Source: Dethiobacter sp.
Lineage (GTDB): Bacteria > Bacillota > Dethiobacteria > DTU022 > UBA8154
Direction: 5' to 3'
Length of the DNA: 64,000 nucleotides
Assembly (NCBI GenBank): GCA_020725665.1
Contig: DYEO01000024.1
Coordinates: 17,408 to 81,407, forward strand
Made by a program: the position numbers and the translations under genes. The notes under the pieces were generated by a model. It did not search any database, was not told the DNA's origin, and worked only from the letters and a program-made list of their open reading frames with translations. Numbering within the stretch: position 1 is the first letter of the stretch; each line of letters starts with the position of its first letter. Below, one piece after another: positions 1-64,000 of this stretch.

Positions 1-348
1 AACCTCAAGAGAGGGGGAATTCTGCTCATCCAGATTGCCGTAGGCAGCCTGTATATGTTCAGTGTCCCCAGAGGATATATCGACGGATTCGTATCATGGT
101 GCAAGCAGGTGGTGGGTTTATGCCTGACCGCATTTTTGCAAGCGACCATCCTCATTGCAGGGCTCATGGTGTTTAACAGCAACATGCTTCTAGGTCTTGG
201 CCTTATGCTTGCAGCTTCAGAGATACCACGGATTGCCGGACAGTTCGGACTTGACACCAGCACCAGGGGCAACCTCATGAGCACCATGTATGCAGCGCAG
301 ACTGCGATGAACATAACGCGCACAGTGGTAAGGGCGGTGGCAAAATGA
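1..348 (+). CDS. Conjugative-transfer integral membrane protein, C-terminal part (ORF enters from upstream of window; VirB6/TrbL-like guess)
   Basis: Reading frame 1 is open from nt 1 through the stop at 346-348. The translated sequence is hydrophobic with predicted TM segments. It sits immediately upstream of VirB3/VirB4-like genes. Confidence 0.35.
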   Translation, partial: NLKRGGILLIQIAVGSLYMFSVPRGYIDGFVSWCKQVVGLCLTAFLQATILIAGLMVFNSNMLLGLGLMLAASEIPRIAGQFGLDTSTRGNLMSTMYAAQTAMNITRTVVRAVAK

Positions 349-914
349 CGGATATGAAGCTGGTCTATATTTGTTCTCCCTATGCCGGGGATATTGAATA
401 TAACATCAAAATGGCAATAGCATACTGCCGCTACGCCGCAGACTGTGGCGTAATTCCCCTGGCTCCACATTTGCTGCTGCCAAGATTTCTCTGTGAATCG
501 AATCCGGTAGAACGAGAGCTGGGAATCAAAATGGGGCTTAAGCTTCTTGCCTTATGCTCTGAGCTGTGGGTGTTCGGTGACCGGATATCTGAGGGTATGC
601 GGCGTGAAATTCAGGAAGCCGAAAGGCTCGGGATTAAAATTATTTTTCAAGATTCAAATAAAATTCAGGGAGTGATGAACATGAAGCGGTGGGGAATTTG
701 GGCAAAGCGCAGTGCTGCCTCTATCTTCGGCGCTGCTGAAGATTGGCTGAAATCGGAAGGAAAAGTGCAAATCTTTGATACTTATGAGGAAGCTGCCGAG
801 AAAGCAAGCACACTTATGAAAAACATTGGCACGGCAAATGTCTCCTATTATCCCAAGGAAATAGAAATTGAACTAAATGAAGATCAATCCTCTGGCATAA
901 ACATGAAGCTATAA
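345..914 (+). CDS. DUF4406 domain protein (nucleoside 2-deoxyribosyltransferase-like fold) with C-terminal extension
   Basis: The N-terminus MKLVYICSPYAGD...IPLAPHLLLPRFL...CSELWVFGDRISEGMRREI matches the DUF4406 family commonly carried by conjugative elements. The protein ends with SGINMKL, a tail motif that recurs on four other proteins. Confidence 0.65.
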   Translation: MTDMKLVYICSPYAGDIEYNIKMAIAYCRYAADCGVIPLAPHLLLPRFLCESNPVERELGIKMGLKLLALCSELWVFGDRISEGMRREIQEAERLGIKIIFQDSNKIQGVMNMKRWGIWAKRSAASIFGAAEDWLKSEGKVQIFDTYEEAAEKASTLMKNIGTANVSYYPKEIEIELNEDQSSGINMKL

Positions 915-927
915 GGAGGGGAAGAGT

Positions 928-1230
928 ATGTATATTTACCCGGATAATTTAAAATCCAAGGCGGTATTGTGGCTGTGGCAGCTTCGGGATATCGGCATCA
1001 TCGGCATCGGATGTCTTGTTTCTGTGTTTGCGCTCGTACAGCTCGGCATCCTGCTTCCGATAGTGGCAACTGCCTTCTATGCTTTTTTAACCATCCGTTT
1101 TGAGGACACTTCTATCCTTGATTTTATCAAGTATGCCTGTGCCTTTTTTATAACCAAACAGCAGTTATATGAATGGAAGCTTCAACCCGCTGTCCATTCA
1201 GAACCGAATAGAAAGCAGGTGGACAAATGA
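928..1230 (+). CDS. PrgI/TcpE-family (VirB3-like) small conjugation membrane protein
   Basis: 100 aa with two predicted TM helices, directly upstream of and overlapping the VirB4-like ATPase start (ATGA overlap). RBS GGAGGGGAAG precedes the start. Confidence 0.55.
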   Translation: MYIYPDNLKSKAVLWLWQLRDIGIIGIGCLVSVFALVQLGILLPIVATAFYAFLTIRFEDTSILDFIKYACAFFITKQQLYEWKLQPAVHSEPNRKQVDK

Positions 1231-1817
1231 GCAAAAAAGAAAAAAAGACAGCCAAACAAAAGATCTCCACACGGCAGCTCATAAACACAAAGGCCATCAC
1301 TGACTACAGCCTTTTGACTTACGGCCACGGCGAACTGGTATATTTTATCATCAAGCCGACCAACATCTCGGTTCTGTCGGAAGCCAGTATCGCCGCCCGG
1401 ATCTATGCTCTGATGACTGTTCTGAAAGGCATGGCTGAGATTGAAATGCTGTGTCTTAACAGCCGTGAAAACTTTGAGGACAACAAGCGTTTTTTGCGAA
1501 ACCGCATTGAACAGGAGGATAACCCCACTGTCCGAAAACTTTTGGAGGCAGACTTGACCTTCCTTGACCGCATACAGGTGCAGATGGCGACCGCCCGTGA
1601 ATTCCTCATTGTTATCCGGTTACGGGATGAAAAATCGAACGAAGTGTTCCCGTATTTAAACCGCATTGAAAAAACCCTGCGAGAGCAGGGCTTTTCCGTT
1701 AAAAGGGCCGAAAAAGAGGACATCAAAAGAATCCTTGCCGTGTACTTTGAGCAGAATGTGACTACCGAAAAATTTGAGGACTTCGATGGTGAGAGATGGG
1801 TGATTTTTGGTGACTAA
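1227..1817 (+). CDS. VirB4/TrsE-like conjugation ATPase, N-terminal segment (196 aa) separated from the ATPase domain ORF
   Basis: Position (after the VirB3-like gene) and sequence character fit the N-terminal domain of Gram-positive VirB4 homologs (Tn916 Orf16 / ConE / TcpF type). Length 196 aa + 610 aa (ORF 3447..5279) = about 806 aa, the usual VirB4 size. Confidence 0.5.
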   Translation: MSKKEKKTAKQKISTRQLINTKAITDYSLLTYGHGELVYFIIKPTNISVLSEASIAARIYALMTVLKGMAEIEMLCLNSRENFEDNKRFLRNRIEQEDNPTVRKLLEADLTFLDRIQVQMATAREFLIVIRLRDEKSNEVFPYLNRIEKTLREQGFSVKRAEKEDIKRILAVYFEQNVTTEKFEDFDGERWVIFGD

Positions 1818-1839
1818 ATGGAAGTTTTTGTGGTATAAT
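1810..1839 (+). promoter_or_regulatory. Sigma-A-like promoter for fic-1 (-35 GTGACT, extended -10 TGTGGTATAAT)
   Basis: TTGTGGTATAAT at 1828-1839 and GTGACT about 17 nt upstream. It lies 36 nt upstream of the Fic start at 1875, and the -35 overlaps the stop of the VirB4 N-terminal ORF. Confidence 0.4.
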
Positions 1840-1874
1840 TAAATGATAAATACAATGAAAACAGGTGAATAAAG

Positions 1875-2645
1875 ATGGATATATACAGATTACTTGACTT
1901 ATATAAGGCTGCCATAGACGAGCGAAGACCCTTCGAGGGTGAGGTGCTGACACAACTTAAAGAATACTATCGTATCGGACTCACTTGGTCATCCAATGCT
2001 CTTGAGGGAAATACCCTTACGGAAAGTGAAACTAAAGTGCTGCTTGAGGATGGATTGACTGTTGGCGGTAAACCCTTGCGTTATACCTTTGAGGCAATCG
2101 GTCACGCAAAAGCCTATGATTTCATGTTCACCCTGCTTAAAAATAGAACCATCACGGAAAGAGATGTTCTGACAATGCATCAAATGTTTTATGAGAATAT
2201 AGAGAAAGAATATGCCGGAAGATACCGTGACATGGATGTTTTCATCAGCGGCTCCAGATATCCTGTGGCAGAAACAAAACGCATACAGGAAGAAATGGAT
2301 GGACTTTTTCAGTGGATTGCAACCGAAAGAGAGAAGTTTCATCCGGTAGTGTTTGCAGCACAGCTCCATAAAAGATTTGTCTTCATTCATCCGTTTAAAG
2401 ACGGAACTGGCAGAATTGCGAGGCTCATTATGAACACCGCACTGATACAGGATGGATATCTTTTGGCTGTAATTCCTCCAGTGCTTAGACATGAATACAT
2501 TGAACTTCTTGAAAAAGCCCATAGAGATGACAAACCTTTTGAACGATTTATTGCGGAGCGGGTTATTGAATCCCAAAAGGAAGTCATGCGGCTTTTGCAC
2601 ATACCAATTCCAAAGCTGGACAGCGGCATGGGTATGCAGCTATAG
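1875..2645 (+). CDS. Fic/DOC family protein (AMPylator-type)
   Basis: Fic motif HPFKDGTGRIARL (HxFx(D/E)GNGRxxR variant) at the expected position. The C-terminal tail is SGMGMQL. Confidence 0.85.
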   Translation: MDIYRLLDLYKAAIDERRPFEGEVLTQLKEYYRIGLTWSSNALEGNTLTESETKVLLEDGLTVGGKPLRYTFEAIGHAKAYDFMFTLLKNRTITERDVLTMHQMFYENIEKEYAGRYRDMDVFISGSRYPVAETKRIQEEMDGLFQWIATEREKFHPVVFAAQLHKRFVFIHPFKDGTGRIARLIMNTALIQDGYLLAVIPPVLRHEYIELLEKAHRDDKPFERFIAERVIESQKEVMRLLHIPIPKLDSGMGMQL

Positions 2646-2726
2646 CATAGATATATCAAATTATGATAGCGGAACCTTATTGCTTTACTATTAAAAGCAC
2701 GATTGCCAGAGATATGGTGATGTTAT

Positions 2727-3182
2727 ATGGACAAAGTCAATATAGTCAAAGGATGGCTTGATTTTGCAAATAAAGATATCAGCTGCGCAAAGCATCTCCT
2801 GGGTATGCGTCCGGTTCCATTGGAAATCATCTGCTATCACAGCGAACAGGCAGCCGAAGAAGCGGTAAAAGGTTTTCTTATATACCATAATGTCGAACCG
2901 CCCCGTACTTACGACTTAGAAATGTTATGCCGTATGTGCATGGATATTGACAATACTTTTGATAAGTTGATTGAGCCTTGTGGAAGACTTGCTAGATATG
3001 GCGAGCAGATATATCCTTTAGAGATGCAAATTTCACACAACGATATGAGAACAGCCATTGCTGATGCTGATCATGTAATGGAATTTGTACTTCAAAGGCT
3101 TCAGCTTGCCGAGGAAATTTCACCGGATGACGATAGGCAAAAAGACCAGCAAGAAAAAACAGCAGGGCAGCAACTAACGTAA
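2727..3182 (+). CDS. HEPN domain protein
   Basis: About 150 aa alpha-helical protein with HEPN-like conserved segments (KDISCAKHLL ... YHSEQAAEEAVKGFLIYH). It follows the Fic gene in the same cassette. Confidence 0.5.
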   Translation: MDKVNIVKGWLDFANKDISCAKHLLGMRPVPLEIICYHSEQAAEEAVKGFLIYHNVEPPRTYDLEMLCRMCMDIDNTFDKLIEPCGRLARYGEQIYPLEMQISHNDMRTAIADADHVMEFVLQRLQLAEEISPDDDRQKDQQEKTAGQQLT

Positions 3183-3446
3183 TATATTCATTATAAATAC
3201 CAAGCGAAAATCGTTTGGTGTTTTATTTTTGCCTTTTTTAAGGCTGCAGCCATGTTCTCTATCTTTATTAATGAAGGGTGAGGCTGCTCTTTATCTATTT
3301 TCTCCTATGGACTTCCGCTGCTTCTTCGTTTATTGTGTGTGCTGAGGTGATTAGGATGGCAGTTGTACAGGATACTTGTGGGAGGCTTGCCATAAAAATT
3401 CAGGCAGGTCTTTTTTATTTGTTTTTCGAGGAGAGGAGATGATGCA

Positions 3447-5279
3447 ATGCCAAAAGCAAATCGAATGAATACTGCCGTGGCGCAGGAGGACGTCCGCATA
3501 CAGGAATTTCTTGATATGATCGCACCGTCGGTCATCAAATTCAACACCGACCACTTCATCTGCGGCAATACCTACCGCTGTGTGTGGGCGCTTCGCGAGT
3601 ACCCCACAGCCACGGAGGAACAGGCAATCCTGCGCCACCTTGGGGAAAAGGACGGTGTCACTTTAAAGATTTATGCCCGTCACGTCACCCCTGTTGAGGA
3701 AAAGAAGATCATTAGCAATGCCGCCAACAAGAACCGCATGAAGCGGAGCAACACCAATGACCTCCAGCAGACCGTCACCGCTGAGAGCAATCTGCAGGAT
3801 GTAGCCTCCATCGTAGCCAGCATGCACCGGAACAAAGAACCACTGCTCCATGCCGCCGTCTACATTGAGCTTTTAGCATACGACCTTGAGCAGTTAAAGC
3901 TGCTGCAGACCGAGGTGCTGACCGAACTGATCCGCTCTAAGCTCAACGTTGACCGCCTCATGCTCCGCCAGCAGCAGGGCTTTATATGCGTGATGCCTTC
4001 GGGTTGGAATGTGTTCGGAGATCAGTTTGAGCGGGTACTGCCGGCATCCTCAGTTGCCAACCTTTATCCTTTTAACTACTCCGGCAAAACCGATGCCAAC
4101 GGCTTCTACCTGGGCAGGGACAAGTTCGGCAGCAACATTCTTGTGGATTTTAATAAACGTGCCGATGACAAGACCAATGCAAACATTCTCATTCTTGGCA
4201 ACTCAGGACAAGGAAAGTCCTACCTCCTGAAGCTCATCCTATGCAACATGCGGCAGTCCGGCATGCATGTACTGGCGCTTGATCCGGAGATGGAGTACGA
4301 GGAACTAACCAACAACCTTGGCGGCTGCTTTATTGACTTAATGTCCGGCGAATATATCATCAATGTGCTGGAACCGAAAACATGGGATGAAAACGGCGAT
4401 CCCAGGGATGCTGAAGCTCCCCAGGCGTTCCGGCAGACCTCCAAACTCAGCCAGCACATCAGCTTTCTCAAGGACTTTTTCAGAACATACAAGGATTTTG
4501 ACGACCGGCAGATCGACACCATTGAAATCATGCTGGGGAAGCTGTATGAGCAATGGGGCATCACGGACCACAGCAACTTTGACCGGCTTAAATCCACCGA
4601 TTATCCCATCCTGTCCAACCTATATGAGCTGATTGAAAACGAATACAAAACCTTTGATGAAAGCAAACGCCAGCTTTATACCGCAGAAATCCTGCAGCAG
4701 ATCTGCCTTGGACTCCATTCCCTATGCAAGGGTGCGGAGTCTAAATTTTTTAACGGGCATACCAACATCACCAGCAGCCATTTCATCACCTTCGGTGTGA
4801 AAGGACTGCTGCAGGCAAGCAAAAATATCCGCAACGCCCTGCTGTTTAACGTGCTGTCCTTCATGTCCAACGAGCTTTTAACCAAGGGCAATACGGTAGC
4901 AAGCATCGATGAGTTTTACCTGTTTCTTAACAACCTCACAGCGGTCGAGTATATCCGCAACTTTATGAAGCGTGTCCGCAAAAAGGACAGCGCCGTGATC
5001 CTTGCCAGCCAGAACCTGGAGGATTTCAATATTGACGGAATCCGGGAGTATACCAAGCCTTTGTTTTCCATACCGACTCATGCCTTCCTCTTTAATGCCG
5101 GAAATATTGATGCCAAATTCTACATCGATACCCTGCAGCTGGAGCAGAGCGAATATAACCTGATCCGCTACCCGCAGCGCGGTGTGTGTCTCTACAAATG
5201 CGGCAACGAGCGGTATAACCTCATGGTGACCGCGCCGGAACACAAGGCAAGGCTCTTTGGAAAGGCGGGCGGCAGATGA
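3447..5279 (+). CDS. VirB4/TrsE-like conjugation ATPase, ATPase-domain segment
   Basis: Walker A ILILGNSGQGKSYLLKLI, Walker B-like VLALDPE, and overall VirB4 (DUF87/TraC-type) architecture. The segment has its own RBS (GGAGAGGAG) and ATG start. Confidence 0.8.
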   Translation: MPKANRMNTAVAQEDVRIQEFLDMIAPSVIKFNTDHFICGNTYRCVWALREYPTATEEQAILRHLGEKDGVTLKIYARHVTPVEEKKIISNAANKNRMKRSNTNDLQQTVTAESNLQDVASIVASMHRNKEPLLHAAVYIELLAYDLEQLKLLQTEVLTELIRSKLNVDRLMLRQQQGFICVMPSGWNVFGDQFERVLPASSVANLYPFNYSGKTDANGFYLGRDKFGSNILVDFNKRADDKTNANILILGNSGQGKSYLLKLILCNMRQSGMHVLALDPEMEYEELTNNLGGCFIDLMSGEYIINVLEPKTWDENGDPRDAEAPQAFRQTSKLSQHISFLKDFFRTYKDFDDRQIDTIEIMLGKLYEQWGITDHSNFDRLKSTDYPILSNLYELIENEYKTFDESKRQLYTAEILQQICLGLHSLCKGAESKFFNGHTNITSSHFITFGVKGLLQASKNIRNALLFNVLSFMSNELLTKGNTVASIDEFYLFLNNLTAVEYIRNFMKRVRKKDSAVILASQNLEDFNIDGIREYTKPLFSIPTHAFLFNAGNIDAKFYIDTLQLEQSEYNLIRYPQRGVCLYKCGNERYNLMVTAPEHKARLFGKAGGR

Positions 5280-5348
5280 TCAAAAACCTGAGAAATCCAG
5301 TATGGGTGAAACGCCTGTGCTGCGACAAGGGGGTGAAGGTTTTTGGAG

Positions 5349-6374
5349 ATGAAGGACCAGCGCTTCGGCATCGAAATCGAATTGACGGGACTGTCCCGTC
5401 TGCGTGCCGCCCAGGTCATGGCGGAATACTTCGGCACGCCGGTTTCCCATGACGGGGGCTATTACGGCATCTATTCCGTCCTGGACGGCCAAAGCCGCCG
5501 GTGGAAGGTCATGAGCGACGGCAGCATCACTACAGAGAAAAAAGAAGGGCGGCGGATTATTCCGGCCGACAGCACCTACAGCGTGGAGCTGGTCAGTCCC
5601 ATTTGCAAATACGAGGATATTGAAACCATACAGGAGATTGTGCGGAAACTCCGGGCTGCCGGAGCCATTGCCAATGCAAGCTGCGGCATCCATGTCCATG
5701 TGGATGCGTCACATCACAATGCTAACACCCTGCGAAATATCACCAACATCATGGCCAGCAAGGAGGACTTGATCTACAAGGCGCTGCAGGTGAACGTGGC
5801 ACGGGAACGCCGCTACTGCAAAAAGGTGGAGCAGAGCTTTTTGGAGGAACTCAACCGCAAGAAGCCGAAAACCCTGGAGCAGGTCAGCCGGATCTGGTAC
5901 AACGGCAATGACGGCAGGCATGAGCATTACCACAACAGCCGGTACCACTGCCTGAACCTCCACAGCGTGTTCCAGAAAGGTACGATTGAATTCAGGCTGT
6001 TCAACGGCACCACCCATGCCGGAAAAATCAAGGCATACATCCAGCTCTGTCTCGCCATCAGCCACCAGGCACTGACACAGAGGTGCGCCAGCCGAATCAA
6101 AACCCAGAGCACCAATGAAAAATATACCTTCCGCACCTGGCTTCTGCGGCTGGGCCTTATCGGCGATGAATTCAAAACCGCACGGCTGCATTTGCTGGAG
6201 CATCTGGAGGGCTGCATTGCCTGGAAAGACCCCCAGCAAGCCGAGCGGCAAAAGGAACGGTTAAAGCAGAAGAAGGAAAAGGAACAGGCAGCCGCAGCTT
6301 TGGAAGAACAAAATCAAGAGGACATCGAACAGACCGAGGCTGAAGAATGCCCCGGTCTTTCTATGTCCATGTAG
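5349..6374 (+). CDS. Amidoligase family enzyme (glutamine-synthetase-like, conjugative-element associated)
   Basis: The GIEIEL start and GIHVHVD motif are typical of the putative amidoligase family (PF12224). RBS AGGGGGTGAAGG sits upstream of ATG 5349 (the ORF track begins at TTG 5343). The tail is PGLSMSM. Confidence 0.65.
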   Translation: MKDQRFGIEIELTGLSRLRAAQVMAEYFGTPVSHDGGYYGIYSVLDGQSRRWKVMSDGSITTEKKEGRRIIPADSTYSVELVSPICKYEDIETIQEIVRKLRAAGAIANASCGIHVHVDASHHNANTLRNITNIMASKEDLIYKALQVNVARERRYCKKVEQSFLEELNRKKPKTLEQVSRIWYNGNDGRHEHYHNSRYHCLNLHSVFQKGTIEFRLFNGTTHAGKIKAYIQLCLAISHQALTQRCASRIKTQSTNEKYTFRTWLLRLGLIGDEFKTARLHLLEHLEGCIAWKDPQQAERQKERLKQKKEKEQAAAALEEQNQEDIEQTEAEECPGLSMSM

Positions 6375-6389
6375 GAGGACTGATCAAAC

Positions 6390-6884
6390 ATGAAAAGCAA
6401 AACCTTGTACATTGCTTACGGAAGCAATCTCAACTTGCAGCAGATGGCATTTAGATGCCCCACTGCCAAGGTAATCGGGGCAAGTAAAATCAAGGACTAT
6501 GAGCTGCTGTTCCGCGGCGGTCGCAGAGGTTCGGTAGCAACGGTAGAACCGCTCAAGGGAAGCCATGTTCCTGTTCTTTTATGGGAACTGAAAGAAAAAG
6601 ACCTGCAGGCCCTTGACCGTTATGAGGGGTATCCCCGTTTTTACCGCAAGGAAATCCTTGATGTCGAGCTTAACGGCAAGACCATTTCTGCGATGGTTTA
6701 TATCATGAATGACGGACATCCCTTCGGATCTCCGTCCGATTACTATCTTAATGCCATCATGGAGGGCTACAAAAGCGCAGGTTTCGATACCGAGTACCTG
6801 GAGCAGGCGGTGGAAAAATCCATCCGGCTTGCTAAGGAACAACAGCCGGAACAGGAAAATCTGTTTGACTTGAAATGGTGGTGA
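6390..6884 (+). CDS. Gamma-glutamyl cyclotransferase (GGCT/AIG2-like)
   Basis: YIAYGSNLN N-terminal motif and GGCT fold length. It lies adjacent to the amidoligase gene, a known pairing in mobile elements. Confidence 0.75.
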   Translation: MKSKTLYIAYGSNLNLQQMAFRCPTAKVIGASKIKDYELLFRGGRRGSVATVEPLKGSHVPVLLWELKEKDLQALDRYEGYPRFYRKEILDVELNGKTISAMVYIMNDGHPFGSPSDYYLNAIMEGYKSAGFDTEYLEQAVEKSIRLAKEQQPEQENLFDLKWW

Positions 6885-7981
6885 TGGTTATGGCTGATCC
6901 GGCTACCATTACCCTTGCGGTCAGGGCGGCCATCGCCGCGGCAACCGACAAAAGGACATGGAAGGTTGTCGGCGTTCTTGTCGCCGCCATCCTGACGCCC
7001 TTCATTCTTATCGTTGTAATGATCGTGAGCCTGCTCTCGGCTGCGGCGGATCACAACAGCAACGCCATAGAATTGTGCTTCAACGGCGGCGCGATCTCTT
7101 CCCGGGTCCCCTCCGATTACGCCGCCTATATCCGGGATATGCAGAACAGCTTCGCCGGGATTGACACCGCCATCTCCGATATATCATCACTGGTGGAGGA
7201 CGGCAGTATCGACAGCACAAGGGTTAAGGCAATTTTCTATTCTCTGTTCTTCGGCGCTGAAAATCTGCAGATGGATAGCTCGGACTACCGTGCCTTTGCT
7301 GACTGCTTTGTCCGTTATGAAACCCGCACCCGAACCGTGGACAATGGCGATGGCACAACCTCGGAGGAAGAATACACCGTGGCTGTGCCGCTTAAATCAC
7401 TGCCGGAAATTTACGGAAACCTTCAGAGCGCCCTCGGTAGGAAAATCACTTATGAGGAACAGGCCAACGCTTCTGAGATTTACTACCGCATTGGCTACGG
7501 TGGCAGTGTCCCCACCTATGGAAAAGAATTCGATGTGTGGGTAAACGGACTGCCGCTGTCCGATGCACCCTTTACCGGCTTGGATGGTTTCTGTTCTCCC
7601 CTCAGGGAAAACTGGCGCAGCATGGTTACCTCGGAATTTGGCTACAGAACTGATCCCTTCACCGGCCAGCGCAGGGGACATTCCGGACTGGACATGGGAG
7701 CGTCTAAAGGCACACCGATCCATGCAGCCCTTGATGGTACGGTGCTGTTTGTGCGCTATAAGAACACAGGCTATGGCTATCATTTGGCCATCGACCATGG
7801 CGGCAGCTTCGTTACCTTATATGCCCATTGCTCCAAAATCCTTGTCACTGAGGGGCATACCGTGAAGGCGGGCGACATCATCGCACAGGTCGGTTCCACA
7901 GGCCGGAGTACCGGAGAGCACTTGCACTTTGAGGTACGAGTGAAGGGTGAAAAACAAAACCCAAGAAACTATCTGCCGTAA
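6875..7981 (+). CDS. M23/LytM family peptidase (conjugation-associated cell-wall hydrolase, TcpG/Orf14-like)
   Basis: N-terminal TM segment and a C-terminal M23 domain with HSGLDMGASKGTPIHAALDG ... GYHLAIDHGG ... STGEHLHFEV (HxxxD and HxH motifs). Confidence 0.85.
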   Translation: MVVMVMADPATITLAVRAAIAAATDKRTWKVVGVLVAAILTPFILIVVMIVSLLSAAADHNSNAIELCFNGGAISSRVPSDYAAYIRDMQNSFAGIDTAISDISSLVEDGSIDSTRVKAIFYSLFFGAENLQMDSSDYRAFADCFVRYETRTRTVDNGDGTTSEEEYTVAVPLKSLPEIYGNLQSALGRKITYEEQANASEIYYRIGYGGSVPTYGKEFDVWVNGLPLSDAPFTGLDGFCSPLRENWRSMVTSEFGYRTDPFTGQRRGHSGLDMGASKGTPIHAALDGTVLFVRYKNTGYGYHLAIDHGGSFVTLYAHCSKILVTEGHTVKAGDIIAQVGSTGRSTGEHLHFEVRVKGEKQNPRNYLP

Positions 7982-8092
7982 GCAGGGTGAAAAACGATGC
8001 CGTGGATTAGAAAAATGGGTAGCTTCCGATGGCGAGACTTCCTGTTAGAATAAACCTATAGCCTTCGTAATTCTGTCTAAGCTTATTAAAAG

Positions 8093-8103
8093 TGTGGTAT
8101 AAT
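8093..8103 (+). promoter_or_regulatory. Extended -10 promoter element TGTGGTATAAT for fic-2
   Basis: The same 11-mer as upstream of fic-1, located about 27 nt upstream of the fic-2 start. Confidence 0.35.
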
Positions 8104-8129
8104 GAAACAAATATTGTAAAAAAGGAGGA

Positions 8130-8933
8130 ATGCGCTTGGATCAATATAACCGGGCTGTTGAACTGTGGCAGTCATACAAAATTGCGTCCGCCGCTGATTT
8201 AGATAAATATCTTGACAGTTTCCGCATCCTGTTTGCGTTTCATTCCGGGAAAATAGAGAACGAGGAAATCACCTACCACGATACAAGAGAAATCTTTGAA
8301 AACGGCAGGGTTGTGGGCTACACCGGGAGTCCCCGTGCCCTGTTTGAGCAGCAAAACCAAAAGCTGTGCTATGAGTTTTTGAAAGAAAAAATCGTCAAGA
8401 AGGAGCCTCTCAGCATCGAGTTGGTCAAGGAGATGCACAAGGTTCTCACCGGCGGGACCTATGATGAGCGCAGGTATGTCGCCAATGAGGAACGGCCGGG
8501 TGAGTTTAAAAAACACGATTATGCGACCGGCGTCCATGAGGTGGGCTCCGCCGCGGAGGATGTGGAAAAGGACATGACAGAGCTGATTGCCGAAGTCAAC
8601 GCGTATGAGGGCAAAGATGTCTTAAAAGCCGCCACCTATCTTCACGCCAGGTTTGAGTATATTCATCCCTTTGCAGACGGCAACGGGCGTGTCGACAGGA
8701 CGCTGATGAATTACTATCTCATGACACATGATCACCCGCCCCTTATTGTCTATAACGAGGATAAGCGGATGTATTACGAGTGCCTGCAAAAGTATGATGA
8801 AGCCGAGGACTTAAATCCCCTTTATGAGTTTCTCAAATATGAAACCGAAAAGACATGGGAAAAGGTGCTGGCTCTTGCCGATGGCAGGAAGCCGGAACGC
8901 AAAGGTTTATCAGATTTTACCCAGAGTATGTAG
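8130..8933 (+). CDS. Fic/DOC family protein (second copy)
   Basis: Canonical Fic motif HPFADGNGRVDRTLMNY. The start may be TTG 8136, given RBS AAAGGAGG at 8121-8128. Confidence 0.85.
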   Translation: MRLDQYNRAVELWQSYKIASAADLDKYLDSFRILFAFHSGKIENEEITYHDTREIFENGRVVGYTGSPRALFEQQNQKLCYEFLKEKIVKKEPLSIELVKEMHKVLTGGTYDERRYVANEERPGEFKKHDYATGVHEVGSAAEDVEKDMTELIAEVNAYEGKDVLKAATYLHARFEYIHPFADGNGRVDRTLMNYYLMTHDHPPLIVYNEDKRMYYECLQKYDEAEDLNPLYEFLKYETEKTWEKVLALADGRKPERKGLSDFTQSM

Positions 8934-9008
8934 CAAACAGAATAATTTAGAAGCGAAAGTCATCTCGAAAAGGGATGGCTTTTTTGTTTGTCAAGGAGGG
9001 AAGAAAAA

Positions 9009-9386
9009 ATGTTAAAGACAAAAGCCATCTTTGAAAGAAAGGCCAATGATTTTCAACCCAGGGACTGCGTTATCGAAAAAATAATTGAGCTTACCTCACA
9101 GCAATACGATGTTTTTTCTAAAAACATGCTGGACGACTATGACTTTATCCGGAACAACATTGATCTCATGTACTGCGATAAGCAAGGTGTGTATCATTGT
9201 CTTTTAGTAGTAGGTGAGGACAGGCCGGACGGTATACTTGTAGAAAGCGAGGGAAGCAGTTACGCCCGTTACGCCGCTTTCTTGCCCAACGCCTGTGATT
9301 TTCTCGCTGCGCATCAGGAGCGAACTCAAGGGCTTCATGATGAAAAATTAAAGCCGGAATCTTTGGGTATGAAAATGAATTTATAG
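9009..9386 (+). CDS. Hypothetical protein
   Basis: RBS AGGAGGG 8 nt upstream of ATG 9009 (the ORF track begins at TTG 8988). No motif recognised. The tail is SLGMKMNL. Confidence 0.4.
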   Translation: MLKTKAIFERKANDFQPRDCVIEKIIELTSQQYDVFSKNMLDDYDFIRNNIDLMYCDKQGVYHCLLVVGEDRPDGILVESEGSSYARYAAFLPNACDFLAAHQERTQGLHDEKLKPESLGMKMNL

Positions 9387-9399
9387 GAGGAAAAGAGCG

Positions 9400-9773
9400 A
9401 TGAGAGAAACCGAACTGAAAATAATGTTCCCTACGGAGAAGCTGGATGCACTCCGTTTTTTATGGGCAAAAAGGAGCTAGCTGTTGAGCAGGAGCTTAAA
9501 GGTTACCTTGATAAAACCTATGAAAAAGTTGTTCCGGCACACGTCCGAGAATATGTGGAAAGCAGACTTGACCAAGTATCGCCGCAGGAGGAAAAGCTTG
9601 AACAGAGAGCTCAGGAGCAGCAGCCGGAGCCACAAAGGGAACGCCAGTCAAGACAAACCCGCCGCCAGCGTGAGCAGGCGGTGGCTGAATCAACGGCGTC
9701 ATCTCCGCAGGCCAGACAGCCGGAGCTGCCGGAAGAACCGGAAGAATCCCAGGGCATAAGCATGAACATGTAA
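9400..9773 (+). CDS. Small conserved conjugative-element protein, apparently frameshifted at a T6 tract (paralog of 11095..11349)
   Basis: ATG 9400 with a strong RBS AGGAGGAAAAG. The frame from 9400 gives MRETELKIMFPTEKLDALRF, then a -1 shift in TTTTTT (9456-9461) joins to FMGKKELAVEQ...YEKVVPAHVREYVESR (ORF 9462..9773). The fused sequence aligns along its length with the intact paralog MRKATIQIQYDAEKLRAIRQYMGK...YEKHVPAPVREYIESR. Confidence 0.5.
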
Positions 9774-9805
9774 AATCAAAAAAGAAAAAGGTGGTGCTAA
9801 TTTCA

Positions 9806-10687
9806 ATGATCAAGGTTGGTGTGGACAACGGAAACTACAACACCAAATCCTCGGAGGGGATGCTCTATGCCTCCGGATACACTGCAAGCGACAAGGAATT
9901 CATCACGCCGGACATGCAGCTCTTCTACGAGGGCAGGTATTACGCCGTCGGCGAGCGCCGCATGCGGTTCCAGCAGGACAAGACCAGAGAGCCGGATACC
10001 TTTATCCTGACGCTGCCGGCTATCGCTGACGCAATGAAGCGCGCAGGAACCATAAGCGCGGAAATCGCCCTTGGCGTGGGTCTGCCCATTGGCAGCTACG
10101 GGGTGCAGAAGGAGGTGTTCCAGCGATATTTCCTACGTGACAATGTTTCGTTCCTGTTCGAGGGAACATCCTACCGCTGCCGCATCGCCGAGTGCAAGGT
10201 GTTCGCGCAGGGTCATGCGGCGCTGTGCCGGTATTATCCGCGGCTGAAGGATTACCGCAGCATCACGATGGTGGATATCGGCGGGTATACGGTGGATGTA
10301 CTTACACTCCATGACTTCCGGCTGGACAGGTCGAGCTGCGCTAGCCTGCGCATGGGGACCATTACCCTCTACAGCCGGATTCAGGATACGCTCCAGCGTA
10401 ATGACATCCTCCTGTCGGACGAGCTCATCACCGACGCGATCCGCGGGGATATCCAGCACGCCGACAGCAAATTGATCCATGCTGTGGTGGAGCAGGCTGT
10501 GGCGGCTTACTGCAAAGAGTTGCTCAATGCGCTCAGGGAGCGCGGACTTGACCTGAGGCTCCCCACGGTGTTCGCGGGCGGCGGCGCGGAACTGCTGGAA
10601 CCAATGCTGCACAGGAGCGATCTCAATACTGTGGCGGTGTTGAACCGGTTTGCCAATGCGGACGGCTACAAGCTCCTGATGGGGTGA
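9806..10687 (+). CDS. ParM/StbA-like actin-family ATPase (partition or segregation protein)
   Basis: N-terminal IKVGVDNGNYNTKS phosphate-1 motif, DIGGYTVD phosphate-2-like motif, and ParM/StbA-like length. RBS GGTGGTG lies upstream of ATG 9806 (the ORF track begins at GTG 9791). Confidence 0.6.
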   Translation: MIKVGVDNGNYNTKSSEGMLYASGYTASDKEFITPDMQLFYEGRYYAVGERRMRFQQDKTREPDTFILTLPAIADAMKRAGTISAEIALGVGLPIGSYGVQKEVFQRYFLRDNVSFLFEGTSYRCRIAECKVFAQGHAALCRYYPRLKDYRSITMVDIGGYTVDVLTLHDFRLDRSSCASLRMGTITLYSRIQDTLQRNDILLSDELITDAIRGDIQHADSKLIHAVVEQAVAAYCKELLNALRERGLDLRLPTVFAGGGAELLEPMLHRSDLNTVAVLNRFANADGYKLLMG

Positions 10688-10691
10688 GCTT

Positions 10692-10985
10692 ATGTCCGGG
10701 CGAAAACGATACTATCTATCCTTTGATATGGACAACCCAAGGCACCGGGAGGCCGAGACGCTGCTTGCGCTGCAGGCCAGCAGGCGGCGCACCGAGTATG
10801 TGGTCACCAGCATCCTGGCGGCGCATCAGACGGAAAGCATGGAGCAGGTTGTCCGGCAAGCGGTCAGGGACGAACTGCGAAATGCTGCGCTGCAGCTTCA
10901 AGCTACACTGCCGGGAGAAACGGGCACCGATGTTCAGCTGTCCGATCTCCCCGACAGCCTTATCCATGCGCTGGAGGAACTGTGA
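10692..10985 (+). CDS. Hypothetical protein, possible ParR-like adaptor of the ParM-like ATPase
   Basis: Small basic protein immediately downstream of and overlapping the ParM-like gene. The assignment is by position only. Confidence 0.3.
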   Translation: MSGRKRYYLSFDMDNPRHREAETLLALQASRRRTEYVVTSILAAHQTESMEQVVRQAVRDELRNAALQLQATLPGETGTDVQLSDLPDSLIHALEEL

Positions 10986-11094
10986 CCATGTTGGCTCGTT
11001 TTCCTGCCGCCGTTATAACGGCAGGCCAGGAAAGTACACCAACATGGCTTACTTTTTCCTGCCATACAATAATTTATAAAGGAGTGAACCCACT

Positions 11095-11349
11095 ATGAGA
11101 AAGGCAACGATCCAAATCCAATACGATGCCGAGAAGCTTCGCGCCATCCGCCAGTACATGGGCAAAATTGACGCCGCCCTTGACAATGAACTGGAAGATG
11201 TGATGCAAAAGCTCTACGAAAAGCATGTCCCAGCGCCTGTCCGTGAGTACATTGAAAGCCGGGATTCCAGGGTGCAGGAAAAGCCGAAAAGACCGTTCCG
11301 GCCTTCCTCTACGGCTGCTGCCAATAATGATGCCAACACTACCGTGTAA
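11095..11349 (+). CDS. Small conserved conjugative-element protein (intact paralog of 9400..9773)
   Basis: Shares MR..T...I.Y..EKL.A.R.YMGK ... YEK.VPA.VREY.ESR with the 9400 gene. RBS AAGGAG precedes the start. Confidence 0.5.
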   Translation: MRKATIQIQYDAEKLRAIRQYMGKIDAALDNELEDVMQKLYEKHVPAPVREYIESRDSRVQEKPKRPFRPSSTAAANNDANTTV

Positions 11350-11399
11350 ATAGGATACAAAAAGCCGCATATTTGGCGGCTGTGTGCCCTTGTGCAGCC

Positions 11400-11730
11400 T
11401 TTTCAGGGGGAGGGTGGCGTCTATTATATACCTGTCGGCAGTTTTCCGCCCCTTTTTGGGGCTTGTTGAGAGCATAAAGAAGAACGGCAACAGGCATGGC
11501 TTTATTATCCTTTGTAGGGGTGAACCATGGGGTCGAAAACGGTGCAGGTTAAAGAGGGGTGGTCGCAAGCGACCTCCCCTCGAATCACATCAGCCCGCAA
11601 TGCGGGCTGAAAGACTTTGAAGCAGGTGCACCTGAGCAGGACTGTGGTTACCTCGCAGGTGGTCGGAACTCCGGGTTTTTCCCGTATGCAAAGGCTTTTA
11701 CAGGTACACCTCACAGGTGGTTGCCGAATA
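11400..11730 (+). promoter_or_regulatory. Candidate oriT or relaxosome assembly region (structured, non-coding)
   Basis: Perfect palindrome CAGGTGCACCTG (about 11623-11634), hairpins GGGGTGGTCGCAAGCGACCTCCCC and CAGCCCGCAATGCGGGCTG, and direct repeats ACCTCGCAGGTGGT / ACCTCACAGGTGGT. It sits directly upstream of the MobC-like and relaxase genes. Confidence 0.4.
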
Positions 11731-11770
11731 TGTAAATAGAATCCAGACAAGGAACGGAGGTGGATTGAGA

Positions 11771-12178
11771 GTGGCAGAGGAGAATAAAAAGAGAATTCCC
11801 CTGTGGCTGTATCCTGAAACCATAAAAAAGACAGACGAGCTTTTCCCGAAGGATAACTGCAAAAGCCGGAGCGAGTATATAGAAAAGGCCATTCACTTTT
11901 ACAGCGGATATATCACATCCGGTGAAAACAACAAATATCTTCCCAGTGCAATCACTTCCACCCTTTCCGGCATCGTTGAAAGCTCCGAAAACCGTATTGC
12001 ACGGCTGCTTTTCAAGCTGGCGGTGGAGATGTCCATGATGATGAATGTTCTTGCGTCTACCGTTGAGATCGATGAGACCCTGCTGCAAAAGCTCCGGGGA
12101 AAATGTATTAACGATGTAAAAAAGACCATCGGCTCCGTTACCTTTGAGGAAACAGTGAAATATCAAAAGGGTAAGTAA
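11771..12178 (+). CDS. MobC-like ribbon-helix-helix relaxosome accessory protein
   Basis: N-terminal KKRIPLWLYPETIKKTDEL is RHH-like. It is immediately upstream of the relaxase. Start uncertain: GTG 11771 with RBS GGAGGTGG, or ATG 11717 as in the ORF track. Confidence 0.45.
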   Translation: MAEENKKRIPLWLYPETIKKTDELFPKDNCKSRSEYIEKAIHFYSGYITSGENNKYLPSAITSTLSGIVESSENRIARLLFKLAVEMSMMMNVLASTVEIDETLLQKLRGKCINDVKKTIGSVTFEETVKYQKGK

Positions 12179-12189
12179 GGTGATATGCT

Positions 12190-13965
12190 ATGCCCAGGAT
12201 CATATTCAAATGCCGGTACTTGAAAAATGCACCCAAAGCACACCTGGTAAATCTGGTAGAATATGTTGCTACTCGTGAAGGTGTTGAAAAAATTGATGAC
12301 AGTTCCAGAACTCTTCCTGCGACAAAAAAACAGCAGCAGCTGATTTCTGAAATCCTGAAAATACTGCCGGATACTGCTGACCTATTCGAGTACGAGGACT
12401 ATCTGAAAAATCCGACAAGCGAAAATGCATCGGAGTTTATTTCTATTGCTCTTGAAAACAATCTCGATCTGATCGGCAAAAAGAAAAACTTTGTAGACTA
12501 CATCGCCAATCGTCCGAGAGTTGAAAAGTTCGGCAGCCACGGACTCTTTACGGATGAAGGTGTACCTGTTGTACTATCAAAAGTTGCTGATGAAGTATCA
12601 AACCATTCCGGAAATGTGTGGACAAATATTGTATCCCTCAGGCGCGAAGATGCGTCAAGGCTGGGATATGACAATGCAAAGTCGTGGCAGGATTTGATCC
12701 GGGCACAGCGGAACGTTATCGCGGAAAACATGAAAATCGCTCCGGAAAATTTGCGATGGTATGCTGCTTTTCACAATGAGAGCCATCACCCGCATATCCA
12801 CCTGATTGCTTACTCCATCAATCCCAAAGAAGCCTATGTCACAAAGCAAGGGATAGAAAACATGCGGGGAAGTCTTGCGCGGGAAATCTTCCGCCAGGAC
12901 TTGATGCAGATTTATGAAAAGCAGACGGAACGACGCAATTCCCTGAATAGACAGAGTCGTGAGGCCATGCAGGACATCATTGCTCAAATTCGTTCAGGGA
13001 TATGTGAAAATAAAAATATAGAAGAATTGATTGCCCGCCTTGCTGAAAAGCTCAAGCATACTTCCGGCAAGAAACAATACGGTTATTTAAAAGCTTCCCT
13101 CAAGGTGCTCGTTAATCAGATTGTTGATGAGCTTGCAAAGGATGAAAGAGTGGCAAAATTATACGATAGTTGGTACGAAATGCGCAATGAAGTTTTAAGT
13201 ACGTATGCTGACAAGCTGCCGCCGCCTCTTCCATTGTCGCAGCAAAAAGAATTCAAAAGCATTAAAAATATGGTGATTGCTGAAGCGTTAAATATCGGCA
13301 GTCACCATTTCACTTTTGGGCCGGACGAGGAACAGGATATATCAATAAAAGGTGACATTGATATTGCTGCTGGTATCACATGTTTTGAAGAATCTGCAAA
13401 GCTCGGAAATGTCAACGCACAGTATATGCTCGGCAGGATTTATCTTGAATCGGACAGCGAGCATGAAAATGTAGAAAAGGCATTGCAGTGGCTGGGGAAA
13501 GCTGCGGACAACGGGAATGCTCTCGCACAGTATGCAATGGGGAAGCTGTACCTTACAGGAAACCATCTAGAGAAAGATGCCGTAAAGGCTGTGGAACTGT
13601 TCACCAAATCTGCAGTACAAGGCAATCAGCATGCGCAATATGCCCTCGGCAAACTGCATCTTTTGGGGCATGATGTCAGGCAGGATAAGGAAACAGCGGT
13701 GCATTGGCTGTCGGCAGCTGAAGCACAGGGAAATATCTATGCAAAGTATTTGTTGGAACGCATGGATTCCTTCAAAGACCCATCAATACTCCTTGCAGCA
13801 ACACGCTTGATGCATCACTTGGGCAACATCTTCAGAGAGAAGTATCAGAAAGCTTTTGGCAATCCTCTCATCCAGGTTGACCGCAAGCTCCACAAAAAAC
13901 TCATGGAGAAAAAACTGGCGCAAGGTCACGCATATAACGACCATGCGCCGCATCAAAGCTATTAG
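12190..13965 (+). CDS. MOBP-family relaxase/mobilization nuclease with C-terminal Sel1-like repeats
   Basis: Histidine triad HNESHHPHIHL typical of MOBP relaxases. The C-terminal 200 aa contain repeated AQY.LG.LY..G motifs (Sel1/TPR-like). Confidence 0.8.
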   Translation: MPRIIFKCRYLKNAPKAHLVNLVEYVATREGVEKIDDSSRTLPATKKQQQLISEILKILPDTADLFEYEDYLKNPTSENASEFISIALENNLDLIGKKKNFVDYIANRPRVEKFGSHGLFTDEGVPVVLSKVADEVSNHSGNVWTNIVSLRREDASRLGYDNAKSWQDLIRAQRNVIAENMKIAPENLRWYAAFHNESHHPHIHLIAYSINPKEAYVTKQGIENMRGSLAREIFRQDLMQIYEKQTERRNSLNRQSREAMQDIIAQIRSGICENKNIEELIARLAEKLKHTSGKKQYGYLKASLKVLVNQIVDELAKDERVAKLYDSWYEMRNEVLSTYADKLPPPLPLSQQKEFKSIKNMVIAEALNIGSHHFTFGPDEEQDISIKGDIDIAAGITCFEESAKLGNVNAQYMLGRIYLESDSEHENVEKALQWLGKAADNGNALAQYAMGKLYLTGNHLEKDAVKAVELFTKSAVQGNQHAQYALGKLHLLGHDVRQDKETAVHWLSAAEAQGNIYAKYLLERMDSFKDPSILLAATRLMHHLGNIFREKYQKAFGNPLIQVDRKLHKKLMEKKLAQGHAYNDHAPHQSY

Positions 13966-14040
13966 GAGGAATTCGCATGAAGAAGAACTACCTGCAGAAA
14001 AAAGAAAAGCTTCCCGTCCTGTATATATTCTCAAGACTGA

Positions 14041-14071
14041 AGCCACCTGTGAAAAGGGTGGCTTATTTTCG
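14041..14071 (+). terminator. Rho-independent terminator after relaxase
   Basis: AAGCCACC-tgtgaaaa-GGGTGGCTT hairpin followed by ATTTT. Confidence 0.4.
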
Positions 14072-14111
14072 CAGGTCGGGCAAGCGGAAACGCTGACAAA
14101 GGAGGATAACT

Positions 14112-15593
14112 ATGGCAGGGTACGTACATTTTACCGATGAGCAGAAACAGCGCGCAAACTCCGTTGACCTTGCGGACTTTCTCAGACGGCAGGGGGAGCA
14201 GTTCATACGCTCCGGCAGGGAGTGGCGGTGGAAGCGTCATGATAGTGTGACAATCCGGGGCAACCGGTGGTTCCGCCACAGCGCCGGGCAAGGTGGTCTG
14301 GCCATTGATTTTGTGCAGGAATTTTATGGTCTCTCATTCCCTGATGCAGTGACATTGCTGCTGGGCGGCGAACAGGGTACGGCGTTTAAGCAAAGTGATA
14401 AAAAGATACCGGAAGCAGAACGAAAAGAATTCATACAGCCGGAGGCCGCAGATAATATGCGCCGGGTATATGCCTACCTTTTGAAGCAGAGATATATTGA
14501 CCGGGATGTCCTCACCCACTTTGTCAGAGAGAAAAAAATATATGAGGACAAGGAATATCACAATGTTGTTTTTGTAGGCTATGATGAAAACGGTACTGCC
14601 CGGCATGCACATAAAAGGGGAACCTATTCCAACGCTGCTGGTTACCGTGGCAATGTGGAAGGCTCCGATCCAAAATACAGTTTCAATTACATTGGTACAA
14701 GCAGTATTCTGTATGTATTTGAAGCTCCCATCGATATGCTGTCATTTATCACCTTGCATAAGAACGGTTGGCAGCAGCATAGTTATGTAGCGCTGGACGG
14801 TGTGGCTGAACATGCCATGCTTCATGTGCTGTCAAAAAATATGCATATTAAAAATGTGGTATTGTGCCTCGACCATGATCCTGCCGGTATAGAAGCTTCC
14901 GGGCGACTTACAGACATATTGCATGAAAAAGGATACGCCTGCATTTCATATTTACAGCCCGCATGCAAGGATTGGAATGAGGACTTGAAAGCGCAGCATG
15001 GCATAACACCGATTCCGGCAAAACCGCATCCGAAGCTTGAAGCCTGCAAAGAGCTGTGCGGAAAGATTCATTACTTGTGTAGCCATATCAAATCCGTGAA
15101 AAATCCCCATGAAATGCTGATGGAGCACTATGAAAAAGCAGTGCCCCTCATGCAGTCATCCAGGTCAGCCGATAGACAAAAAGCTGTCCTGATGGAACAG
15201 TTGCTAAGCATGGCGGTATATGCGTTATTTGCAGTGATGGCGCAATACCGGCAGCTTGAAAAACCAATGAATTTTAAACAACTGACCGATGAACTCTGTC
15301 ACAGCTATCACCCGCAGCAGGACCGGGGAAAGCTGAAAACCAAAGCAGAGGATATCCAGCAGGATGTCAATGCCATTAATGCTCAGCTCAAAACATCTGG
15401 AATCCGTACCCTTGAGGATAAGCAAAAATTAATCGCATCGTATATGAGTCTTGCACTAAACTGTGTCAAGGTTCAAATTTTTATATGTCTTGAAGAGCAG
15501 GAACAGAGAATAGAAGCTCTGCAAAAGCAGAATGAAGAGAGAGTCGATTATATGCAGGCTGTTTGCGAAGAATTTTTGCAGCCTGGTATTTAG
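14112..15593 (+). CDS. DUF3991/Toprim-domain protein (primase-like, conjugative element)
   Basis: The N-terminal region resembles DUF3991 and the central region is TOPRIM-like with acidic residues. Such proteins are commonly found between relaxase and coupling-protein genes in Firmicute ICEs. Assignment is from memory of family character; no diagnostic motif was verified. Confidence 0.4.
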   Translation: MAGYVHFTDEQKQRANSVDLADFLRRQGEQFIRSGREWRWKRHDSVTIRGNRWFRHSAGQGGLAIDFVQEFYGLSFPDAVTLLLGGEQGTAFKQSDKKIPEAERKEFIQPEAADNMRRVYAYLLKQRYIDRDVLTHFVREKKIYEDKEYHNVVFVGYDENGTARHAHKRGTYSNAAGYRGNVEGSDPKYSFNYIGTSSILYVFEAPIDMLSFITLHKNGWQQHSYVALDGVAEHAMLHVLSKNMHIKNVVLCLDHDPAGIEASGRLTDILHEKGYACISYLQPACKDWNEDLKAQHGITPIPAKPHPKLEACKELCGKIHYLCSHIKSVKNPHEMLMEHYEKAVPLMQSSRSADRQKAVLMEQLLSMAVYALFAVMAQYRQLEKPMNFKQLTDELCHSYHPQQDRGKLKTKAEDIQQDVNAINAQLKTSGIRTLEDKQKLIASYMSLALNCVKVQIFICLEEQEQRIEALQKQNEERVDYMQAVCEEFLQPGI

Positions 15594-15685
15594 CAATATT
15601 ATAACTGCATATTTGAAGAAAGCCATGTGCGAATGAAAAACCATTGGTGCATGGCTTTCTCAATTTTGCAAGAAGGAGGAAACCA

Positions 15686-17524
15686 ATGCAAGCATCACAG
15701 GTGGTTACTTTAATCATAGCTGCTGCAACTATGTTTGGAGTCATCGGTTTTATCGTTCTCTTGGCTCATTACTATACCTTAAATGGCATCAAGGCCAGGA
15801 CTGTAGGTGACGGCCAGCATGGCACGGCAAGGTTCGCAACGAAGAATGAAATCAAGAAGACCTATGCTCATGTACTCTATGAGCCGGAACGGTGGCGCAA
15901 GGGTATCAACCTGCCCAAGGTGCAGGGTCTGGTTGTGGGATGCAAAACGGCTCCAGGATCGGTCACCGCTCTTGTAGACCAGGGGGATGTGCATGCATTG
16001 ATGATCGGTGCAGCAGGTGTCGGCAAGACCGCAAATTTCCTTTATCCCAATCTGGAATATGCTTGTGCTTCCGGGATGAGCTTTATTACCACCGACACCA
16101 AGGGCGACCTTTACAGGAATTACGGATGCATCGCCAAGGACTACTATGGCTACGATGTGTCCGTCATTGACCTGAGAAACCCCACCCGCAGCGATGGCAA
16201 CAATATGCTGCACCTTGTGAACAAATATATGGATGAATACCTTGCCAATCCCGATAATCTCTCAGCAAAAGCCAGGGCGGAGAAATATGCAAAGATCATT
16301 GCCAAAACCATCGTCAACTCCGGGGGACTGGATGCAGGTTCCTACGGCCAGAATGCATTTTTCTACGATGCAGCCGAAGGCTTGCTGACCGCTGTCATTT
16401 TATTGGTGGCGGAATACTGTCCAAACGAAAAACGCCATATCATATCGGTCTTTAAGCTCATACAGGACTTGCTGGCTCCCTCTGGCGTAAAAGGCAAAAA
16501 TCAGTTTCAACTGCTTATTGAAAAGCTTCCGTCGGAGCATAAGGCAAGATGGTTCGCAGGAGCAGCATTAAACACTGCGGAGCAGGCGATGCAAAGCGTC
16601 CTGTCGACAGCCCTTTCCCGGTTGAATGCATTCCTGGACTCAGAACTGGAGCAGATACTCTGTTTTGACACCGCCATCGATGCAGAGCGTTTTTGCAAAA
16701 GAAAGTCTGCCATCTTCCTTGTCATGCCGGAAGAAGACAATACAAAATATTTTCTAATTTCTTTAATTGTCCAGCAGCTCTACCGGGAGATACTGTCGGT
16801 AGCCGATGAGCAAGGAGGAAGGCTTCAAAACCGTGTCATGATGTACCTGGATGAGATCGGCACTATACCAAAAATTGAAAGCGCAGAGATGATGTTTTCC
16901 GCTTCCCGTTCCCGCCGCGTTTCCATCGTAGCCATCATACAGAGCTTTGCGCAGCTTGAAAAGAACTACGGCAAGGAAGGAGCCGCCATCATCATCGACA
17001 ACTGCCAGGACACCATTTTTGGAGGCTTTGCACCAAACTCGGAATCAGCAGAGATACTCTCCAGAAGCCTTGGCAATAAGACGGTTTTATCAGGTTCGGT
17101 TACCCGGGGGAAGCATGATCCGTCCCAATCCTTGCAAATGATCCAGCGTCCCCTGATGACTCCCGACGAATTGAAGACCCTGCCCAAAGGCAGCTTCATT
17201 GTCGCAAAGACCGGCGCCTGTCCTATGAAAACCAGTTTAAAGCTGTTCATTGAATGGGGTATCCGGTTTGAAAAGGTGTATGAGCTGCAGGAAAAATCCG
17301 CCCGCAAGGTTGCCTATGCTGACAAAAAAGAACTTGAAGAGGAAATCGTCAAACGGCACATATCATATGAGGATATAGAAGAACAGGAACCATACTCCAC
17401 ATCAGCTCAAGGCGGCATGTCCCTTGCACCTGCTGAAGAGATTCAGGGGAAAGCATTGAAGTCCAGACTGCAAGCAAAGATAAAAGCACAGCAGCAAATG
17501 GAGCCGCCGCTGCGTACAGATTAG
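15686..17524 (+). CDS. Type IV secretion coupling protein (VirD4/TraG/TcpA family)
   Basis: N-terminal TM helix and Walker A GAAGVGKTANFLYPN, with T4CP length. RBS AAGGAGGAAA lies upstream of ATG 15686 (the ORF track begins at TTG 15644). Confidence 0.8.
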   Translation: MQASQVVTLIIAAATMFGVIGFIVLLAHYYTLNGIKARTVGDGQHGTARFATKNEIKKTYAHVLYEPERWRKGINLPKVQGLVVGCKTAPGSVTALVDQGDVHALMIGAAGVGKTANFLYPNLEYACASGMSFITTDTKGDLYRNYGCIAKDYYGYDVSVIDLRNPTRSDGNNMLHLVNKYMDEYLANPDNLSAKARAEKYAKIIAKTIVNSGGLDAGSYGQNAFFYDAAEGLLTAVILLVAEYCPNEKRHIISVFKLIQDLLAPSGVKGKNQFQLLIEKLPSEHKARWFAGAALNTAEQAMQSVLSTALSRLNAFLDSELEQILCFDTAIDAERFCKRKSAIFLVMPEEDNTKYFLISLIVQQLYREILSVADEQGGRLQNRVMMYLDEIGTIPKIESAEMMFSASRSRRVSIVAIIQSFAQLEKNYGKEGAAIIIDNCQDTIFGGFAPNSESAEILSRSLGNKTVLSGSVTRGKHDPSQSLQMIQRPLMTPDELKTLPKGSFIVAKTGACPMKTSLKLFIEWGIRFEKVYELQEKSARKVAYADKKELEEEIVKRHISYEDIEEQEPYSTSAQGGMSLAPAEEIQGKALKSRLQAKIKAQQQMEPPLRTD

Positions 17525-17534
17525 GAGGTGCCTG

Positions 17535-17801
17535 ATGGGCTATTTTGAATCGCTTTATGCATCAGAGCTTCCCCATAGGGCTGTAGCTGTCTACATGTAC
17601 CTTCGTGACAGGGCGGACAGGGACGGCAAATGCTATCCGGCGATCGGTACCATCGCCGAAGAACTGAAGTTGTCACGGAGCACCGTAAAAAGAGCCATCG
17701 CAGACCTTGAAAAGAACGGTTATCTTCGCAAGGAGGAGCGGTGGCGTGAAAACGGGGGCAAGAGCAGCAACATGTATTTTTTGAAATCAGGGATGGGGTA
17801 A
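17535..17801 (+). CDS. Winged-HTH DNA-binding protein (replication initiator/DnaD-like small protein of ICEs)
   Basis: 88 aa with a helix-turn-helix-like segment GTIAEELKLSRSTVKRAIADLEKNGYL. Confidence 0.45.
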   Translation: MGYFESLYASELPHRAVAVYMYLRDRADRDGKCYPAIGTIAEELKLSRSTVKRAIADLEKNGYLRKEERWRENGGKSSNMYFLKSGMG

Positions 17802-17957
17802 CTCTGAAAAACTTTACTTTTACACCAAGGGGGCAGTCTGTTTATTTGGTGAACTGTGGTACGGTTCACCGTGAGCTATGCAGTGAACTGCCCACTCTAA
17901 GAAATATTCAACATCAGACAAAGAAACAAAATAGTTTTATTGATAATAGCATGAAAG

Positions 17958-18212
17958 GTGGAAGATGAGATGAATTTAGAAAAATCAAGGAATGCGGAAT
18001 ATAAAAAGTGTGCAGCTTTATTGTCTCTGCTGGTTGGATTGGATGCTGATACAGAAGAAAGGGTTTGTGGATGTTTTCAAAACATGGGAATAGATGACTT
18101 TTTTCTTCATCTTGAATCACTTGAACTTGACTTATCCCAGGAGACTTCTGAGAAGCTGAAAAGCTTAAAAGCTATTATTGAGATATTTGGTGAGGAAAGG
18201 GGGCAGGCATAA
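17958..18212 (+). CDS. Hypothetical protein
   Basis: 84 aa ORF upstream of radC with no recognised motif. Confidence 0.25.
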   Translation: MEDEMNLEKSRNAEYKKCAALLSLLVGLDADTEERVCGCFQNMGIDDFFLHLESLELDLSQETSEKLKSLKAIIEIFGEERGQA

Positions 18213-18213
18213 C

Positions 18214-18918
18214 ATGAAGAAAAATCTGCATCATACCGAAAGCTTCTTAAAAGGGCTGACAACTTTAACAGGACTGCCATATAAAAAGGTTCGGCAGTAT
18301 GCAAAAGAAAACAACCCCTTTAATATATTAGAACACCCTCATATTATGGAACCAAATGAAAAACAGCTTGAAAAGATAGGGTTGCTCAATGAGTTCATTG
18401 CCTCTTATAACCTCTTGAAAATCTATGAAAGTGAGAAGAAGATCACGCTCAATTCATCAACCGTATCAGGACAGTATTTTTTGGCTCTTTTAGGTGGAAT
18501 GAAGGATAAAGAGAGGTTCATGGTTGCCTTTCTGGATAATGGCAATAACCTGATTGAAACAAAGACCATGTCTGAAGGGAGTGTTGGACAAGCAGTTGTT
18601 TATCCCAGAGAGGTATTGAAATATGCCATTGCCTGTGATTGCAGGGCAATAATCTTAGCCCATAATCATCCTGGCGGCTCCACAAATTTTTCTCCGGAAG
18701 ATAGGGCATTGACACAGAGATTTGTTGATATTTTTCATCCTCTTGAAATTAAGGTTTTAGACCATATCGTTGTGGGTGGCACACGCTATTCTTCCATGGC
18801 GGAAAACGGAGAAATTCCTAATCAGTGTAACAGTAAAGCAAATTATGAAGTGATTGCATTAGGCGAAGCGGCAGTAGAAGAAAACCAGGATAGTTTTCAA
18901 TATACTCATTCATTTTAG
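18214..18918 (+). CDS. radC: RadC-like JAB/MPN domain protein
   Basis: JAMM motif ILAHNHPGGSTNFSPED and N-terminal HhH-like region. RBS AAGGGGG lies upstream of ATG 18214. Confidence 0.85.
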   Translation: MKKNLHHTESFLKGLTTLTGLPYKKVRQYAKENNPFNILEHPHIMEPNEKQLEKIGLLNEFIASYNLLKIYESEKKITLNSSTVSGQYFLALLGGMKDKERFMVAFLDNGNNLIETKTMSEGSVGQAVVYPREVLKYAIACDCRAIILAHNHPGGSTNFSPEDRALTQRFVDIFHPLEIKVLDHIVVGGTRYSSMAENGEIPNQCNSKANYEVIALGEAAVEENQDSFQYTHSF

Positions 18919-19176
18919 GCCGAAGAGAAGGGGAAAAACGATTGCAGCTAGTTCAGTATATCTATTTTGAGTTCATAAAGTCTTGCTATGAAAGGCTTTA
19001 TGAGCTTATGGGCATTGTTATAGTTAGATATATTCCATTGATGGAGAGAACCAATTGAAAATTATCTTTAATTATGAAGGGAATACTTGCCATTATTCGT
19101 AGTTTCGAATATAATATATTTTGTATGATTATAACTTTTAAGAGATATGTCAATGGGATATATCAGTTAAAACAGA

Positions 19177-20262
19177 ATGCAAATACCTTGCTGTAAGTCA
19201 AATCAGAAAGGCTTGCGATTAGGTGGGGGGCTTTCGGTAGAAATGTCAAAGGGTAAGATGGAGAAGCCATTAAGGACGATGAATAGATATATGGAACAAA
19301 TGGATAGAATCAGTAGGTTGACAGGAATAGCATCAAGGCTTAATATAGCAACCATGTTTGAGACTCCTATTAGTCGGTTGCTACAACAGCAAGACTATAT
19401 TGCCAATCTTTTTAAAAGCACAGAATTTACTTCTGCATTTTCATATGCAGAGAAAATTGAAAAGCTTGTATTGCCTAATGCTGCGGTTTTTTCTGAAGTA
19501 CAAAGAGCTTTAGATATTGTCAATACGCCTGCAATCAGAGAGGCAATTCTTTATGCAAATAGGATTGAAGGTATTATGCCTAAGCGTTTAGGCAGTATGT
19601 TTGAGAATTCTATAGCAATCCTTGAGAGGATTAATTTTAATAACAGCAGGCTGTCGTTCATTATAGATTCATTAAATACTTATCAAAACCTTTTCCAAAA
19701 CATAATAAATACCACTGCTTATAACAATTTGTTAGGGAACTTATTTCCTGAAGACGAGTATTCTCAGATATTCAACAATTTTGATAGTGAAATTGACGAG
19801 GTATCTTTAACCTCTATCGAAGAGGAAGAGCTTGCAAATGATATTACAGAGATTTATTCTTCTCCAAACTGGCAGCAACGGCTAAATGCAGCAATAATAA
19901 AATGGCAGGAAAAAAATCCTATAGTTATGCGGGTTTTACAAGCAATTGTTACGATAATTACCATAATAAGTGCAATAGTGACGATAGCTGGTTTTGTGCA
20001 TCAGGCTACCATCGTTTCAGATAAAGCAGCAATAAGAAAAGAACCTTCTAAAGCAGCTCCAATTGTATATACCGTTACAAAAAATGAAATCGTCACGATA
20101 ATTAGCGAAGAACGGTACTGGTACCAGGTCGAATATGTACCTCTAAAATTTGAGGATGAAGATAAAAAAACTGTTTACAGGGGATATATTGCTAAACGGA
20201 CAACAGTGAAAACCATTGAAACGAAGTCTACCAGCGCTGCTGAAGATGATGGTTTGGAATAA
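19177..20262 (+). CDS. Hypothetical membrane protein with C-terminal SH3b-like domain
   Basis: Low-GC region. TM helix VLQAIVTIITIISAIVTIAGFV, and a C-terminal segment IRKEPSKAAPIVYTVTKNEIVTI...YWYQVEY...GYI resembling a bacterial SH3. The true start may be an internal Met (MSKGKM at about 19243). Confidence 0.35.
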   Translation: MQIPCCKSNQKGLRLGGGLSVEMSKGKMEKPLRTMNRYMEQMDRISRLTGIASRLNIATMFETPISRLLQQQDYIANLFKSTEFTSAFSYAEKIEKLVLPNAAVFSEVQRALDIVNTPAIREAILYANRIEGIMPKRLGSMFENSIAILERINFNNSRLSFIIDSLNTYQNLFQNIINTTAYNNLLGNLFPEDEYSQIFNNFDSEIDEVSLTSIEEEELANDITEIYSSPNWQQRLNAAIIKWQEKNPIVMRVLQAIVTIITIISAIVTIAGFVHQATIVSDKAAIRKEPSKAAPIVYTVTKNEIVTIISEERYWYQVEYVPLKFEDEDKKTVYRGYIAKRTTVKTIETKSTSAAEDDGLE

Positions 20263-20302
20263 GTAGAAAAGTTTTGGATGGCAAGAAAGAAGGGGTGTTT
20301 AT

Positions 20303-20797
20303 TTGAAGCAAGTGAATTCTTTAATAAGATGCATACTGGATTTTTATAATCTCCAAAGAATGGAAAATCCAGTAGTTCTTGAACGTATGAAAGAGGGCAA
20401 TAGCGAGGAATGGGTAATGGACAGGTTGGAGCGGGCCATCTTTAATGATTGTGATAAAGAGGCTAAAGCTACTCATTCACGTTATGCCATATGGGGAGAA
20501 GATATCCGCAGTTTAACCTTGAAGGCAAGGAATGAGATGATACAAGGAAACTGTGAGCGTGCGGGGAAATTACTTAATATTGTGATCAACAGTATGGGTG
20601 CATTTATAGACGCACAAGTCATGCTCAGCAATAAGCCGGAAAATACAAGTTTTATAGAACCTGCTGAAATATTGGAATCTTATATAGAAGCATTGAAATC
20701 AAATAATTTTAAAGAAAGTGCCGAAATAGACAGTGTAGTTAAAAGGATGGAAGAGCTGATTAAAGATAAACCATTATTTTATGGGATTGAGGATTAA
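20303..20797 (+). CDS. Hypothetical protein
   Basis: 164 aa in a low-GC region with no motif recognised. Likely co-transcribed with 19177..20262. Confidence 0.3.
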   Translation: MKQVNSLIRCILDFYNLQRMENPVVLERMKEGNSEEWVMDRLERAIFNDCDKEAKATHSRYAIWGEDIRSLTLKARNEMIQGNCERAGKLLNIVINSMGAFIDAQVMLSNKPENTSFIEPAEILESYIEALKSNNFKESAEIDSVVKRMEELIKDKPLFYGIED

Positions 20798-20843
20798 GAA
20801 ATTGCTGGAGCCTAGAAAACTACATTTCGATGAGGGATGAGAA

Positions 20844-21068
20844 ATGGAATATATTACTGCGAAAGAAGCTGCTGAAAAATGGGGCATATCCCAACGGCGG
20901 GTGCAGGTTCTGTGTGAACAGGGCAGAGTTGATGGAGCCAAGCGCCTTGGCTGGGTATGGGCAATTCCTAAAGATGCTCCAAAACCAGCAGATGCAAGGT
21001 TTAAAAGAGAAGAAACCAGGACTAATGAAAAGAAGATAGATGCTAGGACAGGAGGGGTTAGGCAATGA
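20844..21068 (+). CDS. HTH DNA-binding protein (excisionase/MerR-like HTH_17) translationally coupled to Type III mod
   Basis: MEYITAKEAAEKWGISQRRVQVLCEQGRVDGA is a helix-turn-helix. Its stop overlaps the mod start (ATGA). A paralog lies at 36885..37055. Confidence 0.6.
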   Translation: MEYITAKEAAEKWGISQRRVQVLCEQGRVDGAKRLGWVWAIPKDAPKPADARFKREETRTNEKKIDARTGGVRQ

Positions 21069-24000
21069 GCGAAAAACTGCAACGCTTTACCAAACTTTTA
21101 AGGGACATGTTTGAGTTGGAGAAATCAGATCTTGACTTTGGCATATACCGCATCATGAATATCCGAAAAAATGAGATCAATAACTTCATTGAAAATACTC
21201 TTGCCAGTGAAGTTAATTCCATACTATCGAAATATGCTACCGACAACAGCCAGGTAAGAAAGCGTATTGAAGAAATTGAGAAGCAGTGTGAAAGCGTAGG
21301 GGTTAAGGTAGAGGACAGCAAGCTAAGGGAAGAATATGCCGAATATAAGGCGTTGCTTGCCTCCGGTACAGGAGTTGCCGAGCTGGAAAGTGATGTTTAT
21401 TCAGCTTTATATAACTTTTTCAGCCGTTACTATGATGAGGGAGATTTCATCAGCAAACGCCGCTACAAAGAAGGTGTTTATGCTATTCCCTATGAGGGGG
21501 AAGAAGTCAAACTTTACTGGGCCAACCATGACCAATACTATATCAAAACCAGTGAAAACTTCAGGGATTATTCCTTTAAGGTGGATGTACATGGAGAAAA
21601 GTATACGATTCATTTTAAGCTGGTTGACGCCAATACCGAGCAAAATAACAACAAAGAAAGTGATGACAAAAAGCGCGAATTTATTCTGCTGGATGAAAAC
21701 TTCCTGGAAGCGGAGGGTAATGAGCTTACAATAAAATTTGAATATCGTGTTCCTGCAAGTGAGCAGGATAGCGTAAACAAGCTGAAAGATAATTCTAAAT
21801 TAAATAAATCCGCCGTTGATAAAATTAAAGGCGCCGTTTCAGAAAATGCCGACTTAAAGCGCTTTGTCTGGGCCATAAACATGCCTGCTCCAACAGATAA
21901 AAATAAGACCCGCACAATTCTGGAAAAGCACCTGGAAACCTATGTTGCCAAGAACACCTTCGATTATTTTATTCACAAAGATTTGCGCGGTTTCTTGAAC
22001 AGGGAACTGGATTTTTACATAAAAGCCGAGATAATGCACCTGGACGACCTGGACACCGACAATGAAGTGAAAGTAAATGTCTACCTGGCCAAGGTGAAGG
22101 CCATTAAAAAGGTAGGCCGCACCATTATTGACTTTTTGGCGCAAATAGAGGACTTTCAGAAAAAGCTGTGGCTCAAGAAAAAGTTTGTGGTTGAAACAAA
22201 CTGGTGTATCACCCTTGATAAGATTGATGAGAGCTTCTATCCCGAAATAGCTGCAAATGATGCTCAACGGCAGGAATGGGTGGAACTGTATGCCATCGAT
22301 GAGATTGCCGGGGACTTGATGACAGAGGCTTATTCCAATCCGCTGACCGTAGATTTTTTAAAACAGAATAAAAACCTTGTGCTGGATACAAAGCATTTTA
22401 CAACAGAATTCAAGGAGAGGCTGGTTGCGAGCATTGACAATTTAGATGAGGAGACAAACGGCCTCTTAATTCACAGTGAAAATTTTCAGGCATTGAATTT
22501 GCTGCAGGAAAAGTATCGGGAAAAGATTTCTGGAATATATATTGATCCTCCTTATAATACAGATGCAACAGAAATTGTTTATAAAAATGGCTACAAAGAT
22601 AGTTCTTGGTGTTCTTTAATTAATGACAGGATGGCTATTGCAAAAAAACTTATGCATAAGGATGCTTGTGCTTGTACAACTATTGATGAATGCGAAGTCA
22701 ACAATCTTGCCTTTATAATTGGCCAAGTTATGGGAGGGTATATTCTTAGACCGGTAATTATTGAGTATAATCATCGCGGGCGGGTGAAAAGTAACTTTGC
22801 AATTACCCATGAATATGCTTTATGGGCTATTCCTCAAGGCAGAGATTTAATTACTCGCAAAAGAGAAACATCAGATGATATTAGAAGAAATCTAAGAAGA
22901 ACCGGTACAGATTCCACAAGACAAGCGTCACCTAAACAGTTTTACGGGATTGAAGTTGATAATGATACATTGGCTATTGTGGGTGTAACTGAACCTTTGC
23001 CTCTTGGTACTCCTATTCCAGAACATAATAACCCTAAAACAACTATGGTATGGCCGATTGATGAGCAAGGAGTTGAAAGAAGATGGTATTATGGAAGCGA
23101 AAGAGTTCTTATTGAAGCAACTGAGGGGACTGTTTGGGCTAAACGTATAAAAGGAGAAATACAGATACATTATCATCAAGATGGAAAACCCAAAATGAGA
23201 AAATCTGTTTGGGTAGGGAAATTATTAGATGCTAGTACATATGGTTCTGAATTACTGAATGATATTTTTGGTATGGCTAAAGCAGACTTTTCGTTTCCCA
23301 AAAGTATTTATGCTGTTAAAGAATGTTTGGAAGCAATGTCATATAATCCTAAAGCGGTATTTCTTGATTACTTCGCCGGCTCCGGTACAACAGGTCATGC
23401 AGTAATAAACCTCAACCGCGAAGACGGAGGCAATCGTAAATATATCCTTGTAGAAATGGGCAATTATTTCAACACAGTTACCAAGCCGAGGATCAAAAAG
23501 GTTATCTATGCTAAAGACTGGAAAGACGGCAAGCCACAGAACAGAAATACCGGTGTTTCACAGATTTTTAAATACATCCGTCTGGAAAGCTACGAGGATA
23601 CATTGAATAATATCGAGCTTAGGCGCACGCCTGAGCAGGAAAAGCAGCTGAGGATGGACACAAACTTCTTTAATGAGTATCTTATATCATATATGCTGGA
23701 TATTGAAAGCAGGGGCAGCCTCTTAAGCCTTGACCGATTTAAGGAGCCTTTTGCCTATAAAATGAAAATTGCCGAGAACAGCGAAACAAAAGAAACAATC
23801 ATTGATCTAGTGGAAACCTTTAATTACCTCCTTGGCCTTGCTGTTAAGAGACAAAAAGCTGCTGCCCGCTTTAATGCCGTCCCTGATGAGAAGGGTGGAT
23901 ATGAAAATGCAGTAATGCTCACAGAAGACAAGGAAGGAAAGTATATCTTTAAAACAGTGGAAGGCATTATGCCCAATGGGGATAAAGCTCTTGTCATCTG

Positions 24001-24208
24001 GCGCAGCCTTACCGATGATCTGGCAGCTGACAACGCAGCTTTAGACAGCTACTTCATTAAATATTGCGCTGGAGCTAAAGGTAAGGACTTTGATGTTATC
24101 TATGTCAATGGAGACAACAATTTAGAAAACCTCCGCAAGGACAACCAGCAGTGGAAGGTTCATTTAATCGAGCTTGAATTTAAGAAGAGAATGTTCGAGG
24201 AGGTGTGA
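21065..24208 (+). CDS. mod: Type III restriction-modification Mod (N6-adenine/N4-cytosine beta-class DNA methyltransferase) with about 480 aa N-terminal extension
   Basis: Motif IV IYIDPPYNT (about aa 495) precedes motif I FLDYFAGSGTTGHAV (about aa 790), the beta-class order typical of Type III Mod. It overlaps the res start. Confidence 0.8.
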   Translation: MSEKLQRFTKLLRDMFELEKSDLDFGIYRIMNIRKNEINNFIENTLASEVNSILSKYATDNSQVRKRIEEIEKQCESVGVKVEDSKLREEYAEYKALLASGTGVAELESDVYSALYNFFSRYYDEGDFISKRRYKEGVYAIPYEGEEVKLYWANHDQYYIKTSENFRDYSFKVDVHGEKYTIHFKLVDANTEQNNNKESDDKKREFILLDENFLEAEGNELTIKFEYRVPASEQDSVNKLKDNSKLNKSAVDKIKGAVSENADLKRFVWAINMPAPTDKNKTRTILEKHLETYVAKNTFDYFIHKDLRGFLNRELDFYIKAEIMHLDDLDTDNEVKVNVYLAKVKAIKKVGRTIIDFLAQIEDFQKKLWLKKKFVVETNWCITLDKIDESFYPEIAANDAQRQEWVELYAIDEIAGDLMTEAYSNPLTVDFLKQNKNLVLDTKHFTTEFKERLVASIDNLDEETNGLLIHSENFQALNLLQEKYREKISGIYIDPPYNTDATEIVYKNGYKDSSWCSLINDRMAIAKKLMHKDACACTTIDECEVNNLAFIIGQVMGGYILRPVIIEYNHRGRVKSNFAITHEYALWAIPQGRDLITRKRETSDDIRRNLRRTGTDSTRQASPKQFYGIEVDNDTLAIVGVTEPLPLGTPIPEHNNPKTTMVWPIDEQGVERRWYYGSERVLIEATEGTVWAKRIKGEIQIHYHQDGKPKMRKSVWVGKLLDASTYGSELLNDIFGMAKADFSFPKSIYAVKECLEAMSYNPKAVFLDYFAGSGTTGHAVINLNREDGGNRKYILVEMGNYFNTVTKPRIKKVIYAKDWKDGKPQNRNTGVSQIFKYIRLESYEDTLNNIELRRTPEQEKQLRMDTNFFNEYLISYMLDIESRGSLLSLDRFKEPFAYKMKIAENSETKETIIDLVETFNYLLGLAVKRQKAAARFNAVPDEKGGYENAVMLTEDKEGKYIFKTVEGIMPNGDKALVIWRSLTDDLAADNAALDSYFIKYCAGAKGKDFDVIYVNGDNNLENLRKDNQQWKVHLIELEFKKRMFEEV

Positions 24209-27200
24209 TGATGGGAGCAAAGAAGACCAAGAAAGCAAATAAAGCCATCAATCTCAATGATTGCCTGGTGCTCAATAAGTACTTCCTTTCCCTCTTTGGC
24301 AAAAGAGATTTCAGGGAACTGGCGGAAGACATGAGGTCTGCTGATCTGGAAGGGTATAATGAAGAGAACACCTCCTATTTCCATGAATTTATAGTACGCA
24401 AGTATGTTAAGCTGGGCTTTTTAAATAAGGACAAGCTGAAGGAATATGATGAAAACATCTTCCGTTATGTCCAGCATATCGGTGAGGGCCGGGGCGGGCT
24501 TACCCTAAAATATTTCCAGTATCTTGCTTTGCTTTTTACCGAAATGTATCTCGACAGGTATTTCCTGGATAGGGAAAACTTTGTTGCCGACTTAAATAAT
24601 TTCCTGCATGAATTCAATGCTGAAAGCGATGGTGAAACAATTTCGGATTATACACCGGACAGCTTGAACAAGCTAGCCTTTATGTGCGCTACAGGTAGCG
24701 GCAAGACGTTAATTATGCATGCTAATATCCTGCAATTCCAACATTACTTTAAGAGAGCGCAGGAATATAACAAAAGCTTGGCGCTAAATAAAATCATTCT
24801 TCTTACGCCCAATGAAGGTTTATCGCACCAGCACATTGAGGAAATGAAGCTTTCCGGCATCCGCTGCCGCCTCTTTGAAAAGGATACCCTACAGGAAAAA
24901 GACGGAGTGCTGGTCATAGATATCAACAAGCTGGAAGAACAGGGTAAGGTGAAGACAGTTTCTGTGGACAGTTTCGAGCAGAACAACCTTGTCCTGGTTG
25001 ACGAAGGGCACAAAGGGCTCTCGGGGGATGTGTGGTATGATTTTCGCAGCCGGTTGTCGGAAAATGGTTTTTCCTTCGAGTACTCAGCGACTTTTAAGCA
25101 GGCGATCAAGGAGGAAAAAACAAAGTCAGAGGCGGAGGCTCTTGCTCATCAGTACGGCAAGGCTATTATCTTTGACTATTCTTATAAGTACTTCTATAAC
25201 GACGGATATGGCAAGGAATACCGCATTTACAACCTGAAAGAGAGTCTTTCCAAGGAGCAGCAAGAGCTGTATTTAACGGGTTGCTTGCTCAGTTTTTATC
25301 AGCAAATGAAAATTTATCAGAGCGATAGAGGGGCCTTTGTCCCCTTCAATATTGAAAAACCGCTCTTAGTATTTGTTGGCAACAGTGTCAATAAAACCGT
25401 CAGCAAGGACGAGTTAACCGACGTGCAGGAAGTCCTGGCCTTTATTAACGGCTTTACAGCCAATAGAGAAAAGGCCGTAAGCCGAATCAAAATGTTGCTG
25501 GATGACAATACCGGGCTCCTTGATGAAAGAGGGCAGGAGCTGTTTTACGGCGATTTTTCCTATCTGCAAAATCTGTTTAAGCGAGATGCCGGCTCTGTTT
25601 ATGACGATGTGTTAAAAATCGTTTTTGAGGCAACTTCCACAGGCAGGCTGCACTTAGTAAATCTAAAGCAGTTGGGTGGAGAAATCGGTTTACGGGTCGG
25701 CAGCGACAATGAGTTTTTCGGGGTCATCAACGTTGGTGCTGGCGGCGACAGCGAGCTGATTAAGAATATTGAAAAAGGAAAGACCGGGATTGTTACCGAT
25801 GAAAACCAGTTTGAGAACGAGTCTCTGTTTAAAAAAATAAATGATAAAAATTCCAAGATTAATATACTTATTGGCTCTAAAAAGTTTACAGAAGGGTGGA
25901 ACAGCTGGCGGGTTTCCACCATGGGGCTGATTAACTTTGCCAAAGGCGAAGGCTCTCAGGCCATTCAGCTTTTTGGCAGGGGGGTAAGGCTTAAAGGTTA
26001 CGGAAACTGTCTCAAGCGCAGTTCCAAACTGGACTACCCTGTTGAAGTGCCAAGGTATATTAACAAAATAGAAACCTTAACTATATTTGGCGTAAAAGCC
26101 GATTATATGGCACAATTCAAAGAATATCTTGAAAAGGAAGATATGGATCTCAATGACTCCATCAGAGAGTTCAGGCTCCCTGTAGTAAGCCGTTTTCATG
26201 ATGTGAAGGATAAACTGAAGGTGATTAAGGTCAAGGACGGTATCAATTTCAAAAAACAATCGAAACGGCTAATCCTTACTACTCCTTCAGACGGCTTTAT
26301 GGACAACCTGGTCAAAAATAAAATCAAGATTGATTATAATGCTACCGTCCAAAGCCTTACCTCTACCAGGAGTGAAGATGTAAAATATCAAAAGGACGAG
26401 GCTGTATTGGAGCCATATCATATCGCATTTTTAGATGTGGATAAGCTTTATGCTGAGCTGCTGCAATACAAAAACCAAAAGGCTTATTACAATATCAGCA
26501 TCGAAAAGTCATTATTGCCGGAAATACTTAAGACTAAAGGCTGGTACACTTTGTTTGTCCCCAAAGCGCTGATGGAAATTGACAGTTTTGATAAAATCGG
26601 CAGAATCAATGATATATGTGTGATGCTTCTGAAAAACTATCTGGACAGGTTTTATAAATATCATAAGGCAGAGTGGGAAGCGCCGCACCTGGTTTACGGA
26701 GACTTAAAATCCAGTGATAAGAATTTTATCGACGAGTATAATATTACTCTTTTTAACAAAGAGAAATTCGACGAATTTGCAGAGCTGATTGAGGGAATCA
26801 GAGAGGCTTTGGAAAAAAACAGGCGTTTGGACAAGTACGAGGATAAGCATTTGAATTTCCGCTACTTTGATTTTTACAGCCACCTTTACACTCCCCTAAT
26901 CTCTATAGATAAAGGAATCCGTATCGAGGTTTCGCCGGTAAGCCTCAACAGCGATGAAAAGTTGTTTATTGATAGGCTGAAGAAATATTGCGATGATAAT
27001 CCATCTGCTTTTATCGAAAAGAGGCTGTACCTGCTCCGCAATAAGAGCAAAGCTGGTATTGGCTTTTTTGAAGCAGGAAATTTTTACCCGGACTTTATTA
27101 TGTGGATTGCCGAAGATGACAAGCAGTATATTACCTTTATTGACCCAAAAGGCATTATGATGCTGGAAAAGAATATTAATAATCCTAAAATCCAATTTTA

Positions 27201-27414
27201 TAAAACCATCAAGGAAAAGGAAGCCCAGTTGCAGCCATCCTGTACAGAAAAACAGATAATTTTGAATTCCTTCATCATTTCCGGCACACCGGCTGCAGAT
27301 GCCAGCGCTCATTTTGGAGTTAGGAGACCTGAGTTTGAAAGCAGAAATGTGCTTTTTCTGGAGGATGATGATTGTATAGAGAAGATGATGAGCAAGATAT
27401 GTCTGGAATGCTAA
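24205..27414 (+). CDS. res: Type III restriction enzyme Res subunit (SF2 helicase plus PD-(D/E)xK nuclease)
   Basis: Walker A CATGSGKTL, DEAH-like VLVDEGHKG, SAT motif, and LFGRGVR motif VI. The C-terminal YPDF...TFIDPKG is a PD..DxK endonuclease motif. Confidence 0.8.
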   Translation: MMMGAKKTKKANKAINLNDCLVLNKYFLSLFGKRDFRELAEDMRSADLEGYNEENTSYFHEFIVRKYVKLGFLNKDKLKEYDENIFRYVQHIGEGRGGLTLKYFQYLALLFTEMYLDRYFLDRENFVADLNNFLHEFNAESDGETISDYTPDSLNKLAFMCATGSGKTLIMHANILQFQHYFKRAQEYNKSLALNKIILLTPNEGLSHQHIEEMKLSGIRCRLFEKDTLQEKDGVLVIDINKLEEQGKVKTVSVDSFEQNNLVLVDEGHKGLSGDVWYDFRSRLSENGFSFEYSATFKQAIKEEKTKSEAEALAHQYGKAIIFDYSYKYFYNDGYGKEYRIYNLKESLSKEQQELYLTGCLLSFYQQMKIYQSDRGAFVPFNIEKPLLVFVGNSVNKTVSKDELTDVQEVLAFINGFTANREKAVSRIKMLLDDNTGLLDERGQELFYGDFSYLQNLFKRDAGSVYDDVLKIVFEATSTGRLHLVNLKQLGGEIGLRVGSDNEFFGVINVGAGGDSELIKNIEKGKTGIVTDENQFENESLFKKINDKNSKINILIGSKKFTEGWNSWRVSTMGLINFAKGEGSQAIQLFGRGVRLKGYGNCLKRSSKLDYPVEVPRYINKIETLTIFGVKADYMAQFKEYLEKEDMDLNDSIREFRLPVVSRFHDVKDKLKVIKVKDGINFKKQSKRLILTTPSDGFMDNLVKNKIKIDYNATVQSLTSTRSEDVKYQKDEAVLEPYHIAFLDVDKLYAELLQYKNQKAYYNISIEKSLLPEILKTKGWYTLFVPKALMEIDSFDKIGRINDICVMLLKNYLDRFYKYHKAEWEAPHLVYGDLKSSDKNFIDEYNITLFNKEKFDEFAELIEGIREALEKNRRLDKYEDKHLNFRYFDFYSHLYTPLISIDKGIRIEVSPVSLNSDEKLFIDRLKKYCDDNPSAFIEKRLYLLRNKSKAGIGFFEAGNFYPDFIMWIAEDDKQYITFIDPKGIMMLEKNINNPKIQFYKTIKEKEAQLQPSCTEKQIILNSFIISGTPAADASAHFGVRRPEFESRNVLFLEDDDCIEKMMSKICLEC

Positions 27415-27436
27415 GAACCGGCGAGCATGGAGAGGC

Positions 27437-28084
27437 ATGGGGCTAAATGAGCTAAACGAGGTTTGTAATGTGGAGCGTGATGAGTTTATCGTAGCAAAGA
27501 GGTGCGGAAAAGTGGCTGTTAATTATAAAAAGTGCCCTAAATGCGGGTCTAAGAATTCGGTTAAAATTGTATATGGCATGCCAAGTTTTAAGCTTTTCCA
27601 GGAAGGCGAAGCCGGAAAGGTAAAATTGGGTGGTTGTTGCATTATAGAGGGCAGTCCTGAATACCACTGCAAGGATTGTAACAATGAGTGGAACCGGGAG
27701 CAGGTGCTTGACATCGCATACGGTCAGATCAAAGGGCTTAAAGCATCAGTGGGTGGTTACTTCGGTGGTTATTATCGTGTAACTATTGATTTGACAAATC
27801 TTAAAACTACATGGCTGTTCAACGAGGGCGGTTCTGAAGAAGCCAGTACAAGATCCATTCGAACAAAAACAGCAGAAGAATTCATTAAGTGTTTAAAAGA
27901 GATTAACCTGCTGAATTGGAAAGGTAAGTACATAGAACCCGGAGTCTGTGATGGGACCCAATGGAGCATTGAAATAATTACTGACGAGAGAACCGTCAGA
28001 AAATATGGTAGCAATAAGTTTCCGGAAGAATGGAAACAGTTTTGCAAAATTATTAAAAAAATAACCGGAAAAGAATTCAGGTGA
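27437..28084 (+). CDS. Hypothetical zinc-ribbon protein
   Basis: CPKCG ... HCKDCN four-cysteine zinc ribbon near the N-terminus; the remainder is unassigned. Starts 20 nt after res and overlaps the next gene. Confidence 0.35.
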   Translation: MGLNELNEVCNVERDEFIVAKRCGKVAVNYKKCPKCGSKNSVKIVYGMPSFKLFQEGEAGKVKLGGCCIIEGSPEYHCKDCNNEWNREQVLDIAYGQIKGLKASVGGYFGGYYRVTIDLTNLKTTWLFNEGGSEEASTRSIRTKTAEEFIKCLKEINLLNWKGKYIEPGVCDGTQWSIEIITDERTVRKYGSNKFPEEWKQFCKIIKKITGKEFR

Positions 28085-28734
28085 AGCTTATGAAAGCCTA
28101 TCAAATAAAAATCGAATTGATTAATTCCGAACCGCTAATATGGAGAAGGGTAGTTATCCCGGCGGATGTTACCTTCAGACGCCTGCATGACACAATACAA
28201 TTTTCAATGGGTTGGCGGGATTATCATCTTTATGAATTTGAGTTCCCGCAGGAGAAACTCAGAATTACAAATGACGAAGAATCCTATGAGGAATTCAAAT
28301 TTTATTCTTCTAAGTACAAAAGCAAAAAGCCAGCAAAAAAGGAAGACTCTCATGGCATTATAGCCGGGATAATTGAAACAAACGTTAGACAGCCTCAAAC
28401 GATCAAAATTGACAAGTATCTGGAAAAGTATAAGACCTTTGAGTACATTTACGACTTTGGCGACTACTGGAGACATAAAATTGAACTGGAAAAAACCATA
28501 GAAGATTATGAGTTTGGTTACCCTACAATACTTGCGGGCGAGGGCGCTTGTCCGCCGGAAGATGTAGGTGGCCTTGGCGGTTATAAAGAATTCCTTGAAG
28601 CATGGAATGACCCTAAGCACCCGGAACATGAATCAATGAGGCAATGGGGAGAAAGCCAGTATTACAGGGAATTTGACATTGACTTTAGAAATGATCTGCT
28701 AAAGACATGCTTGAAAATCAAAAAAGTAAAGTAG
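28081..28734 (+). CDS. pRiA4b ORF-3-like family protein (PF07929-like)
   Basis: IYDFGDYWRHKIELE and GEGACPPEDVGG motifs are characteristic of the plasmid pRiA4b ORF-3 family, recalled from memory. Its ATGA start overlaps the previous gene. Confidence 0.5.
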   Translation: MKLMKAYQIKIELINSEPLIWRRVVIPADVTFRRLHDTIQFSMGWRDYHLYEFEFPQEKLRITNDEESYEEFKFYSSKYKSKKPAKKEDSHGIIAGIIETNVRQPQTIKIDKYLEKYKTFEYIYDFGDYWRHKIELEKTIEDYEFGYPTILAGEGACPPEDVGGLGGYKEFLEAWNDPKHPEHESMRQWGESQYYREFDIDFRNDLLKTCLKIKKVK

Positions 28735-29231
28735 CGGGTGATGTTATCATGGTAAAAGGCAATATTACATGCAGCTACGGATGCTGTTCGCAGGATTTGG
28801 CTCAAAACAGGGGGAATTGCCCTGTCTGCAATAATAAAGGTGAAGCAGTAGGAAAGGTTACCGTTGAGCATTTAGTGACCGATGACAATCGAAAAGCCGT
28901 AGAGGGAGACCAATATAGGATCTGTTTAAATGAGGAATGTGATGTTGTCTACTATAACGTAGATAACGGCGTAAAATTCCTGAAGAATCAAATTAAAGTT
29001 CCTATCTGGTTTAAGAAAGATGCGACCCCCAAATACGCGTGCTACTGCAGCAAAGTTACAGAAGAACAAGTTATAGAGGCCGTACTTAAGCATGGAGCGA
29101 AAACGGTACAAGAAGTGAATGTTATTACCGGTGCAATGAAAAATTCCAATTGCAAAGAGAATAATCCAATGGGCGTTTGCTGCCATAAGATCATTCAGGA
29201 AGCAATAAATAAAGGATTAGCAATGAAATGA
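28707..29231 (+). CDS. Cysteine-rich protein with C-terminal BFD-like [2Fe-2S]-binding-type domain
   Basis: N-terminal CSYGCCS...CPVCNN. The C-terminal CYCSKVTEEQV...ITGAMKNSNC...GVCCHK resembles the BFD-like/NifU-like Cys pattern. The start may be ATG 28749. Confidence 0.3.
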   Translation: MLENQKSKVAGDVIMVKGNITCSYGCCSQDLAQNRGNCPVCNNKGEAVGKVTVEHLVTDDNRKAVEGDQYRICLNEECDVVYYNVDNGVKFLKNQIKVPIWFKKDATPKYACYCSKVTEEQVIEAVLKHGAKTVQEVNVITGAMKNSNCKENNPMGVCCHKIIQEAINKGLAMK

Positions 29232-29264
29232 TTGTTATTACGCTTAAAATTAGAAACAAGGATG

Positions 29265-29338
29265 TAAGACTGGAATAGTAAAGCAAAAAAACACCCCGTA
29301 CATCTTTAAAAATACGATGTTCGGGGATGTTCGGGGTG
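29265..29338. terminator. Bidirectional terminator hairpin between convergent genes
   Basis: AACACCCCGTACATC ... GATGTTCGGGGATGTTCGGGGTGCT stem-loop with A-run upstream and T-run downstream. Confidence 0.4.
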
Positions 29339-29848
29339 CTATTTTTTCAAAAAATCTCCGGTAGCATTTAGTGGAGCTTCAAGTCTGTAGCCTCTGCTTT
29401 TCAATATCTGAAATTTGAAATCCATTAATTCCGGTGGTACATAAAGTTCCCTTGCGGCCCTGAAAAAATTCATTTCTGCGTCATTTATCAGTTTAATAAC
29501 CTCACAATCAGGCAAGAGGATTTCAGCGGCGAAAATGTTTGCTTCCCTTTCCGGCTTTGAAGACATATCATAGCTGATAAGCTCCTGGGCCTGGGGATTC
29601 ATTATGGCCAAGTGTCTGTGGAAGCGGTCATGGCCGATTTCGTGAGCACATACTAATCGTTTGGCAGGACTGTCCAATTCATTGTTAATGCAGATATATC
29701 GGCTTCGCCTTGTGTATATGTAAATCCCTTTAAGCCTGCCGAGCGGCCTGTAGAGAACATTAATATTAAGACAATCGGCAATCTCAAAAGGGTTTCGTGT
29801 TTTATGCTTTTGGATCAACCTCTCGGCTTCTCTCAAAATAAATTCCAT
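29339..29848 (-). CDS. immA: ImmA/IrrE family metallopeptidase (anti-repressor protease)
   Basis: HEIGH zinc motif (VCAHEIGHDRFH). It lies downstream of and adjacent to the XRE repressor on the same strand. ATG 29848 has RBS GGGGTG. Confidence 0.8.
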   Translation of the reverse strand: MEFILREAERLIQKHKTRNPFEIADCLNINVLYRPLGRLKGIYIYTRRSRYICINNELDSPAKRLVCAHEIGHDRFHRHLAIMNPQAQELISYDMSSKPEREANIFAAEILLPDCEVIKLINDAEMNFFRAARELYVPPELMDFKFQILKSRGYRLEAPLNATGDFLKK

Positions 29849-29864
29849 ACTTTTCACCCCGCAG

Positions 29865-30314
29865 CTAATCAGTTGGTGGATTCTTGCTGCCTTTATTTTT
29901 ACGGGCACCATACTTTTTGGCTTTTTTCTTTGAGTCAAAGTATATTTCGGTTAATACCTCAAAAAGCGCATCTTTATCTTCTTCTGATAATTCTCCGCCG
30001 GCAAATAAACATTTTGTAGTTTCAATGAATTTTTTTGCTTCGCTTTTTCCCCTCAATTTATCTTCTGCTTTAGCTTCCTCTAGAAATATTTCTTCCTTAG
30101 TCATTGCAATGCTTTCGCTATCGTCTGTCAGGAAATCTGAAGATACGTTAAAGAAACCGGCGATTTTATCAATTAGTCCTGCCTCCCGTGGAAAGCGCTC
30201 ACCGTTTTCATAGTATACCAAAGCCCGTCTTGTAATCCCGAGCTGCTCTGCAAAATCCTTCTGAGAAATGCCTGCCCTTTTACGTAATAATCTAATTTTT
30301 TCGCCAAACTGCAT
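29865..30314 (-). CDS. immR: XRE-family HTH transcriptional repressor (ImmR-like)
   Basis: HTH_3 motif IRLLRKRAGISQKDFAEQLGITRRALVYYENGERFP. ATG 30314 has RBS GGAGGTG. Confidence 0.8.
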   Translation of the reverse strand: MQFGEKIRLLRKRAGISQKDFAEQLGITRRALVYYENGERFPREAGLIDKIAGFFNVSSDFLTDDSESIAMTKEEIFLEEAKAEDKLRGKSEAKKFIETTKCLFAGGELSEEDKDALFEVLTEIYFDSKKKAKKYGARKNKGSKNPPTD

Positions 30315-30329
30315 TTGATAAAACACCTC

Positions 30330-30445
30330 CGGTAATATTTTGGCTATAATGTTCACTTATTATACAATAAGAGAACAAATTTATTGACAAAAATATTGTT
30401 CACATATTATAATACAAGAGAACAAAAAATATGTCAATAATTTTG
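30330..30445. promoter_or_regulatory. Divergent promoter/operator region with two palindromic operator copies
   Basis: Two copies of TGTTCAC-N(about 15, AT-rich with TATAAT)-GAGAACAAA (TGTTC...GAACA inverted repeat), each overlapping a -10-like TATAAT. Located between immR and the divergent 30463 gene. Confidence 0.5.
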
Positions 30446-30462
30446 AAAAGAGGTGAAAACAG

Positions 30463-31008
30463 ATGAGTTCTGAAAAAATGGCGTTAGCTGTGTTGAAACG
30501 AGGATTAGCTTCCATGCACATTGATGAAGAGCGGGTATATCATAAAACAAAATTGTTGCTGAAAATATACCGGGATGTGGTTTGGTGTATTGAAGACAGG
30601 ATATGCGAGATTGAAGCAGAGTATTATGCCATGGGAGGCAATCGTCTGGCTGAAGCCTTGGATTACCTGGATGATTATGACCCCAATATCAATAAGAAAG
30701 ACCTTGAAGAAAAGCTGTGCTCATTATTGAAAAGCAAGTGGCTTATTGAAATTGTGGACAAGGCATTGTTAAAAATAAAGAATTATCCTGATTATGGGGA
30801 CTTGTATTTCAATATCCTTTACAAGCAGTACATTGTAAAATACAGGTATTCGGAAAAGGAAATTATCGAATCTCTCAATTGTGAGAGGACAACCTTTTAT
30901 AAAAGAAAAAAGGAAGCTATAAATTTAATGGGCCTTGCCATATGGGGATATGTGATACCTGCTCTAAGGGATATATGGCAGACGGAATGTGAACTAAATA
31001 CGAACTGA
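30463..31008 (+). CDS. Hypothetical protein (possible sigma-factor region-4-like HTH)
   Basis: C-terminal ERTTFYKRKKEAINLMG resembles sigma region 4. Transcribed divergently from immR. Confidence 0.3.
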   Translation: MSSEKMALAVLKRGLASMHIDEERVYHKTKLLLKIYRDVVWCIEDRICEIEAEYYAMGGNRLAEALDYLDDYDPNINKKDLEEKLCSLLKSKWLIEIVDKALLKIKNYPDYGDLYFNILYKQYIVKYRYSEKEIIESLNCERTTFYKRKKEAINLMGLAIWGYVIPALRDIWQTECELNTN

Positions 31009-31112
31009 TAAAGGACAAAATACCTACATAACAAGTACTGAATACGAACTGCCAGGGTGTTACGATAATTATGATGGGTAGCTGCATACTTTAAAGCCCT
31101 CGATTTCAGGCT

Positions 31113-31140
31113 TACACGGCCATGAATCGATGGCTTTTTT
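31113..31140 (+). terminator. Rho-independent terminator
   Basis: GCCATGAATCGATGGC hairpin followed by TTTTTTTT. Confidence 0.4.
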
Positions 31141-31179
31141 TTATGCCCCAAAACTTATCCAAAATTGCACATAGGTACA

Positions 31180-31216
31180 AAAAAGGGTCGCACGAAAAAT
31201 CGTGCGGCCCTTTTTT
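31180..31216. terminator. Bidirectional terminator hairpin
   Basis: AAAAAAGGGTCGCACGaaaaatCGTGCGGCCCTTTTTT. Confidence 0.45.
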
Positions 31217-31329
31217 GCTGCCGGAAAGGGGACATCCGTGAAGCGTTTGTTTTGGTACTACATCCGGTATCCTTGATTTTCTCTGTTTTGCTAAGGCCTG
31301 CAAACAAAGCAAAACGGAGGGAATGAAAG

Positions 31330-31734
31330 ATGAAAGAATACAAAATAAGAGTGAAAAATGAAATTGTTACTGTAAGCAAGGAAATATATACTGCCTATTA
31401 CAAGATGAGAAGACGTGAAAGGTACATAGAGGAAATCAGCATAAAGAACAATCTTTCTTATGACCAGCTAGTCGAGCTGGACTATCCTATCGAGCAGAAA
31501 ATGTGTGATCCGCAACTTCTTGTTGAAGACGTTATTATTGAAAAAATCATGCTTGAGAAATTGATGCTGGCGCTTGAAGAATTGACAGATTATGAGCGGT
31601 TAATAATTAACGAACTGTTCTTTAATGGCAAAAGCGAAAGAGAGCTTGCAGATTCTATGAAGCTGCCAAGAACAACTTTGCAGTCTCGCAAAAACAGCAT
31701 TATCAGCAAACTTAAAAAAATCATTGAAAAATAA
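31330..31734 (+). CDS. Sigma-70 family RNA polymerase sigma factor (small ICE-type; region 4 present)
   Basis: C-terminal DYERLIINELFFNGKSERELADSMKLPRTTLQSRKNSIISKLKK is a region 4 HTH. Confidence 0.6.
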   Translation: MKEYKIRVKNEIVTVSKEIYTAYYKMRRRERYIEEISIKNNLSYDQLVELDYPIEQKMCDPQLLVEDVIIEKIMLEKLMLALEELTDYERLIINELFFNGKSERELADSMKLPRTTLQSRKNSIISKLKKIIEK

Positions 31735-31744
31735 AAATTTATTT

Positions 31745-31795
31745 CGTCCACCCCTTCATTTTTTCGGCTTAAAAAGTGAAGGGGTATTTTTATCC
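31745..31795 (+). terminator. Rho-independent terminator
   Basis: CCACCCCTTCA-ttttttcggcttaaaaag-TGAAGGGGT hairpin followed by ATTTTT. Confidence 0.45.
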
Positions 31796-32298
31796 CTTAT
31801 TGCTCTTTGAAAAATTGCCGGCAAAGGCTCGCTTGTAATCCTTAAAGCCGTACATATCCAACAGCTCAAATACGTTAGCTGTTCAGCCGCTGAAACGGGA
31901 AGCGACATTGGTAAACACGCCAAGACAGCCTGCGGGCATTTTTTGCCCGTCAAAACGATGGCATCAAAGGCTATGAGCGATAAATGTTTGACCATAAAAC
32001 AATCTGTGGTGGATTGTTTCGCCAGGACCTGAACAGCCTACAATGATACTCCTGCATAGTCGAGGTTGAGTCCCAGAGTGCAGCCCGGAGGTTCTCGGGG
32101 AGGTGGAATTCCTGTGATACCTGCTGACCACAGGTAGTTTGAGCTGTTGCCCCGGTGCTTGGGAAGCAGTGGCAAATAGAGCACAGGATGAAGATAGAGA
32201 ACAAGCGTAACCGCTTTGATATCAGAAACTATGCAGCGGAACTTAAAGTCCGCTGCATCCTTGTGGTATTAAAGCAAAATGTAAAGGGGGATTTAACC

Positions 32299-32460
32299 AT
32301 GTCACAAACTCAAATAACCAATGAAATCAAGTATAAAATAGCGCTTTCGCTGCTGAACAGCCTGCTTGAAAAAGGCCTTATTACTCTTTCTGAATTGAAA
32401 GAAATTGACAGATTAAATCGGAATTCATTCACTCCAGCCCTGGCGGAGGTATATGTGTAA
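32299..32460 (+). CDS. Small hypothetical protein upstream of serine recombinase
   Basis: RBS AAAGGGGG lies upstream of ATG 32299 (MSQTQITNE...). The ORF track extends to 32155 but no RBS is seen there. Confidence 0.3.
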   Translation: MSQTQITNEIKYKIALSLLNSLLEKGLITLSELKEIDRLNRNSFTPALAEVYV

Positions 32461-32543
32461 AAACACTTGATATGGCTGGATTTGTGTGGTACTGTGTGTT
32501 GCTGATAAAGCATCATGTACTGAAAAGTGAAAGGAGGAAGCGT

Positions 32544-34145
32544 ATGCCAAAAGTAAGAGTCATCAAGCCAATCAATTGCATGGAAGCAGAAGCTGAAGCT
32601 CCGAAACTGCGGGTGTGTGCATACTGCCGGGTCAGCTCGGACCACACCGGGCAGCTGCAATCCTTTTCAGCACAGGTGGAGTACTACACCCGGCTGATAG
32701 AAAGCAACGATGCCTGGACTTTTGCCGGAATTTATGCGGACGAAGGCATCAGCGGCACCGCCAAAGACAAGAGGGATGAGTTTCTAAGGCTCATTGCCGA
32801 CTGTGAAGCCCAAAAGGTGGACATGGTCATTACCAAGTCCATATCCAGGTTTGCAAGAAACACCGCCGACTGCATTGAGACGGTGAGAAAGCTGAAAACG
32901 CTGGGGATTGCCGTTTTTTTCGAGAAAGAAAACATCAACACCCTGTCTGCTGAAAGTGAGCTGCTGATGACGGTTTTAAGCTCCATTGCCCAGGAGGAAT
33001 CCATATCCACCTCCAAAAACAACCGGTGGGCGATACAAAAAAGGTTTATGAAAGGTGAATGGAAGCCTTCTTACCTTCCCTACGGCTATAAGAAAGACAA
33101 GGACGGAAGAATCATCATCAATGAAGAAGAAGCCGCTATTGTAAAAAGGATTTATACTGACTACCTGAACGGGAAAGGAACGTACGTCATCGCAAAAGAG
33201 CTCACGGAAGAAGGAGTTCCAACAAGAAAAGGGGCGGAAGCCTGGGGAGAAAATGTGGTGAAGGAAATCCTGACCAATGAAAAATACTACGGAGACATAC
33301 TCCTTCAGAAGACCTTTACCACCGACACATTGCCCTTCCGGCGAAAGCGGAACCGGGGACAAAAACAGTGCTACTATATCGCCAACGATCACGAACCCAT
33401 TATTTCAAAAGAGCAGGCTGAACGAGTCAGGGAGATCATGGAGCAGCGAAAAACCGAAAAAGCCATGGTGGATACCGACCCCCGAAAATATAACCAGCGT
33501 TATCCGTTCAGCCGCAAAATCCAGTGCGGCAAATGCGGAAGCACTTTCAAAAGGCAAATCATATACAAGGGCAAACCCTACCAGACAGAGCAGTGGTGCT
33601 GCACCAAGCATATCATGAATCGGGCGGAATGCGGCATGGCAGCCGTCAAGGACAAGCACATCAAAGCTGCATTCATCAATCTATATAACAAGCTGAAAAG
33701 CAATTATGACAAAATATTAACCCCCCTGGCCGAGGATTTGAAAAAGCTTCACTGCGGCAGGGAGTATGAATCCCAGGTCAAGGAAATCAATAAAAGAATA
33801 ACGGAACTTACCGAACAGAGTCATGTATTAAGTAGACTGAGGTCGAAAGGATATCTTGACTCTGTTCTTTTTATAGAGCAAAGCAATCTGATCACCAAGC
33901 AGCTCCACGAAGCCAAAAAGCAGCGAAGCAAGCTGTTCGAATATAACGGATTTAATGATGAGGCCGCCAGGACGGAGGAACTGATCGCTTTCCTCAAAAA
34001 GCAGGATGATCTGATAGAGAGCTTTGATGAAGACATTTTTTCACTGATGGTAGAAAGGATCATTGTAAAATCCAAGCTTGAAATTGCCTTCCGTCTGATC
34101 AATGGACTGGAGCTTCCGGAAATCATCGGAGAGGAAGTGGGCTAA
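32544..34145 (+). CDS. Large serine recombinase (resolvase/invertase catalytic domain plus recombinase domain plus zinc ribbon)
   Basis: Catalytic serine motif AYCRVSSDHTGQLQSFSAQ, recombinase domain, and Cys-rich zinc ribbon. RBS AAGGAGGAAG lies upstream of ATG 32544. Confidence 0.9.
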   Translation: MPKVRVIKPINCMEAEAEAPKLRVCAYCRVSSDHTGQLQSFSAQVEYYTRLIESNDAWTFAGIYADEGISGTAKDKRDEFLRLIADCEAQKVDMVITKSISRFARNTADCIETVRKLKTLGIAVFFEKENINTLSAESELLMTVLSSIAQEESISTSKNNRWAIQKRFMKGEWKPSYLPYGYKKDKDGRIIINEEEAAIVKRIYTDYLNGKGTYVIAKELTEEGVPTRKGAEAWGENVVKEILTNEKYYGDILLQKTFTTDTLPFRRKRNRGQKQCYYIANDHEPIISKEQAERVREIMEQRKTEKAMVDTDPRKYNQRYPFSRKIQCGKCGSTFKRQIIYKGKPYQTEQWCCTKHIMNRAECGMAAVKDKHIKAAFINLYNKLKSNYDKILTPLAEDLKKLHCGREYESQVKEINKRITELTEQSHVLSRLRSKGYLDSVLFIEQSNLITKQLHEAKKQRSKLFEYNGFNDEAARTEELIAFLKKQDDLIESFDEDIFSLMVERIIVKSKLEIAFRLINGLELPEIIGEEVG

Positions 34146-35126
34146 ATGGCGCAAAGACATATGCCTTTTGGCTATAAAATCATAGACGGAGCTGTAACCA
34201 TCGAACCGGATAAAGCAGACCTGGTCAGAAAAATGTTCAATGATTTTATATCGGGCATATCCTTGAAGCAGATGGCAAAGGACCTGACAGAAATGAAGGT
34301 TCCCAATGCCAACGGAAAGCCCTCCTGGAATCACGGCTCCATCGGAAAAATTTTGAGCAACTGCAAATACGTCGGAAGTGATTTCTATCCTGCCATTATC
34401 CCGGAGGAAGTATTCAATGCCGCCAACAGGCTCAGAGAAGAAAAGAACACCCGGCTTGGCAGAAATGTCAATTACTATGCCAACGGCATCGCCAGCACTT
34501 ATCCCTTCAGCGGCAGATTGATATGCGGGGAATGCGGAAGTGTTTTCAAAAGGTACACCGAACACCATGACAAAAATAAAAAATGCAACTGGAAATGCAA
34601 ACGGTATATCGTTGACAACAGGGTATGCTGCAAAAGCGGCGTGGTTGATGACAAGCAGCTTGAAGCTGCCTTTATACAGATTATCAACCGGGTGATGGAG
34701 AACCCTGAAATGATAGAAAAGCGTCCAGCAGTTAATGCTGTGACTGAGAGTGTTGAATTAAGAAAGATAAAATTGCAAATATCCAACGGATTCGATCAAA
34801 ACGGCTTGGAACCGTCGGAAATGGCACAGCTGCTATTCAAAAGAGCTGCAGAACAATATCGAATCTCTCAAATAGATGACTTTGAATACAAAACCAAGAA
34901 ATTGAAAGCGGTGCTTGAGAACTGTAAGCCCATTAAAGCATTTGATGAGGCTTTATTCAAAGCGACCATCAAAAGCATAACAGTGGAAATCACCGGGCAG
35001 CTCCGGTTTGAACTGATCAATGGAGTGATGCTAAGCACCTCATATACACTACGGAGAAAAGGAGGAAAGGCCCATGGCGATGGGACAAAGAACAGTATCG
35101 GTAATCCCTGCAAATCCGATTTATGA
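34146..35126 (+). CDS. Recombinase-domain protein lacking the N-terminal catalytic resolvase domain
   Basis: Aligns with the recombinase/zinc-ribbon/coiled-coil portion of large serine recombinases (LICGECGSVFKRY zinc ribbon) but has no YCRVS catalytic region. The TAAATG stop/start overlaps the upstream recombinase. Confidence 0.6.
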   Translation: MAQRHMPFGYKIIDGAVTIEPDKADLVRKMFNDFISGISLKQMAKDLTEMKVPNANGKPSWNHGSIGKILSNCKYVGSDFYPAIIPEEVFNAANRLREEKNTRLGRNVNYYANGIASTYPFSGRLICGECGSVFKRYTEHHDKNKKCNWKCKRYIVDNRVCCKSGVVDDKQLEAAFIQIINRVMENPEMIEKRPAVNAVTESVELRKIKLQISNGFDQNGLEPSEMAQLLFKRAAEQYRISQIDDFEYKTKKLKAVLENCKPIKAFDEALFKATIKSITVEITGQLRFELINGVMLSTSYTLRRKGGKAHGDGTKNSIGNPCKSDL

Positions 35127-36708
35127 TTTTAAGGAAAAAGCAAAGATAAAAAAGCTGAGAGTGGCTGCCTACTGCCGGGTCAGTACGGAGCTGGAGGAGC
35201 AGCAGTCCAGCTACCAGGCGCAGGTGGATTATTATACGGCGGAGATTATGAAAAACCCAGGCTGGAAGTTTGCAGGCATCTATGCTGATGAGGGCATATC
35301 CGGCACCAGCACAAAAAACAGGACAGGGTTCAATAAATTGATTGAAGACTGCATGGCAGGCAAGATTGACCTGGTGCTGACAAAATCCATCAGCCGTTTT
35401 GCAAGAAACACCCTTGACTGCATTCAATACATACGGAAACTGAAAGAAAAAAACATCGGCGTGTTCTTCGAAAAAGAAAATGTCAACACCCTGGACAGCG
35501 CTGGAGAATTTCTCATCACCATCCTCGGAAGCCTTGCCCAAGAAGAAAGCCGTTCCTTAAGCACTAACACAAGGTGGGGTGTCGTCCGCCGGTTCGAGAA
35601 GGGACAGGTTATGGTCAATCACAACAAGTTTTTAGGCTATACGAAGAATGAGGCCGGAGAGCTGGTGATTGTACCCGAAGAAGCAGAAATTGTAAGATTG
35701 ATTTTCAGATTGTACTTAGAGGGGCAAAGCATTACCCAAATTAAAAAATACTTAGAGGAAAATGGAATTAAAACCGTTACCGGAAAAAACCAATGGTCTA
35801 CAACCACCATCAACAACATGCTCTCAAATGAGAAGTACATGGGAGATGCCCTGCTGCAAAAAAGCTACACCGTAGACTACCTCACTAAGAAAAGAGTTAA
35901 AAATAATGGAATTGTTCCGCAGTATTATGTGGAGGACAGCCATCCGGCCATCATTTCCAAAGACTTGTTTCACCGGATACAGGAAGAAAAAGCACGCCGG
36001 GCTAACATTAAAAAGAGTGCTGAAAAAAGAACCAAAACCGACAGCGGGAAATACAGCTCAATATATGCTCTCACCGAATTATTGATATGCGGGGAGTGCG
36101 GCAAGCCTTATAGACGGGCATCCTGGACAGCATACAGTGAGAAAAGGATTGTCTGGCGGTGCTTAAACAGGCTGGAGTACGGGAAAAAACACTGCCAAAA
36201 GTCTCCGACCATTGATGAAGATGTTTTGCATAGAGCCATCATGGATGCTTTCAATTCACTCATACAGGATAAGGGAGATTTTGTGGACACTCTCCATTCA
36301 AACATTCAGCTGGTGATGAGCAACCGGGCGAAACGGATGGACATAGCAAAAATTGAGGAACGGATTGCGGAATTGAAAAATGAGATGATAGGCTTCGTAG
36401 AGGAAAATGCAAGATGTGGGGCAGATAATACGGACTTTGACGAGTACTATGCTAAAATCTCCGCCGAATTGAAAGAACTTCAGAAGATAAAAACACAATA
36501 TACAGAACAGCAAGCCAGGCAAGACAGCTTCCAGAGAAGGATCGAGGATATGAAGAAGTTTCTGAACGCCGCAGACTGTAAATTATCAAATTTTGATAAC
36601 CAGCTTGTCAGGCAGCTTATACAAAGCATCAAGGTCGTGTCAAGGGATAAGATTCTCATAAAATTCAAGTCGGGCTTAGAGATAGAGCAAGAGCTGAGTA
36701 AAAAATAG
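35074..36708 (+). CDS. Large serine recombinase (second full-length copy)
   Basis: AAYCRVSTELEEQQSSYQAQ catalytic motif and LICGECGKPYRR zinc ribbon. RBS GGAGGAAAGG precedes the start. Confidence 0.9.
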   Translation: MAMGQRTVSVIPANPIYDFKEKAKIKKLRVAAYCRVSTELEEQQSSYQAQVDYYTAEIMKNPGWKFAGIYADEGISGTSTKNRTGFNKLIEDCMAGKIDLVLTKSISRFARNTLDCIQYIRKLKEKNIGVFFEKENVNTLDSAGEFLITILGSLAQEESRSLSTNTRWGVVRRFEKGQVMVNHNKFLGYTKNEAGELVIVPEEAEIVRLIFRLYLEGQSITQIKKYLEENGIKTVTGKNQWSTTTINNMLSNEKYMGDALLQKSYTVDYLTKKRVKNNGIVPQYYVEDSHPAIISKDLFHRIQEEKARRANIKKSAEKRTKTDSGKYSSIYALTELLICGECGKPYRRASWTAYSEKRIVWRCLNRLEYGKKHCQKSPTIDEDVLHRAIMDAFNSLIQDKGDFVDTLHSNIQLVMSNRAKRMDIAKIEERIAELKNEMIGFVEENARCGADNTDFDEYYAKISAELKELQKIKTQYTEQQARQDSFQRRIEDMKKFLNAADCKLSNFDNQLVRQLIQSIKVVSRDKILIKFKSGLEIEQELSKK

Positions 36709-36794
36709 CATTACCGCGAAGAGACAACCGCCAAACTGTGAAAAAGCAGAATGGTGGTTGTTTTATTCATGTATAGTACTTGCTTGAATGGTGC

Positions 36795-36875
36795 CTCGCA
36801 GAAATATGTTCACAAAATTCATTGTTTTCATTCGTTTCTTCGTATATAATATTATTTGGAAAATATTTCTGCGAG
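36795..36875. promoter_or_regulatory. 13-bp inverted repeat pair bracketing a -10-like element upstream of the HTH leader gene
   Basis: CTCGCAGAAATAT (36795-36807) and ATATTTCTGCGAG (36863-36875), with GTATATAAT between them. Located 10 nt upstream of ATG 36885. Confidence 0.35.
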
Positions 36876-36884
36876 ATATAAAGA

Positions 36885-37055
36885 ATGGATTATATTACGG
36901 CAAAAGAAGCAGCAGAAAAATGGGGAATATCCCAGCGCAGAGTTCAGCTTTTATGTGAGCAAGGTCGAGTTGCGGGGGCGGTTCGGTTAGGATGGGCATG
37001 GGCAATTCCAAAAGAAGCGGACAAGCCTGCAGATGCTCGCACAAGGAGGAAATAA
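36885..37055 (+). CDS. HTH DNA-binding protein (paralog of 20844..21068) translationally coupled to gajA
   Basis: MDYITAKEAAEKWGISQRRVQLLCEQGRVAGAVRLGWAWAIPKEADKPADAR, about 85% identical to the leader upstream of the Type III mod. Its TAA overlaps the ATG of the next gene (TAAATG). It is not in the ORF track because it is under 60 aa. Confidence 0.6.
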   Translation: MDYITAKEAAEKWGISQRRVQLLCEQGRVAGAVRLGWAWAIPKEADKPADARTRRK

Positions 37056-39083
37056 ATGTATATCAGTAAAGTTGCGATTAGAAATTTTAGAGTATTTGAC
37101 GATATTGGAATTGTTGCCACTTTCAAAAAGGGCGTTAATGCTATTATTGGAGAAAACAATAGCGGAAAAACAGCCCTGATTGATGCTATTAGAATCGCTT
37201 TCTCCAGTGTCCCTTATAAAAAAGACATTTACTTTAATAAATCAGATTTCCATATTAATACTAAGGGAGAAGTTGCGAAGACTGCACAAATAGATGTATA
37301 TTTTGATGAAGTGTCAGAAGATCTTTTTGAAATATGGGACCCGGAAAATCCAACCAAGGGTGAGTTTCATGTTCGGTATTATACTGTGCCCGGAAAAAAT
37401 GGTTTAGAGAAGATTCGCTATACGGCTTGGGGTGGGCCTGTTGAAGGTAACACATTATCAGTAGAAACTTTTGATGCCCTTGAAGTGGTATTTTTAGGGG
37501 CCTTAAGGGATGCTGAAAGTGAATTGAAGCCTTCACGTTCTAGCAAACTTGCGAACTTACTTGGGACAGTGGCAGATAGTGATATTGCACGACAAGAGCT
37601 TATCGATATACTAATCAAAGCAAATGCAGAATTACTAAAAAAGACAGCTATAACAAAAACACGAGAAATTATTAATACTAACCTTGCAATGATTGAACAA
37701 GAAGTTATGCAGCAAAGAATCGATATAGGTTTAATTGAACCAAAGTTTGAATCTATTGCATCATCTTTAAGAACATGGCTAAAACCCCGCTGGTTTTTTA
37801 TTGATAAGGACAATGATATATACACAAATATAATTGAGATATGCTCTAAAGAAGGGAATCAGAAATTAATTGAACAATGTGTGGAAGGAGTTTACCTTGA
37901 TATTCAGGGTTTTTTGAGGCTAGATGAGCCTATTGAAACAAAAACTAAAGAAGCACTTACCAATTTAGCATCTCACTCATTGGAATTATATCAAAACGGA
38001 CTTGGGTATAACAACATTTTGTTTATGTCGGCGGTCTTAGGGGATATGGGATATTCAAAAGGCAATATAGTCTATAATCTTCTTATAGTAGAAGAACCAG
38101 AAGCCCATCTTCATCCTCAGTTACAAGAGTTAGTACATAGCTTTTTCGAAAATAAGCAGCAACCTTCGCCCAGCATACAAGTTTTTTACACATCACATTC
38201 GCCGACTCTTGTTTCACGAATTGGAATAGATAAAATCAATTTACTTTTTGAAAAAGACCATAGGATACAATGCACTCCATTAGCTGAAGCTAATTTAAAG
38301 GGCAACGAAAAGGAGTATCTTGAACGTTACCTTGATGTAACTAAATCACAAATGTTTTTTGCAAAAGGTATTATATTCGTTGAAGGAATTTGTGAAGCCT
38401 TACTATTACCGGAGATGGCGAAACTCTTATCACGACCATTAGATAAATATGCTGTCGAGGTAGTAAATGTTGACGGCGTTTCTTTTAAACCATTTGCACA
38501 TCTATTCACTAAGTCGGATTCCTCAGTTTGTGCGTTCGCGAAAACGGCACTGATAACTGATGACGATAGATGCACTGATAAAGAGGATAAAGATACTTAT
38601 ATATCTAAGGATTACGACTATGATACGGACAAGCTGGACGAGGTAATTAAAAAACTTTCTATAGGAAAACCATCATCAAGGTGCACAGAAATATGTTCTG
38701 TATGTGAAGCTACTCATATACAGCCATTTACCGCTAAAAAGACTTTAGAGTACGAACTGGCACTATCACCTAATAATGTGCCGTTTATTCTTAACGCTAT
38801 AATTGAAGCATACCCACAGGTAGGACCAAAACTATCAGAAAGAGTTGCATCCTTAAATACCGCTGAAGAAAGGGCTGCATGCATATGGCTCTTTATTCAA
38901 ACCAGAAATAAAAGCAAAGGTAGTTTTGCTCAAGCATTGTCAAAAATTATAAGAGACCAGGTTGAAAAACTAGCAGAAAACATAGAAGTAGAAAAGAAAT
39001 TTTGTGTTCCATTGTACATTAAAAAGGCTATCTATGCTGTTACTGAAGAGGAGGACTCCGTTGATGAAGAAATTGACACCTGA
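37056..39083 (+). CDS. gajA: OLD-family ATPase/Toprim endonuclease (Gabija GajA-like, class 2 OLD)
   Basis: Walker A GENNSGKTALIDA, the EEPEAHLHPQLQ motif typical of OLD ABC-ATPases, and a C-terminal Toprim with IFVEGICEALLL and TDDD. Confidence 0.75.
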   Translation: MYISKVAIRNFRVFDDIGIVATFKKGVNAIIGENNSGKTALIDAIRIAFSSVPYKKDIYFNKSDFHINTKGEVAKTAQIDVYFDEVSEDLFEIWDPENPTKGEFHVRYYTVPGKNGLEKIRYTAWGGPVEGNTLSVETFDALEVVFLGALRDAESELKPSRSSKLANLLGTVADSDIARQELIDILIKANAELLKKTAITKTREIINTNLAMIEQEVMQQRIDIGLIEPKFESIASSLRTWLKPRWFFIDKDNDIYTNIIEICSKEGNQKLIEQCVEGVYLDIQGFLRLDEPIETKTKEALTNLASHSLELYQNGLGYNNILFMSAVLGDMGYSKGNIVYNLLIVEEPEAHLHPQLQELVHSFFENKQQPSPSIQVFYTSHSPTLVSRIGIDKINLLFEKDHRIQCTPLAEANLKGNEKEYLERYLDVTKSQMFFAKGIIFVEGICEALLLPEMAKLLSRPLDKYAVEVVNVDGVSFKPFAHLFTKSDSSVCAFAKTALITDDDRCTDKEDKDTYISKDYDYDTDKLDEVIKKLSIGKPSSRCTEICSVCEATHIQPFTAKKTLEYELALSPNNVPFILNAIIEAYPQVGPKLSERVASLNTAEERAACIWLFIQTRNKSKGSFAQALSKIIRDQVEKLAENIEVEKKFCVPLYIKKAIYAVTEEEDSVDEEIDT

Positions 39084-40821
39084 GCAAGAAGCCTTTTTAG
39101 AAGCAGAGGGTAAAATTGTTCTTTGTGCGTGCCCCGGAAGTGGCAAAACATTTATCGTTGCAAGGAAATTGCTAAAATACGTTGAGAATTGGGAGTATGC
39201 ACATAGAGGTGTAGCTGTACTGTCGTTTACTAATGTTGCAAGTCAAGAAATAGATAAACAAACTAAAGAACTGATGCCAGAGGGGTATCGTATAGAATAC
39301 CCTCATTTTATTGGAACAATAGATAGCTTTATTGACAGTTTTATTCTATTAAGGTTTGGGTATCTGATGCAAGAAGGAAGTAGGAAAAGACCAGTAATAT
39401 TACATGAAAACTATGGTGAGATAAGGTTTTATACCAAAAATAAGGAATGCCATGCTCGAGGTTGTATATCCAATCCTTTTGAATTTCATTGGTCTTCAGA
39501 TGGGAAGTTGTTGAGAAATGGTAAAAAAGTCGATTGCTCCATTACGACCAAAAAACCATGTGTTGCGTTTAAACAGGCAATGATAAAAAAAGGCTTTGTT
39601 ACACAGAATGAAGCAACTGCGTTATCATATAGACTTCTTAAAAAATATCCTCAAATTGTAGATGCTATTGTACGGCGCTTCCCTATTGTAATGATTGATG
39701 AAGCACAAGATACATCAAAGGAACAAATGGAAATTATTGATTTGTTAACTGATGCAGGCGTAAAAACTATTATTCTCGTTGGAGACCCAGACCAATCAAT
39801 ATATGAATGGCGTAATGCTACTCCGGAATTTTTTATTGCCAAAGTGAAGGATGACAACTGGAAAACAATGTGGCTGACTTCCAATTTTAGGAGCTCCCAG
39901 TTAATATGTAATGCAACACAAGTGTTTTCACACTCATTGGCTTCAAGGCAACCAAGTAAGGCTGAGGGAGAGTTTGCTCTGTATCAACAGAAACCGATTT
40001 TATTGAATTATAGCAATCAAACTGATAAGAGTGACATTATTAATAAATTTAAGGAACTCTGCCAAGAAAACGGAATTGAATGGACTCCAAGCAAAGTAGC
40101 AGTTTTGACTAGAGGTAAAATCCATAAAGGTATTGATATCGATGGGCTTTGGAAGAGCCCAGAGGTCGAATCCTTGGCTAAAGCATCTTACGAATGGTAT
40201 AAAGGTTCACGCCGTAAAGCATTTAGTCTTTGTGAAAAAGTGCTGTACAGCCTTACAATTGGTGACATAGGCGATATAAAACATGAGATTAGACAAGTTA
40301 TCGAAAACATTATGCCTTACGAAAACTGGAGAAAACATGTAGTAAAACTACTTGTTTCACTCCCTGATCCAAACATCAAATTGTCAGACTGGGTTAAAAG
40401 TATGTTATCAACAATTACTAATATAATTCAGTCTGCGGAAGATATTTCTCTGATACCAGCTATATCATTGCAAGATAAAATAAAAATTAAGTTACGGGAT
40501 GCTAAAAACCCAGGTTTTCAGTCAATACCATTACGTAATTATATTGAAAAAAGGGACGAAAATGATATTACCTTATCTTCTGTACATGGAGTAAAGGGAG
40601 AAACCTATGATGCAATTATGTTAATTATTGAAGGGATAAAAGGCAATACGTTAACGCCTACTATGATAGATACAGCTCCTTTAGATAGTGAGTTAATTCG
40701 TATAGCATATGTAGCTATGACAAGACCACGAAAGCTTCTTGTCGTAGCACTTCCGGTAATGAAAAATAAGAAGTCGTTTAAAAGGTTACCACTAGATAAA
40801 TGTATATATACGCAAATTTAG
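39064..40821 (+). CDS. gajB: UvrD/Rep-family helicase (Gabija GajB-like)
   Basis: Walker A CACPGSGKTF, Walker B IMIDEAQDTS, and ILVGDPDQSIYEWRNA motif. Overlaps the gajA end. Confidence 0.75.
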   Translation: MKKLTPEQEAFLEAEGKIVLCACPGSGKTFIVARKLLKYVENWEYAHRGVAVLSFTNVASQEIDKQTKELMPEGYRIEYPHFIGTIDSFIDSFILLRFGYLMQEGSRKRPVILHENYGEIRFYTKNKECHARGCISNPFEFHWSSDGKLLRNGKKVDCSITTKKPCVAFKQAMIKKGFVTQNEATALSYRLLKKYPQIVDAIVRRFPIVMIDEAQDTSKEQMEIIDLLTDAGVKTIILVGDPDQSIYEWRNATPEFFIAKVKDDNWKTMWLTSNFRSSQLICNATQVFSHSLASRQPSKAEGEFALYQQKPILLNYSNQTDKSDIINKFKELCQENGIEWTPSKVAVLTRGKIHKGIDIDGLWKSPEVESLAKASYEWYKGSRRKAFSLCEKVLYSLTIGDIGDIKHEIRQVIENIMPYENWRKHVVKLLVSLPDPNIKLSDWVKSMLSTITNIIQSAEDISLIPAISLQDKIKIKLRDAKNPGFQSIPLRNYIEKRDENDITLSSVHGVKGETYDAIMLIIEGIKGNTLTPTMIDTAPLDSELIRIAYVAMTRPRKLLVVALPVMKNKKSFKRLPLDKCIYTQI

Positions 40822-40854
40822 TAAAGAGTTTTAAATTATTGCGGGGGGATAGAA

Positions 40855-42825
40855 ATGAATTTATGGCCAGATCATGAAACAAATATCGACCTTCTTGGCT
40901 TTTCCTACATTGCTGATGCTGTTGCAAATCTGGCTTCCGCAGATCATTTGCTTCCAGCTACCATTGGCGTTTTTGGTGACTGGGGTAGTGGCAAGTCAAG
41001 CCTGATTTCAATGGTTCGGCAAAAGCTTAAAAAAAACGAAAGAACATTAGTGCTAGATTTTAATGGCTGGCTCTTTGAGGGATATGATGACGCAAAGTCC
41101 GCGCTTATGGGTACAATTATCGATGAGATTTTAAGTCATCAAACACCAAGTAAAAAGGTAAAAACTCTTGCGGTGAATTTGTTGCGCCGGGTAAATTGGT
41201 TCCGGGTGGCAGGTACGGTGATGCGCCACAGTGTTAAATATGGGACAGCATTGCTTACCGGAGGTCCAGCAGGTGTGGGGCTGATTGCAGGCCTTGATGC
41301 CAAACAGGCTCTGGAAAAGGCCTCAGAGAAAATTATTGATGTAAAAGAGGAAGAGTTAAACAAGCTGTTTGAGAGCGAGACGGCACACAATTTAAGGCGG
41401 GGCATACGTGAATTCCGGAAGGATTTTGAGTCCTTACTCAGTGAGAGTAACATAGAAAAACTAGTAGTTATCATTGATGATCTTGATAGGTGCCTGCCTG
41501 ACACAATTATAGAAACTCTTGAAGCCATTAAGCTTTTTCTCTTTGTACCCCGGACAGCCTTTATAATCGGAGCGGATGAGAGGCTGGTAGAATACGCTGT
41601 AAAACAGCGTTTTCCGGAGTTTCAGGGCAACAAATCAGAGGTAGGCAAGGACTACCTGGAAAAGCTAATTCAATATCCGGTAAGGGTACCACCTCTTGGC
41701 AGGGCAGAAATGGAAACCTATATCTCACTACTTTTTACCGAAGCCTCTGGTTTAGACAGTGACTTAATAACGAAAACACGCACCAAAGCTTTAGAGTGTA
41801 TAGGCACGGACCTTGAACTAAGCTTTGGCATTGAGGAAGCCCAGGGAGTGATTGGGGAACTATCTAAAGAATTACAGGAGAGCCTGGCCATCTCTGCTCG
41901 AATTGCGCCGCTTTTAGCGAGGGGACTCAATGGGAATCCACGTCAGTGCAAGCGATTCCTAAACACATTTGTTCTCCGTTTAGAAATGGCTAGACTGCGT
42001 GGAATTACCCTTGAGCAGCGCGTCCTGGTAAAACTGATGTTGCTTGAGCGATTCAGGCCGGAATCTTTTAAACAACTTGCCCGCTGGCAGGCTGCCCAGG
42101 GTGGGCGGCCACAACAACTAAAAAATGCTGAATTATTCTTAGAAGCAGAAAAAGAATATTGCCAACCTTCAGTCGAAGCAAGAGATGAGGCAAGAGATAA
42201 ACATGGTGTGAGCGAAACTGAAAAGGGAGCTACAGGAAAAGAACCAGAAAAATCACCTCAACAATTGGATACGGATATGCAAGCCTGGCTTTCCGATCCT
42301 GTATTAAAAGAATGGATCGAATTTGAGCCCAGGCTTCGAGATACAGATCTCCGCCCCTATTTCTTTTTCTCACGGGACCTGTTAGGTGCGATCTCTGGTT
42401 CAGCCCAGAGAATGAGCAGGCAGGCGCAAGAAATATTAGCCAAAATTCTCAATGAAAGTGAAGCTGTCAGAAGGACTGCGCTTAAAAACGCAGCACAACT
42501 GAGTGAAATGGATGCTGCATCGGTTCTTGAAGGAATCAGTTCCCGTGTTCGGCAAGAAGAAGATTATGGAGCGGATACTTCTGCATTTCAACGTCTCTTT
42601 GACTGGGGAGAGGCTCGTCCTGAACTTCTTGGGCAGATAGTTACTATATTAAATGGACTGCCTGAAGAAAGCCTTCCGATGTTTACGCCCATAAAACTTG
42701 TTAATATATGTAATGAAACGCCAACTGCACCTGCGGCATGGCAATTAATCACTCGTTGGGCTGATAGTAGTGCAAATACCAAGCTAAAAAAGGCAGCAGT
42801 TAGCGCTTTAAAAAAGAAGGAATAA
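40855..42825 (+). CDS. qatA: KAP-family P-loop NTPase (QatA-like)
   Basis: GDWGSGKSS Walker A and the hallmark KAP motif VIIDDLDRCLPD. Confidence 0.75.
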   Translation: MNLWPDHETNIDLLGFSYIADAVANLASADHLLPATIGVFGDWGSGKSSLISMVRQKLKKNERTLVLDFNGWLFEGYDDAKSALMGTIIDEILSHQTPSKKVKTLAVNLLRRVNWFRVAGTVMRHSVKYGTALLTGGPAGVGLIAGLDAKQALEKASEKIIDVKEEELNKLFESETAHNLRRGIREFRKDFESLLSESNIEKLVVIIDDLDRCLPDTIIETLEAIKLFLFVPRTAFIIGADERLVEYAVKQRFPEFQGNKSEVGKDYLEKLIQYPVRVPPLGRAEMETYISLLFTEASGLDSDLITKTRTKALECIGTDLELSFGIEEAQGVIGELSKELQESLAISARIAPLLARGLNGNPRQCKRFLNTFVLRLEMARLRGITLEQRVLVKLMLLERFRPESFKQLARWQAAQGGRPQQLKNAELFLEAEKEYCQPSVEARDEARDKHGVSETEKGATGKEPEKSPQQLDTDMQAWLSDPVLKEWIEFEPRLRDTDLRPYFFFSRDLLGAISGSAQRMSRQAQEILAKILNESEAVRRTALKNAAQLSEMDAASVLEGISSRVRQEEDYGADTSAFQRLFDWGEARPELLGQIVTILNGLPEESLPMFTPIKLVNICNETPTAPAAWQLITRWADSSANTKLKKAAVSALKKKE

Positions 42826-42837
42826 GGAGATGTTGTA

Positions 42838-43680
42838 ATGGGTACCTCAACTTCAAACCCTGGTCCGTTTGATAGACAACCCCTTTTGCCGTCCTGGGCA
42901 CTTCCACCAGATACAGGCAACGATGCAGAGCCGAATGATGGCGAAAATGAATCCCCTGATAATGGGGATCAACAAGATAATTCACCCCTCCCAACACCAC
43001 CGGTGACATGGCAGATGGCCAAGGCTTCCATGTCCCGGTTTGCTAGTACTGGTGAAAGGAATTCTTTATCCAGGGCGGGCAGAGATTATGTCGGGGCCAA
43101 AGGTGGTAGGAGGGCGGCAGCTCAAGCGGCCAGCACAGGTAAATCGGTGGCCCTAAAAGTGGGTGGATTTCTTTCCACGGTGGCAAGTGCCGGGATAAGG
43201 ACAGCACTTGATGAGATTGGCCTAGGCCATATGGTAGGAAGAAGTGCACCGGAAGTATTGGCTGCCCTTATAGATGTACTTGCTCCCGCTGGTGCCACAC
43301 TCCAGGAAGCGGCTGCCAGGAAAGCTGCTGATGACGTCTTGGAGAAACTATACGAAGACTATATTGCAAAAACAGGAGATGTAACAGCCCTGGAAAGTCT
43401 TGATAAAGATGGTATTACCAATGCCATTGAAGCAAGTGTTGCTGGCTACATATATAACCTCTGGCTTGATGAACTGGGCTTAAGCATAGAAACAAAGGCG
43501 ATATCACCATTGCAGGCAGTAGGTTTAGAACGTGATGTCAGGGTATATGTCAGGGAACGTGTAAGGCTTGAACTGGGAGAACAAGATCCGGCGTCAATTG
43601 ACTGGAATGGCCCTGCTGGGCGTAATATCATTGATACAGTTTTTCAGGAGGCATATGGCTTTTTGGAGGTGGAACAATGA
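42838..43680 (+). CDS. qatB: Hypothetical protein (QatB position)
   Basis: No motif recognised. Assigned by position between the KAP NTPase and the QueC-like gene, with an overlapping stop/start. Confidence 0.45.
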   Translation: MGTSTSNPGPFDRQPLLPSWALPPDTGNDAEPNDGENESPDNGDQQDNSPLPTPPVTWQMAKASMSRFASTGERNSLSRAGRDYVGAKGGRRAAAQAASTGKSVALKVGGFLSTVASAGIRTALDEIGLGHMVGRSAPEVLAALIDVLAPAGATLQEAAARKAADDVLEKLYEDYIAKTGDVTALESLDKDGITNAIEASVAGYIYNLWLDELGLSIETKAISPLQAVGLERDVRVYVRERVRLELGEQDPASIDWNGPAGRNIIDTVFQEAYGFLEVEQ

Positions 43681-45005
43681 GTTGGGATGTAGTTGTTAGA
43701 ATTGGGAATAGTGATAGTTTTGCTCCTATAAGCCAGGGTGGGCCTGTATTAGGCGTATCATTTGACAGGCCGGGAGATCCATTTTTGGCTCGGGAAAGTG
43801 TCCTTGATAAAATCGCAGATGTTCTTGGTTCTGTCCCAGGAAATACTGCTTGCGATCTTTTGCGTGCTGCAATTGTTGTTTATTCTGCTGATCTATTAAT
43901 CTCACGCAGATATGCAGCAGATGGGTGGACAAGGGATATTAATGTTTATCTTCCTGTCACTTCGTTAGCAGTTTGGCAGCAGGCAGGGCCGTTACTTACC
44001 AAATTATTGACCTTTCTTAGTGGGGACCGCTGGCAATTTTACTTCCGGGAGTCTTCAGCAGAACAGGAATGTTATAAAAAACTGCCTGAAAATCTGCCTG
44101 AGGTAGTATCTTTATTTTCCGGGGGTCTCGACTCCCTTATTGGTGCTATTGACCTGCTATCGGAAGGTAAAAAGGTAGCACTTGTGTCACACCATGGAGG
44201 GGGCAGCACGCCCAAATTCCAGAATGACCTATTTAAGTGTTTAAAAGACGAATATGGTGAACAGGTAGTGCCACTCCAGTTCTATGTTCTTCCTCCGCAA
44301 GTTCCCAGAATAGATTCGGACCCAGACAACGAAGATACTACACGCACGAGATCTTTTCTGTTTTTTGTACTGGGTATTGCAGTGGCTGATACTCTGGGTA
44401 CGGGTATTCCCCTATATGTAGCTGAAAACGGGCTTATCTCACTCAATGTCCCACTGACACCAGCTCGGCTTGGCAGTTGTAGCACCCGTACAACCCATCC
44501 ATACTACATTGCTTTGTTTAGGGAATTATTGCAGGCCCTAAATTTAGCTCATCCTCTGAATCTCGATTACCGGTTTAAGACAAAAGGTGAGATGCTTAGG
44601 GAAAGTAAGAATCAGGATTTGTTAAGAAGAACCCTTCCTCTTAGCATGTCCTGCGCCCACCCGGATAATCGCCGCCTTGAGAACTTACCGCCTGGTGGTC
44701 ACTGCGGGTATTGCTTCCCCTGCATCATCCGCCAGGCAGCAGTCTTTGAAAGTGGTATACCGGATGCAGCCTATGACAATGACATTTTTCACCTGCCGCC
44801 ACTCTCAAGATCAGATAAAGGGAAAGACCTACGGGCAATGGAAATTGCTCTGGAAAGATTTAGTCAACGGGGAGAGGAGAAGGCTGTTTTTGACGTACTC
44901 AGTTCCGGACCTATCTCTCCTGATGAATTATCCCATTACATCGGGGTATATTGTCGTGGGATGAAAGAAATAGCAAAATTTTTGAGGAGTAATAAAGATG
45001 AATAG
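43677..45005 (+). CDS. qatC: QueC-like PP-loop ATPase (QatC-like)
   Basis: PP-loop LFSGGLDSLIGA and a C-terminal Cys cluster CAHPD...GHCGYCFPC, as in QueC. Confidence 0.75.
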   Translation: MSWDVVVRIGNSDSFAPISQGGPVLGVSFDRPGDPFLARESVLDKIADVLGSVPGNTACDLLRAAIVVYSADLLISRRYAADGWTRDINVYLPVTSLAVWQQAGPLLTKLLTFLSGDRWQFYFRESSAEQECYKKLPENLPEVVSLFSGGLDSLIGAIDLLSEGKKVALVSHHGGGSTPKFQNDLFKCLKDEYGEQVVPLQFYVLPPQVPRIDSDPDNEDTTRTRSFLFFVLGIAVADTLGTGIPLYVAENGLISLNVPLTPARLGSCSTRTTHPYYIALFRELLQALNLAHPLNLDYRFKTKGEMLRESKNQDLLRRTLPLSMSCAHPDNRRLENLPPGGHCGYCFPCIIRQAAVFESGIPDAAYDNDIFHLPPLSRSDKGKDLRAMEIALERFSQRGEEKAVFDVLSSGPISPDELSHYIGVYCRGMKEIAKFLRSNKDE

Positions 45006-45747
45006 CCTGAATACGGGTCGGCTAGTAGACTGTCATTTTCATTTGGACCTGTTTGAAAATCCAGTTAGGATCGCAACTGAAATTGAGGCCTCAGGGGTTG
45101 AGGTAATAGCTGTTACGAATACGCCCTCTGTTTTTAAAGCCACTCAGAACCTTGTGAGTTGCTATAAATATATTCACGCTTCTCTGGGTTTACATCCCCA
45201 ACTTGTGGGAACGCGGAGCCAGGAACTTGTACTCATGGAGAATCTAATGAAGGAAACCCGTTTTATTGGGGAAGTAGGCCTGGATTACACTACCGGAAAC
45301 GAACAGGAAATTAAGCTCCAGCGAAAGGTTTTCGAAGAGATTTTAAAGCAATGCGCAGCAGAAGGAAATAAAATTCTCAATGTTCATTCACGTAGGGCAG
45401 CCAGTGATGTTATTGCTATGATTGGGCCTAATTATCCGGGACGAGTTATTCTTCACTGGTTTAGCGGAACAATAAAAGACCTAAAAAAAGCAATGGAGTA
45501 TGGTATGTACATATCAGTCAATATTTCCATGGTAAGATCGGCTAAAGGTCAAAGCCTAATAAAGCATTTGGACCCTAATCTGGTACTCACTGAGACTGAC
45601 GGTCCTTTTGTTCGTGTCGGAAAAGTACCAGCGGTTCCTGCTGAGGTCATTAATGTGATTTATTTTCTCGCTAATGCTTGGAAATGCGATTTGGAGGAAG
45701 CAAAGGCTCGTGTCTATGCAAACTATTTCAGAGCTGTTAATTTTTAA
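44998..45747 (+). CDS. qatD: TatD-family metal-dependent hydrolase/DNase (QatD-like)
   Basis: DCHFHLD, GEVGLDY, NVHSR, HWFSG and TETDGPF motifs. Confidence 0.85.
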   Translation: MNSLNTGRLVDCHFHLDLFENPVRIATEIEASGVEVIAVTNTPSVFKATQNLVSCYKYIHASLGLHPQLVGTRSQELVLMENLMKETRFIGEVGLDYTTGNEQEIKLQRKVFEEILKQCAAEGNKILNVHSRRAASDVIAMIGPNYPGRVILHWFSGTIKDLKKAMEYGMYISVNISMVRSAKGQSLIKHLDPNLVLTETDGPFVRVGKVPAVPAEVINVIYFLANAWKCDLEEAKARVYANYFRAVNF

Positions 45748-46313
45748 TATAGCATCCTGTAAACTCTTTAAAAAAATATATAAATTTTATGTTTGGAATT
45801 TTTGATGACATCTATTTGTTGTAAAGCATAACCGAAGACATCAAATATACCAAATAATTAATGAGATTAAAGAGCTAGCATAGACGGATATTCGGTCAAT
45901 GCTTTTTAGTTTTATCTGTTTCACACGCTCAACGCATATCGAGGTTGTAGTTTCGCTCAAAAGAAAACACAGCTCATAAGGCCTTGTGCGGCAAGGCTTT
46001 ATGGGTTTTTGGGGGGAATTGGCATGTTTCCGTAGGCGGGGGGAGAAAACAGGGAATTAAGCATGCGCAAATGATTTCGGCAGGATTTGGTAGAATAATG
46101 GAGAATTTCTCAAAAAGAAACAAGATGAAGGAGAAGATTGTGGCGGATTCAAGGGACAACGCGCCTTGGCAATGTTTGAGCAATACTCAAGGATGCAAAG
46201 AAACCCGATGATGCCAGATTAAGGACGTTAAAATAGTGTAAAGGTGGTATTAAGAGACTTAAATATAATCAAAGGATAATAATGCCTACTCAGACTAGCA
46301 ATGGAGGGTATAG

Positions 46314-47903
46314 TTGATGGCCAGAGCTAAAAAGGTACAGACGAACGAAACACTGGAGCAGGCCCTTTGGAAGGCGGCCGATAAGCTGCGCAAGAATATG
46401 GATGCAGCGGAATACAAGCATGTTGTCTTGGGGCTTATCTTTTTAAAATACATATCTGATGCCTTTGAGGACTTATACCAAAAATTAAAGGATTGAAAAG
46501 GCGAATACGAAGGCGCAGATCCGGAAGACCCATACGAATACCTGGCGGAAAACGTATTTTATGTCCCGCCCCAGGCCCGCTGGCTCTACCTGCAAAACCG
46601 CGCCAAGCTGCCCACCATCGGCAAAGACATTGACGATACCATGGACGCCATCGAAAAAGACAATCCTTCTTTAAAGGGCGTGTTACCCAAGATATATGCC
46701 CGCCAGAATCTGGACAAGCAGTCTCTGGGCGGCTTGATTGATTTAATTGGCACCATTGCTCTGGGTGACGAAACGGCTAAAGCTAAGGACGTATTGGGGC
46801 AAGTATATGAATATTTCCTGGGCCAGTTTGCCCTGGCTGAAGGCAAGAAGGGCGGACAGTTCTACACGCCAAGGAGCGTAGTTCAGCTGCTGGTAGAAAT
46901 GCTTGAACCGTATGAGGGCAGGGTATTTGACCCGTGCTGTGGCAGCGGCGGCATGTTTGTCCAGAGCGAAAAATTCATCGAAGCCCACAGCGACAGGTAC
47001 AAAAACGGGAAAATGGGCGGGCTGCCCATTAATCCTGCCGACAGGATCTCCATCTACGGACAGGAGAGCAACCAGACCACCTGGCGCTTGTGCAAAATGA
47101 ACCTGGCCATCAGGGGGATTGACAGCAGCAATATTAAATGGAACGCGGAAGGTTCTTTTTTGAACGACGCCCACAAGGACCTGAAGGCCGACTTTGTCAT
47201 TGCCAATCCACCCTTTAACGACAGCGACTGGGGCGGCGAACAGCTGCGCAGTGACGCCCGCTGGCAGTACGGCGTGCCGCCGGTGGGAAATGCCAACTAT
47301 GCCTGGATCCAGCACTTTATTTACCATTTGTCTTATAGGGGTACGGCCGGTTTTGTCATGGCCAAAGGTTCCCTTTCCTCCAAAAGCAATAACGAGGGAG
47401 AAATCCGCAAAAATATTATCGAAGCCAGACTGGTGGACTGTATTGTCAACCTCCCCACCAAGCTGTTTTTGAATACCCAGATCCCGGCCTGCCTGTGGTT
47501 TTTGTCCAAAAACAAGGCCAACGGCGGCTACCGCAGCCGGCAGCATGAAATACTGTTTATCGACGCCAGGAATATGGGACGGCTGATCAACCGCCGCACC
47601 CGCGAGCTTACCCAGGAGGACATCGATTTAATTGCCAGTACCTATCATAACTGGCGCAACATAGACGGTGACTACAAGGATGTTCCCGGTTTCTGCAAAT
47701 CGGCGACCATTGAAGAAGTGGCCGCGCTGGATTATGTTTTAACTCCGGGACGCTACGTAGGATTGCCTGAAGAAGAGGACGATTTCGATTATGAAGAAAG
47801 GATCAAGCAGTTAACCAGAGAGCTGAAGCAGCAGATGGAAGAGTCCCAGAGGCTGGACAGGGCAATTGCGGAAAATTTAAGGAAGATAGGGATTGAGCTA
47901 TGA
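46314..47903 (+). pseudogene. hsdM: Type I R-M methyltransferase HsdM interrupted by an in-frame TGA (46494-46496)
   Basis: N-terminal [43 protein letters not shown], then TGA, then in the same frame [29 protein letters not shown]...[10 protein letters not shown]...IANPPFN (motifs I and IV). The ORF track shows only the two pieces (46314..46496 and 46641..47903). Confidence 0.8.
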
Positions 47904-48988
47904 GTGAGTGGAAGGAAGTTAAGCTGGGGGAGATAGTGGATATAATTGGTGGTGGTACACCTAAAACCAGCGTTAAAGAATATTGGAACGGCGACATTCC
48001 TTGGTTGTCGGTAACTGATTTTAATAACAACAGAAGGTATGTATATGAAACAGAAAAAAGTATAACAGAAAAAGGATTAAACGAAAGTTCTACAAAGCTA
48101 TTAAAAAAAGGTCAACTGATTATTTCAGCAAGAGGAACTGTTGGTGCTTTAGCTCAATTAGCAAGAGATATGGCTTTTAACCAGTCGTGTTATGGTTCAC
48201 ACGGTGCTGTCTTTGATACCATTACGAGGGAAACGTTCGATTTTATAGATGTTATTTTACCCCCCCTCCCCGAACAAAAAGCCATCGCCGGCATCTTAAG
48301 CAGCCTGGACGACAAAATAGAACTGCTGCACAGGCAGAACAAAACCCTGGAAGCTATGGCAGAGACCATATTCAGGAAGTGGTTTGAGGAGGAGGCAAGC
48401 GAAGATTGGGAAATTAAAAAACTTAAAGATTTTGGTAAGATTGTATGCGGTAAAACGCCTCCGACGGTTAATAAGGAGTTTTTTAACGGTAACATACCGT
48501 TCATAAAGATACCAGATATGCATAATAAAGTATTTGTTTTTGATACGATAGATACTCTTTCTGATAAAGGCGCAGAATATCAAGCAAATAAGTTTATTCC
48601 CCCTATGTCGATTTGTGTTAGTTGCATCGCAACAGTAGGATTGGTTTCAATGAACGCATTCAAATGCCAGACAAATCAGCAGATTAATTCTCTCATACCG
48701 CAACATGACAAATATAGATATTATCTATTTCTCTTTTTAAGAGGATATCGACATGAATTATTTGCGCTTGGAAGTGGTGGAACTATGACTCTTAATATAA
48801 ATACTACTTTATTTGGTGAGATAGAATGCTATGCTCCAGATGACTATACTCTATCGAGGTTTAACAATATAATCAAACCGATTTTTGATAAAATATTTAA
48901 TAATTGCAATCAAATCCGCACCACTACAAAACTCCGCGATACATTGCTTCCCAAGCTGATCAGCGGGGAAATCCGGGTTAAGGTTTGA
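47900..48988 (+). CDS. hsdS: Type I R-M specificity subunit HsdS
   Basis: Conserved N-terminal, central and C-terminal HsdS regions ([15 protein letters not shown], central [23 protein letters not shown]-terminal [12 protein letters not shown]) with two AT-rich target-recognition domains. Confidence 0.85.
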
Positions 48989-48998
48989 TTGATAAGGG

Positions 48999-51900
48999 GT
49001 GGAAAATATGCCGAAACTGTGCGAGAACGATATAGAATTAATGGCCATAGAGGAGCTGGAGAAGCTGGGCTATACCTATATTCCTGGCCCCAGCATAGCA
49101 CCTGACGGGGAAAATCCTGAGAGGCAGTCTTACAGAGACGTTTTGTTAGTTGGCCGCGTGCGTTCGGCTATTGCTAAATTAAATCCTACCATCCCTTATG
49201 ATGCCCGGGAAGAGGCGCTGAAGCAGCTGATGCGCCTTTCCTCCCCTGACCTTATAACCAATAACGAACAATTTCACAAATTCCTGACCGAAGGCGTCGA
49301 TGTGGAATACCGCAAAAACAGCGAAATTGTAGGTGACAAAGTGTGGCTCGCTGATTTTGCGCACCCGGAAAATAATGAGTTCCTGGGAGTAAACCAATTT
49401 ACCGTTATGGAAAACAACCAGAACAAGCGCCCCGATGTGGTGCTGTTTATCAACGGCTTGCCCCTGGCGGTTATGGAACTGAAAAACGCAGCCGACGAAA
49501 ATGCGACCATTGGCGAAGCCTACGAGCAGGTTCAGACCTATAAAGCCACTATTCCCACTCTCTTTAACTACAACGAGCTGATTATTATCTCTGACGGGCT
49601 GGAGGCCAAAGCAGGTTCTCTTTCCGCTGAATTTTCGCGCTTTATGGCCTGGAAAACCCGCGACGGCTTAAGGGAAGCGCCTCGGCATGCAGGGCAATTG
49701 GAGACCCTTATCCACGGTATGCTGAAAAAAGAGGTCGTCCTCGACTTAATCCGCTACTTTATCGTCTTTGAGAAATCCAAAACAGAAGATAAACAAACAG
49801 GCCTTGTCAATATCCAAACGGTTAAGAAAATAGCGGCCTATCACCAGTATTATGCGGTAAATAAGGCTATAAGGAGTACCCTTGAAGCAGCCTCGGAAAA
49901 CGGTGACAGGAAGGGCGGGGTAATCTGGCACACCCAGGGCAGCGGAAAATCTCTCACCATGGTTTTTTATACAGGGAAACTGGTGCAACTGCTCAATAAC
50001 CCGACCGTAGTAGTGATTACCGATAGAAACGACCTGGACGACCAGTTGTTTGACACCTTTGCCGCCTCGGCACAAATACTAAAGCAGCCTCCGGTCCAGG
50101 CGGAGAGCAGGGAGCACTTAAAGGACCTCCTGCGGGTAGCCTCAGGCGGGATTATCTTCACTACCATTCAGAAGTTTTTGCCTGAAGACGATAAACTCCA
50201 GTTTGATTTATTAAGCGAGAGACGAAACATCGTGGTAATTGCCGATGAAGCCCACCGGACCCAATACGGATTTAATGCCAGGATAAGAAACATCAAGGAT
50301 GAAAACAAGAGCATCGTGGCGCAAAAAATCGCTTACGGCTTTGCCAAATACATGCGGGACGCCCTGCCCAATGCCACATATATCGGTTTTACCGGCACGC
50401 CCATCGAAAAAGAAGACGCCAATACCCCGGCAGTGTTCGGCAATTATGTTGATATTTATGATATCGCCCAGGCGGTGGAAGACGGGGCAACGGTGCGCAT
50501 TTACTACGAAAGCAGGCTGGCCAAAGTCAACCTGGACGAAGAAGGAAGGCGCCTGATTGAAGAGTTTGACGCCGAACTGGAGGAAACCGACGAATTGTCC
50601 GAAGCCCAGAAAGCCAAGGCCAAGTGGGCAAAATTAGAGGCCATCGTCGGGCATCCCAAGCGCATTGCCAACCTGGCAAAAGATATCATTGAGCATTTTG
50701 AAGCAAGGCAGGCGGTATTCGCAGGCAAAGGCATGATTGTGGCCATGAGCCGCCGGATTGCCGTTGACTTGTACAACGAAATCATAAAGCTGCGCCCCCA
50801 GTGGCACCATGACGGCCTGGACAAAGGGGTGATCAAAGTGGTGATGACGGCGGCCAGCTCCGACGGGGTGGAAATGCAAAAGCATCACACCACCAAGGCC
50901 CAGAGGAAAATGCTGGCGGACCGCATGAAAGATGAAAATGACCCGTTAAAGCTGGTCGTTGTGCGGGACATGTGGCTGACCGGCTTTGACGTGCCCTGCC
51001 TGCATACCATGTACATAGACAAACCCATGAAAGACCACAACTTGATGCAGGCCATTGCCCGGGTGAACAGGGTTTTCAAAGACAAGCCGGGGGGCCTGGT
51101 GGTTGACTATATCGGGATCGGCACCAGCCTAAAGAAGGCACTTTCTTTTTATTCCCATGCCGGTGGCAAGGGCAGCCCGGCGGAAACCCAGGAAAAGGCT
51201 GTAGACATCATGCTGGAGAAGCTGGAAGTCGTCCGCCAGATGTACCATGGGTTCGATTACAGCAAATATTTTGCTGCTCCAACCGGCGAAAAGCTATCAT
51301 TTATCTTAAGGGCGGAAGAACATATTTTAGGCTTGGAGGACGGCAAAGGGCGCTACCTCAAAGAAGTGACCCTCTTAAGCCGCGCCCATGCCCTGGCCAC
51401 ACCGCACCCTAAAACCCGGGAACATGCAGAAGAGATTGCCTTCTTTCAGGCGGTCAAGGCCAGGCTGGTTAAGTTTGAACCAGGCGGAGCAGGCGGTGGG
51501 TCAAGCTGGGAAACGACCATCAAGCAGATTGTCGATGAAGCTTTAAGCTCTGAACAGGTGATAGACATCTTTGCTGCGGCAGGCATGGAAAAACCCGAAA
51601 TCTCCATTCTTTCTGAAGATTTCTTAGCAGAAGTCAAAAACATGAAGCATAAAAATTTAGCCATTGAGCTTTTGAAAAAACTGCTCAACGACGAAATAAA
51701 AGAGCGGGGCAGGCTAAACTATGTTGTGGGCAAATCCCTTATGCAGATGCTGGAGACGGCGATAAAGAAATATCAAAACAATCTACTGACTACAGCTGAA
51801 GTAATCGAAGAGCTGATCAGGATTGCCAAAGAGATTAACGCTGCCGACAGGCGGGGAGAAGACTTGGGCCTCAGCAAAGACGATTTGGCCTTTTATGATG

Positions 51901-52217
51901 CCCTGGGGGTTAACGACAGTGCGGTTAAAGTTCTGGGCGACGACACGCTACGGGATATTGCCAGGGAACTTGCCGATAAGGTGCGTAAGAACGCCACCAT
52001 TGACTGGACAGTGAAGGAAAGCGTGCGGGCAAGGCTGATGGTCCTGGTGCGGCGGACGTTGAATAAGTACGGCTACCCGCCGGACAAACAGCAGCAAGCC
52101 GTGGAAACCGTCATGAAACAGGCGGAGATATTGGCAGATAGGTGGGCTTCACCGCAAGTTGCCTATGATATTGACCCCCTCTTTGGGATGGCCAGGGCAG
52201 CAGAAACAAAAGAGTAA
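48999..52217 (+). CDS. hsdR: Type I restriction enzyme R subunit HsdR
   Basis: SF2 motifs HTQGSGKSLTM and IADEAHRTQ, QAIARVNR, and 1072 aa length. Confidence 0.9.
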   Translation: MENMPKLCENDIELMAIEELEKLGYTYIPGPSIAPDGENPERQSYRDVLLVGRVRSAIAKLNPTIPYDAREEALKQLMRLSSPDLITNNEQFHKFLTEGVDVEYRKNSEIVGDKVWLADFAHPENNEFLGVNQFTVMENNQNKRPDVVLFINGLPLAVMELKNAADENATIGEAYEQVQTYKATIPTLFNYNELIIISDGLEAKAGSLSAEFSRFMAWKTRDGLREAPRHAGQLETLIHGMLKKEVVLDLIRYFIVFEKSKTEDKQTGLVNIQTVKKIAAYHQYYAVNKAIRSTLEAASENGDRKGGVIWHTQGSGKSLTMVFYTGKLVQLLNNPTVVVITDRNDLDDQLFDTFAASAQILKQPPVQAESREHLKDLLRVASGGIIFTTIQKFLPEDDKLQFDLLSERRNIVVIADEAHRTQYGFNARIRNIKDENKSIVAQKIAYGFAKYMRDALPNATYIGFTGTPIEKEDANTPAVFGNYVDIYDIAQAVEDGATVRIYYESRLAKVNLDEEGRRLIEEFDAELEETDELSEAQKAKAKWAKLEAIVGHPKRIANLAKDIIEHFEARQAVFAGKGMIVAMSRRIAVDLYNEIIKLRPQWHHDGLDKGVIKVVMTAASSDGVEMQKHHTTKAQRKMLADRMKDENDPLKLVVVRDMWLTGFDVPCLHTMYIDKPMKDHNLMQAIARVNRVFKDKPGGLVVDYIGIGTSLKKALSFYSHAGGKGSPAETQEKAVDIMLEKLEVVRQMYHGFDYSKYFAAPTGEKLSFILRAEEHILGLEDGKGRYLKEVTLLSRAHALATPHPKTREHAEEIAFFQAVKARLVKFEPGGAGGGSSWETTIKQIVDEALSSEQVIDIFAAAGMEKPEISILSEDFLAEVKNMKHKNLAIELLKKLLNDEIKERGRLNYVVGKSLMQMLETAIKKYQNNLLTTAEVIEELIRIAKEINAADRRGEDLGLSKDDLAFYDALGVNDSAVKVLGDDTLRDIARELADKVRKNATIDWTVKESVRARLMVLVRRTLNKYGYPPDKQQQAVETVMKQAEILADRWASPQVAYDIDPLFGMARAAETKE

Positions 52218-52274
52218 GCCGCTGAACTTTTCTCTGTGGGAAGGTTCAGTGATTACCTATGATAGTGAATAATT

Positions 52275-54095
52275 GTGCAAAAGGAAAGGAGGGCGAGCGC
52301 TTTGCCGACACAGCGCTATGCGGTTACCCAGCCGCCCATCGAGACTGTGCTTACGTGGATAAAATCCGGAGAAATCGCAATCCCGGAAATCCAGCGCCCC
52401 TTTGTTTGGAATGCCACAAAGGTCCGGAATTTTCTGGATTCATTATTTCAAGGGTTCCCAGTGGGTTACTTAATTGCCTGGCGCAACCCCAACATTAAGC
52501 TCAAGGACGGGACCCTTTCTTCCGGCAAGCGCATTTTAATTGACGGGCAGCAACGGGTAACAGCCCTGATGGCTTCATTGCTGGGACAGGAAGTGGTGAA
52601 TAAAAATTACCAGAGGGTTAAAATTCGCATTGCCTTTAATCCCAAAGAAAAAAGATTTGAAGTCACAAACCCTGCCATTGAAAAAGACAGCTCTTGGCTG
52701 CCGGATATATCCCTGGTCTTTAGCCCTCATACCAGCTTGTTTGAACTTGTAAACAGGTATTGTGAGAGGAACCCGGATACCACAACGGACGAGGTTTTTA
52801 AAAGCATTGAGCTGCTTAAGCGTATTACCAGCAACCAGATCGGCCTCATAGAGCTTGACTCCGAGCTTGATATAGAAACAGTTACTGAGATTTTTATCCG
52901 GGTCAATTCCGAGGGGGTAGCTTTAAACCAGGCCGACTTTGCCATGTCGAAAATCGCTGTCAATGAAACTTATGGGGGCAATATGCTCCGCAAGGCTATT
53001 GATTATTTTTGCCATATGGCAGTTAACCCTGAATTTTTCAACGTTGTTAAGAATGACGCTGTTTTTGCCCGCAGCGAGTTTTTTAACCGCATGGCCTGGT
53101 TGGGTAAAGAAAACGATCGCCTGTATGAGCCTTCTTATACAGATATGCTGCGGGTAGCGTTTACTTCTGAATTTAAAAGGGGACGTTTGGAAGACCTGGT
53201 GGCGCTATTATCCGGCCGCAACTTTGAAACCAGGCAGTACGAGGAAGCCATAGTGGAAGATTCTTTCAGCAGGCTGAAACAGGGTATTTTAAACTTTGTC
53301 AATGAAACAAATTTCCAACGCTTTATCATGATCATCCGCTCCGCCGGGTTTGTGGACTCCTCCTTGCTTGGTTCACAAAACGCGCTGAATTTTGCTTATA
53401 TCCTGTATTTAACTATGCGCGGGCAGGGCATACCTCCCGCTGAGATTGAACGTTATGTCCGCCGCTGGTATGTAATGACCGTCCTAACCGGGCGCTATTC
53501 CGGCGATCCGGAAGGAACGATGGACTATGACATTCGCCAGATACATACTCAAGGGGTGCAGGCCTATTTAGACGGGCTAATCCGCGGGGAGCTCTCTGAG
53601 ACCTTCTGGGAGGTAGCCTTGCCCCAGGCTTTAAATACCTCGGTGGCCTCCAGCCCCTATTTCCGTGTGTTCCAGGCTGCCCAGGTAAAGCTGGGCGACC
53701 GCGGCTTTCTCTCTAAAGACATCGGCGTGCGGGAGCTGGTGGAAATCCGGTCGCATGTGCACCACATATTTCCCAGCGACTATTTAAAGAAAAAGGGTTT
53801 TGCCAGAGGGCAGTACAACCAGATTGCCAACTATGTGGTGGCGCAGAGCGAAATAAATATTGCCATAGGCAATAAGGAGCCGAAAGTTTACTTTCAAGAG
53901 CTCCTTGCTCAATGCCAGGGTGGCCCTAAAAAATACGGTAATATAACGGACCTACAGGAGCTGCAGGAAAACCTGGCTATGAACTGTATTCCTGATGGTA
54001 TGGAAAAAATGGCCGCCGATGACTACGAAGAGTTTTTGAAGAAGCGCCGCAAATTAATGGCGGAGAAAATAAGAACATATTTTGAGAGCCTGTAG
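52275..54095 (+). CDS. DUF262 (ParB-like) / DUF1524 (HNH-like) nuclease, GmrSD/BrxU-like Type IV restriction enzyme
   Basis: [10 protein letters not shown] and [10 protein letters not shown] (DUF262 DGQQR motif). C-terminal [13 protein letters not shown] is a His-Me finger. The start may be TTG 52302, given RBS AGGAGGG. Confidence 0.8.
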
Positions 54096-54098
54096 TAA

Positions 54099-54347
<249 letters not shown>

Positions 54348-54445
54348 GTGTCGCCAAATAAAAAGCCTCCTGGTAGGTTTATGCATGGAAGATATTTTAA
54401 AATCCAACTTTATGGTACTGGCTTGTCCAGGTTAGGAGTTGATAA

Positions 54446-55297
54446 TTGTATTGTATGGATACGTTAATCATCGAGCTCACAGCTGGATTGGTTGACAATT
54501 TCGCAACTCCGAACAGTCGAACCAAAGTCGAGACCGAAGTCATCAACAATAGTGGCTGGCTTACGGTCGAGGACCTGTCCGGAGTTCCCCGTTCAGTTCA
54601 TCGGTTCACTGTCCACAATGCGGCGGACGTTGGCTGCCCACCACTTGATGCAGAACAATCATCCTATATCATCGCAATGGGTTGTTCTCTGATCTCATCT
54701 CGGGTTTTGTTTTCACCATTGCAACCGCAGCGGTTCACTCCCAATCTTCGGCTTGGCGAACTTCCTTCCAAAGTGGAGGTTGCAGAGACGCCCACGGGTA
54801 AAAATATCTTGATAACCGAAACCATAAGGGTGACGGGATCGATCAGCATCTTGATAAGCACCAAGGTTATACTCGATGCATCGAAACTCTCAGACGTGAT
54901 CGAGCGTCTCCTGAAGCTTCGTCCGTTTGACTTGGCGAATCGTAGTTTGGCAGAACTTAATGTTCTTGATGCTCTAAAAAGATACAGAGATGCCCTTCAC
55001 GCTGCTGAACCGCTTGCTTGTTACAAAGCTCTCTTTTCGGCATTGGAGAAATCAGTCAATCGCTCCGGAGAGGAGAAGGAAGGAGCTGCCTTTGATTCAG
55101 CCGCATCTGCCGCTACTGGGTTATCGGCAACCGTCATCAAGGAGATTCGTGAATTCAACAATCGTGTCAAGCACGCAATTCGCAAGGAAAAGAAGGAAAA
55201 GGACTTCGAGACATTGAGACGAGGTGAGTCCAATCTGGCTCGCATTGCAATCAACCTAAAGGTAGCCACAGACAATGCATTGCTCGCACAAATATGA
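54446..55297 (+). CDS. Hypothetical protein
   Basis: 283 aa ORF with GC about 50% and no motif recognised. Confidence 0.3.
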   Translation: MYCMDTLIIELTAGLVDNFATPNSRTKVETEVINNSGWLTVEDLSGVPRSVHRFTVHNAADVGCPPLDAEQSSYIIAMGCSLISSRVLFSPLQPQRFTPNLRLGELPSKVEVAETPTGKNILITETIRVTGSISILISTKVILDASKLSDVIERLLKLRPFDLANRSLAELNVLDALKRYRDALHAAEPLACYKALFSALEKSVNRSGEEKEGAAFDSAASAATGLSATVIKEIREFNNRVKHAIRKEKKEKDFETLRRGESNLARIAINLKVATDNALLAQI

Positions 55298-55546
55298 ACT
55301 ATAGTGACAATCATGCCGCCTGCGGCACCATCGGAAGGATGAAAACGCCATCCTGTTGAATTTAGTTCCCGCGGCTGGCGATGAGGGCGAATAACCTTGG
55401 TACTTCGAGTCCGATATTTAGACAGACCTCAGCGATCTGGTGCACCACGGAATGTTGCTCCCGAAAGGGTAAGCACGCAGGGTAGAATATCATTCTACGA
55501 TTGCTGCACCGGCTGCAATTAGACGCCGCAGAAGGGGAATGTCGAA

Positions 55547-55741
55547 ATGCAAAGTATTCATGAGCGGTGCTGCGGGCTGGATGTCCATAAAAAGACCATT
55601 ACGGCCTGCATCATCACACCAAAGGGGAAGGTGATCAAAACTTTTGGCACGATGACCGGCGAGATCCTGGAGCTTGTAGAGTGGATTAAAGAGCATCAAT
55701 GCACGCAAGTAGCCATGGGTGTTGCCTCTCACGCACACTGA
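55547..55741 (+). mobile_element. IS110-family transposase N-terminal fragment (64 aa, truncated)
   Basis: CGLDVHKKTITACIITPKGKVIKTFGT....LVEWIKEHQCTQVAMG matches the IS110 N-terminal DEDD domain (G.D..K....A..D) but ends after 64 aa. The fragment is GC-rich (about 55%). Confidence 0.55.
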
Positions 55742-55797
55742 CGGTAGCATTCTCACCGCCGATGGCGTTGTAGTTTAGCTGACAACACGCAAACAGA

Positions 55798-56052
55798 GTG
55801 AGAATTCAGCCGCCAATTAGCGGCGGCTGTGGATATGCCGCTCGTGTGGATTTGTGGATGACTCCTGGAGGAGAAGTACCACCGGACTTAGTGGGATATA
55901 TCATGGATTCCGAGGTTGCCCCTTACGTTAGGACGGCCCTCCGTAAAGCCAAGGGGAGCGGGGCAACGGTTGATGACTGGAAACGCATCATTGAGGAATT
56001 TGATAGAAAGGGCAAGGGATTGTTTAACAATTTTTTTCTTACCACATATTGA
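55798..56052 (+). CDS. Hypothetical protein
   Basis: 84 aa ORF with no motif. It may be a remnant associated with the IS fragment. Confidence 0.2.
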   Translation: MRIQPPISGGCGYAARVDLWMTPGGEVPPDLVGYIMDSEVAPYVRTALRKAKGSGATVDDWKRIIEEFDRKGKGLFNNFFLTTY

Positions 56053-56118
56053 CAAGCACTTTTTTGCATGATACAAATTCACTATCAGGCGTAAAACGAG
56101 TAAAAAGGAGGTGTTATT

Positions 56119-56523
56119 ATGAAAGAGCAATACATGCGCTTTGGCGACTTCATCAAGAAAAAACGCCTCAGCGACCCCAGGGAACTGACCCTAAAAGACA
56201 TGTCCGAGAGACTGGGAATGTCTATAGGCATGCTAAGCGACATCGAAAACAACCGGAAAAAGCCCTTTGACAGCGACAAGATTGAAAAATTTGCAGAAAT
56301 ACTGGGCCTTTCTGAAGAAGACAAGGCCAAAATGTATGACCTGGCAGCCCGGGAACGCAATCAAATCCCGGCAGATCTAGAGGATATAATGATGTATGAC
56401 AACATCGGCGAAATGGCAAGGTTTGCCTTAAGACAATCCAATGCCGGGGTTGTGACCGAAGAAGATTGGAAGAAATTTATCCGGGAGATTGAGGCCAAAA
56501 AAAGGAGGCAAAAAAGTGATTGA
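56119..56523 (+). CDS. XRE-family HTH transcriptional regulator
   Basis: HTH_3 motif IKKKRLSDPRELTLKDMSERLGMSIGMLSDIENNRKKP. RBS AAGGAGG precedes the start. Confidence 0.7.
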   Translation: MKEQYMRFGDFIKKKRLSDPRELTLKDMSERLGMSIGMLSDIENNRKKPFDSDKIEKFAEILGLSEEDKAKMYDLAARERNQIPADLEDIMMYDNIGEMARFALRQSNAGVVTEEDWKKFIREIEAKKRRQKSD

Positions 56524-56768
56524 GTTTAAATGCTCAATTAAGGGAGCCCTATGTAAAGCCGATAAAGGGTGCGCGATACAAGGGAATTTTTGAATTGAGA
56601 GTTAAATTCGCATCGGACATCAGCAGAATATTTTATTTCACATACCACGAAAAAACCTTTGTGCTGCTTCATGGTTTTACCAAGAAAACCGAAAAAACGC
56701 CGCAAAGAGAGCTTGAACGGGCACTGCGTTATAAAGAAGATTATGAAAGAAGGTGTGATGATGAGTAA
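56520..56768 (+). CDS. Type II toxin (RelE/ParE superfamily, HigB/Gp49-like)
   Basis: IFELRVKFASDISRIFYFTYHEKTFVLLHGFTKKTEKTPQRELERA is the Gp49/HigB-like signature. It is followed by an XRE antitoxin. Confidence 0.7.
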   Translation: MSLNAQLREPYVKPIKGARYKGIFELRVKFASDISRIFYFTYHEKTFVLLHGFTKKTEKTPQRELERALRYKEDYERRCDDE

Positions 56769-57045
56769 AGCTGGAGCGAAGTTTTCCGAAGTGAAAGAGC
56801 TTTTGATGAAAGACGAAGAATTCAAAGCAGAGTACGAAAAGCTAAAACCACGTTATGATGTGATTTCCCAAATCATTGAAGCAAGAACAAGCCAAAACAT
56901 TACCCAAGAAGAATTGGCACTCCGGGTTGGGACTCAGAAATCTAATATCAGCCGCCTGGAAAGCGGAACGTATAATCCATCCCTTGACTTTTTGGCTAAA
57001 GTTGCCCGATCCCTTGGGAAAGAGGTACAGATCATATTAAAATAA
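56758..57045 (+). CDS. XRE-family HTH antitoxin (HigA-like)
   Basis: HTH QNITQEELALRVGTQKSNISRLESG. ATGATG start with RBS AAGGTG. Overlaps the toxin stop. Confidence 0.7.
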   Translation: MMSKAGAKFSEVKELLMKDEEFKAEYEKLKPRYDVISQIIEARTSQNITQEELALRVGTQKSNISRLESGTYNPSLDFLAKVARSLGKEVQIILK

Positions 57046-57262
57046 GGGATTGAGAAGTCATAAAGAAATATACGTGACAGCATTGATGACTATAGTTAAG
57101 GCGCTGAGAAATCAGGGCCTTTTCCTTTAGCACAGAAAATTATTGGGAATATGGCAGTCATAAAAAATATTGCTGTAATTATAGATACTGCTGTAATCCA
57201 TTGTTTTGATAGCATGAAAGGAGTATAATATAATAAGAATACTACTACAAGGAGTTGATACC

Positions 57263-57553
57263 ATGCAGATTAAACCGTCCGCAAGCATCCGACAGAATTA
57301 CAACGAAATTGCGGCGTTGTGCAAGTCCACCGGAGAGCCTGTGTATCTTACCAAAAACGGCGAGGGCGATCTTGTGGTTATGGATATAGAGGCGTTTACC
57401 CGTCGTGAAAAAATGCTGAAGCTGCGGGAAGAACTGCTGGCTGTTGAGGAAGACCGTCTGGCCGGCCGTGTCGGAACTACACCGGATGAACTGGACAAAT
57501 ACCTGGACGGTATTATTGACGAGGTGGAACATGGAAAAGAAGCCTCAATATAA
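57263..57553 (+). CDS. Phd/YefM-family antitoxin
   Basis: MQIKPSASIRQNYNEIAALCKSTGEPVYLTKNGEGDLVVMDIEAF is the classic Phd/YefM N-terminus. Confidence 0.8.
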   Translation: MQIKPSASIRQNYNEIAALCKSTGEPVYLTKNGEGDLVVMDIEAFTRREKMLKLREELLAVEEDRLAGRVGTTPDELDKYLDGIIDEVEHGKEASI

Positions 57554-57848
57554 GGTGATCGTTTCCGACCGTGCCCGCCAAATGCTGGCGGGCCATGTCC
57601 GTTTTCTGGCACAGAAAAGCCCTGCTGCCGCCCGCAAGGTGAAAAACGATCTGATGGACGCTATCCGTTCCCTGCATCAAATGCCCCAGCGTTTTCCATT
57701 TCTGGACGCGGAATTTATGCCGCCCAACAAATATCACAAGATGTTCGTAGAAAAATGGTATCTCATTCTATATCAGATCAAGGACCAGACGGTATACGTT
57801 GATTATATTGTTGATTGCAGGCAGGATTATGGGTGGTTGGTGCGATAA
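57531..57848 (+). CDS. RelE/ParE-family toxin
   Basis: About 105 aa starting at ATG 57531 with RBS GAGGTGG. Overlaps the antitoxin end and has ParE-like length and charge pattern. Confidence 0.65.
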   Translation: MEKKPQYKVIVSDRARQMLAGHVRFLAQKSPAAARKVKNDLMDAIRSLHQMPQRFPFLDAEFMPPNKYHKMFVEKWYLILYQIKDQTVYVDYIVDCRQDYGWLVR

Positions 57849-57984
57849 GACTATAGTATGAGTATGAACCATAAACGCTTGGAAGGGTAAATTCCCATTA
57901 TTTATATAATCTCTGCTTTAAATAAAACTGTAACTGATACTTGCGAAAATTTAACTCCACTGAACAACGAATAGAGGATGTTTT

Positions 57985-58693
57985 ATGTGGATATATTCGG
58001 CTCTAATTCTCACCAGCTTTATCGCTGCTTTTGTTTCGGGTGCGGCTGGTTTCGGCGGCGCTCTTTTGCTGTTGCCTGTGGTAACTGCCTGTGTCGGCGC
58101 GGAGGTTGCCGTGCCGGTACTGACCCTTGCTCAGCTAATTGGGAACCTCTCCCGCATGGCATTCGGGTTCCGGCAGATCGACTGGAAATCAGTTGGTCTG
58201 TTCTGTGCGACGGCGCTCCCGCTGGCCGCCCTGGGCGCGTTTTGGCTTTTCTGTACTTCCGAAGGATATCGTTACCCGTTGTATCGGCGGGGTTTTGATT
58301 GTCCTTGTTTTGATAAAGGTAATTAAGAGATTGGAGTTCAAAAATGACAAAAAAGCCATGCTTATCGGTGGCGCAGCTACCGGATTGCTGTCTGGGCTTG
58401 CCGGAAGCGGCGGGCCTATCGGAGCGGCGGCATTTCTGACACTTGGACTGCCGCCTGTTGCCTATATTGCCAGCGAAGCCACTACCGCCACAGCAATGTA
58501 CATCCTGAAAACTGCCATATACAGCAAACTAGTTGGTCTTGACTCCTCTACGTTCCTTACAGGACATGCAATGGGTGCGGCAATGATAGCCGGAACGTTT
58601 GCAGCAAACCGTATTATTAAAAAAATGGAAAAATTAAATAAATGGAAAAAGGAAAATTTCAGAACTATGTCGCTGTTTTGCTCTGTATTGTAG
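57985..58693 (+). pseudogene. TauE/SafE (DUF81) sulfite-exporter-family membrane protein, frameshifted
   Basis: N-terminal half (ORF 57985..58326) has GAAGFGGALLLLPV. The C-terminal half continues in another frame (ORF 58139..58693), and the frame switch is needed near 58245-58262. Confidence 0.55.
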
Positions 58694-58725
58694 ATGCATA
58701 CATGCTGATATTCGGAGGATAACGG

Positions 58726-59094
58726 ATGAACCTGAAGGAGCGGGCCAAAAAACTCAAAACAGATATTCCGGCGGTATTTATTGCCATGAAGAAGCAAGAA
58801 ACTCCGATTGTGGCAAAGACCATTGCCGTATTGACCGTTGCATATGCGCTATCTCCAATTGATCTGATTCCCGATTTTATTCCTGTGTTGGGCTACATAG
58901 ATGATATTATTTTGCTGCCAGCTCTAGTGGCGCTCACCATACGAATGATTCCATCGGATGTTTTTGACGCATGCCGTAAAGAAGCAGAAGGACTTTGGTC
59001 GGCCGGAAAGCCTAAGAAATGGTATTACGCATTGCCAATTGTGGCGGTGTGGCTGCTGATCGTATTTTTGATCGTTAGAGCAATATGGTTTTAG
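58726..59094 (+). CDS. YkvA/DUF1232 family membrane protein
   Basis: YALSPIDLIPDFIPVLGYIDD signature. Confidence 0.65.
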   Translation: MNLKERAKKLKTDIPAVFIAMKKQETPIVAKTIAVLTVAYALSPIDLIPDFIPVLGYIDDIILLPALVALTIRMIPSDVFDACRKEAEGLWSAGKPKKWYYALPIVAVWLLIVFLIVRAIWF

Positions 59095-59306
59095 GATAAT
59101 TCGGCCGAAAAATTTCAAGTTATGATATTCACATATTGAGCATACTGGGAAATAAACATTATAAACTTTTCCGACCTCTTAATTTATTTTATAAGCCCAA
59201 TGAGGTGCTGAGATATCAGCGCCTTTTCCTTTTTCCCTTCGTGGTGCATACAAATACACTCTAATATGGTATAATATAGAGTGTTATTGTACTGCAAAGG
59301 AGGTAC

Positions 59307-59903
59307 ATGATGGACAATATCGAGAAAATCAGAGAGATGCTCGCGCAAAACAATGGAATAATTACCGCTTCACAGGTTACGGAGGCTAATATACCAAGGC
59401 ATTATCTGAAAAAAATGCTGGACATGAAGCTCCTGACCAAGGTTGACAGGGGGATTTATATCAAGCCGGAAATGTGGGAAGACGAAATGTATATATTGCA
59501 GTACAAGTACAGCAGAGGCATTTTCTCCCATGAAACGGCCTTGTATATTCACGGCCTTACGGATAGGACGCCCATGAAATATACCATGACATTTCCCTAT
59601 GGATATCATGTGCATTCCTTGAAACAAGAAAATGTCAAAGTCAAAAAAGCCGTCGAAGATTTATACGAACTCGGATTGACTACCGGCATTTCTCCCTGTG
59701 GCAATCCGATCCGTTTGTACGATGTGGAACGGACGCTTTGCGATATTGTCAAGGGCAATAATACCTGTGACATCCAGATTGTGAATCAGGCCATGAAGCA
59801 GTACGCCAAGATGCCGGGGAAGAATATTACACGGCTTTTTAACTACGCCGAGAAAGTACGGGTAAAACCCAAAATACTGAACTATATGGGAGTTTTGTTA
59901 TGA
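59307..59903 (+). CDS. abiEi: AbiEi-family antitoxin (type IV TA / abortive infection)
   Basis: N-terminal wHTH plus AbiEi_4-like body, directly upstream of and overlapping the AbiEii gene. Confidence 0.7.
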   Translation: MMDNIEKIREMLAQNNGIITASQVTEANIPRHYLKKMLDMKLLTKVDRGIYIKPEMWEDEMYILQYKYSRGIFSHETALYIHGLTDRTPMKYTMTFPYGYHVHSLKQENVKVKKAVEDLYELGLTTGISPCGNPIRLYDVERTLCDIVKGNNTCDIQIVNQAMKQYAKMPGKNITRLFNYAEKVRVKPKILNYMGVLL

Positions 59904-60244
59904 GAACGAACAATCCGATGCAACTGAAAGCATATATAAAAAAGATGGCCGCCGAAAAAAACATTTCCGCCCAGCTTGTCATGCAGAACTACATGCTGGA
60001 GCGGCTGCTGGAACGTATTTCCGTATCCAGGTATCAATCCAATCTGATCTTAAAAGGCGGCTTTTTGATTTCAGCCATTGTTGGACTGGATGCAAGAGCG
60101 ACGATGGATTTGGATGCCACAATCAAAGGTTTTGACATTACGCATGATACCGTCAGGAGAATTTTTAAGGAAATAGGCTCCTTTCCAATGAGTGTTTGTT
60201 ATGGAAGTGGACACGTACCCTCCCGCTATTCTAGCTCGTTATAA
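59900..60244 (+). pseudogene. abiEii: AbiEii nucleotidyltransferase toxin, N-terminal 114 aa only (truncated)
   Basis: MQLKAYIKKMAAEKNISAQLVMQNYMLERLLERISVS...ILKGGFLISAIVGLDARATMDLDATIKGF matches the AbiEii/DUF1814 N-terminus. Full-length proteins are about 290 aa. The ORF ends where an opposite-strand two-gene module begins. Confidence 0.7.
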
Positions 60245-60426
60245 TCAAACAACTCCTCTACGTTGACCCCGAAAAAGCGCGCCATTTTAAAGGCTAATTT
60301 TAGGGAAGGGTCGTACTTGCCTTTTTCGATGGCATTAACGGTGGCCCGGGCCACACCGATCTTTTTGGCCAATTCTTCCTGCGTCAGATCATGAATGGCC
60401 CGGTGGACTTTTAATTTGTTCTTCAT
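60226..60426 (-). CDS. Small XRE-family HTH regulator (YozG-like)
   Basis: MKNKLKVHRAIHDLTQEELAKKIGVARATVNAIEKGKYDPSLKLAFKMARFFGVNVEELF is an HTH_3 type. Confidence 0.65.
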   Translation of the reverse strand: MKNKLKVHRAIHDLTQEELAKKIGVARATVNAIEKGKYDPSLKLAFKMARFFGVNVEELFDYNELE

Positions 60427-60995
60427 TATTTTTTCAACTCCATGATGGCAATGTTGATAAGCCAAAAAATAAATGCTACTGATAAGACACCAATCCACAA
60501 ACCCTGCTCGTCAAGGCTTATCCAAGGTTGGATAAGTGCCGCTATGACCATGAAAAAGAGGAACAGGTAAGACCATGCACTGGCCCAAGCAAAGTGCGAC
60601 AAGTACCTTTCGTCGTATACCGGAGCATCTTGAAAAAACACCTTGCTGTCGGAACGAAGAATAAAGAACAAAACAACGATGAAGCCCAGTAAATAGATAC
60701 CCATAACCCTTGTTGCAGTTATATCAACATGTAAGAGCGAAAGCAGAAGTGAAACCAAACCGGTAAAGGCAATAGGGAGTGTCAGAGCCAGCGCAATCGC
60801 GCCTATACGCCTGGCAGAGTGCTTCCTGCGGGCGTAAAAATGTATAAATGCTCCCAAGGCAACTCCCGTGGATACACCTAAAATACCTGCCAGATTGATA
60901 TTTTCCGAGTATAAGTATTGCGCTAAAACAGTCCCGAACAATGATCCTGTGAACAGCAAAATGTAGAAAACAAACCAGCCGATTTTTCCATTCAC
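60426..60995 (-). CDS. Membrane protein (multi-TM), co-operonic with small XRE regulator
   Basis: Five or six predicted TM helices. GTG start at 60995 with RBS GGGGG. Overlaps the downstream HTH gene. Confidence 0.5.
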   Translation of the reverse strand: MNGKIGWFVFYILLFTGSLFGTVLAQYLYSENINLAGILGVSTGVALGAFIHFYARRKHSARRIGAIALALTLPIAFTGLVSLLLSLLHVDITATRVMGIYLLGFIVVLFFILRSDSKVFFQDAPVYDERYLSHFAWASAWSYLFLFFMVIAALIQPWISLDEQGLWIGVLSVAFIFWLINIAIMELKK

Positions 60996-61137
60996 CTGTA
61001 TCGCCCCCTTTATACAAAATGTAAAGCATTAATAACATTATGTCAATATATCTTATCATTGCAAAGATAAAATTATACCTCCAAGTGTAGGAAAACTATA
61101 CCTGGCTCTCTGCTGGTCTTTAATACTTCTACCACAT

Positions 61138-61449
61138 ATGGGTTCAACGTCCATTGCGGGAATGCGATCAGCCCCTTTGACCATAACGGATTGGAAAGGC
61201 TGGCTTAAGTATCATCCGGGCTCCTGTCTCGCAGGAACGGATGACTTACGTCCCGGCGTCAAAAGCTGCAGAAGGGTTAGCCAGAGTGTCATGTCAAATT
61301 ACAAAACGGTGTTGGAAAACATCGCCGCAAGTGAACAAATGAAAGGCTTTTGGAGAAAATACCAAACAGATTTTGACTATGCGAAGGACATTGATTTTAC
61401 GGATGTCTGCCATATGATTGTCCGGGTTTTTGATGAAATTGGTTTTTAA
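61138..61449 (+). CDS. Hypothetical protein
   Basis: 103 aa ORF. The start may be the internal Met (MSNYKTV). Confidence 0.2.
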   Translation: MGSTSIAGMRSAPLTITDWKGWLKYHPGSCLAGTDDLRPGVKSCRRVSQSVMSNYKTVLENIAASEQMKGFWRKYQTDFDYAKDIDFTDVCHMIVRVFDEIGF

Positions 61450-61598
61450 GATATACAATAAAACTCTATCTCATTGAAAATTTGAGTTTGTTTGTAAAGT
61501 AAATAAGAATATAAATTTATCCCCAATTATGGTGTGGGTGCTGAAAGAATCAGTGCCTTTTTCTTTTGCGCAAAATCAAAGAGGAGGTTTTGTCATTT

Positions 61599-61826
61599 AT
61601 GAAAACCTATCAGGTGGAAATCAGAGAAACGCTTTGCATGACCGTCGAGGTCAAAGCGAAAAACGCACAAGAAGCGGAAGCGATGGTGACAGTGTAGGAA
61701 GCATACAACAATGAAGAATACATCCTCGACGCGGAACACTTTGCCGGGGTGGAGTTTGCAGCACGGGAAAAAGAAATCGAAGCACGGAGCAGGGGCCAAA
61801 AGCGCCGCCAGTATGAACGATGACCG
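61599..61826 (+). pseudogene. DpnD/PcfM-like small protein with in-frame TAG at 61695-61697
   Basis: RBS AGAGGAGG then MKTYQVEIRETLCMTVEVKAKNAQEAEAMVTV, then TAG, then EAYNNEEYILDAEHFAGVEFAAREKEIEARSRGQKRRQYER. This resembles the DpnD/PcfM family (MK.Y.V.I.ET.....VE....EQAE..V...W.N.EY.LD...F.GVEF). Confidence 0.4.
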
Positions 61827-61878
61827 CCAGACTTTCCTTTTCGGCCGGTGGTATCTGAAACCAACCATAACTTTTACT

Positions 61879-61983
61879 ACAACACAAGACAGCTGTCTTG
61901 TGTTGTAGTGTTGTAGTTGTAGTAGTTGTAGCAAGCACTGAATTTGGTCTCCCAAATTCGCTTGTTAGGGGCGTTGCCCCTAA
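61879..61983. repeat. Palindrome and microsatellite cluster
   Basis: Perfect 28-bp palindrome ACAACACAAGACAGCTGTCTTGTGTTGT (61879-61906), (T)TGTAG tandem repeats (61901-61932), hairpin GAATTTGGtctcCCAAATTC (61940-61959) and hairpin TTAGGGGCgttGCCCCTAA (61965-61983). Confidence 0.7.
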
Positions 61984-62124
61984 TACCCCTGCATAGTTAC
62001 ACGTTTGCTCCCCATGAATATATCCGATGTTGATTGTTATAGGGGAAGAAAACATAAGAATAAAGTTTACCCTGAACTGTCACAATCGTGGCGGTTTTTT
62101 TCATTTATATCACCATAAGGAAGG

Positions 62125-62931
62125 ATGATGAACATGAAAACCTATGACAATGCTGATAAGTGGCGGCAGGAATTCCGCGCCGTCATCGACTGCAAGAACG
62201 CCTTTACAGAAAACGCGGCGCTCTCCCGCAGCTACCATGACCGCAAGCTGCCCGAATTTCTGAAAGAAATCATCGTAGCACATGGATGGGATCGCGTCCG
62301 GCAGGTGCTGGCCGCAACCGTCAACCACGCCCCCTGGAACGGAAGGTATGACCACACGGTAAAGGAATGGGCGGCACGGGTGGAACCTTTCCCGCAGTTT
62401 TCGGGGCATCAGGGAGAACCACGGGATTTTTACGAGTTTTGCCTCAATACACACCCCGTCATCGTCAACGATACGGCGCGGCTTTTAAGGAAACTCACCG
62501 GCCTGCAGGCGCTATACTTCCACTACCTCTACAAGATGGGCATTTTGCCCAGACAGCGCGCGTCCAACAAACGGACGCATTTTTTATTGCGCGAGGACAT
62601 CCGCTATCTGGATCAGCTCACCGCGCAAACAAAGCTGCTCTGCACTCACCGCATTGAGAATAAAGAGCAGCTTCTCACCTATCGGTATGGGCTGGAGCAG
62701 GAAATGGAGTCCCTGGCTGCCGCCCGCAAATCCCTGTACAACAGGATAGGCCGCTGCAAGGACGACGGGCAGATTGCGGCATACAAGCAGCAGATTTCCG
62801 AACTTTCCAAGAAACTGTCCCTGCTCCGGAAGGAGGTGAAACTGTGTTCGGGCATCCTGTCCCGTTCCGAGGAAATGAAGATTATGAAGCGCCGCCGGAG
62901 GAACAAAACTTCCCGATGGTCATGGAAATGA
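62125..62931 (+). CDS. Hypothetical conjugative-element protein (GC about 58%)
   Basis: 268 aa ORF with no firm motif. Its 3' part overlaps, in another frame, the start of the T4CP fragment. Confidence 0.25.
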   Translation: MMNMKTYDNADKWRQEFRAVIDCKNAFTENAALSRSYHDRKLPEFLKEIIVAHGWDRVRQVLAATVNHAPWNGRYDHTVKEWAARVEPFPQFSGHQGEPRDFYEFCLNTHPVIVNDTARLLRKLTGLQALYFHYLYKMGILPRQRASNKRTHFLLREDIRYLDQLTAQTKLLCTHRIENKEQLLTYRYGLEQEMESLAAARKSLYNRIGRCKDDGQIAAYKQQISELSKKLSLLRKEVKLCSGILSRSEEMKIMKRRRRNKTSRWSWK

Positions 62932-63890
62932 TTGCCGCCGCTGAGGTGCGGGAGGAGGACGAAACCTACCAAAGCCCCCTTGATGAGCTGTTTGAGCGGC
63001 TGGAAATGCGGGAGCCGGAACACCTGGCGGTCAAGCAGTACAACATTTTCAAGCTGGCGGCGGGAAAAACGGCCAAATCCATTTTAATCAGCCTGGGCGT
63101 CCGGCTGGAGAAGTTCAATCTGGCCTCCATCGCCGGAATCACCACCACGGACGAACTGGAGCTGCCGTCCATCGGAGAACGCAAAACGGCGCTCTTTGCC
63201 GTAATCCCCGATAATGACAGCAGCTTTAATTTTGTCGTGGGGATGCTCTATACCCAGTTATTTCAACAGCTCTACTACCTTGCCGACCATGTACACGGCG
63301 GGCGGCTTCCCGTCCATGTCCATTTCGTCATGGACGAATTTTCCAATGTCGCCCTGCCGGATGAGTTTGACAAGCTGCTGTCCACCGTGCGCTCCCGGGA
63401 GATCAGCGTTTCCATCATCCTGCAAAATCTGGCGCAATTAAAAGCTCTGTTCAAAGACACCTGGGAGTCCATCGTCGGCAACTGCGACGAATTCCTGTAC
63501 CTGGGCGGCAACGAGCAGTCCACCCATAAGTATGTCTCCGAGCTTTTGGGCAAGGAAACCATCGACTTAAACACCTACGGGCAGAGCAAGGGCGGTCACG
63601 GCAGCTTCTCCACCAATTGCCAGTTGTCGGGCCGGGAGCTTCTGACCCCCGACGAAGTGCGGATGCTGGACAACCGCTGCGCCCTGCTGTTCATCCGGGG
63701 CGAGCGGGCGGTGATGGACGACAAGTACGATATTTTAAAACACCCTAATTTGAAGTTGACCGTTGACGGCGGCGGCGAACCCTTCCGGCACGGGGAGACT
63801 CCCCATGCTTTGGACTGGAAAGCCGTTACGCTGGTCAAGGAAGGCGATTACGAGCTTCTGTCCGAGGAGGAACTCGAAGCCATGATTTAA
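62844..63890 (+). pseudogene. VirD4/TraG-family coupling protein, C-terminal half only
   Basis: VHFVMDEFSNVALP (Walker B region), ILQNLAQLKALF, and LYLGGNEQSTHKYVSELLG are typical of the T4CP C-terminal half. The N-terminal TM/Walker A half is missing. It is distinct from the TcpA-like gene at 15686. Confidence 0.55.
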
Positions 63891-63912
63891 CCCCAAAAAA
63901 CACAAATCAGGA

Positions 63913-64000
63913 GGTATGATTTTATGAAAATGTCCAGGAAAACAAAAAGGGCCTTTTCTTTTTTCTGCGCGCTGGTGCTGGCGCTTACGCTTATTACCGT
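63913..64000 (+). CDS. Start of a secreted or membrane protein (runs off window end)
   Basis: RBS AGGAGG then MKMSRKTKRAFSFFCALVLALTLIT, a signal-peptide-like sequence. Confidence 0.3.

Follow-up and report, generated by a model that had tools for sequence, protein, structure and literature searches.

A recurrent C-terminal tail on unrelated accessory proteins of conjugative elements from Clostridia

Why should unrelated proteins encoded in a single transfer region end with the same short peptide? In the window, by which we mean the whole 64 kb stretch of DNA that was analysed, a C-terminus of the form G-[ILM]-x-M-x-[LM] occurs on five plus strand ORFs, with stops at 914, 2645, 6374, 9386 and 9773 (Table 1). 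A preliminary description had listed the five endings as SGINMKL, SGMGMQL, PGLSMSM, LGMKMNL and QGISMNM, each directly before the stop codon, and all five were found as described.

The tails of the window and their level of selection

The pattern G-[ILMV]-x-M-x-[LM] at the C-terminus matches 5 of the 392 stop-to-stop ORFs of at least 60 aa in the 64 kb window, all on the plus strand between 345 and 9773. No further tail occurs among such ORFs of the window. Given a per-protein probability of 4.8e-5, calculated from the amino acid composition of the window, 0.004 tailed proteins would be expected among its 81 genes, while five are present (probability of at least five, ~8e-15). The tails are real and far above chance.

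Two proteins had to be reassessed. Fic-2 had been credited with a weaker version of the tail, but its ending lies outside the motif and six orthologues keep another ending. The small DUF6103-like protein does carry a tail, but its ORF is frameshifted in the window and the tail is in frame only from the ATG at 9462; a run of six T (9456-9461) corresponds to seven T in the orthologues of loci L001 and L003. A DUF6103-like paralogue (11095-11349) adjoining the relaxase gene has no tail. Fic-1 and the adjacent HEPN gene look like an inserted cassette.

Table 1 Features of the window that are relevant to the C-terminal tails.
Feature	Position	Strand	Assignment or remark
DUF7768 protein (nucleoside deoxyribosyltransferase-like) with C-terminal extension	345..914	+	Pfam PF24963, E 1.9e-42, residues 5-100 only
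DUF7768 tail GINMKL	codons 894-911, stop 912-914	+	
Promoter-like site	1810-1839		
Fic-1, class II Fic with N-terminal SxxxEG inhibitory motif	1875..2645	+	Pfam Fic
Fic-1 tail GMGMQL	2625-2642, stop 2643-2645	+	
HEPN	2727-3182		
Terminator-like hairpin	3195-3223		
VirB4-like ATPase	3447..5279	+	Pfam AAA_10, TraG P-loop, DUF87
Amidoligase_2, glutamine-synthetase/YbdK-like carboxylate-amine ligase	5343..6374	+	Pfam PF12224, E 9.5e-85
Amidoligase tail GLSMSM	6354-6371, stop 6372-6374	+	
Fic-2, not a motif carrier	8130..8933	+	ends GLSDFTQSM
DUF6329 protein	9009..9386	+	Pfam PF19854
DUF6329 tail GMKMNL	9366-9383, stop 9384-9386	+	
DUF6103-like small protein with long Q/E/R/P-rich linker	9400..9773	+	frameshifted
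DUF6103-like tail GISMNM	9753-9770, stop 9771-9773	+	
MobL relaxase with C-terminal Sel1-repeat domain	12190..13965	+	Pfam MobL and Sel1
Sel1-repeat domain of the relaxase	aa ~392-548, nt ~13363-13833	+	PDB Sel1-repeat matches to E 7.5e-46
VirD4-type coupling protein (T4CP)	15644..17524	+	Pfam T4SS-DNA_transf, TraG-D_C, TrwB_AAD_bind

The hexapeptide G-hydrophobic-x-M-x-(L/M), as originally formulated, is present but too narrow, because A is allowed at position -6 and L at -3 and -1. More generally, the consensus reads as an acidic linker and then [PQS]-[GA]-hydrophobic-x-[ML]-x-[ML], with F or Y also found as the terminal residue in its widest form. Positions -7, -6, -5, -3 and -1 are conserved (-5, -3 and -1 being hydrophobic), and -4 and -2 are variable. 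This range is illustrated by the orthologues of the DUF7768 protein (SGFSMRM, PGMSMKL, SGMGMKL, SGMKLQL), of the DUF6329 protein (PGMELKL, SPEMKL, EMQMNL) and of the DUF6103-like protein (QGMSMSM, PGMTMGM, QGMTMNM), and in some lineages 1-3 residues past the motif are tolerated (PGLSMSMQ, KGMEMGG, QQPVMQMG). The acidic fraction of the stretch ~8-25 residues before the C-terminus is 0.26-0.44 against a background of 0.16; the linkers of the window's own tails are weakly acidic. Overall, the tail can be described as a short linear motif at the end of a disordered, flexible linker that is acidic in most cases.

Could such tails be due to chance, or be a side effect of DNA or RNA signals at the gene junctions, for instance ribosome-binding sites (RBS), terminators, recombination sites or translational coupling? 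An RBS does directly follow three of the five tails, and only three, as had been noted (stops 914, 6374 and 9386); it is absent after stop 2645 and lies ~20 nt downstream of stop 9773. The tails also resemble each other at the nucleotide level, as reported, but no more than their amino acids impose. Conservation is codon-periodic with free x codons, tail codons vary synonymously (GGC/GGT/GGA, CCC/CCG), all three types of stop codon occur, and the distance to the RBS ranges from 0 to 25 nt. Neither a DNA repeat family nor a terminator-like hairpin coincides with any tail of the window, and clades that are 39-50% identical encode the same amino acid pattern by different codons. With this codon pattern, the lack of repeats and hairpins and the P value given above, an origin by chance or from a DNA element is effectively refuted, and the artefact of an overlapping DNA element that the preliminary description had allowed for can be dismissed. 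As judged from these sequences, selection on the tail is at the protein level and not at that of DNA.

Distribution among conjugative elements, phages and chromosomal genes

With the VirB4 of the window as anchor, 80 related loci were retrieved from Clostridia genomes (80-99% identity). The tail is found on 126 of their 1435 genes on the transfer (plus) strand, where ~2.3 would be expected, and on none of the 618 minus strand genes, all counts being from sequences that are not phylogenetically independent. The carriers are unrelated soluble proteins. An amidoligase tail of the form P-[GA]-[LF]-x-[ML]-x-M is present in 62 of 66 orthologues from elements with VirB4, and tails occur on DUF5688 (12/12), DUF7768 (13/34), DUF6329 (8/31) and DUF6103-like proteins (27/59), as well as on an unnamed family of 202 aa and some DUF3991-Toprim primases (loci L039 and L004). 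Core T4SS proteins of these loci are never tailed; proteins without a tail throughout are VirB4, TrbL, the VirB3-like protein, M23, the relaxase, ParM and p1227.

The amidoligase begins with a catalytic domain (aa 1-296) whose fold matches YbdK, GS and Dop in structure comparison; a helix (297-323) comes next, followed by an acidic, disordered linker and then the tail. In its AF2 model, which has a mean pLDDT of 87.8, residues 327-343 are below 50 and the tail is therefore predicted not to be docked in cis.

It had been proposed to ask whether the tail is conserved only within a T4SS module, and for three families this is borne out by their phage relatives. In contrast to the amidoligases from elements with VirB4, none of 80 on IMG/VR phage contigs and none of three from annotated phages is tailed. 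Equally, the tail is absent from 44 DUF7768 proteins on viral contigs and five in annotated phages, from the single phage homologue of DUF6329, and from all 1777 neighbouring genes in those phage loci. Phage homologues of DUF7768 stop 5-20 aa past the catalytic domain; phage copies of the tailed families from the same host group have neither linker nor tail. Among 78 relatives of the amidoligase catalytic domain in the viral collection (IMG/VR), five are tailed, four of which adjoin VirB4, M23 and relaxase genes; the tail is present in 4/5 loci with T4SS genes versus 1/73 without a detected T4SS protein. Among families that are common to phages, the tail is thus restricted almost entirely to the copies on conjugative elements.

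A divergent amidoligase clade (39-50% identical) has the acidic linker and hydrophobic-x-M-x-M in ~105 of 120 members. On these elements, neighbours such as GGCT, DUF6329, DUF4314 and others also end with an acidic stretch and MxM. The tie of this clade to conjugation is indirect: no T4SS gene was found within 10 kb, where serine recombinases, cargo genes and, in L093, T4CP fragments are all that was seen, and the neighbours LPD28, DUF3849, YodL and methylases belong to the domains commonly encoded in conjugative leading regions.

The main caveat to an element signal is Fic-1, which departs from the restriction to T4SS modules. Its tail is intact in 15 of 120 close homologues and is eroded or absent in the others. 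Of six homologues with intact GMGMQL that were looked up, one is in a T4SS module and the other five stand alone on chromosomes, with T4SS genes absent within 7 kb. Only 2 of 23 Fic homologues borne by ICEs are tailed, and tailed Fic-1 copies occur in ICEs in the window, L001 and L308. The same tail at similar frequency outside conjugative elements had been named beforehand as a finding that would refute a signal, and for Fic-1 it has in part been encountered.

Possible roles of the tail

Two alternative roles, type IV substrate tag and degron, had been put forward in the preliminary description. Because the enzymes of the elements are tailed while their phage relatives are not, we tentatively read the tail as a signal by which proteins dock onto, or are translocated by, the conjugation machinery that the element itself encodes. 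The T4SS context followed by three families agrees with this proposal, while the mostly solitary chromosomal Fic-1 genes do not. In the literature, no such signal was found described for Gram-positive conjugation systems.

We consider it unlikely, though worth weighing, that the tail is a C-terminal degron, with its exposed, partly non-polar end read by a host AAA+ protease (ClpXP, ClpCP, FtsH or Lon), so that potentially harmful enzymes of the element (Fic, amidoligase, NDT-like) would be short-lived in the surviving donor. C-terminal degrons include the ssrA-type LAA and the tails of Spx, Sda and SpoIIAB in Bacillus, where short uncharged C-termini (LAA, LAN, LCN, VSS) are Clp signals. Like these, the tail is exposed and partly non-polar, at the extreme C-terminus of a disordered linker. 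A degron would also suit the tailed Fic genes that stand alone on chromosomes, with no obvious element-encoded receptor available, and the difference between ICEs and phages, as a donor must clear the enzymes after transfer and a lytic phage need not. Moreover, phage amidoligases end with Ala-Ala or x-Ala in 72 of 80 cases, which resembles ssrA-type tags; C-terminal turnover signals may therefore be a theme of the amidoligase family. However, the Ala-Ala ends are on phage amidoligases and not on those of ICEs, and if phage copies already have such a tag, its exchange for a helix and acidic linker of 45-80 aa with a new tip suggests another purpose. The motif is unlike known Clp C-motifs, the conserved P/Q/S at -7 and G/A at -6 and the frequent K/R at -2 set it apart from the degrons named and would be needless for one that is gripped by pore loops, and extra residues after the motif are tolerated.

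Docking onto a host hub, such as the beta sliding clamp or partners of the acidic and hydrophobic C-terminal tip of SSB, would place the enzymes at element DNA that is entering the cell or being replicated and would fit the tailed chromosomal Fic genes, but appears improbable to us. Alternating hydrophobic residues behind a flexible acidic linker recall C-terminal clamp motifs of the QLxLxL type, and the carriers include a primase, the DNA-binding DUF6103-like protein and the nucleoside-transferase-like enzyme. Clamp-binding motifs have Gln at position 1 and a terminal aromatic residue (QL[SD]LF), and SSB has a Pro-Phe tip. In the tail, however, this Gln is replaced by G/A and neither the aromatic residue nor the Pro-Phe tip is present; DUF7768 from phage replication modules would profit equally from the clamp, yet is never tailed. 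We give very little credence to the tail being the recognition site or substrate of the adjacent amidoligase-GGCT pair, in a peptide-tagging system with the carboxylate-amine ligase acting on the carboxylate at the C-terminus of tailed proteins. In favour of this, the amidoligase resembles GS, YbdK and Dop in its fold and is the most consistently tailed protein, and GGCT is tailed too in some elements. Yet four loci (L002, L008, L020, L061), in which M23 directly follows VirB4, have 1-3 tailed proteins and no amidoligase or GGCT was detected in the fetched locus, no amidoligase lies near the tailed Fic genes that stand alone, and residues past the motif argue against chemistry at the terminal carboxylate.

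A docking or translocation signal has partial counterparts in known systems. For Dot/Icm (type IVB), acidic and hydrophobic C-terminal signals are known, which are read by the coupling complex, where effectors contact DotM. Like the Glu-rich 'E-block' with its hydrophobic residue, the tail is short, degenerate and carried by many soluble, mutually unrelated proteins as their very last residues, with an acidic stretch ~8-25 residues from the end, a hydrophobic residue at -3 and a disordered region. It differs in that [GA]-hydrophobic-x-M-x-M is much sharper, in being known from sequence while the Dot/Icm signal is one for translocation, and in belonging to a Gram-positive VirB4/VirD4/TrbL-type element for which Pfam scans detected neither DotM nor IcmSW. 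VirB/D4 substrates have positively charged C-terminal signals, and Bartonella and FicT effectors a BID domain (PMC5675462, PMC6509941). These too are added to unrelated proteins, including Fic toxins, in a conjugative T4SS setting, but the tail is acidic instead of Arg-rich and has 6-7 residues and a linker instead of a folded BID domain.

In R388 and F, C-terminal tails mediate T4CP-relaxosome contacts (TrwB/TrwA, TraD/TraM). These are likewise flexible tails that contact the conjugation apparatus, but the polarity is reversed, as they are on the coupling protein and not on several cargo or accessory proteins per element. The TraD tail of F is acidic with a hydrophobic tip. In type VII secretion, the C-terminal tail of EsxB/CFP-10 is unstructured, has its hydrophobic residues at -7, -3 and -1, and is bound by the FtsK-like ATPase EccC. 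An unstructured C-terminus with spaced hydrophobic residues, including Met, is shared with our tail, and the reader is an ATPase of the FtsK/HerA class, which includes T4CPs. However, this is another secretion system, and the tailed proteins, unlike its substrates, are not helical-hairpin WXG proteins. Encapsulin cargo-loading and microcompartment encapsulation peptides bring unrelated enzymes to one destination by means of a single short peptide at a terminus, attached through a flexible linker; the likeness is one of logic only, as the motif differs and there are no shell genes here.

In Gram-negative systems, primases of conjugative elements are known to be transferred and, by analogy, the primases among the tailed proteins of L039 and L004 lend plausibility to a transfer signal. 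The Sel1-repeat domain of the relaxase is kept in essentially all related loci with a complete relaxase in range, the sole locus without it being L044 with a truncated ORF of 295 aa. Many element-encoded proteins are transferred by conjugation machines (PMC8406263, PMC11288057). We propose that a family of integrative conjugative elements from Clostridia may have appended the tail to its soluble accessory ('establishment') proteins and that the tail would dock them onto one common, putative receptor of the transfer machinery. The best candidate for this receptor is the VirD4-type coupling ATPase, with the Sel1-repeat domain of the MobL relaxase as an alternative. Docking would recruit the tailed proteins to the mating channel, through which they would probably be passed into the recipient together with the DNA.

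A common tail on unrelated proteins of the transfer module

According to Pfam assignments, a Firmicutes integrative conjugative element (ICE) has its transfer module in positions 1-17.5 kb of the window. Re-reading of the sequence gave the tails of the DUF7768 protein, Fic-1, the amidoligase, the DUF6329 protein and a DUF6103-like small protein exactly as listed in the preliminary description, all of them ending with G-hydrophobic-x-M-x-(L/M). This is beyond chance: the pattern G-[ILMV]-x-M-x-[LM], directly before the stop, occurs in 5 of the 392 stop-to-stop ORFs of at least 60 aa, all five on the + strand and within positions 345-9773, and only 0.004 matches are expected in 81 genes with the amino acid composition of the window (P ~8e-15). 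A weak version of the tail had also been attributed to Fic-2, but the end of this protein does not match the motif.

Features of the transfer module and three further large ORFs in the window
Feature	Position	Strand	Assignment
TrbL_5, C-terminal part	55-348		Pfam
DUF7768	345-914	+	Pfam
Small membrane protein	928-1230		
Conserved 196-aa protein	1227-1817		no Pfam hit
Fic-1	1875-2645	+	Pfam
HEPN	2727-3182		Pfam
VirB4-like ATPase	3447-5279	+	Pfam
Amidoligase_2	5343-6374	+	Pfam
GGACT/AIG2 cyclotransferase (GGCT)	6390-6884		Pfam
M23 peptidase	6875-7981		Pfam
Fic-2	8130-8933	+	Pfam
DUF6329	9009-9386	+	Pfam
DUF6103-like small protein	9400-9773	+	
ParM-like actin	9791-10687		
DUF6103	11095-11349		
MobL relaxase with C-terminal Sel1 repeats	12190-13965	+	Pfam
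DUF3991-Toprim primase	14112-15593		
VirD4-type coupling protein (T4CP)	15644-17524	+	Pfam
Three large ORFs (557, 326, 544 aa)	32472-36708		

Several peculiarities of this region were noted in passing. Fic-1 and HEPN (1810-3223) resemble an inserted cassette, being preceded by a promoter-like site (1810-1839) and followed by a terminator-like hairpin (3195-3223); the equivalent place in the related locus L308 is occupied by MNT, HEPN and Fic. The DUF6103-like gene is frameshifted by a 1-nt deletion (T6 at 9456-9461, T7 in the orthologues of loci L001 and L003); the tail frame is entered only from the ATG at 9462, and the first 20 codons are in a different frame. The shift may stem from slippage, be an error of sequencing or mark a pseudogene. 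The gene behind that of the ParM-like actin encodes a 97-aa protein (10692-10985) which has no Pfam hit, an N-terminus that is RHH-like by eye (YYLSFDMDNPRH...) and an acidic amphipathic end (...LIHALEEL). Judged from its sequence, it is a likely ParR-like adaptor and partner of the actin. The three large ORFs are taken to be putative large serine recombinases, based on the reading in the preliminary description and on their sizes, which match those of a Pfam-annotated triple in L089 (511, 279 and 538 aa). Triples of adjacent large ORFs (~510-557, 280-326 and 540 aa) occur in the window, in L089 (5800-9936), in L091 (5928-9940) and in L273 (2760-7912), the assignment as serine recombinases being by Pfam for L089 and L091 and by ORF size alone for the window and L273. 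In the divergent element family these triples adjoin tailed amidoligase-GGCT pairs, and their recurrence there and in the window suggests a shared backbone.

The tails are conserved at the protein level. Orthologues of the amidoligase keep P(-7), G/A(-6), L/F(-5), M/L(-3) and M(-1), counted back from the last residue, while positions -4 and -2 are free; information content is maximal at the five conserved positions (-7, -6, -5, -3 and -1). Synonymous codons are used for Gly, Pro and Ala in this tail, any of TAA, TAG and TGA serves as stop, and the next ribosome-binding site lies 0-25 nt away. Neither a direct-repeat family nor a terminator-like hairpin was found at any tail in the window. An overlapping DNA element as the source of the tails, which the preliminary description had raised, is thus rejected, and together with the P value this leaves a negligible probability to any explanation by chance or by a DNA artefact.

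M or L is found at -3 in 92-100% of the tails, the first hydrophobic residue is preceded by G (0.75-0.77) or A, with Q, where present, one residue further upstream, and the last residue is M, L, F or Y. The stretch from -25 to -8 is usually acidic, with an acidic fraction of 0.35 in the amidoligases of the window clade (80 related loci anchored on VirB4), 0.44 in those of a divergent clade and 0.26 in other tailed proteins, compared to a background of 0.16 over the + strand genes as a whole. In Fic-1 and DUF6329 of the window this acidic character is weak. Most tails are terminal, but some lineages repeatedly have another 1-3 residues behind the motif (PGLSMSMQ, KGMEMGG, QQPVMQMG, DMAMNMG), so that the terminal carboxylate may not be strictly recognized. 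In its AF2 model (mean pLDDT 87.8), the amidoligase shows a confident catalytic domain of the GS/YbdK/Dop fold and a helix at 297-323; residues 327-343 have a pLDDT below 50, and the tail is therefore predicted to be an exposed linear motif outside any fold. PDB sequence searches with the amidoligase and with the 196-aa protein gave no hits.

Distribution in conjugative elements, phages and chromosomes

Using the VirB4 protein as query, 80 related loci (80-99% identity) were collected from Desulforamulus, Pelotomaculum, Dehalobacter, Desulfosporosinus, Lacrimispora, Oscillibacter, Hungatella, Muricomes and many MAGs. With a crude greedy gene call, the ending [GA]-hydrophobic-x-[ML]-x-hydrophobic was counted on 126 of 1435 + strand genes (~2.3 expected) and on none of the 618 genes on the other strand. 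Clustering of these genes showed tails on nearly all amidoligases (62 of 66), on all 12 DUF5688 proteins (QQGMHLEM), on 27 of 59 DUF6103-like small proteins, on 13 of 34 DUF7768 proteins (plus near variants such as SGMKLQY), on 8 of 31 DUF6329 proteins (plus SPEMKL variants), on two of three members of an unnamed 202-aa family and on a few DUF3991-Toprim primases (CGMKMTL, QNFNMTM). Never tailed in these loci are VirB4, TrbL, the VirB3-like protein, the 196-aa protein, M23, ParM and the relaxase, nor does the GGCT of the window clade carry a tail. One of the loci, L001, encodes two polytopic membrane proteins (309 and 290 aa; 440-2247) upstream of its VirB2-like pilin and TrbL genes; by eye they resemble TadB/TadC-type (GspF-like) proteins, and a 574-aa secreted protein comes after them.

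Thousands of database proteins, from elements of Lachnospiraceae, Oscillospiraceae, Ruminococcus and Peptococcaceae, carry the motif. Among 150 representatives of the amidoligase family (50% identity clusters), about ten have an acidic linker and a hydrophobic tail, while most others end with ...GNSAWRxxAA. The tail architecture is kept in ~105 of 120 members of the divergent clade, which are 39-50% identical to the window protein and come from Ruminococcus and relatives (endings ...EEDEEMDMEMSM, ...ESESFGMAM, ...EEESAVTMNM). Here the amidoligase-GGCT pair adjoins one to three large serine recombinases, and GGCT itself has an acidic end with MxM (...DDDMQMKF, ...DDDIQMSFKL), as have the neighbouring DUF6329 (...GEDMGMGGMT), DUF4314 (...ESEGQNMGM) and a 143-aa protein (...AEDMAMNMG). 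These tailed neighbours sit among methylases and genes for Bro-N/ANT, DUF3849, YodL/DUF3846 and LPD28, which we take to be a "large polyvalent-protein-associated domain". Delivery together with DNA has been proposed for large polyvalent proteins (PMC5512222). The distant amidoligase of pCW3-like C. perfringens plasmids (24% identical), found in a plasmid search, lacks the tail, so the tail is lineage-specific and not universal among conjugative amidoligases.

The enzyme families that carry the tail are also present in phages of the same host group, and these copies provide a built-in natural control. In true phages, which have genes for terminase, portal and head proteins, the amidoligases have 296-313 aa and end with ...AWRHAA, ...ENTAA or ...RSAA, the DUF7768 proteins terminate 5-20 aa past the catalytic domain, and the DUF6329 protein is devoid of a tail. 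No tail was found on the IMG/VR relatives of the phage-type amidoligase (0 of 80), on those of the DUF7768 catalytic domain (0 of 44) or on any of the 1777 genes called in those phage loci. A search of IMG/VR with the catalytic domain of the window amidoligase alone retrieved 78 loci, five of which are tailed. Four of these (L222, L223, L224, L226) hold homologues of VirB4, M23 and the relaxase and thus are conjugative elements within a viral collection; the fifth, L273, is of the recombinase-linked type, with McrBC, macro, vWA, WYL and ImmA cargo and no phage structural genes upstream. Of the 73 loci without a detected protein of a type IV secretion system (T4SS), 72 have no tail (Fisher P ~2e-5, the counts being phylogenetically non-independent).

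The phage amidoligases end with Ala-Ala or x-Ala in 72 of 80 IMG/VR loci (L097-L176; e.g. ...GNSAWRHAA), which resembles ssrA-type ClpX signals. Ends of this type are also found in the phage-encoded amidoligases of L081 (6004-6894) and L082 (1462-2400) and in most non-ICE representatives of the family (P0127-P0270). On many IMG/VR phage contigs the match to the 296-aa amidoligase covers ~1.3 kb instead of 0.89 kb (L156 6001-7310, L244 8001-9304, L257 8001-9283), which points to an insertion of ~420 nt, possibly an intron, intein or homing element. In the IMG/VR locus L232, an amidoligase in ICE context is fused to a 404-aa C-terminal extension ending with ...QTQGLKM.

The association with a T4SS implied by the preliminary description thus stands for the amidoligase, DUF7768 and DUF6329. 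For Fic-1 it is in doubt, at least in cis. Close homologues of Fic-1 (71-98% identical) end with ...HIPIPKL, with eroded versions (DSGKGTP, DSSTG, DSGEGTQT) or with an intact tail (DSGMGMQL, DSGMGMKL), the latter in 15 of 120, mostly the nearest relatives of the ICE copy. Five of six tailed homologues examined are solitary and chromosomal (P0395, P0439, P0400, P0396, P0397), with no T4SS genes within 7 kb, and the sixth, P0403, lies inside a transfer module (TrbL_5-DUF7768-...-MNT-HEPN-Fic). Two untailed homologues are chromosomal as well. Among the Fic homologues borne by ICEs in the 80 loci, 2 of 23 are tailed. The tail of the Fic family is thus not exclusive to ICEs. The chromosomal copies may be recent escapes from elements, with the tail decaying, or orphan effectors used in trans; they may also point to a host receptor.

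Candidate receptors and rival explanations

What is best supported is that soluble accessory proteins with no relation to each other share a conserved short linear motif at their C-terminus, displayed on a linker that is flexible and acidic, and that this motif is associated with conjugative elements. While the observation itself was confirmed and extended, its earlier interpretation as a translocation signal or degron is supported in part. We tentatively hold, at somewhat less than even chances, that the tail is a signal for docking or translocation and is recognized by the transfer machinery of the element itself (T4CP or the Sel1 domain of the relaxase). The Sel1-repeat domain of the MobL relaxase (aa 392-548) has a genuine peptide-binding repeat fold, with PDB hits reaching E 7.5e-46, and is kept in every locus with a complete relaxase in range, which makes it a candidate receptor. 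No Sel1-repeat relaxase was met in the literature searched. The related relaxases have 860-1000 aa, with extra sequence separating the relaxase and Sel1 parts. The ParM-like actin is unlikely as a universal receptor, since only 27 of 52 full loci contain it and those that lack it still have tails; its cassette with the likely adaptor is confined to about half of the related elements. Charge and pI of the element proteins gave no pointer to a basic receptor. A tag for the amidoligase-GGCT pair is very improbable, with the amidoligase an unlikely writer or reader of the tail, since loci with neither enzyme detected in the fetched sequence still hold 1-3 tailed proteins.

In form, the tail seems to work most like the E-block-plus-hydrophobic signal of Dot/Icm substrates or the contacts that C-terminal tails make between coupling proteins and relaxosome factors. 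As in Dot/Icm substrates, there is a Glu/Asp-rich stretch ~10-25 residues from the C-terminus (0.26-0.44 versus 0.16) and a hydrophobic residue at -3 or -4 (here M/L at -3). The Dot/Icm signal, however, is read by a type IVB coupling complex (DotL-DotM-DotN/IcmSW), and a Pfam scan of the transfer module found a VirB4-like ATPase, TrbL_5, M23, T4CP and MobL relaxase but no Dot/Icm components. The tail is not a member of either family. A C-terminal degron is unlikely, though it deserves consideration: degrons of the ssrA-like type (ClpX C-motif-1) have a terminal Ala-Ala (LAA-like) with a free carboxylate, whereas the tails end with M, L, F or Y, and Ala-Ala endings belong to the phage homologues and not to the tailed ICE proteins. 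That the tail docks to a clamp- or SSB-like hub of the host is rather improbable. The chromosomal Fic copies may speak for a host receptor, but the beta-clamp motif (QL[SD]LF or QLxLxL) has Gln at position 1 and hydrophobic residues at 2, 4 and either 5 or 6, and the tails have G/A in place of Gln. Ligands of PDZ domains, tail-specific proteases and TPR carboxylate clamps strictly need a free carboxylate directly after the motif; the tails are mostly terminal, but extended variants recur.

Implications for conjugation in Clostridia

In the literature searched, neither this motif nor any other C-terminal signal of a Gram-positive T4SS is described. Recent reviews regard substrate recognition as poorly defined in Gram-positive systems, and a 2025 review points to limited experimental evidence on protein substrates in Gram-positive conjugation (PMC12857230). 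Possibly, though we consider this doubtful, Gram-positive conjugative elements in Clostridia from the gut and the environment rely on a single dedicated C-terminal signal, an acidic linker plus G-hydrophobic-x-M-x-M, to load establishment enzymes for injection together with the DNA. The tailed set would comprise amidoligase, GGCT, NDT-like, Fic, primase and small DNA-binding proteins, which would be loaded directly onto the coupling protein or piggy-back on the relaxase through its Sel1-repeat domain, and would then enter the recipient alongside the DNA.

We know of no protein-substrate signal that has been defined for any Gram-positive conjugation system. The motif is sharp enough for database searching. 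If the proposal is true, no signal for protein translocation by a Gram-positive T4SS would have been defined before this tail, and effector repertoires could be predicted from sequence alone. Should it be a degron or a host-hub motif, it would still define a regulatory module that is new and peculiar to conjugative elements. As a transfer signal, it would give a direct handle on whether these elements inject enzymes into recipients, a means of listing their effectors, and a tag to deliver engineered proteins between gut anaerobes.

Follow-up and report, generated by a model that had tools for sequence, protein, structure and literature searches.

In a family of clostridial integrative conjugative elements (ICEs), the conjugation ATPase VirB4 is, with high probability, natively encoded by two genes, the junction between these genes is the principal slot in which the family carries its cargo, and the Fic and HEPN genes that occupy this slot in Dethiobacter sp. 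are neighbors rather than a functional pair. VirB4 is the most conserved protein of type IV secretion systems (T4SSs), and serves as a marker by which conjugative systems are found and classified. The family with a two-piece VirB4 is large, with more than 5,500 homologs of the N-terminal piece at 90% clustering, and is overlooked by current annotation; recognition of the two-gene form would guard against mistaking these loci for broken or inactive ones. The two-gene form also represents a natural experiment on the docking of the VirB4 N-terminal region to the ATPase, and the slot is a predictable place in which to look for accessory genes of defense, toxin-antitoxin, and arsenic and antibiotic resistance, a search that is relevant to the ICEs of Clostridia in gut, sediment, and digester communities. 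ICE cargo hotspots and split T4SS ATPases are known already, and the two-gene VirB4 with a cargo slot is a variant of these themes.

The stretch of DNA analyzed here (64,000 nucleotides in full, referred to as the window) is part of a clostridial ICE, and its gene content includes a MobL relaxase, a VirD4-type coupling protein, a TrbL/VirB6-like protein, an M23 hydrolase, and serine recombinases. The downstream part of the window provides a T4SS gene-cluster context, with the M23 hydrolase, the MobL relaxase, a Toprim protein, and the T4SS-DNA_transf coupling protein, and in relatives the upstream genes encode TrbL_5 and DUF3852 proteins. A search of a plasmid collection returned two matches only, both distant, indicating that these elements are essentially chromosomal ICEs. 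The features of the VirB4 region, all of which lie on the + strand, are the following:

928..1230, +: 100-aa small membrane protein (from the list of open reading frames), directly 5' of the VirB4 N-terminal piece, with a 4-nt overlap with its start
1227..1817, +: N-terminal piece of VirB4, encoded on its own as a 196-aa protein (ORF196)
1810..1839, +: promoter-like site GTGACT-18 nt-TGgTATAAT (consensus scan), on the left border of the cargo
1875..2645, +: class II Fic gene (PF02661, E 2.6e-20; PADLOC PDC-S04, SoFic, E ~1e-26)
2727..3182, +: HEPN gene, an orphan that lacks an MNT partner (PF05168, E 3.6e-15)
3195..3223, +: terminator-like hairpin and T-run, after HEPN (scan and RNA fold)
3287..3446, +: remnant of the 'C1' unit (segment-by-segment comparison with loci L012, L006, and L027; fold)
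3447..5279, +: VirB4 body, 610 aa (ORF610), with the remainder of the N-terminal region as well as the Walker A/B ATPase domain

Two genes for one VirB4

The four open reading frames proposed in a preliminary description of this DNA are present at the coordinates that it gave, and its view of ORF196 and ORF610 as two parts of one VirB4 is borne out by adjoining profile matches and by collinearity with fused relatives. On the NCBIfam VirB4_plasma profile (NF045975; 894 positions), ORF196 covers positions 91-287 (E 7e-6) and ORF610 positions 293-885 (E 4e-88); the halves abut without loss, six fused relatives are collinear across the junction, and alignment with these relatives places the break in a variable linker of 5-20 residues. 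ORF610 matches AAA_10, TraG P-loop, and DUF87 in Pfam, its Walker A motif (GNSGQGKS) can be read directly in the sequence, and its residues 212-602 match the structure of a VirB4 C-terminal domain (4AG5; E 1e-48). Other profile matches of ORF610 are to the CD1110 family (positions 184-730), VirB4_CagE, TraC, and TrbE, and ORF196 has no direct sequence match in the PDB. Scores lie under the curated cut-offs of both NCBIfam families (296 vs 590 and 157 vs 325), which indicates a distinct subfamily, with a match at the level of the family and not of the equivalog.

Once the two ORFs are joined, they are homologous over their full length to the VirB4 ATPases of monoderms (NF045975 Mbov_0397, NF045971 CD1110, and Thermoanaerobacter 4AG5), with which they share the Walker A/B motifs and a place in the operon after TrbL/VirB6-like and VirB3-like genes. 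They differ in that the first approximately 196 residues are a gene product of their own, VirB4 being encoded not as a single polypeptide but by two genes in 88/88 related loci. The 100-aa protein encoded further upstream has no Pfam or NCBIfam match; its gene is always found directly upstream of ORF196, with a junction that exceeds 300 nt in 0% of loci, and in one relative (P0175) its homolog is fused to the VirB4 N-terminal piece and body. Its position and this fusion suggest that it is a putative VirB3-like partner.

A split that is probably native to the family

The comparison involved 88 related loci at 76-98% identity, and 80 species-level loci. Whatever lies downstream, all 88 loci share the stop of the 196-aa gene and have the 610-aa gene as a separate unit, a fused gene occurring in none, and with few exceptions neither reading frame is disrupted. 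The split is also present where the slot has no insert, as in 17 of the 80 species-level loci, nine of which display a stop/start overlap (ATGAnTAA) and eight a spacer of 11-50 nt. Among 98 representatives of clusters formed at 50% identity, the end point of the N-terminal piece is identical in 78, and this piece is fused to the body in only six, with fused relatives at 40-59% identity. In four of the latter (P0133, P0167, P0175, and P0132), the segments further downstream are garbled in a manner suggestive of contig frameshift errors, and the evidence from fused relatives thus comes mainly from P0139, in which a stretch of 543 aa is clean, and from the linker common to P0132, P0133, and P0139. 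A plasmid homolog from Clostridium estertheticum, at 32% identity, is also split (199 aa, 12 nt, and 618 aa), and its pieces are annotated by NCBI as a 'hypothetical protein' and a 'DUF87 domain-containing protein'.

The preliminary description had proposed that VirB4 was split by the Fic and HEPN cassette, and had recognized that relatives in which the N-terminal 200 or so residues always form a separate gene would speak against this idea. Such relatives are precisely what was found, both with and without an insert, and by this comparison of sequences the split is ancestral to the cassette, and Fic and HEPN did not break the gene. An ancient insertion, later lost, may have caused the original fission. 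VirB3-VirB4 fusions, and other forms of fusion and fission variation, are known among T4SS genes, and gene boundaries are variable here too, with VirB3, N-terminal piece, and body as three genes in the window, the last two in one frame in P0139-type relatives, and all in one gene in P0175; the dominant state here, however, is fission and not fusion.

Two further means by which the pieces could be joined were considered and rejected: a split intein with trans-splicing, since the fused relatives are collinear with zero extra residues at the junction, and fusion by frameshifting, since 1.6 kb of cargo is unbridgeable and the overlap at empty sites has no canonical slippery heptamer. A literature search on split VirB4 in ICEs of Firmicutes found no description of it, the word 'split' being used in other senses by Cury et al. 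2017. The nearest parallel found is the archaeal Ced system (PMC11868833), in which parts of the VirB4 N-terminal domain are spread over CedB and CedD, two paralogous ATPases that each carry a part of this domain and that have been proposed to be, jointly, the equivalent of VirB4. In the present case, in contrast, which concerns a conjugative element of bacteria, one of the pieces is devoid of any ATPase domain.

A cargo slot between the two genes

The junction of the two VirB4 genes is the most variable in the operon and the principal cargo slot of the family, exceeding 300 nt in 76% of loci, as compared to 0-47% for other junctions. Among species-level loci (n=80), 58 carry at least 448 bp in the slot and 18 are empty or near-empty, and the slot ORFs fall into 77 protein clusters (89 sequences, being the 88 loci and the window). 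The cargo includes Fic, a VbhA-like and Fic pair, MNT-HEPN, an ars operon, MBL, CAT, GNAT, IS, and GGDEF, as well as a 63-aa protein with a TxxxEG motif, encoded upstream of a 211-aa Fic; Fic-family genes, which belong to two unrelated classes, are present in 24/80 species-level loci. The slot displays the features of an ICE cargo hotspot, namely a fixed position in the backbone, unrelated gene sets, and empty sites, and it would appear that the junction tolerates insertions and has become the main cargo slot of the element family. Variable regions and hotspots within the ICE backbone are well known from SXT/R391 elements, and a fixed intergenic site in the transfer backbone, with varied cargo of resistance, toxin-antitoxin, and defense type, is common to both. 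The difference is that the hotspot described here lies between the halves of a gene that is single and essential in other T4SSs, and that recombination-site repeats were not found in a search of positions 1700-3560.

In the window, the left part of the slot (about 1819-3286) appears to contain a promoter-led class II Fic gene, the orphan HEPN gene, and a terminator, and its right part (3287-3446) what a deletion has left of a small resident ORF, a hairpin, and the ribosome-binding site (RBS) of the 610-aa gene. The C1 unit precedes the 610-aa gene in many relatives; what is left of it in the window is its 5' region and a 28-codon ORF (3356-3442), with 284 bp deleted as compared to L012. The promoter of the cassette, as claimed in the preliminary description, holds in part: a consensus site consisting of GTGACT (1810-1815), 18 nt, and TGgTATAAT (1831-1839) is present, its first hexamer overlapping the TAA stop of ORF196, and it is conserved in L001 and L006, where it lies 5' of Fic or MNT-HEPN, but promoter-like sites are no more numerous in this region than would be expected from shuffled sequence (4 found, 6.4 expected). 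The fresh start of the 610-aa gene was correctly identified, with its own RBS (GGAGAGGAG, 3430-3438) and an ATG at 3447.

Absent from that description are two terminator-like hairpins that lie between HEPN and the 610-aa gene, at 3195-3223 and at 3380-3414, the latter with a T-run to 3426. An Rfam scan of positions 1-9000 (E<=1) gave zero matches, and the hairpins therefore do not correspond to a described riboswitch or leader. A promoter scan of 3224-3446 revealed no convincing promoter for the 610-aa gene, whose transcription past the two hairpins could involve either read-through or a weak promoter located in 3224-3350.

A more far-reaching interpretation would combine these elements, in that fission is an adaptation that makes a cargo dock, the hairpins gate the ATPase piece, and Fic is tied to conjugation; taken jointly, this is an unlikely scenario. 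If it were true, fission would not be a neutral accident, and would have made the core transfer operon permissive at an internal site; the ATPase piece could be gated, for example by antitermination during ICE induction, and Fic could be a transferred or establishment factor, or else a defense gene expressed from a silent element.

The Fic and HEPN genes

Both genes recognized in the cassette by the preliminary description are supported by the Pfam matches listed above. The Fic protein carries an inhibitory motif at its N-terminus, SNALEG at residue 40, which conforms to the (S/T)xxxE(G/N) that defines class II when found on the same polypeptide. In its Fic motif, HPFKDGTGRIAR, Thr replaces the Asn of HxFx(D/E)GNGRxxR, a residue that is present in 25/25 other slot copies and in nine contigs with an identical HEPN. 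The slot houses the same families as known Fic toxin modules (FicT/VbhT of class I with a VbhA-like antitoxin, class II, and the PADLOC families SoFic and PDC-S04), from which the window Fic differs by the Thr in its motif, and its role may be that of defense- or addiction-type cargo. A second Fic gene, at 8130-8933, lies downstream of the T4SS genes and is found again in those close relatives that were examined.

The antitoxin of MNT-HEPN systems is a nucleotidyltransferase. As in such toxin-antitoxin pairs, both families are represented among the slot cargo, with MNT (PF01909) present in L006, L011, and L100. The HEPN of the window differs from these in having no MNT partner, the MNT ORF being absent in the window and the gap between Fic and HEPN measuring only 81 nt, and in lacking two residues of the partnered copies: in the alignment of slot HEPN sequences it displays RTYDL and QIYP, as opposed to KIHDL and PRYP in MNT-linked copies, such that Tyr and Ile replace the His of HDL and the Arg of RYP. 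PADLOC yielded no match for either the HEPN or the C1 ORF.

The pairing of Fic and HEPN evokes the possibility of a functional module, in which Fic could, by analogy to MNT-HEPN, AMPylate and neutralize a toxin of the HEPN type, or in which both could form an anti-defense pair. At least 23 contigs encode an identical HEPN protein, every time directly after Fic, its dN/dS (0.3-0.45) is below neutrality, and HEPN adjoins a different Fic type in L015 and L018; the common occurrence of the arrangement and the dN/dS value point to a possible functional link. Nevertheless, the coupled module put forward in the preliminary description is quite improbable, as the same slot also occurs in derived forms with Fic only, HEPN only, or MNT-HEPN, in which deletion scars are visible. 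Fic without HEPN is the commoner state among species-level loci (17/80, vs 1/80 with both), L001-type loci have the arrangement of the window with a simple deletion of HEPN, and L006, L011, and L100 have lost Fic and harbor HEPN with its usual MNT. In addition, a truncation or frameshift affects HEPN in L005, L015, and L017, the window copy is devoid of the His and Arg mentioned above, and the inhibitory motif that Fic itself possesses implies that no partner is needed. The pair is not obligate, because derivatives missing either gene are common, and the adjacency of Fic and HEPN would stem from the history of insertions and deletions in the slot and not from functional pairing.

Function of the two-piece VirB4

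Both VirB4 pieces are under strong purifying selection, as judged from dN/dS values of 0.085 for the 196-aa gene and 0.067 for the 610-aa gene (62 and 40 distinct sequences, respectively), and elements with at least 97% identical ORF196 and an occupied slot are found in Desulforamulus, Desulfitibacter, Thermanaerosceptrum, and several MAG lineages. The low dN/dS and the presence of near-identical elements in different genera indicate that the two-piece protein evidently works, and thus, of the two outcomes envisaged in the preliminary description, an ATPase that operates as two polypeptides is favored over the inactivation of transfer. In the simplest relatives, the overlap of the two genes (ATGAnTAA) suggests coupled translation, and the 196-aa and 610-aa products presumably join non-covalently as a working VirB4.

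It is very improbable that the 196-aa protein is instead an independent accessory factor and that the working ATPase consists of the 610-aa protein by itself. The VirB4 of Thermoanaerobacter was crystallized as its C-terminal domain only (4AG5), and coupling between the two genes has been lost in the 58 cargo-bearing loci, both of which would be in line with such a role; however, the 196-aa gene is always kept, between the VirB3-like gene, which it directly follows, and the ATPase gene, its constraint is as strong as that of the latter, and its product is fused to the body in six lineages.

Less credible still is the interruption of an intact VirB4, at a domain boundary, by a Fic and HEPN cassette with its own promoter and restart. 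The cassette does have a GC content of approximately 40%, vs 48-53% in its flanks, and a promoter-like site of its own, the halves do add up to a normal VirB4, and fused relatives are known, as described above. Against this idea, the split is found in 88/88 loci whatever the slot content, and in homologs down to 32% identity, while the Fic/HEPN cassette is confined to the subclade with at least 97% identical ORF196. The flanking direct repeats that the preliminary description had suggested as a sign of insertion were not found, the search of 1700-3560 yielding neither direct nor inverted repeats flanking the cassette but only short matches of chance size, and there is no recombinase or transposase in 1818-3446.

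The notion that the split VirB4 is a pseudogene within a decaying, non-transferable remnant of an element can draw on the terminator-like hairpins 5' of the 610-aa gene and on decay events in the slot (the C1 remnant, the Asn to Thr change in the Fic motif, and the degenerate HEPN residues), but is equally hard to sustain in view of the dN/dS values of both genes, the intact frames in nearly all loci, the thousands of homologs, and the near-identical copies found across genera.

Two genes encode one VirB4

The region belongs to an integrative conjugative element (ICE) of Clostridia/Bacillota, and in this ICE family VirB4 is encoded by two genes, the break between them lying in a variable linker. 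The four open reading frames that the preliminary description had placed here are all present, and are listed below with the other features of the window, among them two terminator-like hairpins that the description lacked.

Features of the window
928-1230: putative VirB3-like membrane protein, 100 aa
1227-1817: VirB4 N-terminal piece, 196 aa
1875-2645: Fic protein, 256 aa (PF02661, E 2.6e-20)
2727-3182: HEPN protein, 151 aa (PF05168, E 3.6e-15)
3195-3223: terminator-like hairpin, 3' of the HEPN gene
3380-3414: terminator-like hairpin, 12-pair stem followed by a T-run, about 20 nt 5' of the RBS of the 610-aa gene
3447-5279: VirB4 ATPase body, 610 aa, P-loop families typical of VirB4/TraG-like ATPases
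3' of the ATPase body: amidoligase, GGACT and M23 peptidase genes
8130-8933: second Fic, 267 aa, canonical HPFADGNGRVDR, 3' of the M23 peptidase gene
12190-13965: MobL relaxase
15644-17524: VirD4-type coupling protein
32472-34145: large serine recombinase (Resolvase, Recombinase and Zn-ribbon domains)
34146-35126 and 35074-36708: two long ORFs sized like the serine recombinase, directly after it
37056-39083: OLD-family ATPase-nuclease
48999-52217: type I restriction R subunit
Downstream in the window: an actin-like ALP gene, a Toprim/DUF3991 protein and a large methylase/helicase pair

Together, 32472-36708 and 37056-52217 probably represent the end at which the ICE integrates, plus a defence island.

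Against the NCBIfam VirB4_plasma model, the 196-aa protein aligns to positions 91-287 (E 7e-6) and the 610-aa protein to positions 293-885 of 894 (E 4e-88), so that the two cover neighbouring stretches of a single VirB4 profile without overlap; the larger protein also matches the CD1110-family VirB4 model in NCBIfam (positions 184-730). The solved C-terminal domain of VirB4 (4AG5) is matched by residues 212-602 of the larger protein at E 1e-48, which places the gene break within the N-terminal region, and not at the boundary of the ATPase domain.

That the two ORFs are parts of a single VirB4 is borne out by relatives in which they are fused. A search with the 196-aa protein against 1.84 billion cluster representatives gave 988 matches, and among the best 150, which were inspected for fusion, six (P0132, P0133, P0139, P0167, P0175 and P0191) carry the N-terminal piece and body-like sequence in one chain. 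Alignment of these proteins with the window ORFs placed end to end is collinear across the junction, with nothing missing; the first part closes with a conserved ...FDGER(W/F)... block, the second opens with ...(V/I)xxFLDxIAPS..., and a variable linker of 5-20 residues is all that separates them. Over 543 residues P0139 shows no such defect as marks some of the others, and its linker is common to P0132 and P0133; garbled segments in some of the fused representatives suggest frameshifted contigs.

In the metagenomic P0175 (435 aa), a single frame joins the homologue of the 928-1230 ORF, the VirB4 N-terminal piece and the start of the ATPase body, the opposite extreme to the three-gene state of the window; its tail is garbled and the quality of the contig doubtful. 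It is from this fusion that the 100-aa membrane ORF is called VirB3-like. In P0001 (314 aa), a further homologue of the N-terminal piece, a segment of about 118 residues (VLKGVAEIEM...EQNVT) occurs twice in tandem within the protein, which could be an assembly artefact or a real duplication.

The split predates the cassette

The Fic and HEPN genes had been taken to be a cassette that interrupted an intact VirB4 gene. Homologues of the 196-aa protein number 5,547 in a 90%-clustered collection. Nearly all of the best 120 have a length of exactly 196 aa and 95-100% identity; their sources are Desulforamulus, Thermanaerosceptrum, Desulfitibacter, Gudongella and many MAGs. We compared 88 loci, eight of them contexts found by exact protein and 80 from one-genome-per-species contigs (76-98% identity). 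In all 88 the N-terminal piece stops at the same codon and the body is a separate ORF, loci without any insert included; the gap between the two can be as short as -11 nt and as long as 5.6 kb or more.

Junction between N-terminal piece and ATPase body in the 80 species-level loci
Stop/start overlap (ATGAnTAA): 9
Spacer of 11-50 nt with RBS: 8
Spacer of 148 nt: 1
Insert of at least 448 bp: 58
Flank ends before the second gene: 4

Among 50%-identity clusters, 98 representatives have a match that extends to the C-terminal end of the 196-aa protein, and 78 of them end within 6 residues of the same point. Even at 32% identity, a Clostridium estertheticum plasmid keeps the gene order of related elements with VirB4 also split (DUF3852, TrbL, a small ORF, a 199-aa ORF, 12 nt, and a 618-aa 'DUF87 domain-containing protein'). 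The N-terminal 200 or so residues are thus a gene of their own in the related elements, with or without an insert, and the split is much older than the Fic/HEPN cassette, whose occurrence is limited to a subclade with at least 97% identical N-terminal pieces. The idea of a gene interrupted by the cassette is wrong, while a two-gene VirB4 with a cargo slot is well supported.

Both VirB4 genes are constrained: median pairwise Nei-Gojobori dN/dS, on distinct sequences from the fetched loci, is 0.085 for the 196-aa gene (62 sequences) and 0.067 for the 610-aa gene (40 sequences). The ATPases of monoderm bacteria that belong to the same family are single-chain, whereas here two genes are involved; a likeness exists in archaea, where CedB and CedD share parts of the VirB4 N-terminal domain between two proteins (PMC11868833). 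No account of a VirB4 divided between two genes in Firmicutes ICEs was found in the literature searched, whose coverage was incomplete and leaves absence unproven. The feature is coherent and well supported, and occurs in a very widespread ICE family.

The junction as a cargo hotspot

The junction between the two VirB4 genes accepts diverse cargo. The gap ORFs of all loci fall into 77 protein clusters, with Pfam families assigned on representatives, and include a class II Fic of the type seen in the window; HEPN, with or without MNT; an arsenic-resistance operon (LMW phosphatase/ArsC-type, ArsA, ArsD, ACR3-type SBF and ArsP); a metallo-beta-lactamase-fold protein; a glyoxalase/bleomycin-resistance protein; a chloramphenicol acetyltransferase; GNAT acetyltransferases, a metallophosphatase and a DDE transposase; and Schlafen/AlbA_2 and GGDEF proteins. 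A further cargo type is a 211-aa Fic, unrelated to that of the window and FicTA/VbhTA-like, preceded by a 63-aa TxxxEG protein.

Backbone junctions longer than 300 nt (share of loci)
N-terminal piece/ATPase body: 76%
DUF7768/VirB3-like: 47%
GGACT/M23: 21%
ATPase/amidoligase: 15%
Amidoligase/GGACT: 4%
TrbL/DUF7768: 0%
VirB3-like/N-terminal piece: 0%

Spacing between the N-terminal piece and the body is the most variable in the backbone, which makes this site the principal, though not the sole, cargo hotspot of the family. Cargo hotspots are known from SXT/R391 ICEs, and the logic is the same; the difference is that the site here lies within what is elsewhere one gene.

A second variable site is the DUF7768/VirB3-like junction (914-928 in the window). 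Tyrosine-recombinase genes lie in or beside the DUF7768 gene in three related loci, L006 (2728-6535; three genes), L091 and L093, the latter two with two such genes seen at the locus edge. The slots of L013-L015, L018, L048 and L049 hold a TxxxEG protein of 63-71 aa and then the 211-aa Fic (HPFREGNGRAQR), which together resemble a class I Fic toxin and its antitoxin of the VbhA/FicA type.

History of the slot in the window

The history of the slot was read from segment-wise comparison and direct sequence reading. GC content is about 40% in the cassette and 48-53% on both sides. In locus L012 the slot holds Fic, HEPN and C1, a 96-aa ORF; the window slot equals this arrangement minus 284 bp of C1, of which a 28-codon remnant is left at 3356-3442. 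The L001-type slot equals the window minus 2667-3110, the HEPN gene being deleted with its last 70 or so nt kept. L006, L011 and L100 have lost 1870-2574, with the 5' leader and 3' end of the Fic gene still visible, and carry a complete MNT-HEPN pair in its place. L027 and L065 contain C1 only, and their homology to the window, from 3287 onward, starts 8 nt past the stop of the first gene. Together, the deletion series and this starting point delimit the Fic-HEPN cargo proper to about 1819-3286, and 3287-3446 as the remnant of a C1 unit. Neither flanking repeats, direct repeats around the cargo included, nor a recombinase marking it were found, and an Rfam search of the region gave no match.

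The C1 family (96-111 aa; for example 8621-8911 in L006 and 5783-6073 in L100) has no match in Pfam or PADLOC; in 13 loci a member lies just 5' of the ATPase gene.

The Fic and HEPN genes

The Fic of the window carries its inhibitory motif, SNALEG, at residue 40 of the same protein, which makes it a class II Fic with no need of a partner. Both Fics of the window match PADLOC PDC-S04 and SoFic (E 1e-26 to 4e-39; for the second Fic, PDC-S04 at E 4e-39, with SoFic also matched), which would fit a cargo gene of defence type. The motif HPFKDGTGRIAR (2388-2423, residues 172-183) has Thr where others have Asn: 25 of 25 other slot Fic copies have Asn (...GNGR...), as does the Fic of nine other contigs with an identical HEPN protein, and the Thr allele is confined to the source contig (JBFMEO010000037.1). 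The allele may be attenuated, inactive or an assembly error. Each close relative that was examined (L001-L004, L007 and L008) has the second Fic gene as well, so that those with a Fic-bearing slot have two Fic genes in the transfer region.

The HEPN of the window has no MNT neighbour, and the KIHDL and PRYP of the MNT-linked copies are replaced in it by RTYDL and QIYP. L005, L015 and L017 contain truncated or frameshifted HEPN copies, and the HEPN dN/dS of 0.3-0.45 is relaxed relative to the backbone but not neutral. The exact Fic-HEPN arrangement is common, an identical HEPN occurring in at least 23 contigs, always in the slot after Fic. At the species level, however, Fic alone prevails (17 loci, against one with Fic and HEPN), and we conclude that the two genes sit together through common descent of a single slot variant, not as a coupled module; that they are functionally linked is improbable.

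Expression and function of a two-piece VirB4

Isolates from more than one genus carry near-identical elements: in Desulfitibacter alkalitolerans the slot is exactly as in the window, Desulforamulus putei DSM 12395 has Fic only, and Thermanaerosceptrum fracticalcis has MNT-HEPN and a 96-aa ORF. Such occupied slots argue for recent horizontal spread of elements with both split and cargo. The 196-aa protein would dock on the 610-aa ATPase to rebuild a normal VirB4, an assembly that the VirB3-like protein would probably join. The genes overlap in the simplest loci, where translation could be coupled; in cargo-bearing loci the ATPase gene would use its own RBS, and be transcribed by read-through of cargo terminators or from a weak internal promoter. 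Antitermination systems are known in Gram-positive conjugation operons. The strong promoter proposed at the start of the cassette does exist as a sequence (GTGACT, 18 nt, TGgTATAAT; 1810-1839, the first hexamer over the stop codon), but a scan found promoter-like sites in the region to be no more frequent than in shuffled sequence.

A hairpin with a T-run 20-40 nt 5' of the ATPase start is also seen in L027, L065 and L013, cargo loci that otherwise differ in sequence; the hairpin before the ATPase gene may be a leaky terminator or an insulator.

The transfer region of L101 (Desulfitibacter alkalitolerans) contains, at 1-1296 and thus 5' of DUF3852, a reverse transcriptase/maturase gene of a group II intron, in the place of the DUF8193-8195 protein gene of other copies. 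In the metagenomic L103 (6512-8591), the ATPase gene is shortened to 467 aa and followed directly by the second Fic gene, an adjacency that indicates a deletion from the VirB4 3' end through the M23 gene, and hence a decayed copy.

Follow-up and report, generated by a model that had tools for sequence, protein, structure and literature searches.

A predicted membrane protein and a small helical protein encoded ahead of a Type III restriction-modification system: possible leader genes left from a shuffled array

The window, which is the 64,000-nucleotide stretch of Dethiobacter sp. DNA analysed here, carries on its + strand two co-directional open reading frames, ORF A (19177-20262, 361 aa) and ORF B (20303-20797, 164 aa). 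They are flanked upstream by a conjugation backbone that includes a coupling protein and RadC, with HTH_36 also upstream, and downstream by a Type III restriction-modification (R-M) system. The cargo region is rich in defence genes: the Type III R-M system is directly downstream of A and B, and further on there are genes of Gabija-like, KAP NTPase and Type I R-M type. An Rfam scan of 17000-22000 gave zero matches. The coordinates of the features are collected in Table 1.

Table 1 Features of the A-to-Res region, with positions counted from the first letter of the window; promoters and terminators are called by consensus match only
Feature	Position	Strand	Description
Palindromic terminator-like hairpin	18974..19002	+	CATAAAGTCTTG...AAGGCTTTATG; just after RadC; left edge of the A-to-Res block
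Sigma-70-type promoter-like site	19087..19115	+	upstream of A; TTGCCA-17-TATAAT; 11/12 positions in a consensus scan
Gene A	19243..20262	+	339 aa, predicted bitopic membrane protein; ORF reaches upstream to 19177
TM helix of A	19921..20001	+	sole hydrophobic stretch; residues 249-275 of the 361-aa ORF; hydropathy peak 2.58
SH3b of A (SH3_3, PF08239)	20026..20199	+	residues 284-341; E 5.4e-9; predicted extracytoplasmic
Gene B	20303..20797	+	164 aa; TTG start; soluble, all-helical; weak TPR/ARM-like signals
HTH_17	20844..21068	+	small DNA-binding protein; stop overlaps the Mod start
Mod	21065..24208	+	long Type III methyltransferase, 1047 aa; PADLOC MTase_III 742.9 bits; Pfam N6_N4_Mtase
Res	24205..27414	+	Type III helicase-nuclease, 1069 aa; PADLOC REase_III 623.8 bits; Pfam ResIII

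The low GC content of 33-35% claimed for this region in an earlier note was found again: it is 34.1% over 19001-20000, 35.5% in gene A (GC3 30.9%), 36.6% in gene B and 33.6% in the intergenic region upstream of A, against 44.6-50.9% in the conjugation genes and a mean of 44.8% for the whole window. The description as compositionally foreign cargo adjoining a Type III R-M system is borne out. The low-GC zone is broader than A and B, running from about 17958 to about 29200 and taking in p84, RadC and the R-M genes. Values of dN/dS of approximately 0.2-0.5 were obtained for A and for B, and both genes are under purifying selection.

ORF A had been read as a 361-aa protein with a single transmembrane (TM) helix and a C-terminal SH3-like segment. 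The domain content stands: there is one hydrophobic stretch, and the SH3_3 match scores 36.5 bits against a Pfam gathering cut-off of 27, placing the segment in that family; homologues of A bear the same precomputed Pfam match. The ORF is also as described, but translation almost certainly begins further in, at the ATG at 19243 (M23 of the ORF), which gives a protein of 339 aa. This methionine and its GGGGG/GGAGG ribosome-binding site are kept in every lineage, unlike the 22-codon extension.

The predicted order in A is a cytoplasmic helical N-domain (19243-19920, 226 aa, pI 4.86), an acidic juxtamembrane motif, the TM helix, the external SH3b domain and a short acidic tail; no signal peptide was found. 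In all four lineages compared, the flanks of the TM helix have a net charge of +2 to +3 on the N-side and 0 to +1 on the C-side, and an N-in/C-out topology is therefore predicted. The external SH3b domain presumably binds peptidoglycan. The juxtamembrane segment and SH3b are the most conserved parts, with 54% and 48% invariant positions respectively, compared with 19-30% in the N-domain. Pfam scans of all A family members at E up to 10 gave no consistent signal. A appears to be non-enzymatic, with no recognisable enzymatic or effector domain in its sequence.

The other gene, B, was confirmed as an ORF for a 164-aa soluble protein. It has no TM segment (top 19-residue hydropathy 1.49), is mildly acidic (pI 4.95; 29 acidic and 22 basic residues) and has a TTG start that is backed by full-length alignment. 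Pfam scans of the B family at E up to 10 gave only weak ARM/TPR-like matches, present in 15 of the 22 members with a best E of 8.8e-5.

A and B match none of the known defence, exclusion, anti-restriction or anti-sigma families in Pfam, NCBIfam, PHROGs or PADLOC, and beyond the SH3_3 match of A there is no significant family match in these collections, in agreement with the earlier statement that no known defence or conjugation family could be recognised. The search of a defence database proposed in that note was run with PADLOC-DB v2 and gave no defence-family support: there were zero matches for A and two insignificant ones for B (CARF7 and PDC-S63, E about 0.01-0.02). When the 22 B-family members were searched, no model was matched by more than one of them, and kinship of B with the PADLOC candidate PDC-S63, matched by a single member, was rejected. 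The structure prediction that had also been proposed was carried out with AlphaFold2 on both proteins, but with the available alignments the models were too poor to use (pLDDT 40.3 for A and 54.5 for B). A Foldseek search of the PDB with the B model (pLDDT as above) returned nothing below E 0.5, and profile searches of PDB sequences returned nothing significant. Neither structure nor homology pointed to an activity of any kind.

The spacing of the genes suggests a transcription unit. A and B are separated by 40 bp and B and HTH_17 by 46 bp; from there to Res each gene overlaps the next by 4 bp. Between A and 27414 no convincing terminator was found, and the single strong promoter-like site is that upstream of A, which is kept in two related loci, L026 and L028. 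On this sequence evidence A and B would be co-transcribed with HTH_17, Mod and Res. The hairpin upstream of A has a predicted folding energy of -21 kcal/mol (z-score -6.1). Against a chance expectation of 0, the window contains two copies of it, one at 18974 and one at 45975. In L026 and L028 copies of the hairpin stand on both sides of the A-B-HTH-Mod-Res block. Rearrangement breakpoints among related elements fall at 18950-18961 on the left and at 27404, in Res, on the right, the latter marking the right edge of the conserved block. The location between the conjugation backbone and the R-M system noted earlier is confirmed, but it fits the promoter-proximal part of the R-M transcription unit better than separate cargo. 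HTH_17 is probably the controller of the R-M system; a paralogue (82% aa identity) is found at 36885-37055, directly before the Gabija-like gajA. The target-recognition region of Mod (22609-23361) is variable among relatives. A and B have no similarity to Mod or Res and do not count as core components of the R-M system.

Relatives of A are very rare. The family comprises 17 clusters among 5.8 billion proteins. An exhaustive phmmer search with the N-domain of A against 1.84 billion representatives found three proteins only, and a profile search for relatives of this domain made no additions; together, the phmmer and profile searches for relatives of A added just one truncated fragment, P0060. 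By these searches A is a nearly orphan family, confined to about five lineages among billions of proteins.

In the lineage of the window the gene order around A is A-B-HTH-Mod-Res, and a complete array, A-B-C-D-HTH-Mod-Res, is seen in L033. In L001/L030 it is A-C-D-HTH-BrxF-BrxC-PglXI, a BREX type 3 system, and in L003/L032 it is A-C-D'-Phd-ParE followed by a classical Type III Mod. In L002, A overlaps the start codon of Mod by 8 nt and Res follows; this Mod is 67% and this Res 83% identical to those of the window. In each of the four lineages with context, A thus stands directly in front of methylation-based defence, namely a long-Mod Type III R-M system in two, BREX type 3 in one and a classical Type III Mod in one, although two of the four have the same R-M system, so that the independent events are few. 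B, C, D, HTH or a toxin-antitoxin pair can intervene between A and the defence genes. The three types of system behind A are mutually unrelated, and each is complete without A by PADLOC definitions.

A and B had been proposed to form a two-gene module, and this is contradicted by their distribution. A occurs without B in L001/L030, L002 and L003/L032, and B occurs without A in more than 10 loci (L006-L019, L023/24, L034-38). In Geosporobacter subterraneus a 409-bp deletion affects B alone, taking out most of it and leaving A, HTH, Mod and Res intact. The two genes are neither obligately found together nor jointly lost or retained. Comparison of the loci suggests that integrative elements of Clostridia carry a shuffled array of four small genes, A-B-C-D, each independent of the others, and that A and B are its remnant here. 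B is a separate, dispensable cytosolic helical (TPR-like) protein and most likely a protein-binding adaptor of integrative elements, not obligately tied to A or to the R-M system. Two candidate relationships within the array were rejected. The HI_0787_N protein that fills the slot of A in B-C-D arrays is not related to the A N-domain (hhalign probability 0.1%), and p215 of the window (27437-28084; weak DUF6438 and zinc-ribbon matches) is not a fused C/D homologue, only CxxC motifs being in common.

The best reading of the locus makes A and B leader genes of the R-M operon, each dispensable on its own. More fully, they would be left over from A-B-C-D and would open a transcription unit as its first two cistrons, with HTH_17, the Type III Mod and Res following; A would be an envelope-anchored accessory and B an independent adaptor. 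This is favoured tentatively, at a probability a little short of even. Since methylation-based defence directly follows A in each lineage that has context, A is probably an envelope-anchored accessory of such cassettes. Possible functions are sensing or signalling the state of the envelope, and tethering or regulating cytoplasmic defence machinery; A is probably not an autonomous effector. A more specific proposal is speculative and rather improbable. It makes A an accessory of a new kind, shared by methylation-based immune systems and anchored to membrane and peptidoglycan, whose conserved cytoplasmic juxtamembrane segment would recruit or regulate Type III R-M and BREX complexes at the envelope and so couple the site or signal of foreign DNA entry to restriction.

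The chief alternative, unlikely but with real weight, is that A, B, C and D are non-essential element genes (for maintenance, regulation or other purposes) that flank a hotspot for variable cargo, frequently defence systems, and are functionally unlinked to R-M. The array is a mosaic of which every member can be lost. B-C-D arrays adjoin trios of large serine recombinases, and downstream of them elsewhere come conserved non-defence genes (ChrB_N, MFS, DUF1232) and then variable cargo that is only sometimes defensive. PRiA4_ORF3 and zf_CopZ genes accompany B both in the window and in L017 (81-86% identity). On plasmids of Priestia, Klebsiella and Hymenobacter the long Mod/Res family is found with neither A nor B, and A has the same left neighbours in L002 and L003 (DUF1659-DUF2922-YvrJ) while the system on its right changes. 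Against this, A overlaps the start codon of Mod in L002, and terminator hairpins and rearrangement breakpoints bound a block that runs from A to Res. Furthermore, it is A that adjoins a methyltransferase-based system in four lineages out of four, whereas the neighbours of B vary.

It is distinctly improbable that A is a wall-binding protein that blocks incoming DNA alongside R-M, either from phages (superinfection) or from related conjugative elements (entry). The predicted N-in/C-out arrangement with an external SH3b domain would suit such a function, and in other elements the slot before B is taken by a lipoprotein with a LysM-like wall-binding domain, reminiscent of Gram-positive exclusion lipoproteins. 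However, a check for homology of A to known exclusion proteins, including the conjugation surface-exclusion proteins raised in the earlier note, found none with Pfam, NCBIfam or PHROGs, and A lies downstream of RadC and outside the T4SS operon, so that it does not fall into an exclusion family. A is also present in L002 and L003, where there are no conjugation genes in view, and a conserved 226-aa cytoplasmic domain would be unexpected in a simple surface blocker.

Less probable still, and very unlikely, is a role for A and B as anti-defence or establishment genes, expressed early after transfer and, like the leading-region genes of plasmids, aiding survival of the element in its new host. Both genes follow the relaxase, primase-like, coupling protein and RadC genes on one strand, B and the upstream p84 are small acidic proteins, and mixed defence and anti-defence islands are known (PMC12629846). 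Nevertheless, neither protein resembles ArdA, KlcA, Ocr or any further anti-restriction family or can be assigned to one, the acidity of B is only mild, and a membrane protein with an external domain is ill-suited to inhibiting cytoplasmic defences. By tblastn, moreover, A and B had no match in 72,556 plasmids or 50,697 phage genomes.

The least probable reading is that of the earlier note, an autonomous two-gene anti-phage or abortive-infection system: the defence-rich surroundings and the link of A to defence systems wherever context is available agree with its idea of defence cargo, and a membrane protein could in principle be an effector, but A and B do not co-occur outside the lineage of the window, Geosporobacter keeps A with B deleted, PADLOC gave no significant match for A, B or the B family, and neither protein contains the effector or enzymatic domain by which autonomous abortive infection might be supported.

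If A works with the systems downstream of it, it would be a rare envelope-anchored component common to R-M and BREX, and would offer a handle on the cellular site and signal of their action. If it does not, the locus still illustrates the shuffling of small accessory genes ahead of the defence cassettes that Clostridial integrative elements carry. Whichever holds, A and B do not belong in a catalogue of candidate two-gene defence systems.

Several known systems resemble parts of this locus. Ltp, Sie2009 and YddJ are exclusion lipoproteins or membrane proteins of Gram-positive phages and ICEs. Like A they are encoded by mobile elements, are anchored in the envelope and have a domain exposed beyond the membrane, but they have no sequence similarity to A, are small, lack a large cytoplasmic domain and have their genes in lysogeny or T4SS modules. 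Over its last 60 residues A resembles Firmicute wall-binding SH3b proteins and endolysins such as the Clostridium perfringens SH3_3 structures 2KYB, 2KT8 and 2KRS, to which its SH3b gave weak PDB sequence matches (E 0.3-0.8). Those proteins, secreted enzymes or surface proteins, have signal peptides and catalytic domains, and A has neither. Its anchor is an internal TM helix, preceded by a large cytoplasmic domain without relatives beyond the A family itself.

In its overall plan of cytoplasmic N-domain, one TM helix and extracytoplasmic sensor-type domain, A is like DdvA/DdvS of Myxococcus, RsgI and RsiV, and DdvA, a single-pass transmembrane regulator, controls a defence island (PMC11506125). 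A likewise stands at the head of defence genes. Unlike the anti-sigma factors, A has no anti-sigma domain (absent from all five N-domain sequences of the family) and no adjoining sigma gene in the window, L001, L002 or L003, and is not to be counted among them; the closest sigma-70 region-4-like ORF in the window is at 31330-31734.

BrxR/WYL-type regulators are found upstream of BREX and R-M systems. A is likewise a single accessory family upstream of unrelated systems (long-Mod Type III, classical Type III and BREX type 3) but, unlike these regulators, is membrane-bound and has no DNA-binding domain, a role for which the separate HTH_17 is more plausible. The Priestia, Klebsiella and Hymenobacter plasmid loci (HTH, SNF2, long Mod and DEAD-box Res) have the same Mod and Res families, their Mods being 37-44% identical to that of the window over 99% of Mod. 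A small HTH gene leads there, as at the R-M system here, but the slot upstream of Mod is filled by an SNF2-type helicase of about 980 aa, where the window has A and B.

A and B, both uncharacterised, are putative accessory genes in a mobile R-M operon. A Firmicute integrative conjugative element lies in the window; its conjugation genes also include a VirB4-like ATPase, an M23 peptidase, a DUF3991/Toprim primase-like gene and HTH_36. The RadC/JAB gene is followed by A, B, an HTH_17 gene and the Type III genes Mod (PADLOC MTase_III, 743 bits) and Res (PADLOC REase_III, 624 bits), then by PRiA4_ORF3, zf_CopZ and three large serine recombinases, past which lie Gabija-like, KAP NTPase and Type I R-M genes. 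This last defence run, directly after the recombinases, includes a QueC-like protein, and its Gabija-like part consists of an OLD/TOPRIM ATPase and a UvrD helicase. The conjugative element recurs almost unchanged (92-98% DNA identity) in Geosporobacter subterraneus DSM 17957 and in MAGs of Clostridiaceae and Eubacteriaceae, and an annotated protein of a Bacillota MAG has the same sequence as the window's A.

Coordinates of features, in the window unless a locus of another genome (L number) is named
Feature	Position	Remark
MobL relaxase	12190-13965
VirD4-type coupling protein	15644-17524
Low-GC zone	~17958 to ~29200
RadC/JAB protein	18178-18918
Rearrangement breakpoints among related elements	18950-18961; 27404
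Palindromic element	18974-19002; 45975-46003
Palindromic element, L026	1804-1832; 10432-10460
Palindromic element, L028	167-195; 8833-8861
Promoter-like site	19087-19115	11/12 consensus positions
Gene A	19243-20262	+ strand, 339 aa
Loss of MDKLFPR in A	~19450	in-frame, 21 bp
Gene B	20303-20797	+ strand, 164 aa
Segment deleted in L020	20427-20835	409 bp
B deletion, L020 coordinates	11081-11204
HTH_17 gene	20844-21068	overlaps Mod start
Middle of Mod	22609-23361
Tandem repeats	30346-30439	two, 47 nt
Promoter consensus in repeats	30384-30413	12/12, + strand
Sigma-70 region-4-like and DUF1492-like genes	30463-31734
Serine recombinases	32472-36708
HTH_17 paralog	36885-37055	directly before gajA (37056)
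Defence run	37056-52217
Second coupling-protein-like ORF	62844-63890	27% identity to first
AAA ATPase and S8 subtilase, L030	865-4511
Lipoprotein before B, L037	2476-3015

The tandem repeats, which carry an 11/12 promoter consensus on the - strand too, lie between divergent ORFs, near the sigma-70 region-4-like and DUF1492-like genes, and are probably the element's regulatory switch. The second coupling-protein-like ORF, at the window's right end, hints at another conjugative or mobilisable element.

Both ORFs described in the earlier note were confirmed, as was their low GC content (A 35.5%, B 36.6%, against 44.6-50.9% in the conjugation genes; GC3 31-35% against 47-60%), and the low-GC zone proved wider than A and B, covering the whole accessory region. 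A almost certainly starts at ATG 19243, since every lineage conserves this Met and a G-rich ribosome-binding site but not the 22 codons before it; the full-length alignment of B with its homologues starts at its TTG. Both genes are under purifying selection (dN/dS ~0.2-0.5). The SH3-like C-terminal segment claimed for A is genuine (SH3_3, 36.5 bits, cut-off 27) and was its sole significant Pfam match; the A N-terminal domain and B matched nothing there. A has the single TM helix expected (residues 249-275) and no signal peptide. The helix's N-side flank is more positive than the C-side in all four diverged lineages, predicting a cytoplasmic N-terminus and an external SH3b. The juxtamembrane acidic segment (EEEELANDI...NWQQRL...IKWQEKNP; 54% invariant across four lineages) and the SH3b (48%) are the most conserved parts, the N-domain reaching 19-30%, which suggests that A works at the membrane interface and in the wall. 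Seven residues, MDKLFPR, are missing from window A after position 94 of the 361-aa ORF; the stretch is present in nearly all other aligned members, as six or seven residues in three diverged lineages. B, as claimed, is soluble, with no TM segment found, and gave weak TPR/ARM-like signals. PADLOC, NCBIfam and PHROGs yielded no significant match to either protein, in agreement with the earlier reading that no known defence or conjugation family was present; neither has an enzymatic or effector domain, and PDB sequence searches returned nothing significant. Confidence of the predicted structures was very low for A (pLDDT 40) and low for B (pLDDT 54.5), making fold comparison uninformative.

At 90% identity the A family forms 17 clusters out of 5.8 billion proteins. 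When the A N-terminal domain was searched exhaustively with HMMER against 1.84 billion representatives, two more clusters and a single weak fragment were all that emerged, and a profile search added none. The B family is separate and wider, with 42 clusters in Clostridia; both are absent from the phage and plasmid collections searched.

Gene orders at loci carrying A or B relatives (C and D, two further small genes)
Loci	Order
Window, L021, L022, L026-L029	A-B-HTH-Mod-Res
L033	A-B-C-D-HTH-Mod-Res
L001/L030	A-C-D-HTH-BrxF-BrxC-PglXI
L003/L032	A-C-D(truncated)-Phd-ParE-Type III Mod
L002	A-Mod-Res
L011-L019, L023, L024	DUF1413-p252-HI_0787_N-B-C-D
L007 (partial), L036-L038	recombinases-135-244-lipoprotein-B-GIY-YIG-...-PRiA4
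L006, L008, L010, L034	B-280-579

The C protein, of 136-151 aa, gives a weak DUF6438 match, and D, of 154 aa, has a double zinc ribbon. In Geosporobacter (L020) a deletion removes B codons 42-164 and the B-HTH spacer without touching A, HTH, Mod or Res; the strain, which is in culture, is a natural ΔB background. The gene orders and this deletion show A, B, C and D to be four independent genes, shuffled and singly lost, and from the orders the window's A-B is read as a remnant of the A-B-C-D array. The claim of a two-gene module was therefore wrong in its key point, as each gene is found without the other.

A methyltransferase-based defence system directly follows the A-led array in all four sequence-distinct lineages with context. 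It is a long-Mod Type III R-M in the window lineage and in L002 (identities to the window: A 48%, Mod 67%, Res 83%), where the A stop overlaps the Mod start by 8 nt and the Mod ribosome-binding site lies inside A. It is BREX type 3 in L001/L030 (BrxF, BrxC 1397 bits, PglXI 1233 bits) and a classical Type III Mod (653 bits) in L003/L032, where the contig ends before any Res gene. These three system types are mutually unrelated. The defence association suggested in the earlier note holds in part, for A only, and not for a two-gene module. Upstream of A in L030 is an AAA ATPase-S8 subtilase pair, which we take to resemble the IetAS defence pair, so that A is flanked there by defence genes on both sides. 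A is not a core R-M component, since the long Mod/Res family on Priestia, Klebsiella and Hymenobacter plasmids has HTH and an SNF2-type helicase upstream, without A or B.

In the window A and B are 40 bp apart and B and HTH 46 bp, HTH/Mod and Mod/Res overlap by 4 bp, and no convincing terminator was found before the Res end. Upstream of the promoter-like site lies a palindromic hairpin (-21 to -31 kcal/mol; A-run, stem and U-run in the best copies), part of a conserved element of ~70 nt, CATAAAGYCTTG-loop-CAAGGCTTTATG plus ~30 nt downstream, of which no copies are expected by chance. Copies stand at the edges of defence blocks: they precede A and the Type I R-M, and in compact relatives one follows Res; the A-B-HTH-Mod-Res block of L026 and L028 is bracketed exactly, with a copy on either side. 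The element looks like a bidirectional terminator and might be a recombination point for cassette exchange. From the spacing, promoter-like site, hairpins and breakpoints we infer that A and B are the putative promoter-proximal genes of the R-M transcription unit. The two HTH_17 paralogs (82% identical at the amino-acid level and 73% in DNA over 172 nt) put one regulator-like gene at the head of two different defence systems separated by 16 kb; the HTH_17 gene before BrxF-BrxC-PglXI in L001 is unrelated. The presumed target-recognition domain, in the middle of Mod, aligns with no relative at DNA level, the rest being 92-97% identical, which suggests specificity swapping.

The best-supported reading, held tentatively, is that A would serve the defence cassette at whose head it lies as an accessory anchored in the envelope, be it a sensor, a regulator or a tether; B would be an unrelated, dispensable helical adaptor-type protein. 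A less likely possibility is that both are genes of the element that hitchhike next to a cargo hotspot: in L002 and L003 the left neighbours of A are alike (DUF1659-DUF2922-YvrJ, two of them the ECF-sigma-regulated S. aureus SroA/SroB families; bioRxiv 10.1101/2022.10.19.512975) and the right-hand system differs, which fits a gene flanking such a hotspot equally well. Elsewhere, B-C-D arrays lead into non-defence genes, with variable cargo only after those. Envelope exclusion by A is unlikely; in its favour, a LysM-like lipoprotein fills the slot before B in other elements. These loci are small serine-recombinase elements, where the slot that A holds in the window is taken by a wall-binding envelope protein of a second kind, the lipoprotein (lipobox LAGC, LysM-like C-terminus; L037, also L007, L036 and L038); a 57-aa ORF separates it from B in L037 and L038. 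A role of A and B as anti-defence or establishment genes is improbable, and an autonomous defence system made of the two, as first proposed, is the least probable of all.

The A and B families are new and the kind of locus is familiar; as an accessory of the cassettes it leads, A could prove a shared envelope component of methylation-based defence. DdvA provides a precedent for a transmembrane regulator of a defence island (PMC11506125), but A has neither an anti-sigma domain nor an adjacent sigma gene.
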